Source: an uncultured bacterium
GTDB taxonomy: Bacteria > Verrucomicrobiota > Lentisphaeria > Victivallales > UBA1829
Assembly (NCBI GenBank): GCA_902802585.1
Contig: CADCMR010000003.1
Location: 42,394 to 106,393 of the forward strand
Reading direction: 5' to 3'
Length of the DNA stretch: 64,000 nt
The notes under the pieces are model-generated. The model was not told the origin of the DNA and did no database searches. It saw only the letters and a program-made list of their open reading frames with translations. Of this stretch, positions 1-64,000 are shown piece by piece. A program made the translations under genes and the position numbers. Numbering within the stretch: position 1 is the stretch's first letter; every line of letters starts with the position of its first letter.

Positions 1-790
1 ACTTGTCGCCCGCGGCGTCCTTCGCGTAGACGTCGTTGCAGAAGATCAGGTCATTTTCCTGCTTGGCGGCGCGGATGGCAGCCTCGTCGACGATGCCGGC
101 GCGGGCGCAGTTCACGAGCATGGCGCCCTTCTTCATGAGACCGAGCAGCTTGGCGTTGATCATGCCGCGGGTCTTGTCATTTTCCGGGATGTGCAGGGAG
201 ACGATGTCGGACTGGGAGAAGACTTCCTCGACCGTGCAGAGCTGGGCGCCGAGGTGGGCGGCGAGATCGGCGGAAAGGACGGGGTCGTAGGCGAGGATCT
301 TCACGTCGAAGCCGGAGAGGCGCTTGATGAGCAGGCGGCCGATGTTGCCGAGACCGAGGATGCCGACGGTCTTGCCGGTCAGTTCGCGGCCCATGAAGCT
401 CTTCTTCTCCCATTTGCCGGCGCGGGTGGACTGGTCGGCGGGGACGAGCTTGCGGTAGGCGGCGAGGATCAGGGCGATGACTTCCTCCGCGACGGCGTTG
501 GAGTTAGCGCCCGGGGTGTTCATGACGTCGATGCCGAGCTTGCGGGCGTGGCGGATGTCGATGTTGTCGAAACCGGCGCCGGCGCGGACGACGAGCTTCA
601 GGTCCTTCAGTCCGTCCATGATCTCGGGCGTGACCTTCTCGCTGCGGACGATGATCGCGGAGGCGTCGGAGTTTTCAGCAGCCAGATCGGCGAGCTGCAC
701 GTCCGGGTTCTGGACCACGGTGAAGCCGTGTTCGCTCAGGATTTTTTCAACGACCTTGTCGAGTTTGGTGGGAATGAGGACTTTTCTCAT
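1..790 (-). CDS. serA: D-3-phosphoglycerate dehydrogenase / D-2-hydroxyacid dehydrogenase (3' end runs off window)
   Basis: Hand translation from ATG at 790: MRKVLIPTKLD...VVRAGAGFDNID...NTPGANSNAVAE...GKTVGILGLGNIG (Rossmann GxGxxG)...SLHIP...LVNCARAGIVDE. Not in the ORF track because the stop lies outside the window. Confidence 0.85.
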   Translation of the reverse strand, partial: MRKVLIPTKLDKVVEKILSEHGFTVVQNPDVQLADLAAENSDASAIIVRSEKVTPEIMDGLKDLKLVVRAGAGFDNIDIRHARKLGIDVMNTPGANSNAVAEEVIALILAAYRKLVPADQSTRAGKWEKKSFMGRELTGKTVGILGLGNIGRLLIKRLSGFDVKILAYDPVLSADLAAHLGAQLCTVEEVFSQSDIVSLHIPENDKTRGMINAKLLGLMKKGAMLVNCARAGIVDEAAIRAAKQENDLIFCNDVYAKDAAGDK

Positions 791-953
791 GGCTGTCTCC
801 TTAATGCGCTTTCACGCACGGTTGCGGTTGTCCAAAAAAACTTGGAGCATATAATATACACCGTGTGCGCGAAACTTTCCACCCGGTTCCGTCAAATAGT
901 ACCGTTTTGGGGCGAAAACGGGCGACGGAAAGGGTGAGGATAAGACAGCGCCG

Positions 954-3422
954 TCAGATTCCCAGGCGGTCCTGCCGCATCAGTTCCGCGTCGCTGAAAT
1001 CCATGTGCGGCGTGTAGCCGTCCAGCGGCAGGATGAGCGTATGAATGGCGTCCAGGATCCAGTCCGGCTGGGGATAATAGCTTTTCTCCAGCTCGGGACA
1101 CGGCGAAATCTCGTTCGGGGCGCCGATCGCGACTGGCGGCGCGTCCAGGTCGTCGAAACAGTACCGCGCGATCCGGGCGGCAAGCGTCTGCGTCCAGGAG
1201 CCGCGTTCGCACGCGTCCGACACGACCAGGATGCGTCCAGTCTTCCGCACGGATTGAGTCACGAGGTCGAAATCGAACGGCACAAGCGACCGTGCATCAA
1301 TGATCTCAGCGGTAAGATGGAATACCTGTTCGAGGCGTTCCGCCGCGCGGATCGCAGGGTAAAGCGCGGGGCCGACCGTCAGGATCGTGAGGTCGTTTCC
1401 GGAACGTTTTATCTCGGGATGTCCGAGCGGGATTTCGTAGTCGGTTTCCGGCACGCCTCCGGCATGGAACATCTCCGGCGTGTCGTACAGGCGCTGGCTT
1501 TCGAAAAAGACGACCGGATCGGTCCCCGCCAGCGCCGCCGCCAGCAGCCCCTTCGCGTCGTACGGAGTCGCCGGATAAACGACTTTCAGCCCGGGGATAT
1601 GCGTGCAGAGTGCGGTCCAGTCCTGCGCGTGCTGGGCGCCATACTTCGCCCCAACGGAAACGCGGAGCACCACGGGCATCCGCAACATACCCGCCGACAT
1701 CGCCTGCCATTTCGACAGCTGGTTGAACACCTCGTCCCCGGCGCATCCGATGAAATCGCTGTACATGAGCTCGATCAGCACATGCCCGCCGCACATCCCG
1801 CATCCGACCGCCGTCCCGACGATCGCCGCCTCGGAGATCGGCGCATTGAAGAGACGGTGGTAGGGCAGAGCCTCCGTCAGACCGGTGTACACTCCGTACG
1901 CGCCGCCCCAGTCACGGTTATCCTCGCCGTAGATGATGAGTCTGTCGTCGGCGTACGCCCTGCACAGCACCGCTTCAAACAGCGCGTCACGCAGCGTGAA
2001 AGCCTTCAATTTGGAGACCGGATTGCCCGCGGCATCCAGATGAAACCTCGTTTTCTCCCTGAGTTTTTTTCTCCTCGCATTCTCCTCAATCGGCTGCGTG
2101 ACGTCGCGCCCGATTTCCGCCGGATGCGCCTCGGTGCGCCCGTTCGAGAAATTGTACTTGCGGAAGGCGTCGGGTTCACGCACGGGATCGGGACGCGGCG
2201 AGACGGACGTATCCGCCGCCAGGCGCGTGAGGCGGGTGACATGATCAACGATCCGGGCGTCCATCGCCTCAAAATCGGAGGATGTGACAAGCCCGGCTTT
2301 TTCAAGGTTATTTCTCATTGCAAGGATCGAATCCGCCTTGCGCCATTCCTCAATCTCCTCCTGCGAACGGTACGAATTCGCGTCCGTGGCGGAGTGCCCC
2401 GCGTAACGGTACGTGATGGTCTCGAGGAAGATCGGACCGCGGTTCGACTCGATGAGCGCGCGCTTCCGGCGGAAGGCGTCGATCACCGCCAGCGGGTTGT
2501 AGCCGTCGACGCGCTCCGCGTGCATGGCATCCGGGTTCACGCCTGCGGCGACACGCGCGGCGCATCCGTAAGCCATCGTTTCGCCCGAGGTCTGCCCGCC
2601 CATGCCGTAGCAGTTGTTGATGCAGTTGAAGATGACCGGCAGTCCGCCGCGGTAGCCGTCTTCCCACAGCAGGTTGAACTGGTCCATGGCGGCGAAATTC
2701 ATCGCCTCCCACACCGGTCCGCGACCAAGCGCGCCGTCTCCGAAGTTGCAAACCACGAGCCCGCCGCTCCTGTTCACTTTCCGGTACAGCGCCGCGCCCG
2801 CCGCGATCGTTGCCGAACCGCCCACGATGGCGTTGTTCGGGTAGATGCCGAACGGCGGGAAGAAGACATGCATGGAGTTGCCGTGTCCGCGGTTAAACCC
2901 GTTCGCGCGTCCAAAGACCTCGCAGATGAAGCCGTAGAGCAGGAAATCCGCCGCAAGTTCGCGAGTGGTTCCGCTTGAGCTGTTTTGCTCCACGACGCGC
3001 AGGATGTCCGGGCGCGACTTCATGATGTCGTTGAGCTCGGTTTCACTCAGCGTCCGGATTGCGCGGAACCCGCGCGCCAGGAATTCACCGTGGCTCCGGT
3101 GCGAGCCGAAAATGATGTCGTCACGGTCAAGCGTGAACGCCATGCCAACCGCCGCGGCCTCCTGTCCGGTGGAGAGGTGCGCCGGTCCGGTGTAGCAGTA
3201 TTCGACGCCGTTGTAGTTTTTGACCGTGCGGACGCCGTAGATCATGGTCTCGACCTCGCGGATGTACCGCATATCAAGGTAGATTTCCTTCAGTTCCTCC
3301 GGCGAATACGATTTTAGTTCTTCCTCGAAGGACCGGCTGTACTGGTTCAGCGGGATCACGGCGGATTCGAGCTGCCCCGCCCGCCTCAGATCAGAGGGAT
3401 GGATGATCTGTGTCTTCGGCAT
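954..3422 (-). CDS. Fused E1 alpha/beta subunit of a TPP-dependent 2-oxoacid/acetoin dehydrogenase complex
   Basis: GPAHLSTGQEA, SHRSHG, TPP motif GDG...NN (GDGALGRG...INNCYGMGG), TYRYAGHS; beta half has GEDNR, NAPISEAAIVG, GAQHAQ and the transketolase C-terminal EIIDARSLVPFD. Confidence 0.9.
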   Translation of the reverse strand: MPKTQIIHPSDLRRAGQLESAVIPLNQYSRSFEEELKSYSPEELKEIYLDMRYIREVETMIYGVRTVKNYNGVEYCYTGPAHLSTGQEAAAVGMAFTLDRDDIIFGSHRSHGEFLARGFRAIRTLSETELNDIMKSRPDILRVVEQNSSSGTTRELAADFLLYGFICEVFGRANGFNRGHGNSMHVFFPPFGIYPNNAIVGGSATIAAGAALYRKVNRSGGLVVCNFGDGALGRGPVWEAMNFAAMDQFNLLWEDGYRGGLPVIFNCINNCYGMGGQTSGETMAYGCAARVAAGVNPDAMHAERVDGYNPLAVIDAFRRKRALIESNRGPIFLETITYRYAGHSATDANSYRSQEEIEEWRKADSILAMRNNLEKAGLVTSSDFEAMDARIVDHVTRLTRLAADTSVSPRPDPVREPDAFRKYNFSNGRTEAHPAEIGRDVTQPIEENARRKKLREKTRFHLDAAGNPVSKLKAFTLRDALFEAVLCRAYADDRLIIYGEDNRDWGGAYGVYTGLTEALPYHRLFNAPISEAAIVGTAVGCGMCGGHVLIELMYSDFIGCAGDEVFNQLSKWQAMSAGMLRMPVVLRVSVGAKYGAQHAQDWTALCTHIPGLKVVYPATPYDAKGLLAAALAGTDPVVFFESQRLYDTPEMFHAGGVPETDYEIPLGHPEIKRSGNDLTILTVGPALYPAIRAAERLEQVFHLTAEIIDARSLVPFDFDLVTQSVRKTGRILVVSDACERGSWTQTLAARIARYCFDDLDAPPVAIGAPNEISPCPELEKSYYPQPDWILDAIHTLILPLDGYTPHMDFSDAELMRQDRLGI

Positions 3423-3437
3423 GGTGTCCGCCTTCGC

Positions 3438-4814
3438 TTAAAGTTCCATCAGCGCCGCGTCGCGCAGGACTTCCGCCACGGTCGGGTGCGGGAACACTGT
3501 TTGCGCGAGTTCAGCGGCGGTCATGCGCTGTGTAATCGCCACCGCCATCGCAGGAATGATCTCCGACGCCGGATTGCCGAGCACGCACGCGCCGAGGATG
3601 TGTTTTTCCCCGTCCAGGATCAGCTTCATGATGCCGTTGCCGCCCTCGTTTTCCGCCTGGTACCGCCCGCTGAACAGCAGCGGCAGCTTGAGCGTCTTCA
3701 CGTTCAGTCCCTTTTCGGCGGCGGTCTCCTCGGTCTCGCCGACGGACGCCGCCTCCGGGTTCGTGTAGATGACCGACGGGATCGCGTCGTAGCGCATTGC
3801 ATCGTCGACGCCTCGGATCACGTTCACGGCAACTTCCGCCTCGCGGTACGCCGTGTGCGCCAGCATGGAGATGCCGTTCACGTCCCCGGCGGCGAATGCG
3901 CCCGGCACGTTCGTCCGCATCTTGTTGTCCGTGCGGATGCCGCCATTCGCGCCGAGTTCGATCCCGAGCGATTCCAGCCCGATTCCCCGCGTGTTCGGCT
4001 TGCGCCCGGCGGCGACCAGGATTCTGTCCGCTTCCAGCTCGAACTCGTCGCCATTTGCCTTCACGCCGCGGACATGCCCCGGCTCAACAGACTGAATCCG
4101 GCTTCCGGTCAGGAACTTGACCCCGCGCACCGTGTAGTTCCGCTGGAGCAGCACCGCGATGTCGCGGTCAACGCGCCCGCCGATGCGGTCGAGCATCTCG
4201 ACGACCGTTACGTCCGCCCCGGCGGAATTGAAATACGACGCCATTTCCAGTCCGATCGCGCCCGCGCCCATCACGACGAGTTTCGAGGGAATTCCGGTCA
4301 TGGAGAGGATTTCCCGGTTCGTGACGGCGAATCCGTCCGCGAGCGCCTCCCTCAGCCCGGGGACCGGCGGAACCGCCGCGGACGATCCGGTCGCGATCAG
4401 CACATTGTTCCCGGCAAACTTCCCGCCGCCCGCCTCAATGACAAACTCGCCCGCTTCATTTTTTCCGGCTAGCACGCCGTTTTCGCGCACGACGTCCGCG
4501 CGGGCTTTCTTCATCTGCATTTCCACGCCCGCGACGAGCTTCTTCACGATCTTGTCCTTGCGCGCCGCCACAAACGCATGGTCAAGCGCCGCCTCCTTCG
4601 TCGTCACGCCGTATTTCTCCGCGCCGCCTTTCGCGTAGTCGTACAACTTCGCCGAATACAGCATCGTCTTGGTCGGGATACACCCTTCGTTGAGGCAGAC
4701 CCCGCCCAGCGTTTTCCCTTCAAATATCGCCGCGCTCAGCCCGAAGTGCCCGGCGCGTTCCGCCGCGCGGAACCCTGCGGGCCCGCCGCCCAGAATCAGT
4801 AAATCGTATGTCAT
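3438..4814 (-). CDS. lpdA: Dihydrolipoyl dehydrogenase (E3)
   Basis: GGGPAG FAD motif, redox disulfide GGVCLNEGCIPTK, GAGAIGLE, AAGDV, C-terminal HPTVAE. Confidence 0.95.
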   Translation of the reverse strand: MTYDLLILGGGPAGFRAAERAGHFGLSAAIFEGKTLGGVCLNEGCIPTKTMLYSAKLYDYAKGGAEKYGVTTKEAALDHAFVAARKDKIVKKLVAGVEMQMKKARADVVRENGVLAGKNEAGEFVIEAGGGKFAGNNVLIATGSSAAVPPVPGLREALADGFAVTNREILSMTGIPSKLVVMGAGAIGLEMASYFNSAGADVTVVEMLDRIGGRVDRDIAVLLQRNYTVRGVKFLTGSRIQSVEPGHVRGVKANGDEFELEADRILVAAGRKPNTRGIGLESLGIELGANGGIRTDNKMRTNVPGAFAAGDVNGISMLAHTAYREAEVAVNVIRGVDDAMRYDAIPSVIYTNPEAASVGETEETAAEKGLNVKTLKLPLLFSGRYQAENEGGNGIMKLILDGEKHILGACVLGNPASEIIPAMAVAITQRMTAAELAQTVFPHPTVAEVLRDAALMEL

Positions 4815-4852
4815 GTCTTATCCTTCGTTTGGAATGGTTGATATCATCGGGT

Positions 4853-6073
4853 CTATCGATTCCCCGCGCCCCGTTCGAGTCGGGACATGAGTTCGTTCAG
4901 GAATTTTGCCGCACAGAGGGAGTCGGCGCCTGCGCGGTCGTATGCGAGTGTCAGGCGGATCGCCGGATACGCCTCAAATCCGCCGTGTCCGTCGTTTCCG
5001 GTCCGTATGGCGGCGGCGCCGATCCCAAGCGCGCACAGTTCCGGCGGCGTCAGTTCCGGCGTAAAGGAATCGATTCCATAACCGCTCAAATCCGCCACGG
5101 TGAACGTCCCATCCTGAAACTCCTGCGGCTTCGAGGCAAACCGTGTGCAGCGTCCGGCCGCGTTGCGCATCAGCACAGCCAGTTCTTCCGGGGTATAATC
5201 CTCCGCACAACGGATCACCGGTTTCAGCGTGCCAAACGGTGTTTCCACGTTCAGGCGGAGATGCACGGTGTTATACGCGTAAACGCGGTCGCCATGTCGG
5301 CGTGAGTTCAGTTCCGGAACCCTGACTAGAAGTTGCGCCAGTTCGTGGCAGACCATCACGCCGGGCGTGAGCCTGTTTTGAGGCGTGCATGACGACAACA
5401 CCTTCCGGGCGTCGAACATACCGCTGACGAATCCGGTCCGGTCCGTCCACGCTGTCCCGATCGGACGAATGCCGACACGGTCGGCAACCGTCAGAGGACG
5501 CCCTGGACAGATGCCGGTTGTCTTCAATTTAAGTCCAGTCAACACCTGGCTTGCGTGGACGGCGTTCAGCACGTCGCGTTCAATGACGCGTCCTTCCGGT
5601 CCGCTCCCCGAACAAATGGAATGCAAGCTCACGCCAAGCTCGTCGACCGCCCTTCTTGCCCTCGGCGAAATCCTCCGCCTTCCATCAGCGTTCTTCCGAA
5701 CGGAAAATCCCACTTTTTCGGGCTCCATGCCGGTTCCATGGGAAATCGTTGTTTCCGTCGCGGTCCGGGACGATTCCATATCAGGCTTTTTCAGGCTGTC
5801 CAGCAGCGCTTCCAGCTCGGATTCGTCGAACGCTTCGGAATCGGTCTCGACGCCGACCGGGCTTCCGACCGCGACTTCCTCGCCTTCTTCGGTCAGGATG
5901 CGCACCAGGAATCCATCCGACTCCGCCTCGTACTGGAACGTCGCCTTGTCGGTTTCGAGGGAGAAGACAGGCTGCCCTTTTCGAAATGGCGCCCCCTCGT
6001 CCAGCAGCCATTTCGACAGGATCGCGCTCTCGTCGGAGACGCCCATCTGAGGCATCCTGATTACGCTCAACAT
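4853..6073 (-). CDS. E2-like dihydrolipoamide acyltransferase (lipoyl domain + E3-binding domain + degenerate catalytic domain)
   Basis: Lipoyl motif ETDKA, peripheral-subunit-binding ISPRARR...GSGPEGRVIERDV, GTFTV; the canonical DHRxxDG reads DRAGADS. Confidence 0.85.
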   Translation of the reverse strand: MLSVIRMPQMGVSDESAILSKWLLDEGAPFRKGQPVFSLETDKATFQYEAESDGFLVRILTEEGEEVAVGSPVGVETDSEAFDESELEALLDSLKKPDMESSRTATETTISHGTGMEPEKVGFSVRKNADGRRRISPRARRAVDELGVSLHSICSGSGPEGRVIERDVLNAVHASQVLTGLKLKTTGICPGRPLTVADRVGIRPIGTAWTDRTGFVSGMFDARKVLSSCTPQNRLTPGVMVCHELAQLLVRVPELNSRRHGDRVYAYNTVHLRLNVETPFGTLKPVIRCAEDYTPEELAVLMRNAAGRCTRFASKPQEFQDGTFTVADLSGYGIDSFTPELTPPELCALGIGAAAIRTGNDGHGGFEAYPAIRLTLAYDRAGADSLCAAKFLNELMSRLERGAGNR

Positions 6074-6100
6074 AGTTGGTCTGCCGGGTCCGGTTTGAAC

Positions 6101-6859
6101 TCAGATCACGTGGACGCCCGCCGCCCGGAAGGCGGCCTTGACCGACTCCGGCGCATTCGAGTCCGTCACGAAGGTGTCGATGTCGGAAAGCTGCGCGAAC
6201 GTGAACGGAAGGATCGAATTCAGTTTCGAGCTGTCCATCATCATGATCACGCGCCGCGCCGACGCGATGATCGCGCGTTTCAGCACGCATTCGTGCTGAC
6301 CGCCGACGGAAAAACCGGTCGCCTCTGTGTACCCGGACGCGCTGACGAACGCCGTGTCGATATTCAGGGTCTTGAGCTGGTCCAGCACGTTGAGACCGCA
6401 GGTCGAAATGGTTTTCCGCTGAAGCGTGCCGCCGAGCAGGATGACCGTCGGGTTCTTCTTTTTGAGCACGATCTCAATCCCGATGTTCGGCGCGGACGTG
6501 GTGATGATCAGGTTACGGTCCGGGAGCTCGCGCGCAAGCATCATCGCGGTCGACCCGGCGTCCAAATACATGCTGATGTCGGTCTCGACCAGCGCCGCCG
6601 CCTTCGCCGCGATTTCCTGTTTCAGGTCGCAGTTGCGCTTTTCGCGTTCGCCGTACATGCCCACGCTCACCTCATAGCTCGTCGGCATGATGCGCGCGCC
6701 GCGTTTCGTGCGGATGAGGAACCGCTTCTGCTCCAGAAACTCCAGGTCGCGGCGGATCGTCATTTCCGACCAGTCGGAAAACTCCCCGGCAAGCTCGGAC
6801 AAAGTCACGTCGCCCTTGCGTTCGATATAGCGTTTGATGGCTTCCTGTCTTTCTTTCAT
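6101..6859 (-). CDS. DeoR/GlpR family transcriptional regulator
   Basis: N-terminal HTH SEMTIRRDLEFLE; sensor domain YLDAGST, LLGG, IDTAFVS, DSSK. Confidence 0.92.
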   Translation of the reverse strand: MKERQEAIKRYIERKGDVTLSELAGEFSDWSEMTIRRDLEFLEQKRFLIRTKRGARIMPTSYEVSVGMYGEREKRNCDLKQEIAAKAAALVETDISMYLDAGSTAMMLARELPDRNLIITTSAPNIGIEIVLKKKNPTVILLGGTLQRKTISTCGLNVLDQLKTLNIDTAFVSASGYTEATGFSVGGQHECVLKRAIIASARRVIMMMDSSKLNSILPFTFAQLSDIDTFVTDSNAPESVKAAFRAAGVHVI

Positions 6860-7011
6860 CGGTCTTGTTCATCCTTGTTTGAACAGGGTTAAGTTCAAGT
6901 TCATTTCGCCTCCGGTGCGGCGGGCCGGTTCGGGACCCGGCCGCGGACAAATCCATGGTCAAGGCGAATCATGCGGCGGATACAGGCAAGAATATCTCAT
7001 ACGTCCAGTTT

Positions 7012-7040
7012 AATGTACCACAGATTGCAAACGAAGTCAA
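7012..7040 (-). promoter_or_regulatory. Sigma70-type promoter for the deoR-E2-E3-E1 operon
   Basis: Minus strand TTGACT-17 bp-TACATT. Confidence 0.6.
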
Positions 7041-7259
7041 TCACCTTATTGAAAAATGTACATATTTCCCTTCGCCGCCTTCCGGCATGGCATCAGCCGG
7101 ACCGCCGTCCACTCGGCAGGCAGTTAGGGTCCGGCTTCGTTTTCGCCTGATAATTGGCAGGAGAACACCCCTCGCGGACCTTTTTTTTCCCGAGAAACCT
7201 GTAGACTTACAATTGTCGATTCCTTTCGTTGTTTCTTTCCGGAAAACATTGAATTATCC

Positions 7260-7288
7260 TTGATTCTGAACGTGGAAAATGGTATAGT
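7260..7288 (+). promoter_or_regulatory. Sigma70-type promoter for the GntR gene
   Basis: TTGATT-17 bp-TATAGT with an extended -10 TG. Confidence 0.65.
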
Positions 7289-7385
7289 ATATCATGTTCC
7301 GCGTTTTCTTATGCCACGTCGTCACCCCTTAAGTGCGGCGCGGTGTTTTTTTCTACGCAGATTTCAGACAGAGGGGTGCCAGCCA

Positions 7386-8434
7386 TGCCATGCCGTTACG
7401 CCAACGCCAAGTATATGACCATCGCGGAGCTTATCACCAGGAGGCTTCGCGCAGGGGAGTTCCAGGGAGAAGAACAATTCTACAGCCGGGACGAGCTGGC
7501 GCGTGCGTACCATATTTCTCCGGGCACGGCGCGCGCCGTGCTGCGCGTGCTGGAAGACCGGGGCGTCATCGCGTGCCGGAAGGGGAAACGGCCGATTCCG
7601 GCGGACGTCATCGCCGACCTCAATTCACCGCCGACCTGCAGACCGGTCTTTTTCCGGGATTCCGTCACCGCGGAGACGCCGGAATACGATTACCTGGCGT
7701 ACTGCATGAGGAATATCCTGATGCCATGCGGAACCAGTTTGCGCGAATACGATTCCGATTCGCCGGAATGCGGAACCTGCGCGGAGTTGTCCGCCGGGGA
7801 CGTCGCGGTCGTGTTTCCTTCGCCGTCCATGGCGAAAGCCGCGCAGAATCATCCCGCGGTCCGGCCGCACGGCGCACGGATCGAACTGATCATCGACCAG
7901 ACGGAATACAACGCGGTGTCCGTGTTCACGCGGAAAGCCGGTCTGGACTGTATGTTGTACCTGATCCGGCACGGCGTCGCCTCCGCCGTCCACGTAATGT
8001 CCAGCCATTCCGCGTTTCCCTGGTTCGGGGATGTCTGCACACCGGGCAAACTGAGGGAATACATCCCGGAATGCGAGACGTCCTCCGTCGTGTTCAACGG
8101 CGAGCTTGAGATGTTCCCGGATTTCCTGGCGGAATCCGTCCCGGCAATCGCCTCGCCGAACCATATGCCCGCCGCGATCCTGATCGACGACCCGTATCTA
8201 TCCGACTACCTTTCCGGCGAAATCCGGGTCGGCATATACTCCCCGCCGTCATGGTGCTCGTTCTTCGGCACGGCGCTGAACGAACGGTCCATGATGTTTC
8301 CGTACCTGGACCTGAAACTGAACGAACTGGCGGCGTCGCTCCTCCGGACGGCCTCGTCAAAAGCGGAGACCCCGGCGGCGGAACTGGCCTGCGACTTCCA
8401 CCTGCTCCAGTTCAGAAATCCGGGGATCGACTGA
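7386..8434 (+). CDS. GntR-family HTH regulator with a divergent C-terminal ligand-binding domain
   Basis: KYMTIAELITRRLRAGEF...SRDELARAYHISPGTARAVLRVLEDRGVIACRKGK is a GntR winged HTH. Start moved from the track's 7343 to the ATG at 7386. Confidence 0.75.
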
Positions 8435-8460
8435 ACCGGAATGCACGGAAAACCAGGATG

Positions 8461-9363
8461 TCAGCCGCGTTTCTTCGCGATGATGCGGTCCTTGAACCGG
8501 AGATCGAGGGAGCGTTCGTCCTCGTGGTTCCGGACCGTGGACTCCAGTTTGGGAAGCAGACGCCCGAAAACGTCGTCGCGGAGCTGTTCCTCGCGGACCC
8601 GGAGCGGGATCAGGATGGTGAAAGCGCCCGGATCGTTCCTGTAGAGAAGGTCGCACTGGATAAAGTCCTGGGAGATGTAGATAAGCTTCGGATGCACGTC
8701 GGTGAACTCCAGGCGCGTGAGGCGGAGGAAGTCGAGCACGGTGCGGATGGAGGAATCGGTGAGGACTTCGCCGCGCTTGAACGGCTCGGCGTCCTGCGAC
8801 ACGCGGACGGCGGACGGCTTGCAGGAAAGCAGGGGGAGCGAGCCGGAAACGTCGAAGTAGGCGGATTTGTCGAGGACGGTCGCGGAATCGTCGATGTAGA
8901 AACCCGTGCCGAGGTTCGCGACCGGGATGCGTTCATGCAGTTCGAAGATCAGCTGGTCGGGCAGAACGCGGCGGATGTCGGCGCGTTCAAGCTCGGGGAT
9001 TTCCGTGCGGAGTTTCGCAGCCATCGCGGCAAGATCGTATTCGTTCTTGCCGGAAAACATCGGGGTAACGCCGGGGCGGATGCGGAGAATCGACAGAATG
9101 CGGTCCATGCGCGCCTGGCGTTCGTCGGGGTCGGCGGGGCTCCAGTAGCCGGAGCTGCCGGCGAGGCGGACGCTGTTCACGACGAGGCGGGGGTTGTTCG
9201 GGAAGAGCATGAGGTAGGCGAGCCACAGGAGGACGCCCAGGATCACGGGAATGCACACGGCGAGGGACAGCCCGATCCAGAACTTGGTCTTTTTGGAGAG
9301 GCCCGGACGGGGAGCGGAGTTCAGATCATCAGAGACTGGCGGAGAAGGTTTCACTGGCGTCAC
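8461..9363 (-). CDS. FtsQ/DivIB-like cell division protein (single TM + POTRA)
   Basis: One TM (FWIGLSLAVCIPVILGVLLWLAYLML), POTRA-like ELERADIRRVLPDQLIFELHERIPVA, C-terminal LDLRFKDRIIAK. Probable GTG start at 9363; the track's upstream extension looks non-coding. Confidence 0.7.
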   Translation of the reverse strand: MTPVKPSPPVSDDLNSAPRPGLSKKTKFWIGLSLAVCIPVILGVLLWLAYLMLFPNNPRLVVNSVRLAGSSGYWSPADPDERQARMDRILSILRIRPGVTPMFSGKNEYDLAAMAAKLRTEIPELERADIRRVLPDQLIFELHERIPVANLGTGFYIDDSATVLDKSAYFDVSGSLPLLSCKPSAVRVSQDAEPFKRGEVLTDSSIRTVLDFLRLTRLEFTDVHPKLIYISQDFIQCDLLYRNDPGAFTILIPLRVREEQLRDDVFGRLLPKLESTVRNHEDERSLDLRFKDRIIAKKRG

Positions 9364-9856
9364 CGGAAAACAGAGGGTTCCAACGAATGAGGATATTTTA
9401 ATATAACGCAAGGATGGAAAAATGCGAACGGAAAAAGGCGAAATCCAACTTTTTTCTGAAAGAACATACAGACACTGCAACGTTCTGTCTGTCCTGTCCG
9501 TACATTTCGTTTCGAAAACCGGCGGAACCGGATGGAAACTGTGCCTCGCGAGCGCACGTACGCCGTATATGCGCCACGCACAGAGCATACGCGCGGACCA
9601 TACGCAAGTTTCAGTTAAAACAAGTTCCTTTTTACTGAAACTTGATGGGGGGAGATTTGGACTATTCATTCACATGCAACCTCATACGAAGGATCCGGCT
9701 ATGGAAACCGTGTCCAAAACAAAAATACGGCGGCGGCTTGAACTAGGAAAAAAAAGCTGTATATTAATGTTAAAGCTGTGTCCGGAGACGGACCGCCGGG
9801 TTTCCGGCGTCGGACGCAAAACGAGAATCAGTCAGCGCAGTGGAGACCCCTCCTGC

Positions 9857-11545
9857 ATGAAAAAGACACCGGAAACCAGAAAAGACAGCGGATCGCGGAT
9901 CAGGCGTTGGGTGTCGTTCCACATGACGCGCCTGATCGACCAGTGGTCGTTCAACGCTGTGTTCTTCCTGGTATTTCTGAAGCTGCTGCAGCTGTGCAAG
10001 CTGCTTGGCGCAAAGCCGACCGAAAACGGCTGGCGGAAAGTCACCGGGATCTTCCTGAAGGGGGACATCTCCAAATTCATGCTGGGGATTTTCCGCGTGA
10101 CGCCGTATCCGTCCGGGGATCTGCCGTCCTGCATGGACGAGGCCCGGGAGCGTTTCCTTACGAGGTTCGCCGAATTTCTCCGGGCGCACGGGGAGCTTCA
10201 CTGGGCGATCATGCAGAAGACGTTCCGCATGCACCGGCGCCGCCTGACGGAAACCGACCTGCTGGAAGTGGAATTCCGGCAGGACGGCACGCTGGAAAAC
10301 GCGCGGATCGTGCTCGACCCGCGGTATCCGCCATCGGCGCTCTCCGGGAAAGATATCGACACAGTCCTTTCGCTCCTCGTGCGGACGCACAACCGCCTGA
10401 ACGGCGGAACCGATCCGACGCGCTCCCGAAAGCTGTACCGGATTGTGAAGCGGCGCGTATTGTACCTGAACGCCGCCAACCTCGCGAAACGCATGGAGGC
10501 AGTGCGGCTGCTCCGGCGCATGATGAACGCCTCCTGCGTGACGTTCCTGCCGCTGCCGGAACACGGAACCGAGGCGGAAATCCAGGCGGAACGCCTGAGG
10601 ACTCCGGACGTGACGACGTACCGCCATCCGGGCTGGGGACTGCTGAACGTCTTTGTCCGCATCCATCCCCGGCTCGGCGAGGCGGATTTGTGGATCCAGT
10701 ACCACCACGTCCCGGTGGACGGGATGGCGATGCAGGAGGTCCTGACCGAACTGAAAACGGAATGGGGCGAGGCGGGAAAGATGAGCTTCCCCGCGCCGGG
10801 AAGCCCCGCGTCCGAAGTCGAAATCCAGGAGACGCCGCACAAGGGGCTGTTCCGCGCACGGGCGTTCTTCCGGTTCGACGGTCTGCTGGAGCTGAGGCGG
10901 CGACTCAATCAGAAATACGCGGCGGAAATGCGCGGTCCGGCAACGATTGCCGGCATGATCCTCTGGGGGCTCGCGAAATCGCCCCAGCTGCACGACGCGA
11001 AGATGCTCTTCCCGGTCGACGTGGAACCGGGAACCGCCGCGGGGGGAAACGCGCCGCAGCGGTTTGAACGCGAACTGAGCCTGGTCTTCATCCGTCCCTC
11101 CGACTACATGACGCACCTTGAAAAGATGGGCGGGTTCATCCTGTTCCAGCGTGAGTTCAACCGCAGATTGAAAAAGACGCGCTACCGCTGCAGCGAGACC
11201 TATGAGATGCTCGAACTGCTCTCGATGATCCATCCGCTCTTCTACTACTACGCGAAATATCTCATGCCGAAGGAATTCCACGACGTCGTCGGCACGTTCG
11301 GGCTCTCCGTGCTGCGCCATGCGGAAGTCTTCATCGCGCCCGTGACCGACCTGCAGATACGCGGGTTCCTGGCGTTCGGGCGGATGGACATGCCGTGCGA
11401 AGGCGGCGGGACGGCGGGCTGCGTGAGCATCTGCGGCACGCGGGAACAAATCGAAGCGTATCTGGCGGCGCTGGAGCGGATATCCGGCGACTATCAGAGC
11501 TTGCTGGGCAAGCAGAAACAAATAACGGAAGGTGAAATGTCATGA
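9857..11545 (+). CDS. Putative CoA-dependent acyltransferase, HHxxxDG (condensation/CAT-like) superfamily
   Basis: IQYHHVPVDG motif plus a C-terminal GTFGLS...GFLAFGR segment resembling a CAT-fold lobe. ATG at 9857 follows GGAG; the stop overlaps the next ATG (ATGA). Confidence 0.6.
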   Translation: MKKTPETRKDSGSRIRRWVSFHMTRLIDQWSFNAVFFLVFLKLLQLCKLLGAKPTENGWRKVTGIFLKGDISKFMLGIFRVTPYPSGDLPSCMDEARERFLTRFAEFLRAHGELHWAIMQKTFRMHRRRLTETDLLEVEFRQDGTLENARIVLDPRYPPSALSGKDIDTVLSLLVRTHNRLNGGTDPTRSRKLYRIVKRRVLYLNAANLAKRMEAVRLLRRMMNASCVTFLPLPEHGTEAEIQAERLRTPDVTTYRHPGWGLLNVFVRIHPRLGEADLWIQYHHVPVDGMAMQEVLTELKTEWGEAGKMSFPAPGSPASEVEIQETPHKGLFRARAFFRFDGLLELRRRLNQKYAAEMRGPATIAGMILWGLAKSPQLHDAKMLFPVDVEPGTAAGGNAPQRFERELSLVFIRPSDYMTHLEKMGGFILFQREFNRRLKKTRYRCSETYEMLELLSMIHPLFYYYAKYLMPKEFHDVVGTFGLSVLRHAEVFIAPVTDLQIRGFLAFGRMDMPCEGGGTAGCVSICGTREQIEAYLAALERISGDYQSLLGKQKQITEGEMS

Positions 11546-13044
11546 AACGGACACGATTTTTCGGAATGATCCTCGCCGCCGCGGCGGGATTGCTGGTTAT
11601 GCTCGTTCTGAACGCCTGCCAGCCGGACGCGGTCGGCTCGTACCAGTCGGCTCTGACGCCGACGGAAACGATCCTCAGCCGGGCGACCAACCGTTCCCTG
11701 GCATACGAGGGCGTCCGCCGGAATCCCGTGATCCTGATCCACGGACTGCTCGGCGCGCGCCTGGAGGATCCGGCGACCGGAAAGGAGTTCTGGGGGACGT
11801 TTTCGCCGACGCTGCCGGACCGCGAGAGCTTGAAACTGCTGTCCGTGCCGATGAGCTGGGGAAAGCCCTTGCGCGAGCTTTCCAACAACACGCGGGCGTC
11901 GTTCCTGCTGGACTCCGTTTCGGTCAGCCTGATCGGACTGCATTTCTCCATGTCCGCCTACGGGCCGCTGGTCGACACGATCCGGCAGGCTGGCTATGTG
12001 CAGGAAGGCTCGAAGGAGCACCTTGAGGACGGCCGCTGCCCGACGTTCTTCGTGTTTTACTACGACTGGCGGCGGAGCATCGCGGAAAACGCCATGGAAC
12101 TGGGAAAATTCATCCGCGCCAAACAGGAGCTGCTGAGCGGGGAATACCGCGTCCGCTACGGCGCTTCGCCGGATCCCGTGCGGTTCGACCTGATGGGGCA
12201 CAGCATGGGCGGGCTGATCGCGCGGTATTACATGCGGTACGGGGAAACGCCCCTGCCCGGCGAGGGCGCGCCCGACCCCGCGATCACCTGGGCCGGCGCG
12301 AAAAACGTCGGCAAGCTCATCCAGATCGGAACGCCGAACAGCGGCTATCTGGACACCGTCATCGAGCTGGTGAACGGACTGCGGCTTCAGCCGGGTGCGC
12401 CGCTCTACCCCGCCGCCGTGATCGGGACCTTCCCGTCCTTCTATGAAATGATGCCGTTCCCGCAGTTCGCCGCGGTCCGGAAAACCGTTCCCGGCAAGAC
12501 CGAGGAGGAATCCATCGCCCGCGGGGAGGCGGTCGACCTGTATGACCTGGACACGTGGATCCAATATGACTGGGGGCTCGCAAATCCGGACTGCGACGCC
12601 GACCTGCAATGGCTGCTGCCGGACGTGAAGACCGCGACGGAACGGCGGTACGTCGCGCTGGAACACCTTCAGAAATGCCTGAACTCCGCGAAACGCATCG
12701 CGTCCATGCTGTCCACGCCCGATCCGAAGGATTCCGACGTCTTCCAAATGATCTTCATCGGGGACTCCGTGCCGACGTCCTCGCTCGCGCTGGTCGATGA
12801 AAACGGCGGCCTGCGCGTGGTCCGGTACGATTCCGGCGACGGGAAAGTGTCCGCCGTGAGCGCGCGCGCCGACCTGCGCAATCCGGACAATCCGGGTCCG
12901 TGGGGACCGAGGATGGAGTCGCCCGTGCGCTGGAAGGGCGTCATCCACGTGAGCGGGGCGCACATGGGCATCACGGTCGCGCCGGACTTCCTGCACAACA
13001 TGCGGTTCTATCTGGTGCAGTTCCCGGATATGGACGAAGAATGA
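11542..13044 (+). CDS. Lipoprotein alpha/beta hydrolase (LCAT/PGAP1-like lipase/acyltransferase)
   Basis: Lipobox LNAC, oxyanion ILIHGLLG, YYDWRRS, nucleophile GHSMGG, GTPNSG, GDGKV, HMGI. Confidence 0.8.
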   Translation: MKRTRFFGMILAAAAGLLVMLVLNACQPDAVGSYQSALTPTETILSRATNRSLAYEGVRRNPVILIHGLLGARLEDPATGKEFWGTFSPTLPDRESLKLLSVPMSWGKPLRELSNNTRASFLLDSVSVSLIGLHFSMSAYGPLVDTIRQAGYVQEGSKEHLEDGRCPTFFVFYYDWRRSIAENAMELGKFIRAKQELLSGEYRVRYGASPDPVRFDLMGHSMGGLIARYYMRYGETPLPGEGAPDPAITWAGAKNVGKLIQIGTPNSGYLDTVIELVNGLRLQPGAPLYPAAVIGTFPSFYEMMPFPQFAAVRKTVPGKTEEESIARGEAVDLYDLDTWIQYDWGLANPDCDADLQWLLPDVKTATERRYVALEHLQKCLNSAKRIASMLSTPDPKDSDVFQMIFIGDSVPTSSLALVDENGGLRVVRYDSGDGKVSAVSARADLRNPDNPGPWGPRMESPVRWKGVIHVSGAHMGITVAPDFLHNMRFYLVQFPDMDEE

Positions 13045-13126
13045 TCCGGGCAGGGTCCGTCGGCATTTTTCACTCCGCGCTGTGTATGCCCGGGCGCAGC
13101 CGGGCACTGCCGCAGCTTGCCGCCCT

Positions 13127-13375
13127 TCAGAAACGCTTGCTCTGGCGGAAGAAGCACATCTCGTGGCAGCGCGGACAGCGGACGACGTGCTCACGGTCGT
13201 CGCGGGCGAGGAACGTGAGGTTGCATTTGCCGCAGAGATAAAGGCGGTCCTTCACGACGGAATCGCTCGTGTTCTTGCGTTTGCGCAGTTCATCGAAAAC
13301 CCAAAGCAGGGCGATCACGAAAAACCACGTGGCGAAATACCACACGAAAATACGGTCGAGCGGGATCGGGATCAT
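13127..13375 (-). CDS. Small membrane-anchored zinc-ribbon protein
   Basis: MIPIP..., one TM, then CGKC...CPRC. ATGA overlap with the upstream gene. Confidence 0.65.
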   Translation of the reverse strand: MIPIPLDRIFVWYFATWFFVIALLWVFDELRKRKNTSDSVVKDRLYLCGKCNLTFLARDDREHVVRCPRCHEMCFFRQSKRF

Positions 13376-14160
13376 CGGACGGACGCCTCCTTCCGCAGGG
13401 ATTCGGCGGACCACACCACGCGGCAGGCTCCGCCTTCGGTTTTCAGTCCGGCGGGACAATCGGACGAGTTCAGAAGCGTGTCAAGCCAGGCGCGCGCCGC
13501 AAGGTCTAGCTCGGCGACGCCGCAGGATTTCTCCAGCACGGCTTCGTAGGGGAGGTCGGACAGAACGGGTGCCTTAACCAGGAAGACGGACTGTTCCGAG
13601 GGACGCTGCCGTTGCAGAATGCGTTCCTCGGCGGCGCCGGGCCGGAATGCCGGGAAAACCACGCCGGAGGCGGACGACGCCCAGTACGGATACGCTGGAG
13701 CTGCGGTCGGAAGGCTGTCCGGATCGTAGTCCGGAACGTTCGGCAGAAGCGGACGGACAACCGCGGTCAGCGGGACCTGCGGCGCAGGGGACACGGCGGC
13801 GAGTTTCACGGAAAGGGGCGGGTCGAACGGAGCTTCCGGACCTGTTTCCGCCTGACCCGTGCGGAAGAAGGAAAAACCGTATTCCTCCGGCGGATGCAGG
13901 AACGCGACAGGATCGTATGTGTCGACCATTTTCAGGAAAACCGGATCCGATCCCATGGCGCGGGAAGAGACGAACAGCGTGGTCCGGTCTGTGCGCGGGG
14001 CGGCGACCGATTCCGGCTTCAGCGGCGTGAAAACCGTAAACAGCGCCAGATGGATCAGGAGGACCGCCGCGCCGACGGCAAGAAGCATGGACCGCCCGAG
14101 TCGTTCGCGCGGAGGCGATTTGTCTATGGGAAGCATGGGATGTCCGGGGGCGTCAGTCAT
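13372..14160 (-). CDS. TonB-like energy transducer (divergent)
   Basis: N-terminal TM, Pro-rich linker, C-terminal LEKSCGVAELDLAAR resembling the TonB-C SSG...LD.AA signature; lies downstream of exbBD. Confidence 0.5.
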   Translation of the reverse strand: MTDAPGHPMLPIDKSPPRERLGRSMLLAVGAAVLLIHLALFTVFTPLKPESVAAPRTDRTTLFVSSRAMGSDPVFLKMVDTYDPVAFLHPPEEYGFSFFRTGQAETGPEAPFDPPLSVKLAAVSPAPQVPLTAVVRPLLPNVPDYDPDSLPTAAPAYPYWASSASGVVFPAFRPGAAEERILQRQRPSEQSVFLVKAPVLSDLPYEAVLEKSCGVAELDLAARAWLDTLLNSSDCPAGLKTEGGACRVVWSAESLRKEASVR

Positions 14161-14631
14161 GATTCAGGCTCGGTGAAGCTGGTCGTCCTGCCGCGTGAAG
14201 GTCCGGCGGACATGAAAAGCGCGCTGACGTTCAGCTCCTCAGCGATGGACAGGACCTCGGCGACGGCTGTGAGGGACGCATGGACGTCGCAGCGGATGAT
14301 GATGCGTTCCTTGTCCGGCTGGAATCCGCGCGCGTTCAGGGATTCGGAAAGCTGGCGCTTGAGTTCGTCCGCGCCGGAGACGGCGGCGTCGTTGAAGTAG
14401 ATGCGGTTGTCCTTGTCGATGGTCACGACGTAGCTGCGGGAAGTGTAGAGGAACCTGCCGCCGGTCCTAGGGAGTTCGACCTCGACGCCTCGGAGCGGGA
14501 CGAAGTTCGAGCTGAGCATGAAGAAGACCAGCAGGATGAAAAAGACGCAGAAATACAGGACCAGGCTGGGCAGGCCGCTGAATATCTTGCTTGAGATTGG
14601 TCTTTACCTGGATCGGGGCTTCATTCGGCAT
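14157..14631 (-). pseudogene. exbD: ExbD/TolR biopolymer transporter with a disrupted 5' end
   Basis: The body (FFILLVFFMLSS..GVEVELP...IIIRCD...AVAEVLSIA) is ExbD-like. The TM segment is in frame only with ATG 14624, which hits TAA at 14604-14606, or is +1 out of frame with ATG 14631. Confidence 0.6.
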
Positions 14632-15265
14632 GGTCGGCGCCATTTTCTTTTTTGTGGTGGCGGAAGAAATACATGATCTCGGCGGAGGCCTTCTCCATAT
14701 CCGTGCAGAAATCCTGCACGCGGGAGACCAGGTAGTTGTAGGCGATGTGGCACGGAATGGCGACGGAGAGACCGGCGGCGGTGCAGAGGAGCGCCTTGTA
14801 GACGCCCTTGGAGAGTTCGGGGAGGGTCGTGATGGCGGCGTCCGGATTGGCGGTGATGGTCTGGAAGGAGTCCACGAGACCGAGCACGGTGCCGAGGAGG
14901 CCAAGAAGGGGCGTCACGTAGGCGAGCGTGGCGAGGATGTTGAGGCGCGATTCCAGGCGCGGCACTTCGATCAGCGTCTGGGTGGCGAGGGAATCCCGGA
15001 TGTCGTCGTCCTCCTTGTAGGCGCGGATGGCGCTGGAAAGGACGCGCGGGACCGGACCGGGCGAATTGTCGCAGAGCGTAATGGCCTCGCGGATGCCGTC
15101 GCGCCGGAGCACGTTGGTGAGGCCGGTGACGATCTCGTTGACGTCCATCTGGGCGCGGTAGAACTCGAACCATTTCAGGATGAATACGAACGCGGCGATC
15201 AGGGCGCAGATGCCGATAAGCACGATCACGGGACCGCCCTGCTGAAGCATGGACAGATATTTCAT
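14621..15265 (-). CDS. exbB: MotA/TolQ/ExbB proton channel protein
   Basis: LATLAYVTPLLGLLGTVLGLVDSF...GVYKALLCTAAGLSVAIP. Confidence 0.9.
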   Translation of the reverse strand: MKYLSMLQQGGPVIVLIGICALIAAFVFILKWFEFYRAQMDVNEIVTGLTNVLRRDGIREAITLCDNSPGPVPRVLSSAIRAYKEDDDIRDSLATQTLIEVPRLESRLNILATLAYVTPLLGLLGTVLGLVDSFQTITANPDAAITTLPELSKGVYKALLCTAAGLSVAIPCHIAYNYLVSRVQDFCTDMEKASAEIMYFFRHHKKENGADHAE

Positions 15266-18259
15266 GATTTGGATGACTCCGGAGTAATGGTTGTATTGGA
15301 AGACGCCGGGAGAGCCGGCTGGTACTGTTTCTTGCGAAGGGCGCGGACCCGCTGCCGGATCGAAGCCTGGTCGACCGTGCCGGTCCGTTCCAGCCAGCGG
15401 AGCGCCTCGACGGCGGACTCCACGTTGGAGACGGACGGATCCTTGTGCGCGAGGGATTCCATGGCGTCGACCGCGCGGAAAATCCAGAACGCCTCGACGG
15501 GCCTGGACGCGGCATCCCGCGCCGGAACCAGATAGACCACCCGTTTGAAGAGGTCGAACGCCTCTTTCTCGTCGCCCGCTTTCCAGAGGGACTGGCCGGA
15601 CTTGTAGTATGCCATCGCCTCATACTCAGGACGCAGGTTTTTGAGCTTCAGGAGCGCCTGGTACCGTTCGGCAGCCAAACGGCATGCGTCGGCGGACGGG
15701 AAGACGACTTCCGGCGCGGCGTCTTTCGCAGTCTCGCCGGACTTGGCGGGATCGGCGGAATCGGCGGGTTTTGCCGTTCCGGCGGTCTGTGCGGCGGTCG
15801 AAGGCTTCGCGGCAGTCTGTGTTGCGGACGCGGGCTTTGCCGCCGTCTGGGAGACCGCGGAAGCCGTTTCCTTCGGTTTTGATTCGACCGCCGATCCGGT
15901 CGCCAGCGCATAAACGCAGTCCGCCGCCGACCCGAGCGCGGCCTGTTCCAGCAACGTGCCGGGAACAGCTTTCGCCGCCGCCTCGTATTCCGCGCGGGCT
16001 TTTGTAAAATCGTTGAGGGCGCGGGCAATGTCGCCGCGAAGGTAATGGACATCCCCCTTTAATGCGGCGTCCGGGGAAAGCGCGTCGACGGCATCCAGCG
16101 CAGCCTGCGCGGACGGCAGGTCGTCGCGCTGGAAGGCGATCAGCGCCTTTTCGTAGGAAGCGCGGGCACGGATCTTCGGATATTTCTCCTGGTTCAGCAG
16201 CTGGTCGACAGTGCTTTCCGCGTGCTGGACGGACCCCGCACCGCGGTAATGCTCGGCAAGGCGGAGCAGTGCTGCCCCGGCATATTCGGATTCGGGATCG
16301 TCCTCGATGAAACGCCAGGATTCGCGTTCCGCGCCGACCTCGTCGCCGGATGCGTACAGCGCATGGATCAGCCAGTAGCGGCCCGGTCCTGCGACCGGAA
16401 GCGCGGCATAGTCCTGGCGGAGCCTGCGGAGGCTTTCCACGGCTTTTCCGGGCTCGCCGAGACGGATCTGGAGACGTCCGGCGGCATAGAGTGCAGAGGC
16501 GCGGCGCTCCCGGGTCTCAGCCGTTTTCGGCGCGGTTTTCTCGTAGTCGAGATAGCTTTGCGCGGCGGCCGCAGCGTCGCCGGTCCTGTCCTGCGCGACC
16601 GCCGAAAAATAGAGGGCTTCCGGGTCAAGATGTTCGGGATCCGCCTTGCGGAGCTCGGCGGCGGCGTCAAGCAGGTCGGCGTAAAGACCGGCCTCAAGCA
16701 GGCAGCGCATGGCGTTCAGCATGGCTTTGGACCGGAATTCCGGGGAGGACCCGACGGAACGGTAGAGTTTCGCGGCCTCGGCGGGCTTGCCCTCGCGCCA
16801 GGTGATCTCCGCCAGGTCCATCGACCGGGCGGGCTTCTTCGCCGGGACAGTGTCGAACGCCGCGACGAACTTGCGGGCGGACGGGTACGCCTTTTCCGCA
16901 AGCATCATGTCGAGGAACCGGCGGTATACGGTTTCGCGTTCGGCGGCTGGAACGGCCGCGTCCGAAAGGCAAGAGAGGCAGATGTCCAGCGCATCGTCGG
17001 AACGACCCGCCTGAAAGAGCACGGATGCGATCTGGAGCTTGAAATCGGGAGAAAGACTGACATCCTTGAAAAGCGAAAGCATACGGACCGCCAGGTCTGC
17101 GGCGGTCTTCCGGTCCCTGAGGCGCTGGAAAACCCCGATCAGGCGCGTCATGGCGTCGAAAGCGTCCTCCCGGACCGCGGCGAAACCGTATGCCAGGCGG
17201 TATGCCTCGGCGGCGCGCGCGTAATCCTCGCGCCGGGCGAACTCCTCGCCGATGCGGCATGCCGCCAGAAAAAAGAAATTGTCCTTGCGCGGGGAGGAAA
17301 TGGAACGGATCGCGCCCCACTCGTCCGAGACGGCGTCGAAGCCGTCCCTCGAAAGGGTCAGATAGAACCTCAACAGGCTTTTGGCGTCGACGTTGCGCTT
17401 GTTCGCTTCGGCGTCGCGGTTGATCGTTTCGACGTCGCGCTTGTCCGTTTCCGCGTCGCGCTTGTCCGTGCCCGCCTCGCGTTTGTCGGTCTCGGCGTCG
17501 GACAGTTTTTTGAGCAGGTCGAACGCCTCGTCGTACTTGCCGAGCGCCCCGAGCGACAGCGCCTGGCGTTCCAGCGCGCGGCGTCCCAGGGATGCCATGA
17601 GACCGGCTTTCGCAGCGATGTCGCCGTAATACTTCGCGGCGGCGGCGTGGTCGCCCTTGAGTTCAGCGGCGAACGCCGCGCAGGAAAAGACGCGGAGCTT
17701 CATCGGAAGCAGGTCCGGGTCGTCGTTGTCAAGCAAAGGAATCAGCGTGCGGAGCAAATCGTCCGCGGCATCCGCGCGACGCTGAAGGAGCAGGATTTCC
17801 GCCTGCCACAGGGTGACGAGATTCGGGTTCAGCTGCGGAAACGCGGCACGGTATTCCTTCAGAAGCTTGTCCGCGGAATCGGCGAGGTTCGCGAGAATCA
17901 GCGCGTCCAGCTCGCACGCATACGCGTCCTTGCGCGCATCCGCGTCGGCGTTCTGCTCCGCCTTCGCCCGGTACTGGCGGTAGAAACTCGCCGCCGTGCC
18001 GTATTCGCCGCCGGCGCGCGCCCGGTCGCCGGAATCTTTGTCCGGGTACGAGGGCTTTTCCGCTTCCGCGGGGACGGGTTTGACGGCGGACTGTTCCTTC
18101 TGCGCGGAAACCGCCGGTGTGTCCTGCGCGGAAACGGGCGCCATGCCGGAGAGCAGCAGGAGCGTTCCGGCGGCGGTGCAGGCAAAAAGCGCCCTTCCGG
18201 CGCGGAAGCCGGAAAGGGATTCCGCCGGATTCGGAGTCCGGCGGCCGTATGGGAAACGG

Positions 18260-18267
<8 letters not shown>
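15262..18267 (-). CDS. Large exported tetratricopeptide-repeat protein
   Basis: Signal-like hydrophobic N-terminus, many TPR-like helical repeats ([46 protein letters not shown]); translationally coupled to recA and exbB. Confidence 0.8.
17386..17490. repeat. Five degenerate 21-bp tandem units (7-aa repeat) inside the TPR gene
   Basis: Encodes [35 protein letters not shown]. Confidence 0.8.
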
Positions 18268-19363
<1,096 letters not shown>

Positions 19364-19401
19364 GGCTGGTGGATTCCTTTCGGTGTGAGAAGATGAAACT
19401 G

Positions 19402-22131
<2,730 letters not shown>

Positions 22132-22140
22132 TTACTATAT

Positions 22141-22169
22141 AATATACACTGCCCAGCCTCCTTTTTCAA
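22141..22169 (-). promoter_or_regulatory. Sigma70-type promoter of gyrB-recA
   Basis: Minus strand TTGAAA-17 bp-TATATT. Confidence 0.6.
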
Positions 22170-22427
22170 GCGCGTACGCGTATACGCGCGAAGAAAACCC
22201 CGTTTTTTTCAAAAAAAGAATCCGTTCGATAAAAACGCCTACATCCTCGTGTGTCAAAAGAGGAAACAATTACGGACGCGGAATATATCACAATCATTCA
22301 AAAATAGCAATTTTAGCATTGAATCCAAAAAGACAAAATGGAACCGGACACGCTGCCCGGTCTTGAAATCGGGAGGTGCCAGGTTCCACTTGGATTGCCG
22401 CCTGTTCAGGCGGCCGGAACGCGGGAA

Positions 22428-22586
22428 TTATTCCGGGTTGAAGTCGGACTTGGAAACGCCGCAAACAGGGCAGACCCAGTCTTCCGGGACGTCTTCCCAG
22501 GCGGTTCCGGGCGCGATTCCGCTGTCGGGATCGCCGACGGCGGGGTCATAGACATAACCGCAGACGCTGCAAACATACTTTTTCAT
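22428..22586 (-). CDS. Rubredoxin
   Basis: [15 protein letters not shown]...WVCPVCG. Confidence 0.97.
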
Positions 22587-22617
22587 GACGGAGATTCCTT
22601 TCTGGTTTCGGACGTGG

Positions 22618-23823
22618 TTATTGGGCGGAGCGCGCGAGCAGGGCGTCGCCGACGGCTTTGCCGAGGGCCGCGCACTGGTCAAGCGCTGCCGCGGTGGGTA
22701 CGTATTTGACCTTCAGGCCGGGCGCGACGAGTTCGACGCCGGCGCCTTTCAGGTATTCCTCGATCTTCGCGACGGATTCGCCGCTCCAGCCGAAGGAGCC
22801 GAACGCCGCGCCGACCATGTTCTTCGGACGGAGCCCGCGAAGGTAGGTCAGGACGTCCGCCGTGCGGGGATAGAGGTCGTTGTTGATGGTGGGAGAGCCG
22901 ACGACGAGCGCGGAAGCCTTCAGCATGGCGGCCGCGGCGTCGCTGCGGGTGCAGGAGGCGAGGCAGAGGACCTGGACGCCGCAACCGGTCTCGCGGATGG
23001 CGTCGGCAATGGCAAACGCCATTTTTTCGGTGCTGTGCCACATGGTATCGTAAAGCACGAGGGCGTTCGGCGTGACCGCCTGCTCGGCGAACTCCTTGTA
23101 CCACGCGAGCGGAGTGCCCAGCATGTCGCCGCGCCACAGCGGACCGTGGTCCGGCGCGATGACCGTGACGTCGAGCCCGAGTCCGGGAAAAGCTTCGAGG
23201 AGCTTCAGGACCTGCGGGGAATACGGCAGGAGGATGTTCGCGTAGTAGCGTTCGGCCTCTTCTCGCATGGTCGGGAGGTCGTTTTCATCCGCAAAAATCT
23301 TTGCGACGGCATAGTGCATGCCGAAGCCGTCCTGGGAGAAGAGAACGTTGTCGCCGGTAAGGTAGCTGAACATGCTGTCCGGCCAGTGGAGCATACGCGT
23401 CTCGACGAACTTGAGCGAGCATTCACCGAGCTCGATGGCGTCGCCGCTTTTCACGGGCTTGATTGTTCCGGCGAGATCGTGGAAATGTGCTTCGAGCGCC
23501 TTCACGCCGAGAGTGGAGGCATACACGGCGGACGGGTTCACACGCGCGATGGTCTCGGGCAGGGAGCCGGAGTGATCCATTTCGGCATGGTTGGAGACGA
23601 TCACGTCGATCTTCGCGGGATCGACGACGGATGCGATGCGCTCCATCATCTCGCCAAAAAACGGAGCCTTGACCGTGTCGACAAGCGTGATCTTCTGATC
23701 CATGATAAGGAAGGCGTTATAGGTGGAGCCGCGGCGGGTGGTGTAGCCGTGGAATTCCTTGAGCTGCCAGTCGATGGCGCCGACCCACCAGACTTTAGGG
23801 GAGACCCGGATCGCTTTCATCAT
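22618..23823 (-). CDS. fprA: Flavodiiron protein (FprA/rubredoxin:oxygen oxidoreductase family)
   Basis: [10 protein letters not shown] di-iron motif, HWPDS, flavodoxin YDTMWHST and FGSFGWSG. Confidence 0.95.
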
Positions 23824-23871
23824 AGTTGTGCGTGTGTCCTTTCGTGAGGGTATGTTGAGGATATTTTGAGG

Positions 23872-24270
23872 TTACGGGATCGTAAAGGTCCAGAGGCCGT
23901 GGAGATTGCAGTATTCGCGCAGGATGAGGCCGCTCCGGTATTTGACCGGGAAGACGGCTTCCGGCACGTCGCCCGGGTTCAAGTATCTGCGGCAGACCAT
24001 GTCGCCGTCGACGACCTCGATCCACTGGATGTAATGCGCCTCCATCATCGGATGCGCCACCGCGCCGACCGTGACTTTGAGCTGGTCGCCAAGCGGCGCG
24101 GCTACCGGGACATGCTTTTCGCCCGCGCCGTCGGAATGGTTCTCCATCATGCGCGCCATGCCGCGTCCGCAGCAGGCGGGGATGCAGTCATCGCCCTTTT
24201 CGCACGGCTGAAGCGCCTCGAAGACGATGCCGCACTCGGCGCATTTCCAGATCGTGTTCGGTTCTTTCAT
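23872..24270 (-). CDS. dfx: Desulfoferrodoxin / superoxide reductase
   Basis: CAECG...CC desulforedoxin domain, EKHVP, HPM..HYIQWI, EYCNLHGLW. Confidence 0.95.
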   Translation of the reverse strand: MKEPNTIWKCAECGIVFEALQPCEKGDDCIPACCGRGMARMMENHSDGAGEKHVPVAAPLGDQLKVTVGAVAHPMMEAHYIQWIEVVDGDMVCRRYLNPGDVPEAVFPVKYRSGLILREYCNLHGLWTFTIP

Positions 24271-24361
24271 GTGATTTCCCCCTCAATAATGCAGGTCCGG
24301 ACGCGCTGTCCCGGCCGGCGGATCCGTCCGGTTTGATTCATGCGTCCGCGATTGTTTCAAT

Positions 24362-24390
24362 ACTGTACCACCGGGGCACGGAAAATGCAA
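24362..24390 (-). promoter_or_regulatory. Sigma70-type promoter of dfx-fprA-rubredoxin
   Basis: Minus strand TTGCAT-17 bp-TACAGT. Confidence 0.6.
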
Positions 24391-24422
24391 GCCCGTAACG
24401 AGGAAAAGCGACGAAGAAAAAC

Positions 24423-24465
24423 AAAAAAGCCGCCGGGAAGAGCGGTGAAGCTCCTGCCCGACGGC
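24423..24465 (-). terminator. Intrinsic terminator ending the phage-like operon
   Basis: GC-rich imperfect stem (GCCG...GAGC GGTGAA GCTC...CGGC) followed on the minus strand by TTTTTTG. Confidence 0.65.
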
Positions 24466-24478
24466 AAAGGAAAAACGG

Positions 24479-24889
24479 TTATTCTCCGGTCTGCCCGGAT
24501 GCATCGTTTCCAAGGGAATTGCGAGTGTCCTGTTCTAGGTCGGTCCGGACGAGCCCGACGGCGTCCGCCAGACGTTCGGCGGTCCCGATGTAATTGATCG
24601 TGACCTCATGCGAGACGGAGGCGGAATTGAAGATGGCAGGCGAGATTCTCCGGCGGTACTGAAGCGCGTATGTCCCCTCCGGCGCGCTCGCGTAGTCACC
24701 CGTGACGATCGTGCTTTTCAGCACGGGCGCCGCCGTATCCGGATCGACGCCGACGCGCTGGATGGCGACCGTGCCGCTTCCGGACAGGGATTTCTCCGCG
24801 AGTCCGCCGAGAGCCGTGTTGACGCCGGAACATCCGGTGAACACGGCAGCCGCGACAGCGAGGACGAAATGCATAACAAAACGAATCAT
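24479..24889 (-). CDS. Phage lipoprotein (possible spanin-like)
   Basis: Lipobox AVFTGC after a hydrophobic signal; last gene of the cassette. Confidence 0.55.
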   Translation of the reverse strand: MIRFVMHFVLAVAAAVFTGCSGVNTALGGLAEKSLSGSGTVAIQRVGVDPDTAAPVLKSTIVTGDYASAPEGTYALQYRRRISPAIFNSASVSHEVTINYIGTAERLADAVGLVRTDLEQDTRNSLGNDASGQTGE

Positions 24890-24911
24890 GGCTGGACTCC
24901 TTTATTTGTGG

Positions 24912-25142
24912 TCATTTATTGAAAAAATCCTTCATTCCGGCAAGAAGCGCGGCGCAGACCGCCCCGATGGCAAGCGTAATGAATGCTTTCAAAGCGGTTT
25001 TCCGTCCCGTCTGGAACGCCTCCGCCAGCGAACGGAGCGTGTCGGCGGTCTTCGCGTCGATCCCGTTCGGACAGCCGTGATCATACGAGGCGAGGATGTC
25101 GGTGAAAATGGCGGCGATCTCGTTTTTGTCCTGGTCTGTCAT
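24912..25142 (-). CDS. Small C-terminally anchored membrane protein (holin-like position)
   Basis: MTDQDKNE...FITLAIGAVCAALLAGM; ATGA coupling with the upstream gene. Confidence 0.5.
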   Translation of the reverse strand: MTDQDKNEIAAIFTDILASYDHGCPNGIDAKTADTLRSLAEAFQTGRKTALKAFITLAIGAVCAALLAGMKDFFNK

Positions 25143-25528
25143 GGACGCGGTCTCCCGTTCAGATAAGCGAACCAACCAAAGACTTGGCAGACGAAAGCGG
25201 CGAAAAACCCCATCATCATGCACGCGGGCCGACAGTCGTAGACGGCTTCAAGCATGACGTTTGCGGCGAGATGCAGATTGGAAAGCGTGAATCCCCGGTA
25301 CGACTTGTCCGGCAGGGAGTATTCCCAGTCGTGGATCATCGCGGATGCCTCCAGCGGACGCAGCAGCCATGTGAGGATATGGCGGAACCAGGCGGGCCAG
25401 CGGTCCGGTCCGACGCCGTTGCATGCGGCGGCAAGTACGGAACCGGACGCAGCCCAGAACGATTCCGGCGCGAACGCTCCGAACTCATTGCAGAATGCAC
25501 GCAGGAATTGAGCGCGGGACGGAGTCAT
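25139..25528 (-). CDS. DUF1353/prokaryotic phospholipase A2-like phage protein
   Basis: CNGVGP and IHDWEY motifs (His-Asp dyad with Tyr). Confidence 0.55.
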   Translation of the reverse strand: MTPSRAQFLRAFCNEFGAFAPESFWAASGSVLAAACNGVGPDRWPAWFRHILTWLLRPLEASAMIHDWEYSLPDKSYRGFTLSNLHLAANVMLEAVYDCRPACMMMGFFAAFVCQVFGWFAYLNGRPRP

Positions 25529-25530
25529 GC

Positions 25531-25950
25531 TTAGGTCCGCTCCTCGGCCGCAAGTTCCCACGCACGGTAAAACCACGCAGGTTGCCCAAGCCCGATCTTC
25601 GCCCCTTTGTACTTGCATTCCTCGTTCATCTCCATCCAGCGCAATGCGAGCGCATACGCCGTCATCGGGTCGTCGTGCGCGGCCCGGCTGTTGTTGAATG
25701 TGACGACCGCCTCAAACCCGCCGGTGAAAGACGAATCGCCGATGAACCGCCCGATTTCATCGCAGAGCGCACGGAACTTTGCCGCCGCCCCGGCGAAATC
25801 TTCCTCCGGCGTCGGGCTTCCGTCGTCATTGATGGTACCGCCAAGCGCCAGGAATCGTTGTTCCGTCATCGGCGAAACCATTCCCGCGCCCGTTTTCAAC
25901 GGATCGGGAAGTCTGTCGTATGTCTTCCCTTCAAATTCGTACTGTTTCAT
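25531..25950 (-). CDS. Hypothetical phage protein downstream of the fibre gene
   Basis: 139-aa ORF, coherent with operon spacing; no recognisable motif. Confidence 0.6.
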   Translation of the reverse strand: MKQYEFEGKTYDRLPDPLKTGAGMVSPMTEQRFLALGGTINDDGSPTPEEDFAGAAAKFRALCDEIGRFIGDSSFTGGFEAVVTFNNSRAAHDDPMTAYALALRWMEMNEECKYKGAKIGLGQPAWFYRAWELAAEERT

Positions 25951-25972
25951 TTTCTGTTTCCTGTCTTGTTTG

Positions 25973-28903
25973 TCACTGTCCGATGATGCTGATCAGGCCG
26001 CCTTCAATCACGATCTGCTGCGATTCGCCCGAGACCGCGCTCACGGTGGATGTGCCTTCGGTGGTTTCCAGCTCCCACGGACCACGGTCGCCTCCATCCT
26101 CCAGAGGCGGCACGGTCACAGTAGCTCCGTAAATGCGGCCGAGGTTGGTGATGGTCGAGCCGGTCACGGCAAGGTCGCTGAAGTAGCCGCTGGACACACC
26201 ATTGCTGCCGATGATCGTCACGACCGCGCCGGCAGGAATTGTGATGGCACCGCCGGGTTCGATACTGGACGATAGAACAACGGATGCCCCCGACGACATT
26301 GTGACCTTCCCGGCTGACCCGGAAATACTCTGTATAACATTTGATCCAGCCAATGCAATCTCCGCTCCTGAACCCTCTTGGAAAAAACTAATCTTTCGAC
26401 CTTGTTCAAAGGTGCAATCTGTAAATTGAACATAGGGCGCTCCACCAGCGAGCGAAATCTCTGGCTTTGTTGTAGTCGCAGAGAGCACAGAACATCCGCT
26501 GAAAAACGCACTGGCATGAGTTATACCGACAGCAGCACCATGAGCGGTATTCGTGCAAGTATTATACTGGAAAGTACATCCATTAAGAGTGGCGATGGCC
26601 CCAGTATGCACGAAGAGAGCGCCGCCTATGTTGTTTGCATGATTCCCGATGAATGAACAATTGTCAAACCGTGCAGAGGTTGTTCCGCCTCCAATTTGGA
26701 AAGCCCCGCCATTGTCAACGGCGGATGCGGATGCATCTCCGCCGCTGTACGTAACGCCGCTTGCGGCAGCTGTAGTACCGGAAGCAACGGCAACACGCTT
26801 CCCGCCGAGGTTAACAACCGCCGTATTCGTCAACTTGGCCCCTGCGGGCAGGGTTACGTTATCCATCGTGTAACTGCCGGACAGCGTGCCGGAACTGTAG
26901 AGAACTGTCGCACCACCCTGCTCGAACGTAATGTTCCCGCCTGGAATAATCGGTGCAGCGTTCGCATTTCCGGTTAGGTCGATGGTAGCGCCGCTCGTGA
27001 GGGTTAAGGTTCCCGTTGAATCACCATATAGCACACCAACGGGGAGCCCGTTCGTTCCGACGAAATTGATCCTGCCGGAGTTAGCTACTCTCATTGTTAG
27101 ATCAGTAGAACTGTTCCCAGTAAAGGTACAGTCTTTAAAGGTACCTACCGCACTCGTATAACGCACTGATACTTGAGAAGGGGTGGCAGTAGCTGTTGTG
27201 CTGTTACCAGAAAACACACAACCCGAAAACAGACAACTCCCACTTTCCGAGATAAACACACCGCCGCCGCCGTCGGTCGCGGTCGTTGTATTCCCGGTAA
27301 ATGTGCAGTTTGTGAAGACATTGCCAACACTGCGGAAAGCAGTGTAAGCGGGCGTGCCATATGCGTTTGTAAATTTTACATTGGAAACAGATGCGACTTT
27401 GTATGCTTGAACGGTGTAAGGATTTGCGTTTCCACCATAATCAATCACACTTGCGCTTCCCTCGCCGACAACCTTCTCGACCGCCAAGCCGCCCCCACTC
27501 ACCGCAACAGTCGAGCCTGCGGGAATGTAGGCATCGCCGAGCGTGAGCGTACCGGATGTCACATTGACGTTCTGAAGCGCGCAATTCGCCACGGTGAAAG
27601 AACCGGATGCGATCGCGACGTCGCCGGTCACCAGGGTGTCGGCATATCCGTTGCCGACCAGATGCTTCGTCGTCGAGACGGTCGCGCCGCCCAGATTCAG
27701 CGGCACGCCAGCCAGCGAGTCGTTTACGGAGATGTATTCCTGCGAGGCAACCGCCGCATCGGCAAGGCCGTAATAGAGGCTTCCTGCCGTCGTACCGCTC
27801 GAAACGTTCACGATGTATCCAGCGATGTGGTCTTCGACGCTGATGATCGCCAGGTTGTCATGGAATCTCACGGTGCAGTTGTTGACCGCATCGGGCTCCA
27901 GCGGCTGGGAAAGGACCACGTTTTCGCCCGTCTGGATGTAGCCGGTATTCGCCACGAAGATTTCGGCATGTGCCTCAAGCCCGAAGGTACGGCTGCCGCC
28001 GACAGGGTTCTCCCGGTTCAGCAGCACCTTCGCGTTATTCGCGACGGCATGGATCTCGTAGGCTTTGCCCGCGCTGAGGACGACCGTCGTGGTCTGGTTG
28101 GCGGACGCGGTAATCGCGGGTTCAATTGCAAAGTAGCGTGCCTGGTCGACCGTGGATCCGCTCACGAGCTCCATGCGGTAGCCCGCCGCAAGGTTGTCCT
28201 GTTTCGCGTCCAGTGCCGCCGCCAGACCGGTGACCGCGCTCTGCGGGACGTCGGCTGTACTGATGATCCCTGAGCTCGTGACAGAAATGCCGACACCCCC
28301 GTTTGCAGGAGTCAGCTTGTCCTGTTTCTCCGCCGCCGAGGAGGAAACCGCCGACTGAATGATCTGTTCGGCATAGGAGCGGGTCAGGAACCCCTCATCC
28401 ACCGCGTTCGGGGCGCCAAGTCCCGCCACGCGGTTCCGGACCTTGAAATCCTCAATCTGGAGGACAAACACGGCATGATCCTCGTTGTCGTACCCGACGA
28501 GCTCTCCGGTCAGACCGGGCTTTGTCGCCTCATTGCCGAGCCATGCCGCCAGTTCCTCCGTATTCATGTCGGATATCGGGATCACAAACTCCGTGAAACT
28601 CGTGGTTTCGCCGTTGACAGTATCGGTCACGGTCTGGACCGAAATGCCGCCCTCGTCCGCGACCAGCTTGCATGACGTGCTCCGGTCGAAATCGGCGTCC
28701 ATGCTCCAATGCCATTTCGCAATGCCGTTCAATGATGCGATCGGATAGGGCGTCGGCACCTCGACGTCCGCGAACAACCTCATCCGCAGGCATACGGCGA
28801 CTCCGATCGTCAGGACCGGCGCCTCCGAGAGATGCATGTTCGAATAGTCCCGCACCATCCCGAGCGTCTCCTTCGCCGCCGCGTAAAAAACTATATTCTG
28901 CAT
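25973..28903 (-). CDS. Putative tail-fibre/adhesin with right-handed beta-helix (GGA/FxxN) repeats
   Basis: FTNCTFTGN, FSGCVFSGN, DNGGAFQI, FDNCSFIGNHANNIGGALFV; KQDKL/KQDNL fibre-type heptads in the N-terminal part. Start set at ATG 28903. Confidence 0.65.
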   Translation of the reverse strand: MQNIVFYAAAKETLGMVRDYSNMHLSEAPVLTIGVAVCLRMRLFADVEVPTPYPIASLNGIAKWHWSMDADFDRSTSCKLVADEGGISVQTVTDTVNGETTSFTEFVIPISDMNTEELAAWLGNEATKPGLTGELVGYDNEDHAVFVLQIEDFKVRNRVAGLGAPNAVDEGFLTRSYAEQIIQSAVSSSAAEKQDKLTPANGGVGISVTSSGIISTADVPQSAVTGLAAALDAKQDNLAAGYRMELVSGSTVDQARYFAIEPAITASANQTTTVVLSAGKAYEIHAVANNAKVLLNRENPVGGSRTFGLEAHAEIFVANTGYIQTGENVVLSQPLEPDAVNNCTVRFHDNLAIISVEDHIAGYIVNVSSGTTAGSLYYGLADAAVASQEYISVNDSLAGVPLNLGGATVSTTKHLVGNGYADTLVTGDVAIASGSFTVANCALQNVNVTSGTLTLGDAYIPAGSTVAVSGGGLAVEKVVGEGSASVIDYGGNANPYTVQAYKVASVSNVKFTNAYGTPAYTAFRSVGNVFTNCTFTGNTTTATDGGGGVFISESGSCLFSGCVFSGNSTTATATPSQVSVRYTSAVGTFKDCTFTGNSSTDLTMRVANSGRINFVGTNGLPVGVLYGDSTGTLTLTSGATIDLTGNANAAPIIPGGNITFEQGGATVLYSSGTLSGSYTMDNVTLPAGAKLTNTAVVNLGGKRVAVASGTTAAASGVTYSGGDASASAVDNGGAFQIGGGTTSARFDNCSFIGNHANNIGGALFVHTGAIATLNGCTFQYNTCTNTAHGAAVGITHASAFFSGCSVLSATTTKPEISLAGGAPYVQFTDCTFEQGRKISFFQEGSGAEIALAGSNVIQSISGSAGKVTMSSGASVVLSSSIEPGGAITIPAGAVVTIIGSNGVSSGYFSDLAVTGSTITNLGRIYGATVTVPPLEDGGDRGPWELETTEGTSTVSAVSGESQQIVIEGGLISIIGQ

Positions 28904-28904
28904 A

Positions 28905-30005
28905 TCATATCTCTTGTTTGAAATTGTAATTGGCTTCATAATCGTAGACGACCCGGACATTCAGCGCCTGCCATCCGCGGATGATACTGTCCGGCGCTGT
29001 GTCCGACCCGCCCAACCCCGATGCCGAACCGTACCCCCACGAGGCGAAGACGCCGCCGCTCAGGACAAACGTATTCGCCCCGGAGGATACGGTTGTGCAC
29101 AGAGGATCGAAAATGTATGTGTTGTATTCGTCCTCCACCGGCTCCCCGTCCTCGTTGCGTTCGCGCGGATCGACCGCGTCGAACATGACCCTGCCGTTGG
29201 ACGCGGCGGGACACCCGTGATGCGCCGGCGCAAGCCGCACCGGTTCCCAGGCGGAGTTGACCAGCCAGCGCTTTTGCGGATCGGTAAGACCCGTATATTC
29301 GTAGCTCAGGACGCAGGTCAACGGAGTATAAAATCCGCCGAATTCCGCCTCGTAAAAACTCCAGCTCTGAATCCCGTCGTAGGCCGCCTGCGGCGAAGAG
29401 CCGAATCCGTCGAGCTCGGGCGGATACGCATGGCGCATCATGATTCCGCCATCGACGACACTCACATACCGGAGCAGTTTCAGCATCCTGGTCCGCTGAG
29501 AGGCCCATGCGGCGTTCAGGCAGACCTGAAACGAGCCGTCGACGGGAATCTTCGGGTAAGGGGTATTCTCCGGAACAGTTTCCGGCACGATTAAGGGTTC
29601 CGACAATGCCGACGCCAGGTTCTCCAGCGAACCGCAAGCCATATTCCCCGCGCTGTCCGAGAAAAAGCGCGAACTGTGCTCCTCCAGCGTGTGAATGAGG
29701 AACGCGTCGAAACCATGCATGAACGAAATACTGCGGAAAAATCCCCAGACTTCGTCGTATGCGTATTCTTTTCTGACTTCCCGGAACGGAATCTCCCGCG
29801 GATCGGCATTGTCGTACCATTCCCCGGTGAGGATGTGCGCCAGGCGGTTTTCCATGACAGCGGACGTGCCGGACGAGGTGCAGCTTTCGTGAAATTCGGG
29901 ATCCACGGCGTCCCGGCGTTCGCAGAGTGCGGATACCAGTCCGCGCATCACCGGAAGCGGCGTGCACAACGTCGGGTCGTTCAGATGATAGTCGTCCCAG
30001 CTCAT
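28905..30005 (-). CDS. Hypothetical phage (tail-region) protein
   Basis: MSWDDYHL...; TGATG coupling with the upstream gene. Confidence 0.6.
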   Translation of the reverse strand: MSWDDYHLNDPTLCTPLPVMRGLVSALCERRDAVDPEFHESCTSSGTSAVMENRLAHILTGEWYDNADPREIPFREVRKEYAYDEVWGFFRSISFMHGFDAFLIHTLEEHSSRFFSDSAGNMACGSLENLASALSEPLIVPETVPENTPYPKIPVDGSFQVCLNAAWASQRTRMLKLLRYVSVVDGGIMMRHAYPPELDGFGSSPQAAYDGIQSWSFYEAEFGGFYTPLTCVLSYEYTGLTDPQKRWLVNSAWEPVRLAPAHHGCPAASNGRVMFDAVDPRERNEDGEPVEDEYNTYIFDPLCTTVSSGANTFVLSGGVFASWGYGSASGLGGSDTAPDSIIRGWQALNVRVVYDYEANYNFKQEI

Positions 30006-30577
30006 CAGATCCATCTCCCGCAGATTTCGATGTCGCCTCCCATGTGCGCCTGCGTTACGGTCCCGATCGAGCTGACGTGCGCCAGCGTCCTGTACCACCC
30101 CTGTGCGCTGGTGACGGAGGCGGACAGGCTGTTCGCGAATCCATACACCAGGGCGGGGGGCGTGGCGGCAGTGTCGTAATACACGGTCAGGTAGATTTCG
30201 GCGGGGGTTCCCGGTGTGACGGGGACCGTGCCGACAGGCATGTTGTGAAACGTATTTCCGATGCGGATTTCCCCTGCGTACGCTCCGGACGGATCCGAGC
30301 CGTTGAAAACACGCGCCGACGTCCCGCCGACGAGCTCCACGGCGAATGCCCCGGCATAGCCCGATGCGACCGGCGGTTCCGCGGCAGCCGCGCCCGGGCT
30401 TTCCGGTTCCGGACCGTTCCAGCGGATGAGCTTGCCCGCTCCGGTGTCGAGGACGTCCAGGAGCGGGGTGGCGGACGCGAGCTTGTCAAGCTGTTCCACG
30501 GCATCGGCAAGCGCGTTGAACTTCTCGCGGAGGACCTCGAAAACGTTCTCTCCCGATTCCAGTCTCGGCGCGATCAT
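30005..30577 (-). CDS. Hypothetical phage (tail-region) protein
   Basis: MIAPRLESGE...; ATGA coupling; beta-rich composition. Confidence 0.55.
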   Translation of the reverse strand: MIAPRLESGENVFEVLREKFNALADAVEQLDKLASATPLLDVLDTGAGKLIRWNGPEPESPGAAAAEPPVASGYAGAFAVELVGGTSARVFNGSDPSGAYAGEIRIGNTFHNMPVGTVPVTPGTPAEIYLTVYYDTAATPPALVYGFANSLSASVTSAQGWYRTLAHVSSIGTVTQAHMGGDIEICGRWI

Positions 30578-31356
30578 GCGTTGTTTCCCTCCGAAGATTC
30601 GTACAGCGTGGTGTCCCAGCCCGCCGGATCGGGCGACGCCTTGTAGATGACTTTTGCGATGTAGCGGCGTCCGTCCGGATGGATCTGCCCGCCGAGGTTC
30701 AGCCAGTTCGTCACGTCCACGCCGAAATCGCCGAGCGCGGGCGTGCCGATCTTCCCGGCGCACGCGGCTGCGGCCCACGAGGCGTCCCGCAGCGTGCAGT
30801 GACGACTGAACTCCGTGATGGTATAGCTCGGCATCAGCCACGTTTCACTCGTTTTGAGCGGCATCTTCAGCAGGTGCCACGATTCGCCGAGCGAGGCGAC
30901 GGACTGCGGCGTCTTCACCCAGCGGTAGTTCACGCGCTGCGCCGCGGTCAGCACGGGATCCGTCGCGGTCGCCCACCACGTCGGCACCTCGTCCGTCCCT
31001 TTTGCCGCCAGGCAGTAGTTCCAGTTCGTCCGGTAGCCGGAATGGCGCTCCAGCGGGACGGACATGACAGTCACGTCCAGGGTATGTTCCTTCGGACCGT
31101 GCCGCCCGATCAGGAACCGCAGGTTGCTTCCGGCGTTCAGGTCCTCCCAGTTGAGCTCGATCTCGTAGACCGGGCCGCCGACCTGGCGGGTTCGCCAGGA
31201 GACAAGTTCGTACTCGCCTGTCCTGTCCCGGTCGCCGATCGTCAGACGGGCGCTCCGCTCCTCCACTTCCTCCCGCGTCCCGTAATAGATTTCGCGGTAG
31301 GAGGCCCCGCCGGAATCCCTGCCCCGGACGACGCTTTTGTGTTTCAGTTTCAGCAT
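30574..31356 (-). CDS. Hypothetical phage (tail-region) protein
   Basis: 260-aa ORF with RBS GGGAGGG; W/Y-rich, no named family recognised. Confidence 0.6.
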   Translation of the reverse strand: MLKLKHKSVVRGRDSGGASYREIYYGTREEVEERSARLTIGDRDRTGEYELVSWRTRQVGGPVYEIELNWEDLNAGSNLRFLIGRHGPKEHTLDVTVMSVPLERHSGYRTNWNYCLAAKGTDEVPTWWATATDPVLTAAQRVNYRWVKTPQSVASLGESWHLLKMPLKTSETWLMPSYTITEFSRHCTLRDASWAAAACAGKIGTPALGDFGVDVTNWLNLGGQIHPDGRRYIAKVIYKASPDPAGWDTTLYESSEGNNA

Positions 31357-31370
31357 GTTCCCTCCCCGGT

Positions 31371-31517
31371 TCAGTCGACCGTTCCGATCTCATCGAGTTT
31401 TTCCGCGATCTCGTCGAGCTCCGCGTTGATCTGCCTCAGGATCTCCATGATGATCTCCGCTTCCGGATCGTATTCGTTCTCCGGCGTTTCCGCCGCGGCT
31501 GCCGTTTCTCCATTCAT
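31371..31517 (-). CDS. 48-aa acidic coiled-coil ORF (possible remnant)
   Basis: GGAG RBS; ILRQINAELDEIAEKLDEI heptads. Confidence 0.45.
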   Translation of the reverse strand: MNGETAAAAETPENEYDPEAEIIMEILRQINAELDEIAEKLDEIGTVD

Positions 31518-31570
31518 GTCAATCTCCGTTGTTCTTCGTTTTGTTCTGATTCCGCTGTGCTGCCGAAGCA

Positions 31571-31903
31571 TCAGAGCCCCAGCACTTCGGCGTCGTCGCT
31601 GCGCTCCGCTTTTACCGCGAACCGCTGGTATTTCCCTTTCTCCGCGGTCAGGACCGCCGACGTGATGAGGAAAGTCTTTTCCCGGTACGTCAGTGTTTCT
31701 CCGGCTTCCGGGATGTTGCCGCCTTCCACGAGTCCGTCGAACTCAAGCTCCGTGCGGCGGCTTGTGGCGGCAAGCTTGTCCTTCCTGCCGTCTTCCCCGT
31801 GGACGGACACCGTCCCGGTCAGCGTCGAGCGCACGCGGATGTTCCGCATGGCGATATCGAATCCGCCTCCGTCCCACCCGGAAATCAATCCTGTTGCGCG
31901 CAT
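31571..31903 (-). CDS. Small beta-rich phage neck/tail protein
   Basis: 110 aa directly after the gp36-like adaptor. Confidence 0.5.
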   Translation of the reverse strand: MRATGLISGWDGGGFDIAMRNIRVRSTLTGTVSVHGEDGRKDKLAATSRRTELEFDGLVEGGNIPEAGETLTYREKTFLITSAVLTAEKGKYQRFAVKAERSDDAEVLGL

Positions 31904-31904
31904 G

Positions 31905-32324
31905 TCAGTAGCCCTTCATGGTTTCGCGGGTGAAAACCGGCTCGTCACAGGCGACCGCCGCGAATCCCTTTCCGCGCAGGGATTCCGCCGCGCCGGGCAG
32001 AACCAGCTCGCCGGACGCAGTTTTCTCCAATGATGCACGCACGTGGGCGATGCGCATTTTGAGCTTTTCCGGCAATGCGTCGCCCGCGCAGCGCACCCGG
32101 GCGCGTTCTTCGCACAAGGTCAGGTTCCAGTCCCGGAGCAGCGCGCCGGCGCGTTCGGACATGACCGGCGTTTCATAACGGCATCCGGCGGCGGCGTCGA
32201 TTTCCGCAGCGGCGGCGTCCAGGTCCGCCTGCGCCGTCGCCGTGCCGGTCTCGTCGGTGCCGTACAGCCCCGCGTAATCCTGACCGAGGCGCACTTTCAA
32301 TTCATTGATCGTGGCGTATGCCAT
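31905..32324 (-). CDS. Mu gp36-like (DUF1320) head-tail adaptor
   Basis: MAYATINELKVRLG...AAAEIDAAAGCRYETP...LEKTASGELVL pattern of the gp36 family. Confidence 0.8.
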   Translation of the reverse strand: MAYATINELKVRLGQDYAGLYGTDETGTATAQADLDAAAAEIDAAAGCRYETPVMSERAGALLRDWNLTLCEERARVRCAGDALPEKLKMRIAHVRASLEKTASGELVLPGAAESLRGKGFAAVACDEPVFTRETMKGY

Positions 32325-32374
32325 GAGGCGATCCTTTCTTTTCATAGTTGTGGTTTGAGCCGCAAAAAACCGGA

Positions 32375-32496
32375 CCGGGGGGAGGACTGGGAATCCGTGC
32401 GACGGAGATTCTGCCTATCTGAGCAGGCAATAACCTTCCGCCTCCGCGCCAAGGAGATGGGATTCACGGCGGATTCCCGCGTCCTGTCCCCCCCGG
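32375..32496 (-). other. Long nested inverted repeat / predicted structured RNA followed by a U-tract
   Basis: Arms CCGGGGGG-AGGAC-T-GGGAATCCG (32375-32397) and CGGATTCCC-GC-GTCCT-GT-CCCCCCCGG (32470-32496); inner hairpins TGCCT/AGGCA and CTCC/GGAG. Confidence 0.65.
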
Positions 32497-32524
32497 CCGT
32501 CAGCCTTTTGTTCCGGCAGGGGCG

Positions 32525-33427
32525 TCAGCCCGCGGCGGTGCCGCCTCGTCCCAGCAGGTGCGGGAAGAGCGCGGCGGCGTTGCCGTACGCCTCGGCGCCG
32601 AAGAGGATCCTGCCGTCCATGAAGACGTTTTCGTCGTTCGGCTGGTTCAGGATCGTGAGGGCTGCTTCCTTGTTTTTCAGGACCAGGATGGGCTTCAGCG
32701 CGCCGGTGAAACGTCCCAGGAACCAGTAGTTGGCATTGGTCCCGGTGAGGCGCGGGCTGACGACCAGTTTGACCTTATCCTTGTGCGGATTGGCGAATTC
32801 CTGGTCGCTGGCGTCGCGGTATGTGTCGGAGTACAGGATCTCGCGGGCGGTGTCCTCCAGCGCGGGACCGACGATCAGGTGTGTCGGACGCGTGTTGACG
32901 GGCTGGCCGTTATGCCCGCGGAAGGAGTACATCTGAGTGAAGAACGAACCGAAGTTGGCGAACGTCAGGGCGTTGGACGTGACGTTGTTGATCGTGCTCG
33001 GGCCGTACTTGCGGCTGTTACTGTAGAACGCGGCGCCGTCGATCCAGTTCGGCGGATTCACCAGCGCCTCGGTGAAGAGCGTGTCCCACAGCTGTTCGCC
33101 CGCCTCGCCCATGGCGGCGACGAGCGTGCCGTAAATCCCCCAGTTGTCGCTTTCGACGTCGCGGACGGGAATCGCCACAGTGTCCTCCCACGGACGTTCC
33201 ACGAGGCGGATCTTGTGCGTGGCGAGGTTCTTGATCTGGCGCGGACCGAGCCATTCGCGCATTCCGGCGAAGGCGTCGAGGAACGGGATTTCCATGGCGG
33301 TGTGCTTCGGGTCACCCTCGATGTCGGCGAGGTCGCGGTAAATCGTCTCCGCGCCTTCGACCGCCTGTTTGAACTTCAGGTTGAAGCTGGTGCGCATCGC
33401 GGACAGCGTTTCATGATTCAGTTCCAT
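32525..33427 (-). CDS. Mu gpT-like major capsid protein
   Basis: MREWLGPR..KNL, WEDTVAIPVRDVESDNWGIY, WIDGAAFY, LIVGPALE..A, FGAEAYGNA. Confidence 0.9.
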   Translation of the reverse strand: MELNHETLSAMRTSFNLKFKQAVEGAETIYRDLADIEGDPKHTAMEIPFLDAFAGMREWLGPRQIKNLATHKIRLVERPWEDTVAIPVRDVESDNWGIYGTLVAAMGEAGEQLWDTLFTEALVNPPNWIDGAAFYSNSRKYGPSTINNVTSNALTFANFGSFFTQMYSFRGHNGQPVNTRPTHLIVGPALEDTAREILYSDTYRDASDQEFANPHKDKVKLVVSPRLTGTNANYWFLGRFTGALKPILVLKNKEAALTILNQPNDENVFMDGRILFGAEAYGNAAALFPHLLGRGGTAAG

Positions 33428-33482
33428 GTTCGTTTTCCTTTCTCAGGTTGGTTTGTCTGTTTTCGAGCTCGGACAACTGGAC

Positions 33483-33893
33483 TCAGTGTGCGCCGTTGCC
33501 GATTTCCGCCACCACGCCGTCCGGAAGGACGTCGCGTACGATGCCGGCGACCACGGCAGCCGTGCCGCCCGTCAGAGTGACGGTCTGGTCGTCCTTCACG
33601 TAGCAGGTCTTGTTCAGGTCGCCCACGGCAAACGCGCCGCTGCTGACCGGACTGTAGAGGAACATGCCGGAACGGGTCCTGACGGTTTCGCCGCCGGACG
33701 CCGTGTTTTCGGCGCGGCCGACCACTGTGATGGCGCCCGCGGACGTGGCGGGGATGGCGTTTCCGCTGGAGTTGACGGCGGTAATGCCTCCCGCGTAGAC
33801 GGTGCTGCCCGACGCGACGGTGAATTCACGGGTGTAGTGGATGCCGCCGGCGGCGATTTCCCTAGTGTCTCTTGCTTCTGTAAGTGCTGACAT
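33483..33893 (-). CDS. Capsid cement/decoration protein (DUF2190-like)
   Basis: TVYAGGITAVNSSGNAIPA...VVGRAEN...GDLNKTCYVKDDQTV; sits between protease and capsid. Confidence 0.75.
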   Translation of the reverse strand: MSALTEARDTREIAAGGIHYTREFTVASGSTVYAGGITAVNSSGNAIPATSAGAITVVGRAENTASGGETVRTRSGMFLYSPVSSGAFAVGDLNKTCYVKDDQTVTLTGGTAAVVAGIVRDVLPDGVVAEIGNGAH

Positions 33894-33985
33894 GCTTCAT
33901 GTCTCCTTTTGTTCTGGGCTGTTCTGTCCGCCGATCCCGATCGAACAAACAGAAAATCCCTGTGATTGTTTTGCGCCGCGGCTTC

Positions 33986-35056
33986 TCAGCCGTGCATGGC
34001 GCGCTGATAATCGTCTTTGTCGAATCCGAATCTCCGGATCATTTCCTCGTCCGCCGCGCTCAGGCTCCGCTTCACCGCGTGCCGTCTGTCCGGCGCAAAC
34101 GCCATGCGGTCCGGCACTACGGCGGGCGCATGCTCCAGGTAGGACGCCAGCACGGCGCAGTCCTGGCTTTTCGCCCAGCCTTCCAGCGCGTGCGTCAGCT
34201 TCCCCTCCTGAAGCCCCTGTTCGATCAGTTCCGCCTTGCGTTTTTCCTCGGCGGCACATGCCATCGTGTCGAGTTCCCGCCGCAACGCGTCCGCCTGCCC
34301 GGCGCGTTCCTTCACCACCTCAAGTGCCGCTGACATGGCTTCGTCGGGTTCGTCGTCCGCCACGCCCAGACCTTCGCGCAGAGCGGCAATGGCGTCCGCC
34401 TTCGCCTCGATCGCGGCCGCCGTACGCTCGAAAGCGCGTTCCTCGTCGTCCTCGCCGGTCAACACGATCTCATTCCAGACCGTCTTCCCGAGCAGACGTC
34501 CGAGCGCGCGTTCGATCGGGTCCTGAAGCCGTTTCAGCTCAATGGCGTTTCGTCCGACGTCCTCCGGATCCGCGCCGTCCTCCTCGCCGCCCGCCGCCAG
34601 GACATCTTCGCAGTTCAACGCAGGTTCGTTTTCCATCGCAACGCTCGTGATGCGGATCGGTCCTTCCTTCAGACCGCGGATCACAGGCGAACAGTACCGG
34701 AAGATTTTCTCCTTCAGCAGCTCGTATGCGCCCGGCGTCCATTCGGCGCGGATGCGCAGCTCGTCGCCCTCTCGAAACAGCGTCCCAAACCCCATCGCCG
34801 CCACGCCCGAAGGAATCAGCCGCAACGCTTCGTTCTCCTCCACGCCGTGCTTCTCCGCCAGGATGTGGAGGTAATGGTTCGAGTCAATCGGGATCGCCTC
34901 GCCCTTCTTCGCCTGATACGTCGCGATGGCGTCCAGGTCCTCCACGCTCAATCGCAGTTCATAGTCCTTTCCGTTTTTCACGAGCCGGTTCACGCCCGCA
35001 CGCAGCAGAGTCCATTCCTCAGGGACTCCGTTCGCATCCTGTTTTACAGTGCTCAT
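33986..35056 (-). CDS. Mu gpI-like prohead protease/scaffold
   Basis: IPIDSNH (His), FRYCSPVI (Ser), SVAMENEPAL; coiled-coil scaffold C-terminus. Confidence 0.85.
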   Translation of the reverse strand: MSTVKQDANGVPEEWTLLRAGVNRLVKNGKDYELRLSVEDLDAIATYQAKKGEAIPIDSNHYLHILAEKHGVEENEALRLIPSGVAAMGFGTLFREGDELRIRAEWTPGAYELLKEKIFRYCSPVIRGLKEGPIRITSVAMENEPALNCEDVLAAGGEEDGADPEDVGRNAIELKRLQDPIERALGRLLGKTVWNEIVLTGEDDEERAFERTAAAIEAKADAIAALREGLGVADDEPDEAMSAALEVVKERAGQADALRRELDTMACAAEEKRKAELIEQGLQEGKLTHALEGWAKSQDCAVLASYLEHAPAVVPDRMAFAPDRRHAVKRSLSAADEEMIRRFGFDKDDYQRAMHG

Positions 35057-35120
35057 TTCCTGCTCCTATGTTTTTGTTTGTCTTGTCCCCTTGGGGATAG
35101 TAAAGCTTCTTCCGTGCGCA

Positions 35121-35210
35121 GTGAAGGATTTGTCCTCCGTGCCCGAGCGAAGCCGGGCACAACCGCGGTGAAGGACTTGTCCTCCGTGTCGTAGCGGAGC
35201 ACGGCACTAC
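35121..35210. repeat. Two tandem 47-bp-period REP-like double-hairpin units
   Basis: GTGAAGGA(T/C)TTGTCCTCCGTG starts at 35121 and 35168; stems GTGCCCG/CGGGCAC around AGCGAAGC. Confidence 0.75.
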
Positions 35211-35228
35211 TCGACACACTCTGTGTGC

Positions 35229-36617
35229 CTACCAACCGAATATCTGTTCCTCTACGCTCCTCTGATGTAGCGGCGGCAGCGGATCGATCCCGCACGGAGC
35301 CTCATTTCCGCGTCCCGCCGCGTGGACTGCCAGCGCGAGCGCCCAGAACCGGTCCGAATGTCCGGATTCGTCGCGTTCGGCGTCGTAACGGACGTTCCCG
35401 GCGGCGGTCACGCTCCGCACGATTTTGTGCAGGTCGTGACGCATCACGTCATCCGCCAGAATCCGTATGCCTCGCGACTCGAACGCCGCCCGGACCGGCA
35501 TGGCGAGCGAGGCTTTCACCGGGCCCGTAAATGTCACGCTCTCCACGCGGTATTTCCCGTGGCGTTCCTGCATCTCCTCCGCCAGCATCATCCCGATCCC
35601 CGTCGCGTCGATGCAGAGGCGTTCCAGCCGGGCGTCGTCGAGGCGGCGCGCCAGGGCGTCCGCCTGCATCCGGAACGGCATGTTCTCCATGACTTCGTAT
35701 CCGCTCTGCCAAAGGATGTCTCCGATGCGCGTCAGCTCGAAATACACCCCGACGTCCTTCTTCCGTCCCACGTCGTAACCGGCGTACCGGATCGCCTTCG
35801 GGTTTCCGTTCAACGCCTTTTCCAGGTCGGAGGCGTCGTTTTCGCACGCGCCGATCATGCCGTAGTCCAGCAATGCCGCGCCCGCCTCCGCCGCCTCGAC
35901 CATGTACTGCGTCCGCCAGGCGTCTTCCGTGCGGCATTTCGCACGCATCATTTTCAGCCATTCCTCGCGGCTCAGCTCGCTCCCGGTCACAGCATTGACG
36001 CGTTCCACGAATCCTTCCTCCACGGCGTCCAGGATGCTCGTCCGGTGGACGCTCCATCCCATCGCATTCGCGCCGTGTTCCGCCTCATGTAGCATCCGGC
36101 AGAACGGCGATTCGCTGCTGCCGTCCACACTCAGCGCGGACACCATTTCCAGCTGTCCGCCCCACGTGGTGCACGGCAGTGCCATGTCGATCACCTTTCC
36201 GCTGTCCTTGTGCAGGTCCGCCTCGTCGATCAGGATGTCCCCGCCCTTCCCGGCGAACGCTTCAGGCGTGCTGGACAGGCTGATGACCCGGCTGCCGTTG
36301 CCATATTCCGCCGTATACGCCCGGATCCCGTGCAGCGGGTCGATGACCGAGGCATTCTCTCCGGCGAGACCGCGGCAGACCACGTTCGCCGCCGCCGCCC
36401 ACTTCGCGATGTAGTCCGTGATGAATTCGCGGGCGGTGAACTCGTCGCGGCTGGTCACCCACTGCACCGTCCCCGGATGCCGCAGGCACTTGTCATTCAC
36501 GCGGAAGCTCGTGGCGTACGTGATGCCGATCCGGCGCGATTTCGCGTACAGCTTCATCCGCGCATCGTCCAGGATCCAGCGCCTCTGGTACGGCAGAAAA
36601 TAATCCGTCAGCTTCAT
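35229..36617 (-). CDS. Mu gp28-like terminase large subunit
   Basis: LPYQRRW, Walker A KSRRIGIT, Walker B ILIDEA, nuclease GYDVGRKKD / IDATGIG / HSDRFWALALA. Confidence 0.92.
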   Translation of the reverse strand: MKLTDYFLPYQRRWILDDARMKLYAKSRRIGITYATSFRVNDKCLRHPGTVQWVTSRDEFTAREFITDYIAKWAAAANVVCRGLAGENASVIDPLHGIRAYTAEYGNGSRVISLSSTPEAFAGKGGDILIDEADLHKDSGKVIDMALPCTTWGGQLEMVSALSVDGSSESPFCRMLHEAEHGANAMGWSVHRTSILDAVEEGFVERVNAVTGSELSREEWLKMMRAKCRTEDAWRTQYMVEAAEAGAALLDYGMIGACENDASDLEKALNGNPKAIRYAGYDVGRKKDVGVYFELTRIGDILWQSGYEVMENMPFRMQADALARRLDDARLERLCIDATGIGMMLAEEMQERHGKYRVESVTFTGPVKASLAMPVRAAFESRGIRILADDVMRHDLHKIVRSVTAAGNVRYDAERDESGHSDRFWALALAVHAAGRGNEAPCGIDPLPPLHQRSVEEQIFGW

Positions 36618-36949
36618 CCTTCCTCCGTCTCAGCCTTCATGTTCATGGTTAATTGATTCCATCGAACGAGGGTCCATGCGGACGGCGCCGGGGCGTCATC
36701 CCGCCTTCATTTCCACGCGGTTTCGCATCTTTCTTTCCCTTTTCCAGGCTTTCCTTCCGGATCTTCCCGACCGCCGGAAATACCGCTTCCGGCTCCGGAG
36801 CCGCCGCACGGACCCTTCAACCTAAACGTGATTTTCCGACTTCCGGACGGAACAAATATGCAACTATCAGTCATTTCTATCGGTTGAGTGTGACAAGGCG
36901 TTTTTCGCTTCCTGTTCCGGCGCAATCCCGGCGACGTCACGTTCCCATC

Positions 36950-36978
36950 TTGAAAATAATGTCAGATGGAGCTATATT
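36950..36978 (+). promoter_or_regulatory. Sigma70-type promoter for the BASS transporter-uvrA genes
   Basis: TTGAAA-17 bp-TATATT. Confidence 0.6.
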
Positions 36979-37033
36979 ATTTCCTCCTTATTTTCGCGCC
37001 CGCGATCCATTCTTTTTTTTAAGGCTTCATCTT

Positions 37034-37996
37034 ATGTGGAAAGCTCTCAGCCAGCCCGCAAAAATCATCATCCCGCTCTTCATCGGACTCTGTTTCCCCT
37101 GGATGTCCCGCGCATCCTTCATGGTCCGCTGGCTGCTCGTCGTCATGCTCCTGAACGCCTGCCTCGGCATCAAGTTCAGCGGCCTGAAAATCCGCCTGTA
37201 CCACTGGTATCTGCTCGCCGCCAACCTCGTGATCGGCGTGCTGGCGTGGCTGATCGCCTGCTGGTGCTGCGGCGGCAATACCGAGGTGGCGAAAGCCGTC
37301 TTCTTCACGGCAATCTCCCCCACCGCCACCGCCGCCCCCGTCGTGATCGCGTTCCTGGGCGGAAACGTCGCCACGGTCCTGATGGGGTTCCTGATCAGCG
37401 ACCTCGGCATCTCGCTCTTCCTGATCGGGCTGCTCCCGCTTGTCACGGGACAGCTGAGATGGGAGTTCGTCAACGAGGTCTTCCTGAACATCGCGTTCGT
37501 CATGGCGCTTCCTGTTTTCCTCTCGCGCGTCCTGCTGCGTTTCTGGCCGTGGCTCGCGGACTTCGCCAAGTACAAAATCGCACCGCACGCGCTTTGGGCA
37601 TGGTCCGTCATGCTCCTCATCCTCGGCGGCATGGCGCGCAAGACGTTCGACGAGCAGGAGGTCAGCGCCGTCGCCATCCTTCTCCAGATCGGCTGCGCCA
37701 CGCTCGCCGTCTGCGTCCTGAACTTCTTCACCGGATGGCTGATCGGTCCCCGCCGCTGCAAGCTCGAGTCCAGCCAGCTCCTCGGTCAGAAGAACACCTC
37801 TTTCACGATCTATCTGGCGATCACGTTCGCCTCTCCTGTCGCCGCCCTCGGTCCGCTGTTCTATATCCTCTGGCACAACAGCTGGAACGCCATTCAGATG
37901 TTCCAGTTCGAGAAACGCCGGCAGCGCAAAGCGGCTCGCTTCATCTCTTCCTCCCGCCCGGACGCTTCCGCCGGGGCGGAACACATCACTCCCTGA
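37034..37996 (+). CDS. Bile acid:Na+ symporter (BASS)-like transporter
   Basis: About 9 TM segments, ISPTATAAPVV, SQLLGQKNTSFTIYLA, YILWHNSWN. Start set at ATG 37034, downstream of the promoter. Confidence 0.75.
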   Translation: MWKALSQPAKIIIPLFIGLCFPWMSRASFMVRWLLVVMLLNACLGIKFSGLKIRLYHWYLLAANLVIGVLAWLIACWCCGGNTEVAKAVFFTAISPTATAAPVVIAFLGGNVATVLMGFLISDLGISLFLIGLLPLVTGQLRWEFVNEVFLNIAFVMALPVFLSRVLLRFWPWLADFAKYKIAPHALWAWSVMLLILGGMARKTFDEQEVSAVAILLQIGCATLAVCVLNFFTGWLIGPRRCKLESSQLLGQKNTSFTIYLAITFASPVAALGPLFYILWHNSWNAIQMFQFEKRRQRKAARFISSSRPDASAGAEHITP

Positions 37997-38022
37997 ACCT
38001 TCACGAAACGGACGCGGTCAAC

Positions 38023-40896
38023 ATGCAGGACATCATCATCCACGGCGCTGCCGAACATAATCTGAAAAATATTGACGTCACGATCCCGCGTGACCGTCTC
38101 ACCGTCATCACCGGCCTCTCCGGCTCCGGCAAATCCTCGCTCGCCTTCGACACACTCTATGCCGAGGGACAGCGCCGCTATGTCGAAAGCCTCTCCGCCT
38201 ACGCACGCCAGTTCCTTGACCGCATGGGCAAGCCGAAAGTCCGCCACATCGAGGGGCTTTCCCCATCCATCGCCATCGAACAGCGCTCCGCAGGCTCCAA
38301 TCCGCGCTCCACGGTCGCAACCGTCACCGAAATCTACGACTACCTCCGCCTCCTCTACGCCCACGTCGGCACGCCGCACTGCCCCAAGTGCGGCAAGGTC
38401 CTCGCCGCTCAGTCCGCGCAACGTATCCGCGACCGCCTGCTCCAGCTGCCCGCCGGACCCGCCATGATGATCCTCGCGCCCGTCGTTCGCGGACGCAAGG
38501 GCGAACACCGCGACATCCTCGACAAGCTCCGCAAGGACGGCTTCGTGCGAGCCCGCATCGACCGGAAAATCGTCGCACTCGACGAGCAGATCGCTCCGCT
38601 CGACAAGAAGGTCAAGCACAACATCGAGGCGGTCGTCGACCGTCTCGTCTGCGGCAAGCTCGAACCTTCCCGCCTCAACGACTCCATCGAATCCGCACTG
38701 AAGCTCGGCGACGGCGTGATGCTCCTCCTGCTTGAAGACCGCGACGCCACGTTCGTCTCCGGCGAGAAAGTCTGGCGCGAGGAACTCATCAGCGAACACC
38801 TTTCCTGCGAGGACTGCGGCATCAGCATCTCCCCGCCCGAACCCCGTAATTTCTCGTTCAACAGCCCCTACGGCGCGTGCCCGGTCTGCAGCGGCATCGG
38901 CTCGCTCCAGGTCATGGACCCCGCGAAGGTCGTCGAGGACGAAAACGCCACGCTCCGCCACGGCGCCGTCCCCGCCTGGCGGCGAGGCGCGCACCGTCTC
39001 ATCATCTACTACAACCACATGCTCAAGTGTATCGCCGCCCACTACGGTCTCCCGAAGCTGATGGACACCAAATGGCGCGACCTCCCCGAGCACATCCGCC
39101 ACGTCCTGCTCTACGGCAGCGGCGACGAGATCATCGACTTCAGTTTCTACATGCGCGGCAAGCGCCACGAGATGAAAAAGCCCTTCGAGGGCATCCTCGC
39201 CAACCTCCAGCGCCGCAGCCAGGACTCCGAATTCGAGAGCGTCCGCACGCGCCTCATGGAGCTGACCATGCGAAAGACCTGTCCAGCGTGCCATGGCGCG
39301 CGCCTCCGCCCGGAGAGCCTCGCCGTCGAGATCGGCGGCGCCAGCATCCACGACTTCAACCGCAAGAGCGTGTCCGCCGCGCTGGACTTCCTCGCAAACC
39401 TCAAGCTCACCGACGTGCAGGACAAGATCGCCGCCGAGCTCCTCAAGGAAATCCGCAGCCGCCTCATGTTTCTGAAGAACGTCGGGCTCGGCTATCTTTC
39501 CCTCACCCGCGAATCCGGCACGCTGTCCGGCGGCGAAGCCCAGCGCATCCGCCTCGCCACCCAGCTCGGATGCGGTCTCGTCGGCGTCATCTACATCCTC
39601 GACGAACCCAGCATCGGGCTGCACCAGCGCGACAACGCCAAACTCCTCGCCACCCTCAAAAACCTGCGCGACATCGGCAATACCGTCGTCGTCGTCGAGC
39701 ACGACCCGGAGACCATCCAGAACGCCGATTACGTGATCGACCTCGGCCCTGCCGCCGGCGTCCACGGCGGCGAGATCGTCGCCGCCTGCCCGCCTGGCGA
39801 ACTCGTCAACTGTCCGCGCTCCCTCACCGGCAAATTCCTCTCCGGCGAAGAATCCATCCCCGTCCCGGAGAAACGCCTCGCCGGCTCCGGCAAGTTCCTC
39901 GAAATCCTCGGAGCCACGCACAACAACCTCAAAAATATCAATGTGAAGATTCCGCTCGGCGTCTTCACCTGTGTGACTGGCGTGTCCGGCTCCGGCAAAT
40001 CCTCGCTCGTGAACGGCATCCTCCGCCGCGCTCTCGAACACCGTTTCGAGGTCGCCGACGCCGGTGAGGTCGGCGCACACAAGGAGATACGCGGCCTCGA
40101 ATTCATCGACAAGGCAATCATGATCGACCAGACCCCGATCGGACGCACCCCGCGTTCCAATCCCGCCACCTACACCGGGTTCTTCTCCGCCATCCGCAAC
40201 CTCTTCGCATCCCTGCCCGAATCCAAAGTCCGCGGCTACGGACCTGGCCGCTTCAGCTTCAACGTGAAGGGCGGTCGATGCGAGGACTGCCAGGGCGACG
40301 GCATCCGCCGCATTGAAATGCAGTTCCTGCCGGACGTGTACGTGGAGTGCCCCGTTTGCCATGGCCGTCGCTTCAACGAGGAGACGCTTTCCGTCCGCTA
40401 CAAAAAGAAAAACATCTCCGAGGTCCTGGACATGACCGTGTCCGAAGGCGTCGAGTTCTTCTCCGCCGTCACGCCCATTGCACGCAAGCTCAAGACGCTC
40501 GAAAGCGTCGGTCTCGGCTACATCTCCATCGGGCAGAGCGCGACCACACTGTCCGGCGGCGAGGCGCAGCGCGTCAAGCTCGCCACCGAGCTCGCCAAGA
40601 TCCCGCGCGGCAACACCCTCTACATCCTCGACGAGCCCACCACGGGGCTTCACCTCGCCGACATCCGCCAGCTCCTCCAGGTCCTCATGATGCTCCGCGA
40701 CAAGGGAAACACCATCCTCGTCATCGAGCACAACCTCGATGTCATCAAGACCGCCGACTACATCATTGACCTTGGCCCCGAGGGCGGCGACGAGGGCGGA
40801 CGCGTCATCGCCACCGGAACTCCGGAGGAAGTCGCGGCGTGTAAAAAATCCTATACTGGTAAATTCCTGAAACCCCTGCTGAACAGCCTGCTCTGA
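38023..40896 (+). CDS. uvrA: Excinuclease ABC subunit A
   Basis: [46 protein letters not shown], zinc fingers. The first ~329 aa of the track ORF are an antisense-style extension over the BASS gene. Confidence 0.98.
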
Positions 40897-40910
40897 AAAA
40901 GGTATCCGCC

Positions 40911-41123
40911 ATGAAAAAGGAAATCCCCGGATACCTGCGCGAACTGCTGGTCGCGATCCTGATTCCCGTGCCGGTTCTTGCATTCGTTTTCCGGTCGCTT
41001 TCCAGCAGATGGCGGAGCGGAAATGCGGAAGAAAACCGGGGCGGCGAGGCACAGGAAACAACGGTCACGAATGAGGAAATGACCGACAGCAATCCCGGAG
41101 AGCGATCCGGCGCTCTCCAATAG
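40911..41123 (+). CDS. Small single-TM hypothetical protein
   Basis: LLVAILIPVPVLAFVF TM followed by an acidic tail. Confidence 0.55.
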   Translation: MKKEIPGYLRELLVAILIPVPVLAFVFRSLSSRWRSGNAEENRGGEAQETTVTNEEMTDSNPGERSGALQ

Positions 41124-41146
41124 GCCCGTTGAACGCAGCGCAGCCG

Positions 41147-42184
41147 TTACAGCGATTCGCGGACGCCCGGCGCCTTGCTCATCTTCAGCACGGAAATGGA
41201 AGGCGTCTCCGGCACGATCAGCGCATCCAATTCCGATTCGTCCATGTGGACCGTCTGGAAGACGGGCTCCTCCGCGGACGGGACCGCGCCGGGGTTCACG
41301 ACAGCCGCGGGATCGCGTGCCGGGCCCGGCTCCTTCGCTGCCGAATAATGCATGATCACCAGGACGACGAGCCAGAGCAGCGCGATGGAGACAATGCCGA
41401 TGACGATAAAGAAGATGACGGTGAAATTGCGGATCCGTTTGGTCTCGCCCTCGTTCACCAGCGTGTTTTCGTTCACGGATTCGAGGAGCGTCTTCGGCAG
41501 TTCCTCGGGATCCTGCGGCGTTTCCTTCCGCATTCTGTTCAGCAGGATTTCGCCGTTCTCTCTGGAGAGGTCGTACACCTCAATGAGCTTGCGGACGTAT
41601 GCCGAGATGTAGACCGGCGGCAGATTGTGAAGCAGCTTGCCGCCTTCCAGTTCGATTAGATACTCCATGCGGATACGCGTGAAACTCGAAACCTCTTCCA
41701 GGGACATCCCGCGCGCATTGCGGATCGATGTCAGCATCTGCCCCAGCGGCTGGTCCGCCTGAAGCGCGTGCGGAAGCGGCTTATGATTCCGCGGTGCCGC
41801 GGCCGGAGCGGGAGACGAACCCGAAGCGCCCGGACGCACGACGCGGGGCGCGACAACGACTCCGGGCCGTATGGACGCAGACGGCTTTTTGCGGGGCGGA
41901 GGCGGCGCGACAACCGGGGAATCCTCTTCCCGGACGTCTCCCGGCTGGATACCCTGTCCCTCCGGCTCCGCCGTCGTGGTATTTTCCTGTTCAGGCGTTT
42001 CCTCCGCCGGAACCGCGTCGGACACAGCCTGTTCATACTCGGGTTCCGCGGGCTCCGCTTCCTCCGAGGAAAGCTCAAATCCGGATTCCGGTTCCGCCGG
42101 GGATTCCTCCCCTGTGCAGGGCTGGTCGGAAAAGAGATTCAGTTCCTGTTCATTCTTCGCTTCCTGTTCTTCCGAATCAGTCAT
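41147..42184 (-). CDS. RodZ-like HTH membrane protein
   Basis: LGQMLTSIRNARGMSLEEVSSFTRIRMEYLIELE...VYISAYVRKL HTH, one TM; downstream of ftsK. Confidence 0.75.
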   Translation of the reverse strand: MTDSEEQEAKNEQELNLFSDQPCTGEESPAEPESGFELSSEEAEPAEPEYEQAVSDAVPAEETPEQENTTTAEPEGQGIQPGDVREEDSPVVAPPPPRKKPSASIRPGVVVAPRVVRPGASGSSPAPAAAPRNHKPLPHALQADQPLGQMLTSIRNARGMSLEEVSSFTRIRMEYLIELEGGKLLHNLPPVYISAYVRKLIEVYDLSRENGEILLNRMRKETPQDPEELPKTLLESVNENTLVNEGETKRIRNFTVIFFIVIGIVSIALLWLVVLVIMHYSAAKEPGPARDPAAVVNPGAVPSAEEPVFQTVHMDESELDALIVPETPSISVLKMSKAPGVRESL

Positions 42185-42195
42185 GATACCTTACC

Positions 42196-45153
42196 TCACT
42201 CATTGGGCGTTTCCAGGCCGTCCGTGATCAAAATGGTGCGTTTCTGCCCGCCGGGAAGCGGGGCGCTGATCACATGGCGCTGTTCAAGTTTATCGATAAT
42301 GTCGGCGGCCTTGTTGTAGCCGATTCCGAGCCTGCGCTGGAGATAGGACGTGCTGACCTGCTGCTCGTTGATGATAATCTCAAGCGCCTTGGTCATGATC
42401 GGCGGGTCGGACGGTTCCAGGTACTTTTCGGCGGCGGCACGGACGACGTCGGAATTCATGCCGTCGGCGGCGTCGTAGTCGTCCAGCTCGTCGTCGTAGC
42501 CTCCATCGCGGGAACCGCCCCGGGAGCCTTTTCCCCTGCCATGGCGGCCCTTGGACTCGTCCTCATCTTCATCCTCCTCGCCGCCCGCGAAAATGCCGTC
42601 GTCGAACATCTGCGGACGCTGCGCCGCGACCTCATCAATGACCTTGGCGATCTCGGGGTCGGAAACATACGCGCCCTGGATGCGCTCCAGGACCGCGCCG
42701 CCCGGCGGATTGAACAGCATGTCGCCGTTGCCGAGCAGTTTTTCCGCGCCGACGGCGTCCAGGATCACGCGGCTGTCCATGCCGTTGCTGACACGGAACG
42801 CGATCTTGGTCGGGATGTTCGCCTTGATGAGGCCGGTGACGACCTCCTTGCGGGGCGACTGTGTGGCGATGACCAGGTGGACGCCCGCGGCGCGGCCCTT
42901 CTGGGCGATGCGGCAGATGCTTGTCTCCACGTCGCTCTTCGCGTCCGTCATCATGATGTCCGCAAGCTCGTCGATAATAATGATTAGGATCGGGAGCTTC
43001 GCCGGGATGATCTCTCCGTAATCGTCGTACACAGGCTGCGGGTCCGGCGGACGCGTGTTGAACGCCGCCAGGTTCTTCGCCTTGACCTTCGCCAGCACCA
43101 TGTAGCGGCGCTCCATCTCGTTGACGCCCCAGCGGAGCGCCAGCGGCACTTTCTTCGGGTCGTTCACGACCGGCGTAATCAGGTGCGGGATCGGACGATA
43201 CATCTCCAGCTCCACAACCTTCGGGTCGACCATGATGAGCTTCAGTTCGTCCGGCGAGAACCGGAAAAGCAGGCTCATGATGAGGGTGTTCATGCAGACG
43301 GACTTGCCGGAGCCGGTGGATCCGGCGATCAACAGGTGCGGCGCCTTGGAAAGGTCGGTCAGGTAGACGGACCCCGCGATGTCGCGTCCCAGCAGGATCG
43401 GGATCGCCGCGCGGGATTCGCGCCAGGTGGCGGACTCCAGCAGCGGACGCAGATAGACCGTGTTCGACACTTTGTTCGGGACTTCAATACCGACCGCGCT
43501 CTTGCCGGGGATTGGCGCACGGATGCGGATGCTCTGCGCCGCCAGCGCCATGGCGATGTTGTTCTGGATGCTGGTAACCTTTTCCACCTTGACGCCGGGA
43601 TTCAGCGCGATCTCGAACTGCGTGACGCGCGGTCCGACCGTAATGTCGGAGATGATGCCGTCGACGTTGAAACTCTGTAATGTCTCCTCCAGCCGGTCCG
43701 TGGCGTTCTGGATATATTTTTTGTCCTCCGTGGCGATCTCGTCGCCGTGGCGGTCCAGCAGCATCGGGCTGGGCAGATGGTATTCCTCGTAGACCGGAGG
43801 CGGCGGTGGCGGCTCGTGAGCGGGAGCGGGCGGCGGCGTCTGGTCAAATCTCTTCTTGTTCTCCGCGAACGTCTGAACCGGAACCACGCGCGGCGTCGGT
43901 TTGGGCGCGGGAGCGGGGACAACGGGTTCCGCCTCGGAGTCCTCCGGTTCGGGCTCGGTATATGCGGCGGCGGGCTCTTCCGGTTCGTCGTATGCTTCCT
44001 GCGGCTGGGGCGCGGGCTGTTGGATAGACCGAGGCGCGGACGACGGCGCGGGAACCGGAGTCGGCGCAACAGGTCTCGGACGCGGCGTGACGACAAGCTC
44101 GTCCGGATCGCGGATGACCGCGCCCGGCACAGGAGGCTGCGCGGTTCCGCGTTTCCGCGGCGGCGCGACGACCTCGTTCGGATCGCGGATGACTGCCGAA
44201 GGTCTCTGCATGGTCTGCGGTTGCGGACGGACCGGCGGAGCGATGACGTCGTCTTCCTCGTTGTCGTTTTCCGGTTCGGCCGGTTTCGCGGGAACGGTAC
44301 GGAGCCCCAAAACCCATCCGAGGGCTTTTTTGAGCTTGGACGATTCCTCTGCCGTCTCTTCCTCCGGGTTCCCGTTCTCTTCAGGTTCCGCATCGGCGTA
44401 CTGATGGATTTCCGGCTCGGGTGCGGGCGGATTCCATTCCTTGCCTTCGGGGTTTCCGGGCGTATAGATGCGGCCTGTGCGACCGGCTGGGACAGGCTGG
44501 ACTTCCGGTTCCTCCGCCGCTTCGGGTTCCTGCGGCTTCGGGTCGGCACGGAACGCGACCTTGAGGAGCGGCAGCCAGTCGCGGATGAACAGGAAAACGA
44601 GCGCGGGCAGAAGAAACGCCAGCGCGACAAGGATTGTGCCGACGTCGCCGATGTAGCGGCGGACCAGTCCGGCGTCAAGCGAAGCGGACGCCTGCGGAGC
44701 CGCCAGGGACGCCCCCGCCACGCCGCCGGACAACGCCAGCAGGGACTGTTCCATGCGGCCTATCCCCAGCCGGTCCGTCTCCGCGATGAACTGCTGCGGC
44801 CACATGGCGAACAGCATGGACGCTCCGACCAGGACCGCCGGCAGAGCCCACCACAGCGTGCCGCGCCGCGGCAGTCCGGGGATGAACCGCCGGAGCAGAA
44901 GCAGGAACACGATCAGCAGGAAGGGATATGTGGCAAGGCCGAACGTGTAGAACATGATCCGTGCGGCGTGCGCGCCGAGAAATCCGATCCAGTTATGATA
45001 GATTGCCGGACCGCCGATCCCGCCTTCCAGCAGCGCCAGGTCCGTCCTGTCGTGAGACAAAATCGCACATGCGATAAGCAGGAACAACGCGGTCCGGAGG
45101 TAGTTTCCGAAATTCCACACGCTTCGTTCTTCCATGCCCTGATCCAATTCCAT
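42196..45153 (-). CDS. ftsK: DNA translocase FtsK
   Basis: N-terminal TMs, Pro-rich linker, PHLLIAGSTGSGKS, IDELAD, ATQSP, LLGNGDML, gamma domain STSYLQRRLGIGYNKAA. Confidence 0.97.
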   Translation of the reverse strand: MELDQGMEERSVWNFGNYLRTALFLLIACAILSHDRTDLALLEGGIGGPAIYHNWIGFLGAHAARIMFYTFGLATYPFLLIVFLLLLRRFIPGLPRRGTLWWALPAVLVGASMLFAMWPQQFIAETDRLGIGRMEQSLLALSGGVAGASLAAPQASASLDAGLVRRYIGDVGTILVALAFLLPALVFLFIRDWLPLLKVAFRADPKPQEPEAAEEPEVQPVPAGRTGRIYTPGNPEGKEWNPPAPEPEIHQYADAEPEENGNPEEETAEESSKLKKALGWVLGLRTVPAKPAEPENDNEEDDVIAPPVRPQPQTMQRPSAVIRDPNEVVAPPRKRGTAQPPVPGAVIRDPDELVVTPRPRPVAPTPVPAPSSAPRSIQQPAPQPQEAYDEPEEPAAAYTEPEPEDSEAEPVVPAPAPKPTPRVVPVQTFAENKKRFDQTPPPAPAHEPPPPPPVYEEYHLPSPMLLDRHGDEIATEDKKYIQNATDRLEETLQSFNVDGIISDITVGPRVTQFEIALNPGVKVEKVTSIQNNIAMALAAQSIRIRAPIPGKSAVGIEVPNKVSNTVYLRPLLESATWRESRAAIPILLGRDIAGSVYLTDLSKAPHLLIAGSTGSGKSVCMNTLIMSLLFRFSPDELKLIMVDPKVVELEMYRPIPHLITPVVNDPKKVPLALRWGVNEMERRYMVLAKVKAKNLAAFNTRPPDPQPVYDDYGEIIPAKLPILIIIIDELADIMMTDAKSDVETSICRIAQKGRAAGVHLVIATQSPRKEVVTGLIKANIPTKIAFRVSNGMDSRVILDAVGAEKLLGNGDMLFNPPGGAVLERIQGAYVSDPEIAKVIDEVAAQRPQMFDDGIFAGGEEDEDEDESKGRHGRGKGSRGGSRDGGYDDELDDYDAADGMNSDVVRAAAEKYLEPSDPPIMTKALEIIINEQQVSTSYLQRRLGIGYNKAADIIDKLEQRHVISAPLPGGQKRTILITDGLETPNE

Positions 45154-45418
45154 TCTGCTTCCTCTCCGTCGTTTCGTTACAGTATAGCAAAATAAGATAG
45201 CACAATTCCCGATTTATGAAAGCCGGAAACAGCCTTTTTCCCGTTTTTTTTGAAAAAAAACGCAAAAACGCCTTTTCAGGGCTCGCGCCGCCGGAAAAAA
45301 ACGTCGAAAAAAATGCGCCCGAACAGCGTTTTTTCGGAAAAAACAATTCGTTTTTAGTCGGATTTATGCTATATTATACCATTGCATTTTCCCCAACCCA
45401 AACAAGGAGCAGTTCGCT

Positions 45419-46918
45419 ATGGGCGGTTTTTTCGGCGTTGTCTCTAACGGTGACTGCGTGGACGACCTCTTCTACGGGGTCGATTATCATTCGCATCTGG
45501 GTACGGTCCGCGGCGGCATGGCGGTCACAAACCCCTACGGTTCCATCATCCGGTCTATCCACGATATCTCCAACGAAATGTTCCGGTCCAAGTTCGGTCC
45601 CGAACTTGAGATGTTCCGCGGCGCGAAGTGCGGCATCGGCATCATCAGCGACATGGACGACCAGCCGCTTCTGATCGCGTCCCACCTCGGCATGTACAGC
45701 ATCGTGACCGTCGGCAAACTCAACAACATTGAGGAGCTGACCCGGCAGGCGATCGAGGAGCACCACATCCACTTCGCCGAGCACAGCAACGGCGAGCACA
45801 ACCCGACCGAAGTCGTCGCCTCGCTCATCAACACGCAGAAGACCATCGAGGACGGCATCGCATACGCCATGCACCGCATCAAAGGCTCCTGCTCTCTTCT
45901 CGTGATGGCGGACGGAAAGATCTACGCCGCCCGCGACCGCTACGGGCGCACCCCCGTCTCCCTCGCGAAGAAGCCCGGTGCGATGGCGGTCGCCATGGAG
46001 ACCTCCGCCTATCCGAACCTCGACTACGAATTCGTGCGCGACCTCGGTCCCGGCGAAATCGTGCTGGTCGACGCCGAATCCGCCGTACAGCTCAAGGAAC
46101 CCGAAGAGACCATGCAGATCTGCTCGTTCCTCTGGGTCTATTTCGGCTACCCCTCCTCCGACTACGAGGGACGCAACACCGAGACCGTGCGCTACGAAAA
46201 TGGCGCGCGCATCGCCGCGCATGACGACGTTGAGGTCGATTCCGTCTGCGGCGTGCCAGATTCCGGCGTCGCCCACGCCATCGGCTACTCGAACAAGAAG
46301 GGTCGCCCCTATCTCCGTGCCCTCGTCAAATACACCCCCACCTGGCTCCGCAGCTTCATGCCCCAGGTCCAGTCCCACCGCAACCTCATCGCGAAGATGA
46401 AGCTTCTCCCCGTGCAGGACCAGATCGCGGGAAAACGCCTGCTCTTCTGCGATGACTCCATCGTCCGCGGCACCCAGTTCCGCGACGTCACGCGCCGTCT
46501 GCTCGGTCGCGGCGCGAAGGAAGTGCATCTGCGCTCCGCCTCCCCGCCGCTCGCCTTCCCCTGCCTCTTCCTCAACTTCTCGCGTTCGCGCTCCGTCATG
46601 GACCTCGCCGCGCGCCGCATCATCGCCGAGCTTGAAGGCGGCGAACCCACGCCGGAAATCCTGCGCGAATACATCACCGCCGGCACCCCGCGCTATGAAC
46701 GAATGGTCGAAATGATCCGCCGGAAACTCGGACTCACGACCCTGAAATACCAGACCATCGACCAGCTCGTCGAGGCGATCGGGCTCCCGAAGTGCAAGCT
46801 CTGCACCTTCTGCTTCGACGGCTGCGACCCGACCGGCTGCGCCAAGTGGATCGGCTGCGCCTGCCCGCCGCACAACGGCGACGAACCCGAAACCAAGCCC
46901 GAACCGAAAAAAGCTTAA
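45419..46918 (+). CDS. purF: Amidophosphoribosyltransferase, variant lacking the N-terminal Cys
   Basis: HLGTVRGG, ARDRYGRTP, VPDSG, PRPP motif DDSIVRGT, Fe-S cysteines; N-terminus is MGGFFG. Confidence 0.92.
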   Translation: MGGFFGVVSNGDCVDDLFYGVDYHSHLGTVRGGMAVTNPYGSIIRSIHDISNEMFRSKFGPELEMFRGAKCGIGIISDMDDQPLLIASHLGMYSIVTVGKLNNIEELTRQAIEEHHIHFAEHSNGEHNPTEVVASLINTQKTIEDGIAYAMHRIKGSCSLLVMADGKIYAARDRYGRTPVSLAKKPGAMAVAMETSAYPNLDYEFVRDLGPGEIVLVDAESAVQLKEPEETMQICSFLWVYFGYPSSDYEGRNTETVRYENGARIAAHDDVEVDSVCGVPDSGVAHAIGYSNKKGRPYLRALVKYTPTWLRSFMPQVQSHRNLIAKMKLLPVQDQIAGKRLLFCDDSIVRGTQFRDVTRRLLGRGAKEVHLRSASPPLAFPCLFLNFSRSRSVMDLAARRIIAELEGGEPTPEILREYITAGTPRYERMVEMIRRKLGLTTLKYQTIDQLVEAIGLPKCKLCTFCFDGCDPTGCAKWIGCACPPHNGDEPETKPEPKKA

Positions 46919-46993
46919 CCCGGAGAATCCACTCCGCGCCATTTTAACAGTCAACATCCGACATCCGCCCATTTTAGGAAAGGAGCGCATTTT

Positions 46994-49090
46994 ATGAGAT
47001 CGAAGTCCTGGAACCGTTTTCTGTCCGCATTCATGATCGTTTTTGCGCTGCTCCTGGGCGCCTGCCGGAGCACCGCCCCGGAGGAAAAAGCCGCCGCGGC
47101 AAACGATGAAACTGTCGCAATGGATGAACCCGCCAGGCCGTGGTCGACCGCGCGCCTCGTCGGCGAGCTCTCCGGACACGACCCGCTCGAAGGCTTCAAC
47201 CGGAGCATGTTCGAGGTGGACACCGTGATCATGGACTACATCGCGCGTCCGCTGGGCTGGATCTGGTCCAGCATCCTGCCGCGCCCCGTGATCCAGTGCA
47301 TCGAAAACGCCTGCCACAACCTCGCCTTCCCCGGCCGCGCGATCTCCTCGCTCGGCAGCGCCGAATGGGAGTGCGCGGGCGTCGAGACCGGACGTTTCCT
47401 GCTGAATTCCACCATCGGCATCGCCGGCCTCTTCGACCCCGCCGAATACTGGTTCCACCTCTACAAGACCGACGCCGACTTCGGGCGCATGTTCGCCACC
47501 TGGGGCATCGGTCCCGGCTGCCGCCTCATCATCCCCGGCAGCAAGCACATCAACGTCCGCGACGACATCGGCAGCATCTTCGACTATCTGCTGGACATCC
47601 GCACCTATCTGCCCTACTCCAGCTGGGCGTACATCAACAACGTCGTGGCGCTCCATCCGCAGTTCGTGAACGCGATCAAGGGGTCCGCCGACCCGTACCG
47701 CACCTATGTGATGATGTCGCTCCTGAACCGCGAACTCCAGCTCGACAAATGGTACTACGACTACGCCAAGGACGTCTACCACGACCGCCTGCCCGAGCTC
47801 CCGCCCGACCAGGGCACCACGATGCCGAAAACCCTCCGCGGTCGCCGCAAGGTCCTTGAAGGCTACCATTCGCTCGGCCCCGTCGCCGACACCCTCCGCG
47901 CGCTCTATTTCGTGCCGCAGAAGGACCACGACTGGTGGTACGCGCGCCTTTCCATCTTCAACTCCGATTTCGAGGACAAGATCCACACGCGCAAGGTCAA
48001 GGCAGGCGAAGACCCCGACCGCTCCCGCCTCAGATACGGGTTCTTCGAAGCGCCGAAGCCGAAGGATGAAAACGAAGTCCGCCCCGAAAAGCTCGCCATC
48101 GTCATCCCCGGCATCGGCAGCATCTACAACAGCCAGACCGCCCTCGCCACCGCCGAGGAGTTCTACAACGCCGGCTACAGCGTCGTCCTGCTCGACAACG
48201 GCTTCAACTGGCATTTCATGGTCGCCACCGACGGCAGGCTCCCCGGTTACACTCCGCACGAGGCCGCCCACATGCGCACCATCATCCAGCGCATCCTCGC
48301 CGACCTCCGCGAGGACGGCAAGATCAAGGAACCGCGGATCGTCCTCACCGGCTGGTCCATGGGCGCGATCGAGCTCTGCCACATCGCCGCCATGGAGGAA
48401 AAGGAAAATACCCTCGGCATCAGCCGTTATCTCCCCATCAACCCGCCCGCCGACCTCATCACCACCCTCAAGACCATCGACGGCTACGCCGCCGCGACCG
48501 ATTCCTGGACCTTTGACGACGCCGTGGAGAAGGTCTCCACCGGGGCCGGGCTCCAGTACGTCCTTACCAAAAATGTGATCCCGCCGCTCGATCCCGAAAA
48601 ACCCGAGACCGTCACGCGTCCGCCGCTCGTCCCCGACGACACCGCCAAGTTCTTCATCGCGTTCGCACTGCAGAGCTGCCTCGGCGAAGTCCTGGAGCAG
48701 ACACAGCGCGAGGGCAAGTACCCCCTCCTCGGAATCGAATCCCCCTGCACCATGTTCAACCGCGAAGACTTCTACCGCGAAATCGGCGAAGTCGGCTTCA
48801 TGGAGTACATCACGCGCTTCCTCTTCCCCCAGATGGGCAAGTCCATGGACGAACTTGACACGCTCGCCGCCGAATCCGGTCTCCGCGCCGTCGAATCCAC
48901 CCTCAAGAATAACAAGTCCGTCCGCATGATCCATTCCTGGGACGACATCCTCATCACCGACGAAGACCGCAAGTTCCTTGACGAAACCCTCGGCGACCGC
49001 ATCACCTGGTTCTCCAACGGCGGCCACTGCGGTGAATTCTACACCAAATCCTTCCGCGAAGAACTCCTTTCCCGCGCCGAAGAAGAGTAA
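46994..49090 (+). CDS. MlaA/VacJ lipoprotein fused to an alpha/beta hydrolase
   Basis: Lipobox LLGAC; MlaA motifs DPLEGFNRSMF, RFLLNSTIGIAGLFDPA, DFGRMFATWGIGPG; hydrolase motifs IPGIGS, GWSMGA, WDD, GGHCG. Confidence 0.85.
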   Translation: MRSKSWNRFLSAFMIVFALLLGACRSTAPEEKAAAANDETVAMDEPARPWSTARLVGELSGHDPLEGFNRSMFEVDTVIMDYIARPLGWIWSSILPRPVIQCIENACHNLAFPGRAISSLGSAEWECAGVETGRFLLNSTIGIAGLFDPAEYWFHLYKTDADFGRMFATWGIGPGCRLIIPGSKHINVRDDIGSIFDYLLDIRTYLPYSSWAYINNVVALHPQFVNAIKGSADPYRTYVMMSLLNRELQLDKWYYDYAKDVYHDRLPELPPDQGTTMPKTLRGRRKVLEGYHSLGPVADTLRALYFVPQKDHDWWYARLSIFNSDFEDKIHTRKVKAGEDPDRSRLRYGFFEAPKPKDENEVRPEKLAIVIPGIGSIYNSQTALATAEEFYNAGYSVVLLDNGFNWHFMVATDGRLPGYTPHEAAHMRTIIQRILADLREDGKIKEPRIVLTGWSMGAIELCHIAAMEEKENTLGISRYLPINPPADLITTLKTIDGYAAATDSWTFDDAVEKVSTGAGLQYVLTKNVIPPLDPEKPETVTRPPLVPDDTAKFFIAFALQSCLGEVLEQTQREGKYPLLGIESPCTMFNREDFYREIGEVGFMEYITRFLFPQMGKSMDELDTLAAESGLRAVESTLKNNKSVRMIHSWDDILITDEDRKFLDETLGDRITWFSNGGHCGEFYTKSFREELLSRAEEE

Positions 49091-49114
49091 GTTCTTTCGC
49101 GTTCCGCCCGGTTA

Positions 49115-49188
49115 GTGGTTGTTTCCAAAATGGAAATAACCACTTTCAAGGCATCATAGCCCCAACTGTTTCCAAAATGGAAATAGTT
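49115..49188. repeat. Two copies of the 19-bp palindrome TGTTTCCAAAATGGAAATA, 47 bp apart
   Basis: Copies at 49120-49138 and 49167-49185; each extends into its own longer inverted repeat (GTGGT/ACCAC and AAC/GTT). Confidence 0.85.
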
Positions 49189-49201
49189 CATCAGAAAGGA
49201 A

Positions 49202-49813
49202 ATGACGATGGATTGGAAACAGCAGTTCAAAGTTCATGATCTCAGCTTCCGGGAGACCATTATCATTCTCCTGGTGGTCGCGGTTTGTGAGGTTATCCTG
49301 ATGTTTATCTTCCCCTGGCGGGGGCCGGTTTGGAATGCAGTCACTCGCTGCGGGATCAACCAAAGGTCGATCTACAGAATCATGAGCAGGGTTCCCGACG
49401 GGGACGAATTCGAGCTGCCGCCCGAATGGACCGTCGCCGACCTGATCCGGGAGGCGGTCAGGAAAGACCGTCAATCGCCCCACCCCATGGAGGAACATTA
49501 TTTTATCTGCCGGAATATCAGTAAAGTACGCGAATGCGATTTTCCCTATGACCTTCGGCCCTATCTGGTGTTTCCGGTGTCCGCCTCGGTCGTGTTCGAC
49601 GAATCGCTTCAGAAGCCCGTTCCGATCCTCATGTGCTGGCCGGGCGCGCATGACGGCAAACACTGCTCGATGGTCCTCTACTCCGATGGAACAACGAAAC
49701 CCCTGACTCCGGAAGAGGCGGAAAAGCTCGTTGCCGAGTATTCGCCCGTGCCGCTCGAACTGAAACCGGAAACAACCGATGAAAGCAGTGTCCGGTCCGG
49801 CGACGGCGAGTAA
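49202..49813 (+). CDS. Pilin-like membrane protein, array paralogue 1
   Basis: TM, C..N, WTVADLIRE, YLVFP, PVPILMC.PGAH, VLYSDG, EEAEKLV. Confidence 0.8.
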   Translation: MTMDWKQQFKVHDLSFRETIIILLVVAVCEVILMFIFPWRGPVWNAVTRCGINQRSIYRIMSRVPDGDEFELPPEWTVADLIREAVRKDRQSPHPMEEHYFICRNISKVRECDFPYDLRPYLVFPVSASVVFDESLQKPVPILMCWPGAHDGKHCSMVLYSDGTTKPLTPEEAEKLVAEYSPVPLELKPETTDESSVRSGDGE

Positions 49814-49873
49814 ATCGCCGCCCGGAATCATTCGTCCAGACATGCTTTTTTTCATCTTTTTCTGTTCTTTCTA

Positions 49874-49902
49874 TTGGTTTTTCCGGCGTCCTGTGGTATA
49901 AT
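49874..49902 (+). promoter_or_regulatory. Internal sigma70 promoter of the paralogue array
   Basis: TTGGTT-17 bp-TATAAT with an extended TG. Confidence 0.65.
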
Positions 49903-49955
49903 AGTTAGGGAAATTCTATTTGACGGGCAATCGCAACAACAAGTCCGGAGGGCGA

Positions 49956-50069
49956 ATGACAACGGAAAAGAAAACGTGGAAAAAGATTTGGCACGCGCGA
50001 GTGCCGAATCTGTCATGGGCGCGTTTCCGCATCGCGTTTCGGGGTAATCCGGAGGGCATGATCCGATGA
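49956..50069 (+). CDS. 37-aa basic/aromatic small ORF coupled to paralogue 2
   Basis: GGAGGG RBS; MTTEKKTWKKIWHARVPNLSWARFRIAFRGNPEGMIR; its TGA overlaps ATG 50066. Confidence 0.45.
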   Translation: MTTEKKTWKKIWHARVPNLSWARFRIAFRGNPEGMIR

Positions 50070-50719
50070 AAACCGCGGACAAAATGGTGCGGACCGTGCC
50101 GTTCTGGAAGTCGTGTTCGACGGTCCTTTGGATCTTCCTGATCCTGTGCATCGCGTCCACGGTCCTGCATAATTGGGACCATAAGACGTGGCAGAATACA
50201 ACGGGGCTGTTCCAGAAATGCACGGACAACCTCAAATGTATTTTCTGGACCGCCTGCGAGGCGGCGAAACGCTACGACGGAACCGGGGAGGAAACGCGGG
50301 AGCTCCCGCCCGGAATGACGTTTTACGACCTGATCCGGGAGCCGGACCCGGCGGCATTGTTCGGCTCGGAGGAAGATCGGTTAGTCTGTCCGAAAGACGG
50401 ACAGGCGTACCTGGTGTTTCCGGTCTCCGCCGCCGATGTCCTCAATTACTTCCAATACGAGGCAATGCTCCGCGACGGAGCGAAGCCGGAACGCGAGCTC
50501 CGGGCGTTCCCGCTCGCCATGTGCCCCTGTACCCATTCCAATCTCGGGGAAAGAAACAATCCGCAATACGTTCTGATCCTGTATTCGGACGGAACAATCA
50601 AGCCCAAAACACCCGAGGAAGCCGAAGCATTCGCCGCGGAACAGTCGCTCCGCCTGCTCGGTCCCTCAAAACCAAAGGACAGATGGAAATGGCTGAAAGA
50701 CCTGACAAGGATCCGGTAA
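50066..50719 (+). CDS. Pilin-like membrane protein, array paralogue 2
   Basis: TM, CTDNL, YDLIRE, CPKDGQAYLVFP, MCPCTH, ILYSDG, EEAE. Confidence 0.8.
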   Translation: MKTADKMVRTVPFWKSCSTVLWIFLILCIASTVLHNWDHKTWQNTTGLFQKCTDNLKCIFWTACEAAKRYDGTGEETRELPPGMTFYDLIREPDPAALFGSEEDRLVCPKDGQAYLVFPVSAADVLNYFQYEAMLRDGAKPERELRAFPLAMCPCTHSNLGERNNPQYVLILYSDGTIKPKTPEEAEAFAAEQSLRLLGPSKPKDRWKWLKDLTRIR

Positions 50720-51336
50720 GCCCGGCGAAACAAGGAGAAAACGGCGCCGTCCGCGTGTATCATCTGATATGGATCCTTGTGATCATGGCGGTGTTCTTCG
50801 TGCTGATGGGGGTCCTTCTGCCGCCATTGGGTCAGGCGAAACCCGGCCCCGTTGCCACAGACTGCCGAATCAATCTCTTTATCGGGTGGAAGGAATTGAG
50901 GTATGATCTGCCGGAGCAGTACGAGGACAATGCCGGAAATCCGCCGCCGGAATGGACCATCCCGGACCTGATCCGCGCGGTGAACAAGTCGTGGAATAGA
51001 GACCGCCCGCTTTTCTCGTCCTGCCCCGTGTTCTTCCTCCCGGAAGACAAAGGCGGGCGGAAGCAGGGATATCTGGTGTTCCCCGAGCCCGCTTCGGTCG
51101 TGTTCGACGATTCGCTCCGGCCGCCCGTCCCGATCGTCATGGACCTGCCCGGCACGCACGGCGATTTCTACGGCACGAACGTCCTTTTCTCCGACGGGAC
51201 CGTGATCTCGCTGACCGCGGAAGAGGCGGAAAAGCTCGTCGCGGAAAAGTCGCCCGTGCCGATCGAGGAGGTCTACCGGAACGACGAAGAGGCGGAGAAT
51301 CTTGTTTCCGAAGATCAATCCGAGGAGGGGAAATAA
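50683..51336 (+). CDS. Pilin-like membrane protein, array paralogue 3
   Basis: Start at ATG 50683 (AAGGA RBS); TM, CRINL, WTIPDLIR, YLVFP, PGTHGDFYGTNVLFSDG, EEAEKLV. Confidence 0.8.
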   Translation: MEMAERPDKDPVSPAKQGENGAVRVYHLIWILVIMAVFFVLMGVLLPPLGQAKPGPVATDCRINLFIGWKELRYDLPEQYEDNAGNPPPEWTIPDLIRAVNKSWNRDRPLFSSCPVFFLPEDKGGRKQGYLVFPEPASVVFDDSLRPPVPIVMDLPGTHGDFYGTNVLFSDGTVISLTAEEAEKLVAEKSPVPIEEVYRNDEEAENLVSEDQSEEGK

Positions 51337-51338
51337 GT

Positions 51339-51908
51339 ATGGATTGGAAAAAACGGTTCGACATCCACAAAGAAGCAGGCTGTGGCTTGATAATAGGCGT
51401 CATCTTCCTGATCGCGGTGCTCGTATTTTTTCTTTTCATCCCAATTTGCTCAAAGAGTGCGGCCCTTTCCGCCAAATGTATCGTCAATCTGAACTTTATC
51501 CCCATATACATGTATCATACGGCGGAAGAAATGGAACCGGAAGACCTGGCGAAAATGACGGTCGCCGATCTGCTTCAGGAGTCGGTCCGCAAATGGAAGA
51601 TGAAGGAAAATGAGCTCGTCTGCCCCATTGACGGTCGGTCGTATGATATCTTTCCTCTGTCCGCCGCCGAGTTTGTCCGGCGTTTCGAATCCGGGGATCA
51701 TCCGGTTCCGGTCGTCATGTGTCGCGGCACGCATGTGAAAGAAGTAAGGGGATGCTTCGGCTGGTACAAAACATACTACGGAACGCCGGTCGTTCATACG
51801 GACAGGCGCAGAGAATTGAGCCGGGAAGAGGTGGAGAAACTTGTTTCGGAGTATTCACCCGCACCGCTCAAGCTTGATTTTGAATCACAACCGGAGGAGG
51901 GCAAATGA
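51339..51908 (+). CDS. Pilin-like membrane protein, array paralogue 4
   Basis: TM, CIVNL, TVADLLQE, CPIDGRSYDIFP, PVPVVMCRGTH, VHTDR, EEVEKLV. Confidence 0.8.
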   Translation: MDWKKRFDIHKEAGCGLIIGVIFLIAVLVFFLFIPICSKSAALSAKCIVNLNFIPIYMYHTAEEMEPEDLAKMTVADLLQESVRKWKMKENELVCPIDGRSYDIFPLSAAEFVRRFESGDHPVPVVMCRGTHVKEVRGCFGWYKTYYGTPVVHTDRRRELSREEVEKLVSEYSPAPLKLDFESQPEEGK

Positions 51909-52510
51909 AATTCAGCTGGAACAAACCGATCAAGGAACGTCAGCTCCGCCCGTGGGAAGTGTTCCTTGTCCTCCTGATCGGCATCCCGATCGCGCTGATC
52001 ATCTCCGGAGCGCCGCAGAAGTTCCTCTTCGAGACGCCTGACGCAAAAGACGGAGTCAGGGCCGCAGAGTGCATGTACAACCTGAACCAGCTGGGAAAAC
52101 GACTGTACGATGCCACACACGAAGAGGGATTCGACCCCGATGCGGGCTGGACGGTCCCCGATCTGATCCGGGAGAGCGTACACGGCGGAAAACTGGATGA
52201 AAAGATTCTTCACTGCCCGGCAACCGGCGCGCCCTATTCCGTCTTTTCGATCCCCGCGGCAGTCTGCGCGCAACACGGCGAGCTTGTCCCGGCAAACCCG
52301 GTCCCGGTCGCCATGTGCCGTCCCGACGCGCACCGGAGAAGAAAAGGGATTTTCTACTTCCCAAAAGAATATGGCGCAATGGTCCTGTATTCCGACGGGC
52401 AGGTCAAGCGCGTGAGTCAGGAAGAGGCGGAGAAACTTCTTTCCAGGCTGTCGCAGCAAATCGTTACTGCGGAATCCGCACTCGAAACAAAGGAGAAAAC
52501 GGATGAATAA
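51905..52510 (+). CDS. Pilin-like membrane protein, array paralogue 5
   Basis: TM, AAECMYNLNQLG, WTVPDLIRE, CPATGAPY, PVPVAMCRPDAH, VLYSDG. Confidence 0.8.
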   Translation: MKFSWNKPIKERQLRPWEVFLVLLIGIPIALIISGAPQKFLFETPDAKDGVRAAECMYNLNQLGKRLYDATHEEGFDPDAGWTVPDLIRESVHGGKLDEKILHCPATGAPYSVFSIPAAVCAQHGELVPANPVPVAMCRPDAHRRRKGIFYFPKEYGAMVLYSDGQVKRVSQEEAEKLLSRLSQQIVTAESALETKEKTDE

Positions 52511-53141
52511 ATATGCACGCGTCTGTGTGGCGGTCATCGCGCTGGCGGGACTCGTCTGGTTCATCGGGCACGCCGCGTATGAACACCGCGCCATGGTGAC
52601 GTACATGTACACCTGTGATTGCATGTGCCAGCTCGACATGATCGACGAGGCAATGTTCTATCTCGTCACCGGCGACTGCATCGAGGATTCCTACCGGTCC
52701 CGGTTCGAAAAGAACGATCAGGACCCGCCTTTCAAAATCCGCCCGGAGCATACGGTCTCCGATCTGATCCGGGAGGTGCTGCGACGCGGTCTGCTGGAGG
52801 AAAAAGACGTCTGTGACAGGTACGGAGGCCGCCAGCCGTATCTGGTGTTCCCGGGACCCGCGTCCTGGCTGTGGCATGATTATCTCGTGAAAAAGGGGCT
52901 GCGCGAACCGTCGGAAGAGGTCGTGCCGGAAAAAGTCCCGGTCCTCATGGATCGTCCGGGCGCCCACATGGAAAGTGCGAAACTGATGATGATCTACCGG
53001 ATTTTCACGTTGAAAAAAGGACTGTCGTCCGCTCTCTCGTCGCGGGTGCTGTATTCGGACGGAAGCATCGGAGTCGTCAGCCGCGAGGAAGCGGAAAGAC
53101 TCGTTCAGGAACACGCTCCGAAACCGATAGAGTTTCCATAA
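52503..53141 (+). CDS. Pilin-like membrane protein, array paralogue 6
   Basis: TM, CMCQL, TVSDLIRE, PYLVFP, VPVLMDRPGAH, VLYSDG, EEAERLV. Confidence 0.8.
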   Translation: MNKYARVCVAVIALAGLVWFIGHAAYEHRAMVTYMYTCDCMCQLDMIDEAMFYLVTGDCIEDSYRSRFEKNDQDPPFKIRPEHTVSDLIREVLRRGLLEEKDVCDRYGGRQPYLVFPGPASWLWHDYLVKKGLREPSEEVVPEKVPVLMDRPGAHMESAKLMMIYRIFTLKKGLSSALSSRVLYSDGSIGVVSREEAERLVQEHAPKPIEFP

Positions 53142-53172
53142 CATTTCCAAGCCGGACCGGACGACAGACGAT

Positions 53173-53284
53173 CCGTTATCCGTCAAAAATGACGGCATGT
53201 CCGTCATTTATAAGCACTGCAACAGCACATTGTTGACAGAATGACGGACAAAACTGACGGAATGACCGTCATTTGTTTCCGTCA
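53173..53284. repeat. Cluster of TGACGG/CCGTCA hexamers in both orientations
   Basis: Exact copies start at 53180, 53190, 53201, 53242, 53255, 53266 and 53279, around a central CAACA-N6-TGTTG palindrome. Confidence 0.8.
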
Positions 53285-53448
53285 CCGCTTCCAATCTATA
53301 ATCTGCGACTTATTACAAAACAATATGACCAGCCATTAAAACGCCTAATAAAGATTATATCGCAAACAACAATTCACCCGGCTTGGACAAGAGAACAGAT
53401 AGAGTCCTCCCGCCACATTTCATACAGTTACAAGCAAATCAGAAAAGC

Positions 53449-54594
53449 TTACGACAGACGGTTTTTGAAGTCTTCGTAGCCGAACGATTTGATTAATTTG
53501 AATTCGCCGGTGTCCGGGTCGAACGTCGCGATGGAGGGCAGGGCGAGACCGTTGAACGTGTTCGTCTTCACCATCGTGTACAACGCCATGTCCAGAAATT
53601 CCACGCGGTCGCCGACCTTCAGCGGCGCGGGGAACGAATAATCCCCGATCACGTCGCCCGCGAGGCAGGAATGCCCCGCCAGACGGTATTCGAACGGATG
53701 CACGCCCGGTTCGTCCGCCCCCGCCACTGGCGGCGTGTACGGCATTTCGATCACGTCCGGGGTATGCGCCTCCGCCGAGACGTCCAGCACCGCGATTTCA
53801 CCGTCGTTTTCCACGATGTCCAGCACGGTCCCGAAGAGCGAACCGGCGTTCAGCACGACCGCCTCGCCCGGTTCCAGGTACACGGTCAGGTGCGGATACC
53901 GCGCGCGGAACTGCGTGAGGATGCGCACGAGGCGTTCGATGTCGTATCCCGGACGCGTGATGTGGTGTCCGCCGCCGAAGTTCACCCATTGCATGTCGCC
54001 CAGCAGGTCGCTGAAATGCGCCTCGAACGCCGCCATGGTGCGTTCCAGCGCGTCCGAATCCTGTTCGCACAGAGTGTGGAAATGCAGCCCGCTGATGCCC
54101 TCCAGCGATTCCCCCGCGAACTTCGCACGCTTGATCCCGAGGCGCGATTTCGGCGCGCACGGCGAATAGATTTCGCGCACCGCCTCGCCGTGTTCCGGAT
54201 TCACGCGCAGTCCAAACCGCACGCGGTCCGCCGACTCCGCCGTGATGGCGCGGAACCGCCGCCACTGGCTGAACGAGTTGAACACGATCGTAGTGCAGTA
54301 CCGGAGCATTTCGCGCAGGTCGGATTCCGAGTACGCCGCCGCGAATCCGTGCGTCTCCTTCCCGAACTCCTCGCGCCCCAGGCGCGCCTCGTGCGGCGAG
54401 CTCGCGCACGTGCCGTCCAGCACCGCGCTGATCACCGGGTACACGGCGAACATGGAAAACGCCTTTTGCGCGAGCAGGATCTTCACCCCCGCGCGCCGCC
54501 GGACGTCGTTCAGGATTTCCAGGTTGCGGCGCAGGGCGGCGAGGTCGACGACGAAACACGGGGTCGGGGGGATCTTCGGGTCAAGATTTTTCAT
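53449..54594 (-). CDS. nspC: Carboxynorspermidine decarboxylase
   Basis: LLAQKAFS (PLP Lys), RVNPEH, GLHFHTLCEQ, NFGGGHHIT, EPGEA, SCLAGD, YTMVKTNTFNG. Confidence 0.95.
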   Translation of the reverse strand: MKNLDPKIPPTPCFVVDLAALRRNLEILNDVRRRAGVKILLAQKAFSMFAVYPVISAVLDGTCASSPHEARLGREEFGKETHGFAAAYSESDLREMLRYCTTIVFNSFSQWRRFRAITAESADRVRFGLRVNPEHGEAVREIYSPCAPKSRLGIKRAKFAGESLEGISGLHFHTLCEQDSDALERTMAAFEAHFSDLLGDMQWVNFGGGHHITRPGYDIERLVRILTQFRARYPHLTVYLEPGEAVVLNAGSLFGTVLDIVENDGEIAVLDVSAEAHTPDVIEMPYTPPVAGADEPGVHPFEYRLAGHSCLAGDVIGDYSFPAPLKVGDRVEFLDMALYTMVKTNTFNGLALPSIATFDPDTGEFKLIKSFGYEDFKNRLS

Positions 54595-54675
54595 GGTGTT
54601 TTCGGGCTCATTTGATTGAATGTGCCGGAGCGTCAGCCCGGCAATATCTCAGTGGAGGACTTGTTCTCCCAGAAC

Positions 54676-54773
54676 AAGATACACCCTCTCCGCCGGAAAA
54701 GCAAGCGGAAAGCGGCGTTTCGGGCATCTTTTTTTCCGTTTCCGCTTGCTTTTTTCCGGATTCGGCGGTAAAG
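54676..54773. promoter_or_regulatory. Back-to-back divergent sigma70 promoters (nspC and tRNA-Pro)
   Basis: Minus: TTGCTT(54704-54699)-17-TATCTT. Plus: TTGCTT(54745-54750)-17-TAAAGT. Confidence 0.65.
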
Positions 54774-54798
54774 TATTATTTCCTCATTTTCAGAATGC

Positions 54799-54875
54799 CG
54801 GGGTATAGCTCAGTCTGGTAGAGCGCGTGCTTTGGGAGCATGAGGTCGCAGGTTCGAGTCCTGTTGCCCCGACCA
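54799..54875 (+). tRNA. tRNA-Pro(TGG)
   Basis: CGGGGTA/TGCCCCG acceptor stem, AGCTCAGTCTGGTAGAGC D-arm, anticodon loop TTTGGGA, GGTTCGAGTCC T-arm, encoded CCA. Confidence 0.97.
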
Positions 54876-54914
54876 TTTTTTCGCCCTCATGCCCGTTTTT
54901 GAGGTATTCTGTCC

Positions 54915-55466
54915 TCACCCCCGAATTTCGCGAATGCGTGCGATCAGACGCACAGCGTATTCCTTCGCCTTTTCCTTCTGCCGGGCGATCCCTTCCGCGT
55001 CGGCGGCGTAGCTCATGCCGTTCACCCACATCGCGCCCATGTACTCCATGCCGCACACACGGGCAATGGATTCGAACGCCGCGACAAAATCATGAATGTC
55101 GCCGATGGAGCCCGCGTCGCCGGTGTACGCCGCCTCGGGCGCGCCGGTCGTGACCGACACGAACAGCTTTTTCCCGGCGAGTTTCGCGCCTGTCCCGTGC
55201 GCGAAGCCGTGCACGAACACCTCGTCCAGCCATTTCTTCATGAACCACGGCATGGCGTACCAGTGGAACGGAAACTGCCAGACGATCAGGTCGGCCTCGG
55301 CGAGCGCGGACTGTTCCGCGACAACGTCGAACGCTCCGTCCGGCGCGACTTCGCACAGTTTGCGGACCGTGACATCGGGCAGGGCGGCGGCGATCTCTTC
55401 CAGGATCGTGGCGTTTGCGACGGATTGCGAAAGGTCCGGATGACCGGCGACAAGCAGAGTTTTCAT
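54915..55466 (-). CDS. Flavodoxin-like fold NAD(P)H dehydrogenase (KefF/MdaB family)
   Basis: HPDLSQS.AN, FDVVAEQSALAEADLIVWQFPFHWY..P..MKKWLDEV, GKK..VSVTTGAP. Confidence 0.9.
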   Translation of the reverse strand: MKTLLVAGHPDLSQSVANATILEEIAAALPDVTVRKLCEVAPDGAFDVVAEQSALAEADLIVWQFPFHWYAMPWFMKKWLDEVFVHGFAHGTGAKLAGKKLFVSVTTGAPEAAYTGDAGSIGDIHDFVAAFESIARVCGMEYMGAMWVNGMSYAADAEGIARQKEKAKEYAVRLIARIREIRG

Positions 55467-55683
55467 GGCTTCGGCTCCTTTTTGGTTTCGTTTTGCACGT
55501 GGAACGCGGACAGATTCGAATGCGTCCCGTCCGTTACTGTATCACCGTTTGACGGATTGTCAAGCCGCGGAATGCATTTTCTCCCTAGCTTCGACCCATT
55601 TCCCCTGTCCCGCGTCCCCTGCCCCGCGCCGTCGTCATCCACCGTTTTTCGCAACTTTATTTAAGAAAAATCCGTCTTCCCGC

Positions 55684-55712
55684 TTGATTTCGCGCGCATC
55701 CTATGGTATAGT
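55684..55712 (+). promoter_or_regulatory. Sigma70-type promoter for the GH43 gene
   Basis: TTGATT-17 bp-TATAGT with an extended TG. Confidence 0.65.
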
Positions 55713-55832
55713 ACAGCACTGGACGCGGAAAACGTCCGCCGGGATGCCCGCGCGGTATGCTTGCACGCCCATTCCCGCAGACTCAGAACCATCTGCCATT
55801 TCCCTCAACAACTCACATAGGAAAGAACAACC

Positions 55833-57179
55833 ATGAGTTTCACGAAAACTGTCCTCGCGGCGGCCCTTACGCTGTCCGCCGGTGCTCTGGCGTACGCCCA
55901 GAACCCCATCATCAACAGCGCCTATTGCGCCGACCCCTCCGCCCACGTCTTCAACGGTCGCGTGTATGTCTACCCCTCGCACGACATCCCCGCGCCGTAT
56001 GACTTCAGCCGCAAGGACTGGTTCTGCATGGCGGACTACCACGTGTATTCCTCCGACAACCTCGTCGACTGGGTCGACCACGGCGTGATCGTGGACCAGA
56101 ACTACGTCCCGTGGGTGAACCGCCACTCCTACAGCATGTGGGCGCCGGACTGCAACGTGAAGGATGGCAAGTACTACTTCTACTTCCCCGCCGACAACCG
56201 CATCGGCCTCGCCACCGCCGACACCCCCTACGGTCCGTTCCGCTGCGAAGAACAGCCCATCCAGGGCGCAGGCGGCATCGACCCCTGCATCTTCATCGAC
56301 GACGACGGCGCGTGCTACCTCATCTGGTCCGGACAGGGTATGCGCATCGCGAAGCTGAAAGACAACATGAAGGAATTCGACGGCGAAGCGAAGACCATCC
56401 AGCACGACACCCCGAACCGCGGCCTTAAGGAAGGTCCGTTCATGTTCAAGCGCAACGGCATCTACTACTTCACCTTCCCCTGGGTCGACGAAAACCACGA
56501 ATGCCTCTGCTACTGCACCGGCGACAACCCGTTCGGTCCGTTCAAGTACAAAGGCAAGATCATGGAGCAGAATCCACAGTGCTGGACCAACCACCACTCC
56601 GTGGTCGAGTTCAAGGGCAAATGGTACCTCTTCTACCATCACAACGACTACTCCCCGAACTTCGACAAGAACCGCTCCGTCTGCATCGACGAGATCACGT
56701 TCAACGAAGATGGCTCCATCAACCTCGTGACCCCCACCAAGCGCGGCGTCGGCGTCACCAAGGCCACCAGCAAGATCGAGCTTGACCGCTACTCCAAGAT
56801 TGCCGACCAGAACCACGCCTGGATCGAATTCCTCCGCACCGAATCCCCGTTCGAAGGCTGGAAGACCGTCTTCCGCAACAACGACAGCTCCCGCAATCCG
56901 ATCTGGGTCGAATACGACCGCGTCGATTTCGGCTCCAAGGAGCTTGATTCCGTGCTCATCCGCGTCCAGTCCAACGTCGGCGGCAGAGTCGAAATCCACG
57001 CCGATTCCCTCGAAGGTCCGGTCATCGCCACCGTCGACATTCCCGGCAAGGGCGGCGGCGAATGGCAGGAGATCAAGTCCCCCGTCACCTCGCAGCTGAC
57101 CGGCACGCACGACCTCGTCGTGAACATGCGCAGCGGCCTCCTGATGTACATCGACTGGATCAAGTTCATCGAGAAGTGA
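55833..57179 (+). CDS. Secreted GH43 xylosidase/arabinosidase with a C-terminal CBM6-like domain
   Basis: Signal peptide, ADPSAHVF (base Asp), WAPD, IDPCIFIDDDG, KEGP (acid Glu), WTNHHS; C-terminal WVEYDRVDFG beta-sandwich. Confidence 0.9.
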   Translation: MSFTKTVLAAALTLSAGALAYAQNPIINSAYCADPSAHVFNGRVYVYPSHDIPAPYDFSRKDWFCMADYHVYSSDNLVDWVDHGVIVDQNYVPWVNRHSYSMWAPDCNVKDGKYYFYFPADNRIGLATADTPYGPFRCEEQPIQGAGGIDPCIFIDDDGACYLIWSGQGMRIAKLKDNMKEFDGEAKTIQHDTPNRGLKEGPFMFKRNGIYYFTFPWVDENHECLCYCTGDNPFGPFKYKGKIMEQNPQCWTNHHSVVEFKGKWYLFYHHNDYSPNFDKNRSVCIDEITFNEDGSINLVTPTKRGVGVTKATSKIELDRYSKIADQNHAWIEFLRTESPFEGWKTVFRNNDSSRNPIWVEYDRVDFGSKELDSVLIRVQSNVGGRVEIHADSLEGPVIATVDIPGKGGGEWQEIKSPVTSQLTGTHDLVVNMRSGLLMYIDWIKFIEK

Positions 57180-57215
57180 TCCGAACTTCATTCCAGCTCG
57201 TCTGAGCAATATAAT

Positions 57216-57254
57216 ACTCCGGGTTGGGGTTAAAACCTAGTCCGGAGTTTTTTT
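57216..57254 (+). terminator. Intrinsic terminator after GH43
   Basis: ACTCCGG...CCGGAGT followed by a T-tract. Confidence 0.7.
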
Positions 57255-57259
57255 GTATC

Positions 57260-57309
57260 CCGTGCCGTCGCGAAGCACGGCACAACCGCGGTGGAGGCTT
57301 CGCCTCCTC
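57260..57309. repeat. Single REP-like double-hairpin unit related to 35121-35210
   Basis: CGTGCCGT-CGCGAAGC-ACGGCACAACCGCGGTGGAGGCTTCGCCTCC. Confidence 0.75.
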
Positions 57310-58107
57310 AGAAATAGTATGTCGGGAGCAGATGGTTGACCCGGAGGATTCCCAGGATCAGAAGGTGCAACGGGTAGTAGATGTAGAAAAACCACTTCAT
57401 GAACGCGTTGAACGTCGGGTTCGGGCCGCGTTTGCCGTTGTAGAGCAGCAGGATCGGGATCGCCAGCACCACGGAGAGCTGCAGGAATGCGTACGTCACA
57501 TTGACAGGCGGGAACAGGAATCCGAAGACGCCCACGTAGATGATCAGCCACAGCGTCTGCTTCACCCAGTGCCCGCGGTTCGTCCCGAAGCTCAGCACCA
57601 GCACCGACGCCGTGCAGCTCCAGTCCCCGGGGAAACTCACCACGCAGATCAGGCAGATCAGGAGCGTTTTCAGCCACGGCTGTGCCAGCAGAAGGCGTTC
57701 AGAAACGACATGTCGCGGAACCGGATCGCTTCCCATATCCCGCTGTAGTAGAGCGGCACGAACGGCCGCCAGTCGCTGAACCCGTTCCACTCCGAGACGT
57801 ATGCGAAGTGCGAGATCAGCGCGAAGAGGAACATGCGCGCCGTGTATTTGTTGACGTTCCGCGTGTGAAAGAATCCCTCCGCGATGAAGAAGCACATCGT
57901 CGGCATCGTGATGCGCCCGATGATGTGCATCAGCTCCGGTTTCCAGTTCAGTGCATACCCGGGGTAGATCGCCCACGCGATATGGTCGATCGTCATCGCG
58001 ATGATCGCGATCAGCTTGATCGCATTCGCATCCAGTATCTTGAAGCGTTTCATGCCCGATTCGCCGATTGCCGTGTCAAGTCCCGTTTCCATCGTTTCCT
58101 CCGCCAT
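57308..58107 (-). pseudogene. traX: TraX-family membrane protein, frameshifted
   Basis: N-half (IKLIAIIAMTIDH, IGRIT.P..FFIAEGFFHTRN) and C-half (SFPGDWSC, YNGKRG, KWFFYIYYPLHL) are in different frames; junction at about 57670-57745. Confidence 0.75.
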
Positions 58108-58246
58108 TTACACCGTCAAATACTATATTTTGAGCTTATCTCCGCAAAATAACCTTGGAATTGTCTATGGAATACCATTATCCTTTACCCTCATATAGAG
58201 GTATTCTCTCTATTCTCCGCCAACGGCTGCCGGCCATGCCCTCGTT

Positions 58247-58894
58247 CTATTCTGGAATAATCGTAAGTTTCATTTTTAAAGCTTTGGCAATCGTTTGTAT
58301 ATATTTTTGTTTTGATTTTGTGGAGCTGTGCGTAATAACCACTAACCCATCAGAGATTGCAATATTGGAAGATGGATACTTGGTGCTTCCCTGTTTGGAA
58401 ACCAATTGTTCTCCACAGCAGATCAACGATAATCCTGCAACTTTTTTTGCCCCGATTTTGTCAATGACCTCTGCAAACGTATTGCATGCCTTAGTGGAAT
58501 GAATTACAGTACCATCCTCAAATTTGACCGAAAAATTAGTTTTGGGAGCTAACGGATGATTCACTCTTCTGGTAAAACCTTTTGCTACCTTTCTAGTCTT
58601 TATTCCAAATAGCTTTCCTTCACCGGTAACAATATTCTGAACAGCAGGAGAAGCAGCCTCTCGATCTTTCAAGAGATCATCCCAAGTTTCTTCAAGTTTT
58701 TGGACTTTTTTTGTAAATGAGTCAAGTTTATTGGCAAAATCAAGAACAGATCTGGCTGTTTCTGCATCCTGCGCGTTCATAGCATCTGAACCAGCCTTAA
58801 AAATACGAGTTTTTTCCTCTTTCAGAATCGTTTTCAATAACCCTAATGCTTCTGAGACATCTTGGTTGTTTACTGCTTCCTGATTCTTTTGCAT
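58247..58894 (-). CDS. AT-rich orphan: coiled-coil N-terminus plus putative DNA-reader domain
   Basis: Visibly AT-rich codons; VKFEDGTVI...TFAEVIDKIG...VITHSSTKSK pattern. Confidence 0.6.
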   Translation of the reverse strand: MQKNQEAVNNQDVSEALGLLKTILKEEKTRIFKAGSDAMNAQDAETARSVLDFANKLDSFTKKVQKLEETWDDLLKDREAASPAVQNIVTGEGKLFGIKTRKVAKGFTRRVNHPLAPKTNFSVKFEDGTVIHSTKACNTFAEVIDKIGAKKVAGLSLICCGEQLVSKQGSTKYPSSNIAISDGLVVITHSSTKSKQKYIQTIAKALKMKLTIIPE

Positions 58895-58940
58895 AGGATG
58901 GTTCTCCTGTTACAATCTTACGATGCATATTAAAGGGGAG

Positions 58941-58966
58941 ATGGCACTGTCCGGAAACAGTGCCAT
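58941..58966. terminator. Perfect 10-bp hairpin downstream of ydbL
   Basis: ATGGCACTGT-CCGGAA-ACAGTGCCAT; the U-tract is weak. Confidence 0.5.
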
Positions 58967-58989
58967 ACTGAAAAACAATGTCCTAAGCC

Positions 58990-59421
58990 TTACTTCTTTT
59001 CCGCGGCGGGGGCGGGTTTCGGGGCTTTGACCCACTTGCCGTCTTCGCCCTGGATGTAGTCGCCTTCGTTCGCCTTGGAACGGATCTGCTTGGCGCGGAG
59101 TTCGCCGACCTTGTCGACGGTGGATCCCTCCTTCTTGGCGATGGCGGTGTAAACGGTCTTGCGGTCGGTGTTTTCGGCATCGACGATCTTCTTGTCGGCG
59201 TCTTCGATCTTGACGTCCTTGCCGTCGTTGTCCTTCATGACTTCGAGGTAGCCGGTCTTGTTTTCGCCGACGGTCCCCGCCTTCTTGAGGGTTTCGATCT
59301 TCGGCTTGCGTTCCGCCATGTTCTTCTTGATGGTGGCGGCGTCGTCAGCGGCGGAGAGCGCAGCGGGGACGGCGAAAGCGAGCGTGAGGGCGGCGATGGA
59401 GAGGGCAAACAGTTTTTTCAT
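58990..59421 (-). CDS. ydbL: YdbL/DUF1318 family exported protein
   Basis: LKKAGTVGENKTGYL, IVDAENTDRKTVYTAIA, GDYIQ..DGKW. Confidence 0.85.
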   Translation of the reverse strand: MKKLFALSIAALTLAFAVPAALSAADDAATIKKNMAERKPKIETLKKAGTVGENKTGYLEVMKDNDGKDVKIEDADKKIVDAENTDRKTVYTAIAKKEGSTVDKVGELRAKQIRSKANEGDYIQGEDGKWVKAPKPAPAAEKK

Positions 59422-59450
59422 GGTAAAGTCTCCTCAGAATGTGGTTCGGA

Positions 59451-59642
59451 TCAAAGTGCGTCGAGGTCGCCGAAGAAGTCGTCGAGGGCTTTTTCGATGC
59501 GGATGTTGATGTCAAGCGTGATGTGCACGGGCTTGATCTCAATCGGCTTGACGTCGACCGTGTTGTCGGTCCGGATGCACGCCGATGCGCCGATGCCGAC
59601 CAGGACGGTCGCGGCGGCGAGGATTGGCAGGAATGTTTTCAT
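59451..59642 (-). CDS. ynbE: YnbE family lipoprotein
   Basis: Lipobox ASAC; VKPIEIKPVHITLDINIRIEKALDDFF. Confidence 0.85.
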   Translation of the reverse strand: MKTFLPILAAATVLVGIGASACIRTDNTVDVKPIEIKPVHITLDINIRIEKALDDFFGDLDAL

Positions 59643-59721
59643 GTCGGATTCCTTTCTGTTGTGTTGAGGTTTGTTATGTGTGCTGTTTTGTGCTGACAGG
59701 TTAAGGGTTCGTGGGGTATCG

Positions 59722-62700
59722 TCACTCCGCTTTGGAGAAGATCTTCTGGAAATAATCGGCGAGCTCCATCGCCTTCCCGTACATGTTCACGTTCGTGTCC
59801 AGGCGGATGCCCTGGAAGATGCAGGGGGTGTTGGACTTCATGAACGAGGCGGTGTTCTCGTCGAACGCATAGTACAGCGCGCGGTTCGGTTTGCCGTCGA
59901 GCGAAAGCGAGAGCTTCATGTTCTCCTTTTCGGGGCCAACGGACTGCAGGCGCATGCGGACCCAGGAGTAGGAGAAGTCCTTCAGGGCGTCTTTCGCGAG
60001 TTCCATTTCGATGCCGGTCCCGGCCTCCATCAGCGCCTCGTCGAGGTCGCCCTTGATCACGCCGTTCTCGCCGGGCGTGGAGAAGAGGAACGCGTCCTCG
60101 AAGTAGATGTTGTCGATCTTCGACTTGCCGAACGCGTCGGTCTTCTGCACGAGCACGACCGGGATGGTGCCGTTGATGGAGCCGCTGCCGCTGATCTCGC
60201 CGAGCCCGATCTGCGTGAGGAAGATCGGCATCTCCAGGCGGTCGCAGTAGAGCACCGCCTCGGTGGTGGTCTGGCCGGGCCGGTACGTGATGCCGCCGAG
60301 CCGGATGTGGCCGTTGCACCAGTTCAGGAGGGCGTTTTCGACTTGCCAGGTGTCCGGAGCCTCCATGCGGAACGAGACGTTTCCGGGTCCGGTCTCGATC
60401 TTGTCGTACTTCGCGGACTTGAAGGAAAGCGTCTGGCCGGGCGCGGACTTGAGCACGGCGATCTCCGGGACCTCGAATCCGAGGCTGATGCCGCGCACCT
60501 CCAGGTTCTGCTCGGGGATGAAGACGTCAGCGTCGGCGATGCGGAACTTCGCGTTTCCGGTAGTGGTCTTCGGCAGGAGCCTGTACACCGCGCTGCCGCC
60601 GATCTTGCCGGTGCACGAAATCTGCTCGAACTGCGGCAGGAATTTGGCGAGATCCTTCGACAGGTCGGCGTCCTGTTCGGGAATCGTGATGCCGCACGCG
60701 GTCTCCACCCCGGCGGCGCCGAGCACGACATCCGCGTAAATCTGCCCGTCGATGGAGAAAAGTCTCGCGTCCGTTTTCAGGTGAAGCGCGTTCGCGGCGG
60801 CGTCCCACTGGATCGTGCCGTCGAGCGAGGCCGCCTGAATGCCGTTGAACTCGAAATCGCCGAGCGCGACCTTGCCCGTGCGCGGCAGGACGGTCTTTTT
60901 CGCCGGGGCGGGCTGTGCTTCTCCGGCGGAATCATTTTCCGCGACTTCGGCTGCCGCGGATTCGATTTCCTCCTCATCTTCGGAGGCAAGCATCATATCG
61001 AACGGAAATTCCCAATGCAGATTCTGCGCGAGGAGTTTCAGCTCCGGCATTTCGAGCTTGGAATCTTCGCAGACGACCTCGCCGGAGAGAAGTCCGTCGG
61101 CAAATGCTGCGTTCAGACCGAGTTCCGGAGCATCGTAGGTCAGCCCGGCGGCGTCCTGCTTGAACCGGAACGTCGTAATCTTCGCGTCCGCCTTGTATGC
61201 CTTTCCGTCGTCGGATCCCGCATGGAAGGCGAGCGTATCCGCCGAACAGCTCATGCCCTCAAGCTCGACATTGATTGCTCCGTTTGTGAGCTCTGAATGA
61301 GCGGATTTAATCACGTCTTCCAATTTTGCGTCGGCGGTAAACGATTTATGTTTGAAGGTCGCCTTTATGTCTTCCTTTTCGAAGACAAGTTCACCGCCGG
61401 TGATCCCTGCGGAAATACTTTTCTCTTCGCCTTTTTTCCCGAATCCGGCACGGATGGTTTCCGGTCGATAGTCGACGTTCATCCCTTTGAATCCGGCATT
61501 GATTCCCCCGCCAGCCAGCACGGCAGAAGCCTTTATCTCATCTCCGTTCATCTCGAATTTCCCCGTGATGGATTCCGGCTTGATGTCAGCGGTCAGCCCT
61601 TTGAGTTCAGGCACTATTGCTCCGACTTCTATGCCCGTCTGAACCTCAGAGAAAGCAAATTCAGCTGAGACGGAAAAACCGTCATTGATCATGTCTGCTT
61701 CCGCAGTGAGTTTATCTGGGCGGAGAGAGGCATCCACCCCCTTGTATTTTGCCTTGAGGAACGGTTTGTTTTTGAGCGCGAGGCTGAAGGATTTTTTTTC
61801 CTCGTCCATGGCGCCTCCGAAAGTGAATTCCGCGGGCTCGGACTCGGCGACTTTGAACTGGAATCCGCCCTCGACGGTGCGTTTCGGGAGCGAGACGGAC
61901 GCTTCAATGCCGCCGACCTCGAATGGGATCGCGTCGTATTCGCCCTTCAGCGTGCCGACCGTGAGCGAGACGACCTCGTCCGGGAGCATCTTCACGGAGA
62001 ACGGCGTTTCGGAGTTGACGCGGAGCCCCTCCGGCGTGCGGTATGCGACCGTGAACGAGCCTTCGACGGATGAATCCTCGCTGACCTTGAGCATGTTCAG
62101 GTCGAGCTCCGCCTTCGAGCGGAACGAGAGTCCGGCGCGCAGACCGCGCGGAAGACTGGAGCGGACCGTGCCGGGCATGGCGGACGTGGCAAAGGTGAAA
62201 TCGTCGAGGTTCAGCTCGACCTTCTTTTCCTTGTGCAGATAAGCCGCCTTGCACCGGATGCCGTTGGTCGAGAAATGGACCATGAGCGAGCATTCGAGCC
62301 TGTTCCAGCCCTGTTCCGCGTCGGGCGTGACCGAGACGGCATACGGGATGTGTACGTTGTCGATCGCATCCTCTCCGCGCGCCACGGCGGCAAGATTGCC
62401 GGAGAGTGATATCTTTCCGACCTTCACCGGAATGACGGTGTTGAGGTCATTCACGGGGGCGGAATCGTCCTTTTCCTTCGGCTCACTGGACTGGAACGAC
62501 TTCGCGAATACGTCGTAGGCGGGGATGGAAAACGATCCATCCGAATAATCCGCTACGACGTTGCAGTTTTCGACTTCGATGGATTCGATGGCGCGGTCGC
62601 GCATCAGTTCAATCGGAGAGTAGCGGATGGAGAGAGACCCGATGCTGCCGACGTTCAGCGGTCTGCCGTCGCGGGTGGTGTCTTTGACCTTGCAGGCGAC

Positions 62701-63021
62701 TTCCGCCGAGGTCAGGCTGATCGTTTTGATGCGGAACTCCACGCCGCCGCCCTCGGCGAGGGGCTGAAGGATCCTGTTGATGTCCTTTTCCAGGAGATAC
62801 GGCAGACATGCCAGCTCGACCAGCGCCCCCAGCAACAGCAGGCACAGGACCGACAGCAGCGCGATCGCCCACTTCGCACGGCGCGGGATAGGCTGTTTTT
62901 TCCCGGATGCAACGGAAGAACCGGACAGGTTTTTGTCCGGCTCGGAATTCCGCGTGTCGACCCCGGAAATATCTGGCGTCCCGGCGGGAACAGTCTTGTT
63001 TTCAGGTTCGGATTCCGGCAT
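59722..63021 (-). CDS. ydbH: YdbH family (AsmA-like) intermembrane lipid-bridge protein
   Basis: N-terminal TM, long beta-rich body, C-terminal SGSINGTIPV...ALKDFSYS..., ydbH-ynbE-ydbL gene order. Confidence 0.8.
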   Translation of the reverse strand: MPESEPENKTVPAGTPDISGVDTRNSEPDKNLSGSSVASGKKQPIPRRAKWAIALLSVLCLLLLGALVELACLPYLLEKDINRILQPLAEGGGVEFRIKTISLTSAEVACKVKDTTRDGRPLNVGSIGSLSIRYSPIELMRDRAIESIEVENCNVVADYSDGSFSIPAYDVFAKSFQSSEPKEKDDSAPVNDLNTVIPVKVGKISLSGNLAAVARGEDAIDNVHIPYAVSVTPDAEQGWNRLECSLMVHFSTNGIRCKAAYLHKEKKVELNLDDFTFATSAMPGTVRSSLPRGLRAGLSFRSKAELDLNMLKVSEDSSVEGSFTVAYRTPEGLRVNSETPFSVKMLPDEVVSLTVGTLKGEYDAIPFEVGGIEASVSLPKRTVEGGFQFKVAESEPAEFTFGGAMDEEKKSFSLALKNKPFLKAKYKGVDASLRPDKLTAEADMINDGFSVSAEFAFSEVQTGIEVGAIVPELKGLTADIKPESITGKFEMNGDEIKASAVLAGGGINAGFKGMNVDYRPETIRAGFGKKGEEKSISAGITGGELVFEKEDIKATFKHKSFTADAKLEDVIKSAHSELTNGAINVELEGMSCSADTLAFHAGSDDGKAYKADAKITTFRFKQDAAGLTYDAPELGLNAAFADGLLSGEVVCEDSKLEMPELKLLAQNLHWEFPFDMMLASEDEEEIESAAAEVAENDSAGEAQPAPAKKTVLPRTGKVALGDFEFNGIQAASLDGTIQWDAAANALHLKTDARLFSIDGQIYADVVLGAAGVETACGITIPEQDADLSKDLAKFLPQFEQISCTGKIGGSAVYRLLPKTTTGNAKFRIADADVFIPEQNLEVRGISLGFEVPEIAVLKSAPGQTLSFKSAKYDKIETGPGNVSFRMEAPDTWQVENALLNWCNGHIRLGGITYRPGQTTTEAVLYCDRLEMPIFLTQIGLGEISGSGSINGTIPVVLVQKTDAFGKSKIDNIYFEDAFLFSTPGENGVIKGDLDEALMEAGTGIEMELAKDALKDFSYSWVRMRLQSVGPEKENMKLSLSLDGKPNRALYYAFDENTASFMKSNTPCIFQGIRLDTNVNMYGKAMELADYFQKIFSKAE

Positions 63022-63318
63022 GATGCGTTCTGTATTTGATACTTGGGTGGTTTTTTAGAGAAAAAAAGGCGCATTAACCCTCAATGATGCTCTAATAATA
63101 TACAGGTCGAAGGTTCAAATACAACTGCCCGGCGGGCTTTTTTCCGCTTTTTTTGACGCGCAAATCCCGTACCGCGACAGACCGCACAGAAAGAAGCCCC
63201 CTTCCCGTTCAAATCTTTTCCGCTTTTTGATGATTTCGTTTGCATTCCCGGCACACGATGGTATATTATACCAAATCCGTTTGAACCGATCTCTTTTTCC
63301 GCACGGGATGAACAGAGC

Positions 63319-64000
63319 ATGCCCATTCCAATTGTCCAGCGTCTGAAAAAATGGTATCAGAAGAATATCTCAGGCCGTTATCTGCCCTGTACCGTGTTCT
63401 GCCGGGATCCCCTGGTCCTGGTCAGCTATGATACGGATTTTACAAAGAACGCACCGGCATTCCTTGAGGTGTTTTCCAGAAGCCGCGCGAAATCGGTCCA
63501 TGTCTTCCTGCAACTCGGCTGGGAACACGAGACGCCGAAGAATTCGGAACCGTTCGCACAGCAGATCAAAGACATCCAGGCGCAATGCGACCGCCTGAAG
63601 ATCACGATCCTCGCGAATTCCGAAAATGAGGAGCGCGTCCTCTCCGGACTCGGTTTGCATACCGTCTTCTGCAACCAGAACGCGTTCGTCGACGAGGCGC
63701 GCTATCCCGTTCTGCATCCGCCGAAAAAATACGATGCCATCTACGTCGCACGGCTTTCGCCGTTCAAACGCCATCCGCTGGCGGCGAAGATCATGTCCCT
63801 GCGTCTGATCGGATTCAAAGTCTGGTGGATCAAAGGGGAAGAAAAGTATTCCGAGGACATCGTTTCCAACCAGCTGAAACATGCCGTGTGGTCGCCTCAT
63901 GTCGATGCAACGGGCATTCCCGCCGAAATCGCCGCCGCGCACTGCGGACTCTGCCTGTCGCAGGTCGAGGGCGCGATGTTCGTGAGCATCGAATACCTGC
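63319..64000 (+). CDS. GT-B fold (GT4-like) glycosyltransferase, truncated by the window end
   Basis: Hand translation: MPIPIVQRLKK...YDAIYVARLSPFKRH...CGLCLSQVEGAMFVSIEYL (ExxxxxxxE motif). Confidence 0.7.
   Translation, partial: MPIPIVQRLKKWYQKNISGRYLPCTVFCRDPLVLVSYDTDFTKNAPAFLEVFSRSRAKSVHVFLQLGWEHETPKNSEPFAQQIKDIQAQCDRLKITILANSENEERVLSGLGLHTVFCNQNAFVDEARYPVLHPPKKYDAIYVARLSPFKRHPLAAKIMSLRLIGFKVWWIKGEEKYSEDIVSNQLKHAVWSPHVDATGIPAEIAAAHCGLCLSQVEGAMFVSIEYL

Follow-up and report, generated by a model that had tools for sequence, protein, structure and literature searches.

A group of uncultured rumen bacteria (Victivallales, Lentisphaerota) maintains a set of phage-derived head, DNA-packaging and short-tail genes under purifying selection, divided between two distant chromosomal loci and unable to spread by itself. 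Sequence evidence makes this set a strong, but experimentally untested, candidate for a new gene transfer agent (GTA)-like system. The first locus, a cassette of fifteen co-oriented genes, lies within the 64-kb stretch of DNA analyzed here (the window). The second, which encodes a Mu-type portal, lies on another contig in 13 of the 14 species-level genomes that carry the cassette, and its presence in the window's own genome is inferred from these 13 close relatives. All of these genomes are metagenome-assembled.

A Mu-like particle cassette between host genes

All fifteen reading frames are open on the minus strand (Table 1), between dfx (Desulfoferrodox, 2e-16), roo and gyrB on one side, and a membrane gene plus uvrA on the other; despite dfx, the host is a rumen Victivallales/Lentisphaeria bacterium. 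Pfam and PHROGs searches gave family support for five of these genes, and public gene calls for the same DNA give the same products from gp36 to the fiber (139, 110, 48, 260, 190, 366 and 976 aa). The genes are tightly coupled, with two ATGA overlaps (g8/g9 and g13/g14), one TGATG and several gaps of 1–2 nt; 172 bp separate terL from the protease gene. The TerL motifs KSRRIGIT, ILIDEADLH, DVGRKKD, CIDATG and GHSDRF are shared with the TerL proteins of portal- and gpF-bearing (apparently full) Mu-like prophages.

Table 1. Features of the cassette and its immediate surroundings (positions in the 64-kb window).
Positions	Strand	Feature	Length	Similarity and other evidence	dN/dS
37034-37996		Membrane protein	320 aa	No Pfam hit
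36669-36821	-	Conserved 5' leader upstream of terL; candidate cis-regulatory RNA or protein-binding inverted repeat	~155 nt	15-bp closing stem; alignment of 11 species; RNAalifold gives 33 pairs, two pairs in the closing stem (four in the whole fold) with compensatory changes; no Rfam match
35229-36617	-	terL, large terminase	462 aa	Terminase_6C 9.8e-12; phrog_5909 1.9e-29; 64% identical to TerL of the unsplit cassette L020	0.065
35117-35210	.	Two tandem copies of a 47-nt hairpin repeat, in the gap where relatives carry the portal gene		0-3 copies in related species; not a portal remnant
33986-35056	-	Mu gpI-type head protease/scaffold	356 aa	Mu-like_Pro 3.9e-24; phrog_328 1.4e-26	0.12
33483-33893	-	Small virion structural protein, possibly a decoration protein	136 aa	phrog_1731 1.4e-20; no PDB sequence match	0.24
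32525-33427	-	Major capsid protein (MCP), Mu gpT family	300 aa	Mu-like_gpT 6.3e-40; phrog_371 5.1e-47; 95-98% identical across 12 species	0.05
32325-32524	-	Conserved long nested hairpin followed by a T-run; terminator- or attenuator-like		Alignment of 13 sequences
31905-32324	-	gp36-like head-tail adaptor	139 aa	Phage_Mu_Gp36 1.3e-05; phrog_195; start at M8 fixed by upstream stops in orthologs and by the public gene call	0.125
31571-31903	-	g6, unknown neck/tail protein	110 aa	No Pfam, PHROG or PDB hit; 106-aa gene at the same position in the unsplit relative L060	0.13
31371-31517	-	g7, unknown	48 aa	Public gene call	0.22
30574-31356	-	g8, conserved tail-region protein	260 aa	Homologs of about 30% identity in tail regions of many Victivallales Mu-like elements, including Victivallis vadensis DSM 14823; poor AlphaFold model (pLDDT 41.5)	0.11
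30005-30577	-	g9, unknown tail-region protein	190 aa	No PDB sequence hit	0.17
28905-30005	-	g10, tail-region protein with N-terminal helical and C-terminal beta-rich parts; not a portal	366 aa
25973-28903	-	Fiber/receptor-binding protein; repeats that look like a parallel beta-helix by eye	976 aa	42-65% aa identity, dS about 2 (most divergent gene); lower GC; no Pfam, PHROG or PDB sequence hit	0.23
25531-25950	-	g12, varies together with the fiber; possible fiber chaperone (inference)	139 aa	34-77% identity, tracking the fiber; no family hit
25139-25528	-	g13, C-terminal hydrophobic segment	129 aa	Two divergence classes among species (dN 0.14-0.16 against 0.35-0.40); 36% identical to a gene at the end of the L060 cassette
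24912-25142	-	g14, C-terminal transmembrane helix; holin-like by size and shape only	76 aa	phrog_10540 (unknown function) 1.7e-04; 87-96% identical across species	0.06
24479-24889	-	Lipoprotein, last gene of the operon	136 aa	Lipobox VFTGC	0.28
24445-24430		Terminator-like hairpin

No portal, gpF or tape measure gene, nor any pseudogene trace of them, was found in the window by tblastn, which likewise revealed no homolog of the terS-position gene. Pfam and PHROGs searches detected no further phage family, transposase or repressor anywhere in the 64 kb, and no flanking direct repeat stood out. Several details of the initial annotation required correction: the gene it called BASS has no Pfam hit, leaving that name unverified; its ‘lysis-like trio’ comprises two small proteins with a C-terminal hydrophobic segment plus a lipoprotein, with no lysin domain detected; and base composition, described as host-like, is so only over the head genes, dropping to GC 0.555–0.60 at the fiber end.

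Conservation, selection and a second locus

The initial annotation inferred a retained, host-controlled particle module rather than random decay, while allowing for recent block deletions in a cryptic prophage, and our comparisons support a retained, split particle system. The cassette is present in fourteen species-level rumen Victivallales genomes, and occupies the same site wherever both flanks are readable: uvrA and the membrane gene lie upstream in 9 loci plus the window, and dfx-roo lies downstream in 10 loci plus the window. No ortholog contains an in-frame stop, and dN/dS ranges from 0.05 (MCP) to 0.28 (lipoprotein). Synonymous divergence of the MCP and decoration protein genes (dS 0.28–0.30; 0.30 and 0.28, respectively) matches that of the host flanks (0.28–0.36), while values for terL, protease and gp36 are about 1.5-fold higher (0.46–0.53). 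In contrast, the distal part of the cassette (fiber to g13) exhibits lower GC and much higher dS, which points to exchange with other elements rather than strict vertical descent. No matching complete phage was found: the best INPHARED capsid match is about 30% identical, IMG/VR gave nothing, and the best complete-looking relative among genome loci (L015) is 45% in the capsid.

An alignment-based search identified a Mu-type portal (Portal_Mu, 3.4e-71) on another contig in 13 of the 14 cassette-bearing genomes, once in each; the remaining genome, whose assembly may be incomplete, showed none. This second locus is a three-gene operon in a syntenic neighborhood with the order FBP aldolase, RNase HII, a 636-aa protein, a terS-like gene (in the terS position), the portal gene, a gene encoding a 138-aa connector-like protein, a 250-aa gene and ftsW, and it lies at least about 159 kb from the cassette in one genome. 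The terS-like, portal and connector-like genes contain no stops and have dN/dS values of 0.07, 0.12 and 0.20, respectively. The three-gene unit also exists in a more distant genome, UBA1732. The initial annotation had proposed that portal, terS and tail genes might reside elsewhere; however, the tail-region genes remain in the cassette, and what moved with the portal is a connector-like gene.

The two loci exhibit an exact, interleaved complementarity when compared with unsplit cassettes in other Lentisphaeria (L060, JAFQLP010000024.1; L020/L023/L025-L027). In L060 and L020/L023, the order is terS-like, terL, portal, protease, small virion protein, MCP, gp36, connector-like, then tail genes; the window cassette holds terL, protease, the virion protein, MCP and gp36, the second locus holds the other three, and no gene is duplicated or missing. 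The terS-like protein is 40% identical to the product of the gene upstream of terL in L023. L060 also shares the tape-measure-less tail layout (gp36, connector-like gene, ~106 aa, ~58 aa, g8 homolog, and so on to a g13 homolog), although identity of the unsplit cassettes to the window proteins is only 31–64%. Where flanks of these cassettes are visible they are host genes (upstream in L060 and L020, on both sides in L023), and genomic neighborhoods differ between them.

Third-position distance matrices of the cassette head genes and the second-locus genes correlate at r = 0.85 (Mantel p = 0.0002, 10 genomes), while each correlates with host genes at r = 0.62–0.64; including the most divergent genome raises the correlation between head genes and second locus to r = 0.94. 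Recent block deletions in a cryptic prophage are therefore excluded. It is also very unlikely that the loci are two unrelated, slowly decaying prophage remnants that merely coexist: such remnants are common, and no regulator, lysin or shared promoter motif was found, but all 18 genes are intact in 13 species, the two loci partition the gene set of unsplit relatives exactly, they co-diverge, and no pseudogene fragments were found in the window. Equally doubtful is a helper-dependent element (a satellite or anti-phage decoy) that borrows a portal and other parts from an infecting Mu-like phage, or sabotages its assembly, the second-locus portal being irrelevant. Mu-like prophages with related heads are frequent in Victivallales, and some satellites, such as capsid-forming PICIs, appear to encode their own capsids; however, no integrase, replication module or att site is present, the element sits at a fixed position with host-like dS, and the only Mu-type portal locus detected per cassette-bearing genome co-diverges with the cassette.

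A proposed two-locus particle system and its precedents

Together, the two loci comprise 18 genes and about 14.4 kb, with no transposase, repressor, replication gene, gpF, tube or tape measure gene. We consider it likely, although not certain, that they constitute a domesticated, chromosomally fixed, vertically inherited and tape-measure-less particle system. In the mechanism we infer, the host expresses both loci; capsid and protease/scaffold assemble on the second-locus portal; the terS-like protein and TerL fill the head with DNA; the adaptor, the connector-like protein and g6–g10 build a short tail tipped by the fiber; and the cell releases the particles, perhaps with help from the small membrane proteins. 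Host control and GTA function are not demonstrated. No endolysin, recognizable holin or regulator was found, and no common motif was found upstream of the two loci, so co-regulation is unsupported. Six of the tail-region proteins have no identified fold or family, so the completeness of the tail is not shown; moreover, relatives such as the Victivallis vadensis prophage carry a 704-aa gene between the 237-aa gene and the g8 homolog that the window lacks, and the tail may therefore be truncated. A plausible origin is two copies of a Mu-like prophage that lost complementary genes, or several rearrangements of one copy.

A less likely possibility is that the genes are domesticated but the particle is not a gene-transfer device, serving instead as a killer or adhesion particle: a defective phage like PBSX that packages host DNA without delivering it usefully, or a particle used for some other host purpose. 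The hypervariable fiber and its neighbors, including the two divergence classes of g13, fit strain-specific targeting, and sequence alone cannot separate delivery from killing, a caveat also raised for FpGTA (PMC12946183). The absence of sheath, tube and tape measure genes indicates that this is not a tailocin-type contractile killer, and TerL, the terS-like gene and the portal are among the most constrained genes, so DNA packaging itself seems to matter. PBSX of Bacillus subtilis (mentioned in PMC12946183), likewise a chromosomal defective phage that probably packages host DNA and cannot propagate, appears to be a single locus with a contractile tail that acts as a bacteriocin.

The head module families (TerL, Portal_Mu, Mu-like_Pro, Mu-like_gpT and Phage_Mu_Gp36) match those of phage Mu and Mu-like transposable phages (D3112/B3 group, Mx4, FP_Mushu), which provide the best capsid matches among cultured phages (about 30%); here, however, there is no transposase, repressor, late activator, gpF, sheath, tube or tape measure, and the genes are split over two fixed loci. 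The closest precedents are two multilocus GTAs, neither of which is shown to be related. FpGTA I/II of Faecalibacterium prausnitzii (PMC12946183, Nat Commun 2026) is a compact phage-derived system of a gut anaerobe (Bacillota), near-ubiquitous in a genus, held in two operons about 125 kb apart, without replication genes and thought to be podovirus-like and to lack a tape measure; its particles and their ~9-kb DNA were shown experimentally. FpGTA I keeps TerS, TerL, portal, scaffold and capsid together, while FpGTA II holds baseplate, fiber and lysis genes; in the Victivallales system, the cut runs through the packaging and head module. RcGTA of Rhodobacter capsulatus and its alphaproteobacterial relatives has at least 24 genes in five loci, is inherited with the host under purifying selection, and has recognition loci with a separate history involving virus-mediated transfer (PMC5026251), which parallels the variable fiber end observed here. 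The RcGTA capsid and portal probably belong to Pfam families other than Mu gpT and Portal_Mu, and the Victivallales system would be an independent domestication in another phylum.

Because the genes sit at two sites at least about 159 kb apart, no particle can carry the whole system, and it cannot propagate as a virus. The particles would most likely carry host DNA, as a gene transfer agent does.

Gene content of the cassette and its conservation in rumen Victivallales

The cassette comprises 15 tightly packed genes on the minus strand, and the public gene calls for the same DNA agree with our coordinates for gp36 to the fibre. Family searches identify five of these genes, encoding TerL (Terminase_6C, 9.8e-12; phrog_5909), a Mu gpI-type protease/scaffold (3.9e-24), a small virion protein (phrog_1731), a Mu gpT capsid protein (MCP; 6.3e-40) and a gp36-like adaptor (1.3e-05). 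The TerL motifs are those of TerLs from portal- and gpF-bearing, apparently complete, Mu-like prophages. The next five genes (g6-g10), the 976-aa fibre, g12, g13 and the final lipoprotein match no Pfam or PHROG family at the thresholds used, and g14 has only a weak hit to a PHROG of unknown function. The genes queried against solved structures (g6, g8, g9, g10, the fibre and the small virion protein) gave no PDB sequence match. A cryptic portal among g8-g10 was also sought: profiles of these proteins found no PDB sequence match, and the g10 model, although confident (pLDDT 83.5), matches no portal or any other solved fold, and only one uncharacterised phage protein, while the g8 model (pLDDT 41.5) is too poor to search.

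In this cassette terL is followed after 172 bp by the protease gene, and tblastn with a Mu portal, gpF and tape measure taken from L015 (a complete-looking relative, a Victivallaceae prophage) finds nothing in the window, not even a fragment. The 47-nt repeats in the terL-protease gap are not a portal scar, as their copy number varies from 0 to 3 and there is no coding remnant. The rest of the 64 kb is housekeeping, including 2-oxoacid dehydrogenase, ExbBD, recA, gyrB, roo, dfx, uvrA and ftsW-unrelated genes such as ftsK and MlaA, and its unknown genes have no PHROG hits. The initial annotation is therefore confirmed, with small corrections: the name 'BASS' that it gave to a flanking gene is unverified, its 'lysis-like trio' consists only of small membrane proteins and a lipoprotein, and the base composition, described there as host-like, falls to GC 0.555-0.60 over the fibre end. 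Features of the window and of related loci are collected in the table below.

Coordinates of features in the window and in related Lentisphaeria loci
Feature	Sequence	Position	Strand	Remarks
Particle gene cassette	window	24479-36617	-	15 genes
Fibre, g12 and g13	window, and orthologues	25139-28903		Hypervariable block of lower GC
Hairpin between capsid and gp36 genes	window	32325-32524	-	Long, conserved, nested; ends in a T-run
Tandem repeat in the terL-protease gap	window	35117-35210		Two copies of a 47-nt double-hairpin repeat; 0-3 copies at the same place in related species, one copy elsewhere (L010:2366); looks like a small mobile or expandable repeat
terL leader	window	36669-36821	-	Conserved, ~155 nt
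Spurious ORF extensions	window	36653-37033 and 37036-38022		Long, in GC-rich DNA; the true membrane gene starts at 37034 and uvrA at 38023; the apparent upstream extensions overlap the terL leader and the membrane gene
Two adjacent large genes	window	9422-13044	+	707 and 500 aa; no Pfam or PHROG match
Five tandem paralogues	window	49202-53141	+	About 200 aa, each with an N-terminal membrane anchor; 26-37% identical to one another; no Pfam or PHROG hit; GC 0.55-0.57, against about 0.62 in the surroundings
Low-GC segment	window	57000-59000		GC drops sharply to 0.49 around a TraX-like gene (57308-57976)
Unsplit relative	L060 (JAFQLP010000024.1)	6135-19122		~12 kb; host genes flank it upstream; an ECF-type sigma factor gene, a possible regulator, lies divergently right next to it
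terS-like gene, terL-like gene and 401-aa portal on their own	L018 (CBDRGO010000006.1)	6720-11206		Followed by SASA and GH116 genes; a differently split or truncated arrangement
Trio of terS-like gene, portal and connector-like gene	L074 (DCIG01000045.1, UBA1732)	9190-11556		67/64/38% identity

The capsid gene recovers 16 loci from one-genome-per-species bacterial collections, of which fifteen, from 14 rumen Victivallales/Lentisphaeria metagenome-assembled genomes (MAGs), carry the cassette; the sixteenth is L015. A link to Desulfovibrio or Dd1, which dfx might suggest, is rejected, as all relatives are Victivallales/Lentisphaeria. The whole cassette is present in the same order in the 14 MAGs, with uvrA and the membrane gene upstream in 9 loci plus the window and dfx-roo downstream in 10 loci plus the window; the other contigs end first or, in three cases, differ upstream. 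No orthologue has an in-frame stop, and Nei-Gojobori dN/dS over all pairs of nine genomes runs from 0.05 (MCP) and 0.065 (terL) to 0.28 (lipoprotein). The dS of MCP and the decoration protein (0.28-0.30) equals that of the host flanks (0.28-0.36), whereas terL, protease and gp36 are somewhat higher (0.46-0.53); uvrA has a dN of 0.006. The cassette is thus not a decaying prophage.

In contrast, the fibre, g12 and g13 are far more divergent (dS 1.3-2), and g13 falls into two divergence classes among otherwise close species. This suggests exchange or diversification of the recognition end, as reported for the recognition loci of RcGTA (PMC5026251). Searches for a free or predicted virus carrying this capsid gave none in IMG/VR and at most about 30% identity in INPHARED, and g10 had no phage match. 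No convincing att sites or target duplications were found.

A second locus carrying the portal

A search of the protein database with the L015 portal revealed a subfamily of short (about 400 aa) Mu portals, the contigs of which show compact cassettes with the order terS-position gene, terL (463 aa), portal, protease, small virion protein, MCP, gp36, a 137-aa gene, then more. These cassettes lack gpF, and where flanks are visible they are host genes. While a portal search with one sequence had found only itself, an alignment of these portals, used to scan the genome collection, returned 58 loci, nearly all Victivallales. Thirteen of the 14 cassette-bearing MAGs each appear once, on a contig different from that of the cassette.

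This second locus is syntenic in all 13 MAGs, with the order FBP aldolase, RNase HII, a 636-aa secreted protein, a 206-aa terS-position gene, the portal (Portal_Mu, 3.4e-71), a 138-aa gene, a 250-aa gene and ftsW. The 206-aa protein is 40% identical to the gene upstream of terL in L023 (an unsplit cassette), and is also related to those of L020 (likewise unsplit), L018 and L015. The 138-aa, connector-like protein is related (28-33%, and 25% to L060) to the gene that follows gp36 in unsplit cassettes. The three genes have dN/dS of 0.07, 0.12 and 0.20, dS like that of their host neighbors, and no stops. None of these genes or their neighbors occurs in the window or in the cassette loci, and the presence of locus 2 in the window's own genome is inferred rather than seen. 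In the genome RUG11954 the two loci lie on contigs of 248 and 293 kb, in positions that put them at least about 159 kb apart.

Relative to unsplit relatives, above all L060, the two loci split one gene set in an interleaved way: locus 2 has the terS-like gene, the portal and the connector-like gene, while locus 1 has terL, the protease, the virion protein, MCP, gp36 and the rest, with nothing duplicated and nothing missing. L060 shares the tape-measure-less tail layout and has MCP 46%, portal 52%, gp36 47%, g8 31% and g13 36% identity. Third-codon-position distance matrices for 10 genomes correlate at r = 0.85 between the locus-1 head genes and the locus-2 genes (Mantel p = 0.0002); each against host genes gives r = 0.62-0.64, more than the two host sets give with each other (0.43), and with the most divergent genome included r is 0.94. 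The three-gene unit also exists in a more distant genome (UBA1732) in another neighborhood, no cassette having been found for that genome with the patterns used, and the portal-less terL-protease junction is already present in L013, a relative with 80% MCP identity. The split is therefore older than the 13-species group.

Three cis elements are candidates for expression control. The leader preceding terL has a 15-bp closing stem (AGAGUCCGUGCGGCG / CGCCGCACGGACUCU) with two compensatory changes across 11 species and could be a cis-regulatory RNA, although it matches no Rfam family. The hairpin that follows the capsid gene, as expected if head and tail genes are expressed at different levels, is probably a partial terminator that sets the head-to-tail expression ratio, and a terminator-like hairpin follows the last gene. 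No regulator gene lies in either locus, and no motif shared by the two loci was found beyond the ribosome-binding site and T-runs.

Probable function and relation to known particle systems

Together, the two loci provide a complete-looking head, packaging and neck set, plus a tail region without tube or tape measure, which is fixed in the chromosome, intact and under selection in every species examined, and has no means of replication, transposition or lysogeny. We infer that the host expresses both loci, that particles are assembled on the locus-2 portal and filled with DNA by the terS-like protein and TerL, and that they are released, although no lysin was found, the folds of most tail proteins are unknown and the data come from MAGs only. 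As no particle can carry both loci, the system cannot propagate, although head capacity itself is unknown. It is most likely GTA-like in the sense used for RcGTA (five loci; PMC5026251) and FpGTA (two operons about 125 kb apart, podovirus-like; PMC12946183), the latter compared here in architecture only. A PBSX-like killer role cannot be separated from gene transfer by sequence, but no sheath, tube or tape-measure family, as would form the active part of a phage-tail-like bacteriocin, was detected.

The head proteins belong to the Mu families (gpI, gpT, gp36, gp29), but the element fails every other defining feature of a functional Mu-like prophage: the portal and the terS-like gene are at another locus, gpF is absent, and no transposase A/B, repressor, late activator or tape measure was hit by Pfam or PHROGs in the 64 kb, or by Pfam in the 10 genes scanned around the portal of L057, a locus-2 contig (about 4.5-17.7 kb of the 21-kb locus). 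A phage satellite of the PICI or capsid-forming PICI type is not supported either, since no integrase, replication/primase module or att sites were found and the position is fixed across species. The capsid (Mu-like_gpT/Phage_capsid_4) and portal (Portal_Mu) appear to fall in Pfam families other than those of RcGTA g2-g5, without a direct comparison of the proteins, and no tape measure was found.

We found no paper reporting a GTA in Lentisphaerae or Victivallales. While multilocus, domesticated phage-particle systems are already known, the unusual feature here, in what we take to be an independent domestication, is the separation of the portal and the terS-like gene from terL and the capsid. 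Tentatively, this may be the first gene-transfer-agent-like system of the Lentisphaerota (PVC group), domesticated independently from a Mu-like transposable phage and unique in its divided core packaging machine, which may have arisen by complementary gene loss in two copies of one prophage. The related unsplit or differently split cassettes in other Lentisphaeria (L060, a possible second GTA-like family member; the L020 type, in varying neighborhoods; and L018) would then mark a whole family of such agents in gut and rumen bacteria.

Few gene-transfer-agent families are known, most of them from Alphaproteobacteria, and although GTA-like packaging is reported to be common in the gut, the gene clusters behind it are mostly unidentified (PMC12946183). 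The genes described here constitute a concrete 18-gene, two-locus candidate in an uncultured rumen lineage of another phylum, with population-genetic evidence of domestication. For prophage and GTA annotation, they show that 'portal-less' or otherwise incomplete phage cassettes can be complete-looking systems when the genome is searched for the complementary piece. They also offer a natural series – a full prophage, an unsplit compact cassette and a split system – for studying how a transposable phage becomes a host organelle-like device.

Follow-up and report, generated by a model that had tools for sequence, protein, structure and literature searches.

A recombining tandem array of small DUF1559-related membrane proteins in rumen Victivallales

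Six adjacent paralogous genes on the + strand of an uncultured rumen Victivallales bacterium encode proteins of 189-217 amino acids that, judged by profile comparison, form a miniaturised and highly diverged offshoot of the DUF1559/H-X9-DG (pseudopilin-related) proteins, with a predicted extracytoplasmic domain of about 150 amino acids. Paralogs of this array recombine homologously where the DNA encodes conserved motifs, most of all in the EEAEKLV..SPVP block; chimeric genes arise in this way, copies are lost or gained, and the content of the array turns over. A second route of turnover is the insertion of defence-island-type genes into the array. On the whole, we consider it fairly probable that the genes form a tandem family specific to this lineage, that they encode small bitopic, pilin-derived membrane proteins, and that the recombining array provides a binding or protection repertoire.

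Within the 64,000-nucleotide stretch of DNA analysed (the window), the genes lie at 49208-49813 (c1, 201 residues), 50066-50719 (c2, 217 residues), 50689-51336 (c3, 215 residues, overlapping c2 by 31 nt), 51339-51908 (c4, 189 residues), 51905-52510 (c5, 201 residues, its start overlapping the c4 stop as ATGA) and 52503-53141 (c6, 212 residues, overlapping c5 by 8 nt), all on the + strand. An alternative upstream ATG at 49202 gives a 203-residue form of c1. An earlier reading of the letters alone (the sequence-only reading) had described a tandem six-gene array, and the analysis indeed recovered six same-strand paralogs with the motifs it had listed. All six are complete ORFs, each with a start codon and a membrane helix, and the start/stop junctions, overlapping or 2 nt apart, give the locus an operon-like layout in which co-transcription and translational coupling of the six genes would be expected. 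At least four independent contigs show the same six-gene order, so it is not an assembly artefact. The dN/dS values of the array genes (0.23-0.81) count as support for real genes.

The upstream anchor of the locus is a gene at 46994-49090 (+) for a lipoprotein in which an MlaA domain (Pfam, 9.1e-37) is fused to an alpha/beta-hydrolase-like C-terminal half (GWSMG; the Abhydrolase_6 match is weak). This mlaA-hydrolase gene is not a member of the array family. The spacer between it and c1 holds two copies of a 19-nt element, TGTTTCCAAAATGGAAATA (49120-49185, +), 47 nt apart and with the palindromic core TTTCCA-AAA-TGGAAA; two matches were seen where 0.12 are expected by chance. The element is kept at the equivalent position in L001, L002, L006, L009 and L013, and the pair is possibly a candidate operator or promoter element. 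Between c1 and c2 lies a spacer of 252 nt (49814-50065, +) with an ORF for 37 amino acids (49957-50069, MTTEKK...). This spacer may have been left behind by a copy since lost, although its similarity to the family is not significant. Two hairpins, AAATGACGGnATGnCCGTCATTT (53184-53274, no strand assigned), lie where c6 and nspC converge, the second of them resembling a terminator on either strand. In L001, homologous sequence follows the last gene of the array. The neighbouring genes are purF-like, mlaA-hydrolase, nspC, serpin, SBP_bac_5 and similar ones.

The six proteins can be aligned over their whole length at 30-40% identity. The residues invariant among them are C48, T75, D78, L79, C101, Y119, F122, A126, P139, M142, H148, D160, E169, E170 and E172, in the numbering of the 201-residue c1 that starts at 49208 (two higher on the 203-residue form). 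The His is thus common to all six, and the Asp-Gly (DG) that follows it is found in five, c4 having DR. The spacers between His and DG proposed for c1 to c6 (11, 17, 11, 22 to the DR, 20 and 30 residues) proved exact when counted in the alignment. The description of this loop as length-hypervariable did not hold, since its length is fixed for each old paralog type (10-11 residues in the c1 type, 29-30 in the c6 type, constant in the c5 type) and no hypervariable site is seen. The reported patchwork of similarity is real: MDWK..F..H and EYSP.PL are common to c1 and c4, and the EEGK tail to c3 and c4. For the block shared by c1 and c3 (49562-49632 and 51070-51140), a significant pair-specific tract does exist, with 102 of 151 polymorphic sites matching, a score reached by none of 2000 column permutations. 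"Near-identical", however, overstated it, the identity being 83% (59/71), or 75% over a longer 197 nt. The longest exact run between any two different copies is 22 nt.

None of c1-c6 matches any family in Pfam, NCBIfam, PADLOC or PHROGs, in agreement with the proposal that they belong to no named family. No match at E<=1 was obtained for any of the six with PF07596 (DUF1559/SBP_bac_10; gathering score 23.3 bits), nor was there one for any of the six with TIGR04294 (H-X9-DG; cut-off 19 bits), and no copy reaches a curated threshold for DUF1559, N_methyl or H-X9-DG. The sole TIGR04294 match is that of the c5 ortholog P0009, at 12.3 bits, below the cut-off. One JGI record labels a copy-5 ortholog as H-X9-DG.

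The relationship emerges from the family's own profile. Its search against 1.84 billion (1.84e9) representative proteins returned just 80 matches, the weak ones having whole-library E-values of 3e-7 to 1e-3. When ten of the weak matches were tested, seven (P0172, P0178, P0180, P0185, P0186, P0191 and P0196; whole-library E 8e-6 to 9e-4) scored above the PF07596 gathering score, and matches to N_methyl, TIGR02532 and TIGR04294 were found as well. An hhalign comparison of the family with 17 mini-DUF1559 proteins gave a probability of 99.6% over 144 columns, and of 99.0% after removal of the membrane helix and alpha1, scores that are inflated because this comparison set (A4) was picked from the family-profile matches. 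The array family and its DUF1559-type relatives have the same conserved Cys pair, Tyr, Pro, His and NVLYxDG. Since the weaker profile matches are bona fide DUF1559/prepilin/H-X9-DG proteins, the array family appears to be a signal-anchored offshoot of that superfamily, as the sequence-only reading had supposed. In other words, the parent family is known but uncharacterised, and this branch of it has no name. In several of the relatives recovered here, the domain is joined to membrane anchors of an unrelated, non-pilin kind, for example CD225/zinc-ribbon.

The DUF1559 proteins (PF07596) of Planctomycetes, Verrucomicrobia and Lentisphaerae share with the array proteins a hydrophobic N-terminal helix followed, in the same order, by a ..C.(S/N)NL(KQIG).. 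helix, (V/I)xCP, an aromatic SYxY/PYLVF strand, PxPI..(D/C)xPxxH, NVL(Y/F)xDG and a short EE.E helix. Both groups also show large paralogous expansion; Planctopirus limnophila has 68 DUF1559 paralogs, two of them essential (PMC10632474). In contrast, the array proteins have only about 200 residues against the 268 positions of the Pfam model, whose gathering score they do not reach, they have no prepilin cleavage/methylation motif, and they carry extra His-to-DG inserts. They also sit together in one tandem array, syntenic within a single narrow clade, instead of being scattered in tens of copies. With H-X9-DG proteins (TIGR04294) they have in common the conserved His, a hydrophobic strand, Asp-Gly and a beta strand (VLYSDGtv versus NVLFaDGHV). 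However, their His-DG spacing is 11-30 residues instead of 9, their score is at most 12.3 against 19 bits, and the domain is not preceded by a prepilin N-terminus. As for GspG, the relatives that link the array family to DUF1559 match TIGR01710 weakly and over the N-terminal helix only.

Each copy has a single strongly hydrophobic N-terminal segment. The prepilin cleavage motif had been reported as absent or degenerate, and its absence was borne out by the motif scan and the profile searches: N_methyl (PF07963) and TIGR02532 match no copy at E<=1, no motif of the [GAS]-F-T-L-I-E type occurs in any frame of the window, and all six copies lack Gly(-1) and Glu(+5), the hydrophobic helix being present. 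By its sequence the helix is best described as a remnant of the pilin alpha1 helix without the prepilin-peptidase site, and because this site is lost its most likely role is that of a signal anchor which is not cleaved. Homology and the conserved Cys pair suggest that the domain probably faces the periplasm of a diderm cell; for c1, c3 and c4 the positive-inside rule gives an ambiguous answer. Two AF2 models are confident (pLDDT 84 and 88). In that of c6, a continuous N-terminal helix of 54 residues precedes a small beta sheet, an arrangement that, as modelled, resembles pilins, and the His-DG insert is predicted as two short helices. Foldseek searches of the PDB with both models gave no pilin or other neighbour (best E 1.5 and 0.67), which leaves the pilin-like fold a possibility. 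A profile search of PDB sequences found no GspG or pilin; like the missing Gly(-1) and Glu(+5), this sets the array proteins apart from GspG and type IV pilins. The N-terminus of c3 is the most pilin-like of the six (..LLPPLGQAKPG..C.INL).

Two deletion/fusion events separate the window from strain L001, and each falls in the conserved block that encodes EEAEKLV..SPVP. Gene c1 of the window corresponds to the body of L001 g1 joined to the tail of g3, so that its 3' tail is recombinant relative to L001 and 945 nt are missing; a 15-nt identity inside EYSPVP marks the junction. L001 g6 is made up of the c4 body, the c6 tail and sequence downstream of c6. The nearest partner of the paralogs changes along the gene. 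A PHI test on 11 copy-1 alleles from long contigs gave z of about -12, and none of 1000 permutations reached the observed value. Recombination is also detected in the flanking genes (mlaA, z -5.2; purF-like, z -2.2), so the array, with the stronger signal, shares it with its flanks. Four-gamete evidence comes from short metagenome contigs and may include chimeric assemblies.

The array family occurs in 11 GTDB species representatives, all of them rumen Victivallales/Lentisphaeria, and in every locus examined it lies directly downstream of the purF-like and mlaA-hydrolase genes. The copy number varies from 2 to 7 per species genome, with differing paralog types; the types c1-c7 are kept as orthologs at 72-94% identity across species, and every copy examined has an intact reading frame. 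The defence-candidate genes found inside the array in other strains are RhuM (PDC-S05), DUF1016 (PDC-S02) and a PIN-antitoxin pair, and a truncated PDC-S13/S04 fragment is interleaved with it. With PADLOC 2.0 only these interleaved genes are matched (PDC-S02, PDC-S05 and PDC-S13), and none of the six. The nearness to defence candidates may reflect a shared insertion hotspot only. The proposed recombining array with strain-variable content is supported by the L001 junctions, the PHI test and the differences in copy number, and neither a characterised family with fixed array content nor an alignment free of recombination signal was found. The variation is documented between strains or species, not within a clone.

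A variable surface, antigenic or phage-receptor function had been put forward. In Neisseria pilE/pilS, antigenic variation arises by gene conversion between one expression locus and truncated, promoter-less silent cassettes. The array is similar in having multiple pilin-related copies with variable blocks flanked by conserved ones, at which it recombines. However, its copies are full-length, translationally coupled and apparently co-expressed, to judge from their layout, with no single expression locus, and their domain is probably periplasmic, not surface exposed. A system of an expression locus with silent cassettes was ruled out, since all copies are complete and operon-like. Fixed loop lengths per type, complete copies and a probably periplasmic domain make surface antigenic variation unlikely. 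For these proteins to be genuine cleaved minor pilins or pseudopilins, exposed in a type IV pilus or a T2SS pseudopilus and serving pilus-tip or antigenic/phage-receptor variation, is the least probable of the explanations considered. The remote homology to prepilin-type DUF1559 proteins and the long helix of the c6 model speak for it, as do the strongly conserved, leader-like N-terminal peptide of c1 and c4, MDWKQQFKVHDLS, and an S-F in c1 at a position comparable to G-F. The missing prepilin signature in all six copies, the non-pilin anchors of several relatives and the lack of silent cassettes speak against it. Nor are genes for pilus or T2SS machinery found in the surrounding 10 kb or so.

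A role in immunity, in which the array would supply antidotes to periplasm-acting toxins made by competitors or by the cell itself and its paralogs would be accumulated and shuffled as in orphan-immunity islands, is somewhat more plausible and still unlikely. Orphan-immunity arrays of gut bacteria are exemplified by the acquired interbacterial defence clusters of Bacteroidales. Like those and like defence islands, the array has strain-variable content at a fixed chromosomal site, with PDC-S05, PDC-S02, PDC-S13/S04 and toxin-antitoxin genes collected there. Small membrane-tethered proteins with a probably periplasmic domain, encoded by tandem divergent paralogs in inhabitants of a dense gut-type community, would suit such a role, and so would dN/dS values elevated relative to the neighbours. 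Yet none of the loci has an adjacent toxin, Rhs, PAAR, CDI, T6SS or bacteriocin gene, and the mlaA-hydrolase upstream of the array is no polymorphic toxin, being a lipoprotein that is conserved and subject to purifying selection (dN/dS 0.19-0.33). Nor do the array proteins resemble known immunity families; in contrast to defence islands the family has no PADLOC match, recombinase or toxin, and in contrast to orphan-immunity arrays its members are paralogs of one family instead of unrelated immunity genes. We give equally low credence to a redundant cluster of paralogs drifting at a recombination/insertion hotspot, with neutral turnover and neither diversifying selection nor a repertoire function. 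Gene-wide dN/dS is below 1 everywhere, loop lengths are constant within types, the flanks recombine too, c4 (which has no DG and the highest dN/dS of the six) is consistent with decay, and the c1-c2 spacer may be a relic copy. Against neutrality, at least two copies are retained in 11 of 11 species, the c1-c7 types are maintained as orthologs with intact frames, and the informative sites of c1, concentrated in specific segments, have a density (27%) 2-3 times that of mlaA or purF-like.

We lean towards a repertoire of periplasmic binding or envelope-protection modules as the most likely role suggested by these sequences, in preference to surface antigens or pilins that polymerise; a part in immunity or envelope defence would also fit the context. 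Each product would be tethered in the inner membrane, its periplasmic scaffold stabilised by a disulfide between the conserved Cys pair, and the His...Asp-Gly pair would be a possible metal or structural site. The specificity for partners would be set by the variable segments, namely the post-membrane linker, the central loop, the His-DG insert and the acidic tail.

Six plus-strand ORFs with shared motifs occupy positions 49202-53141, as the sequence-only reading had described: copy 1 (49208-49813, with an alternative in-frame ATG start at 49202), copy 2 (50066-50719), copy 3 (50689-51336), copy 4 (51339-51908), copy 5 (51905-52510) and copy 6 (52503-53141). Four or more contigs, each assembled independently, show the same arrangement, and repeat collapse is not an issue since the longest exact run between any two different copies is only 22 nt. 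The six proteins are 30-40% identical and can be aligned end to end. The 15 invariant columns include two Cys, the T..DL of (W)TV.DLIRE, the Y..F of PYLVFP, the P..M of PVP..M, the His, the Asp of DG and the EE.E of EEAEKLV. Each protein has a single strongly hydrophobic 19-residue window, always near the N-terminus (Kyte-Doolittle 2.2-3.3). The positive-inside rule favours N-in for copies 2, 5 and 6 and is neutral for copies 1, 3 and 4. By homology, an N-in/C-out orientation is probable, with the proteins tethered to the inner membrane, a periplasmic domain and a putative disulfide between the two conserved Cys.

The sequence-only reading took the family to be apparently unnamed. Indeed, Pfam, NCBIfam, PADLOC and PHROGs gave zero matches for the six proteins even at permissive thresholds, and only chance-level matches were found when PDB sequences were searched with the family profile. 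A word-indexed search with a six-sequence profile retrieved 394 proteins (170-235 aa), all lacking Pfam domains; one takes its name from a Lentisphaeria MAG and another bears the JGI name 'prepilin-type processing-associated H-X9-DG protein'. The HMM search that had been suggested was run exhaustively with HMMER (a 23-sequence profile against 1.84 billion cluster representatives) and yielded 80 proteins, with about 40 clear family members and a weak tail. The tail proteins measure 180-290 aa (whole-library E-values 3e-7 to 1e-3); 7 of the 10 tested pass the gathering score of Pfam DUF1559 (PF07596), and several also carry N_methyl/TIGR02532 prepilin signals and TIGR04294 H-X9-DG. Aligned with one another, 17 of these 'mini-DUF1559' proteins show the invariant skeleton of the window family: Cys in C.SNLKQIG, Cys in (V/I)xCP, Tyr, Pro, His and NVLYxDG. 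Profile-profile comparison of the window family with these 17 proteins, a set picked among matches to the family profile itself, gives 99.6% probability over 144 columns. The match is not due to hydrophobic-helix composition, since the probability stays at 99.0% once the membrane helix and the next helix are cut from both profiles. Independent support for the kinship comes from the whole-library E-values and the Pfam calls on those matches. The best curated score, in a copy 5 ortholog, is 12.3 bits against a cut-off of 19 for TIGR04294. We conclude that the six proteins form a diverged, shortened branch of the DUF1559/H-X9-DG superfamily, of which they are members by no curated threshold.

The array family is an unnamed, clade-restricted, miniaturised DUF1559/H-X9-DG relative without the prepilin site, a variant of an already known, uncharacterised kind. 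In Planctomycetes, DUF1559 proteins make up a very large family of paralogs whose function is unknown; two members are essential in Planctopirus limnophila, and expression is stress-responsive in Rhodopirellula baltica (PMC10632474, PMC2754498). The PVP..H..VLYxDG part of the profile matched four times in each of the giant database proteins P0156, P0158, P0161 and P0162 (930-1239 aa), so that the H-X9-DG module also recurs inside large proteins; the TIGR04294 score of P0156 is 49.6 bits.

When a single genome per GTDB species was scanned, 11 proved to carry the family; the number is a minimum and favours copy 1 carriers, because copy-1-type sequences served as queries. Six of the 11 bear titles of Victivallales, Lentisphaeria or Lentisphaerae MAGs; the remaining five are RUG assemblies labelled 'uncultured bacterium'. 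At every locus a purF-like amidotransferase gene and an mlaA-hydrolase gene are followed directly by the array; their products are 91-97% and 76-92% identical to those of the window, respectively. The comparison of copy number and order across strains, also proposed earlier, reveals variable content, with 2 to 7 copies per array and differing paralog types. The window has the order 1-2-3-4-5-6, while locus L001 of another strain has c1-c7-c2-c3-c4/6 (c7 being a paralog type absent from the window), L004 has c1-c7-c6, L008 has seven copies, and L017-L019 begin with c7. What lies downstream of the array also varies: nspC and tRNA-Pro are found only in the window and L015, with different cargo elsewhere. 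In the window, tRNA-Pro(TGG) lies at 54799-54875 (plus strand), just past nspC and 1.7 kb downstream of the array. In other strains, several non-family genes, all defence candidates, are found within or interleaved with the arrays: RhuM (PADLOC PDC-S05; L015 7955-8998, also in L008), DUF1016/YhcG (PDC-S02; L006 10349-11407), a truncated 90-aa PDC-S13/S04 fragment (L001 8644-8916, also in L006) and a PIN-antitoxin pair (L015 10281-10912). In L008 and L015, RhuM is immediately upstream of copy 1, its stop 2 nt from the copy 1 start. Together with the variable downstream flank, these genes indicate that the site behaves like a defence-island-type hotspot. The array is an operon-like tandem cluster at a fixed hotspot. 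PADLOC does not match the family itself, and tblastn did not find it in phage and plasmid collections. A second genomic context is L022 (7267-8603 of IMGVR_UViG_3300037455_001397, a 98.5-kb IMG/VR entry), where two tandem members, the nearer one 67% identical to the c7 type, lie between Sel1-repeat and ankyrin-repeat genes without purF-like or mlaA. No viral origin is claimed, because these neighbours, in the 13 kb viewed, include no recognisable phage functions.

A 19-nt element, TGTTTCCAAAATGGAAATA, occurs twice in the spacer between mlaA-hydrolase and copy 1 (49120-49138 and 49167-49185) and is absent from the rest of the window. Its palindromic core is TTTCCA-AAA-TGGAAA, and it is kept at the equivalent place in several other strains. 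Loci carrying RhuM have one element upstream of that gene, and L015 has a second within the RhuM ORF. The element could serve as an operator or promoter, or as a target for insertions. A minus-strand ORF (35229-36617), some 13 kb upstream of the array, carries a terminase large-subunit RNaseH-like domain (Terminase_6C, 9.8e-12) and may be a prophage remnant; the G+C content dips at 26-28 kb.

Apart from two events, the window is collinear with L001, their DNA being about 90% identical. In one, copy 1 of the window equals L001 gene 1 up to ..GAGTATTCGCCCGTGCCG (EYSPVP), beyond which it tracks the tail of L001 gene 3 and the downstream spacer; the junction is a 15-nt identity, and the window lacks 945 nt comprising the gene 1 tail, the PDC fragment and the gene 3 body. 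In the other, the last L001 gene equals copy 4 up to that same conserved block (EEAEKLV.E) and then tracks the copy 6 tail and the hairpin-containing sequence downstream of copy 6; the copy 4 tail, copy 5 and the copy 6 body are therefore absent in L001. Misassembly was rejected as the source of these chimeras, given the mere 15 nt of identity at the junction and a longest inter-copy exact run of 22 nt. Within the window, copy 1 is nearest to copies 4 and 2 in the TV.DLIRE segment and to copy 3 from PYLVFP to SPVP (78% and 70% nucleotide identity), and the score of the copy 1/copy 3 tract exceeds all 2000 column permutations. The DNA block shared by these two copies had been called near-identical; its identity is 83% across 71 nt and falls to 75% across 197 nt. 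Further chimeras occur among database proteins: in P0124 a copy 3 front is joined to an insert and tail of the c7 type, and P0143 carries an additional in-frame C-terminal module.

The four variable segments of 85 copy-1-type proteins are combined in 56 ways, and every segment pair shows four-gamete quartets, a result to which short-contig chimeras could contribute. For 11 copy 1 alleles from long contigs or MAGs, the PHI statistic is 0.382, against 0.464 +/- 0.007 in permutations (0 of 1000 as extreme). This highly significant result and the chimeric junctions against L001 bear out the recombining cassette proposed in the sequence-only reading. The signal is weaker in the flanks (mlaA z -5.2; purF-like z -2.2), and exchange is therefore a general feature of this clade that peaks in the array, where recombination at conserved coding blocks reshuffles the gene content. 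The spacer between copies 1 and 2 (49814-50069, 252 nt) holds a called 37-aa ORF, MTTEKK..., which begins with the same residues as some c7-type paralogs. Another frame weakly resembles the family core (LVFPASCGIIVREILFDG versus LVFPVSASVVFDESL), a similarity to the family that is not significant (E ~6-8). It is suggestive only, and the spacer may be a relic of a lost copy.

Variation among copy 1 alleles is concentrated at residues 31-50 (past the membrane helix), 91-110 (central loop) and 161-170 (past DG) and in the acidic tail, while the MDWKQQFKVH peptide (predicted to be cytoplasmic), TV.DLIRE, PYLVFP..VVFD, PVPILMC.PGAH and EEAEKLV are nearly fixed. The spacers from His to DG reported for copies 1-6 agree with the alignment (11, 17, 11, 22 with DR, 20 and 30 residues). 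They are constant within each paralog type (10-11 for copy 1, mostly 17 for copy 2, 29-30 for copy 6, constant for copy 5), so the loop is not length-hypervariable as had been thought; the spacer is a type-defining insert.

Three rival explanations were weighed. The proteins might be true, cleaved pilins. The N-terminus of copy 3, ..VLMGVLLPPLGQAKPG..C.INL, resembles the canonical ..ILAALLLPALQRARE..C.GNL, which makes the membrane helix homologous to pilin alpha1. No copy has Gly(-1) or Glu(+5), and a search of the 64-kb window found no canonical prepilin motif or genes, in agreement with the absent or degenerate cleavage motif noted before. Several relatives retrieved by HMMER bear the domain on unrelated anchors (zinc-ribbon plus CD225, or DUF2059), a precedent for its non-pilin tethering. 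The structural comparison with pilin folds was answered in part: the AF2 models are confident (pLDDT 84 and pTM 0.72 for copy 1; 88 and 0.82 for copy 6), but Foldseek searches of both against the PDB found no pilin or other meaningful neighbour (top matches, proteasome subunits at TM ~0.15), and a pilin-like fold therefore stays unconfirmed. In the copy 6 model an unbroken helix (residues 3-56) precedes a small sheet, and the 30-residue His-DG insert forms two short helices.

A second rival is a neutral, drifting cluster. The gene-wide dN/dS of orthologous pairs is 0.23-0.81 for array genes, 0.07-0.11 for purF-like and 0.19-0.33 for mlaA. By these ratios the array genes are functional, under constraint weaker or more heterogeneous than that of their neighbours. 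Copy 4 may be decaying, having lost DG and having the highest dN/dS of the copies (0.55-0.81); its window version carries DR, and orthologs in L001 and P0131 retain DG. The third rival is a toxin-immunity array. The mlaA-hydrolase (46994-49090, plus strand; lipobox LLGAC), which lies upstream of every array, is an unusual fusion in which an MlaA domain precedes an alpha/beta-hydrolase-like C-terminal half bearing the serine motif GWSMG. The idea that it is a toxin and the array genes its immunity proteins was set aside because it is a conserved lipoprotein under purifying selection. Surface-antigen or phage-receptor variation, as put forward at first, is unlikely, since the domain probably faces the periplasm, every copy is complete and apparently expressed along with the others, and neither a silent-cassette architecture nor an invertase or reverse transcriptase was found near the array loci. 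Of the earlier interpretation, pilin-superfamily kinship and recombination are retained, whereas surface variation and the hypervariable loop are not.

The array proteins are probably binding modules whose specificity would be set by the variable segments, and the genes accompanying the locus suggest a possible role in envelope protection. A fuller model, which we regard as speculative and rather unlikely, holds that the array is a strain-variable envelope-protection repertoire, in which pseudopilin-derived, tethered periplasmic modules would each neutralise or exclude a different agent. Such agents would be toxins that act in the periplasm or components of phages on their way through it, and new specificities would arise through segment shuffling between paralogs at the conserved recombination blocks. 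If true, this would provide a first functional handle on the large PVC DUF1559/H-X9-DG superfamily, which ranks with the largest expansions of paralogs in Planctomycetes, Verrucomicrobia and Lentisphaerae and whose function is unknown (PMC10632474, PMC2754498).

The array is a compact, tractable version of the DUF1559 problem, with a minimal domain of ~150 aa free of the pilin-processing signal. One syntenic site, natural chimeras and copy-number variants in rumen strains distinguish interchangeable segments from those that form the scaffold. Should the association with defence genes be functional, an envelope-protection role would be indicated for the whole superfamily; if not, the array is still a clean case of tandem paralogs reshuffled via a short conserved coding block. 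It is of use mainly as a minimal model of the DUF1559 superfamily, one that nature has shuffled.
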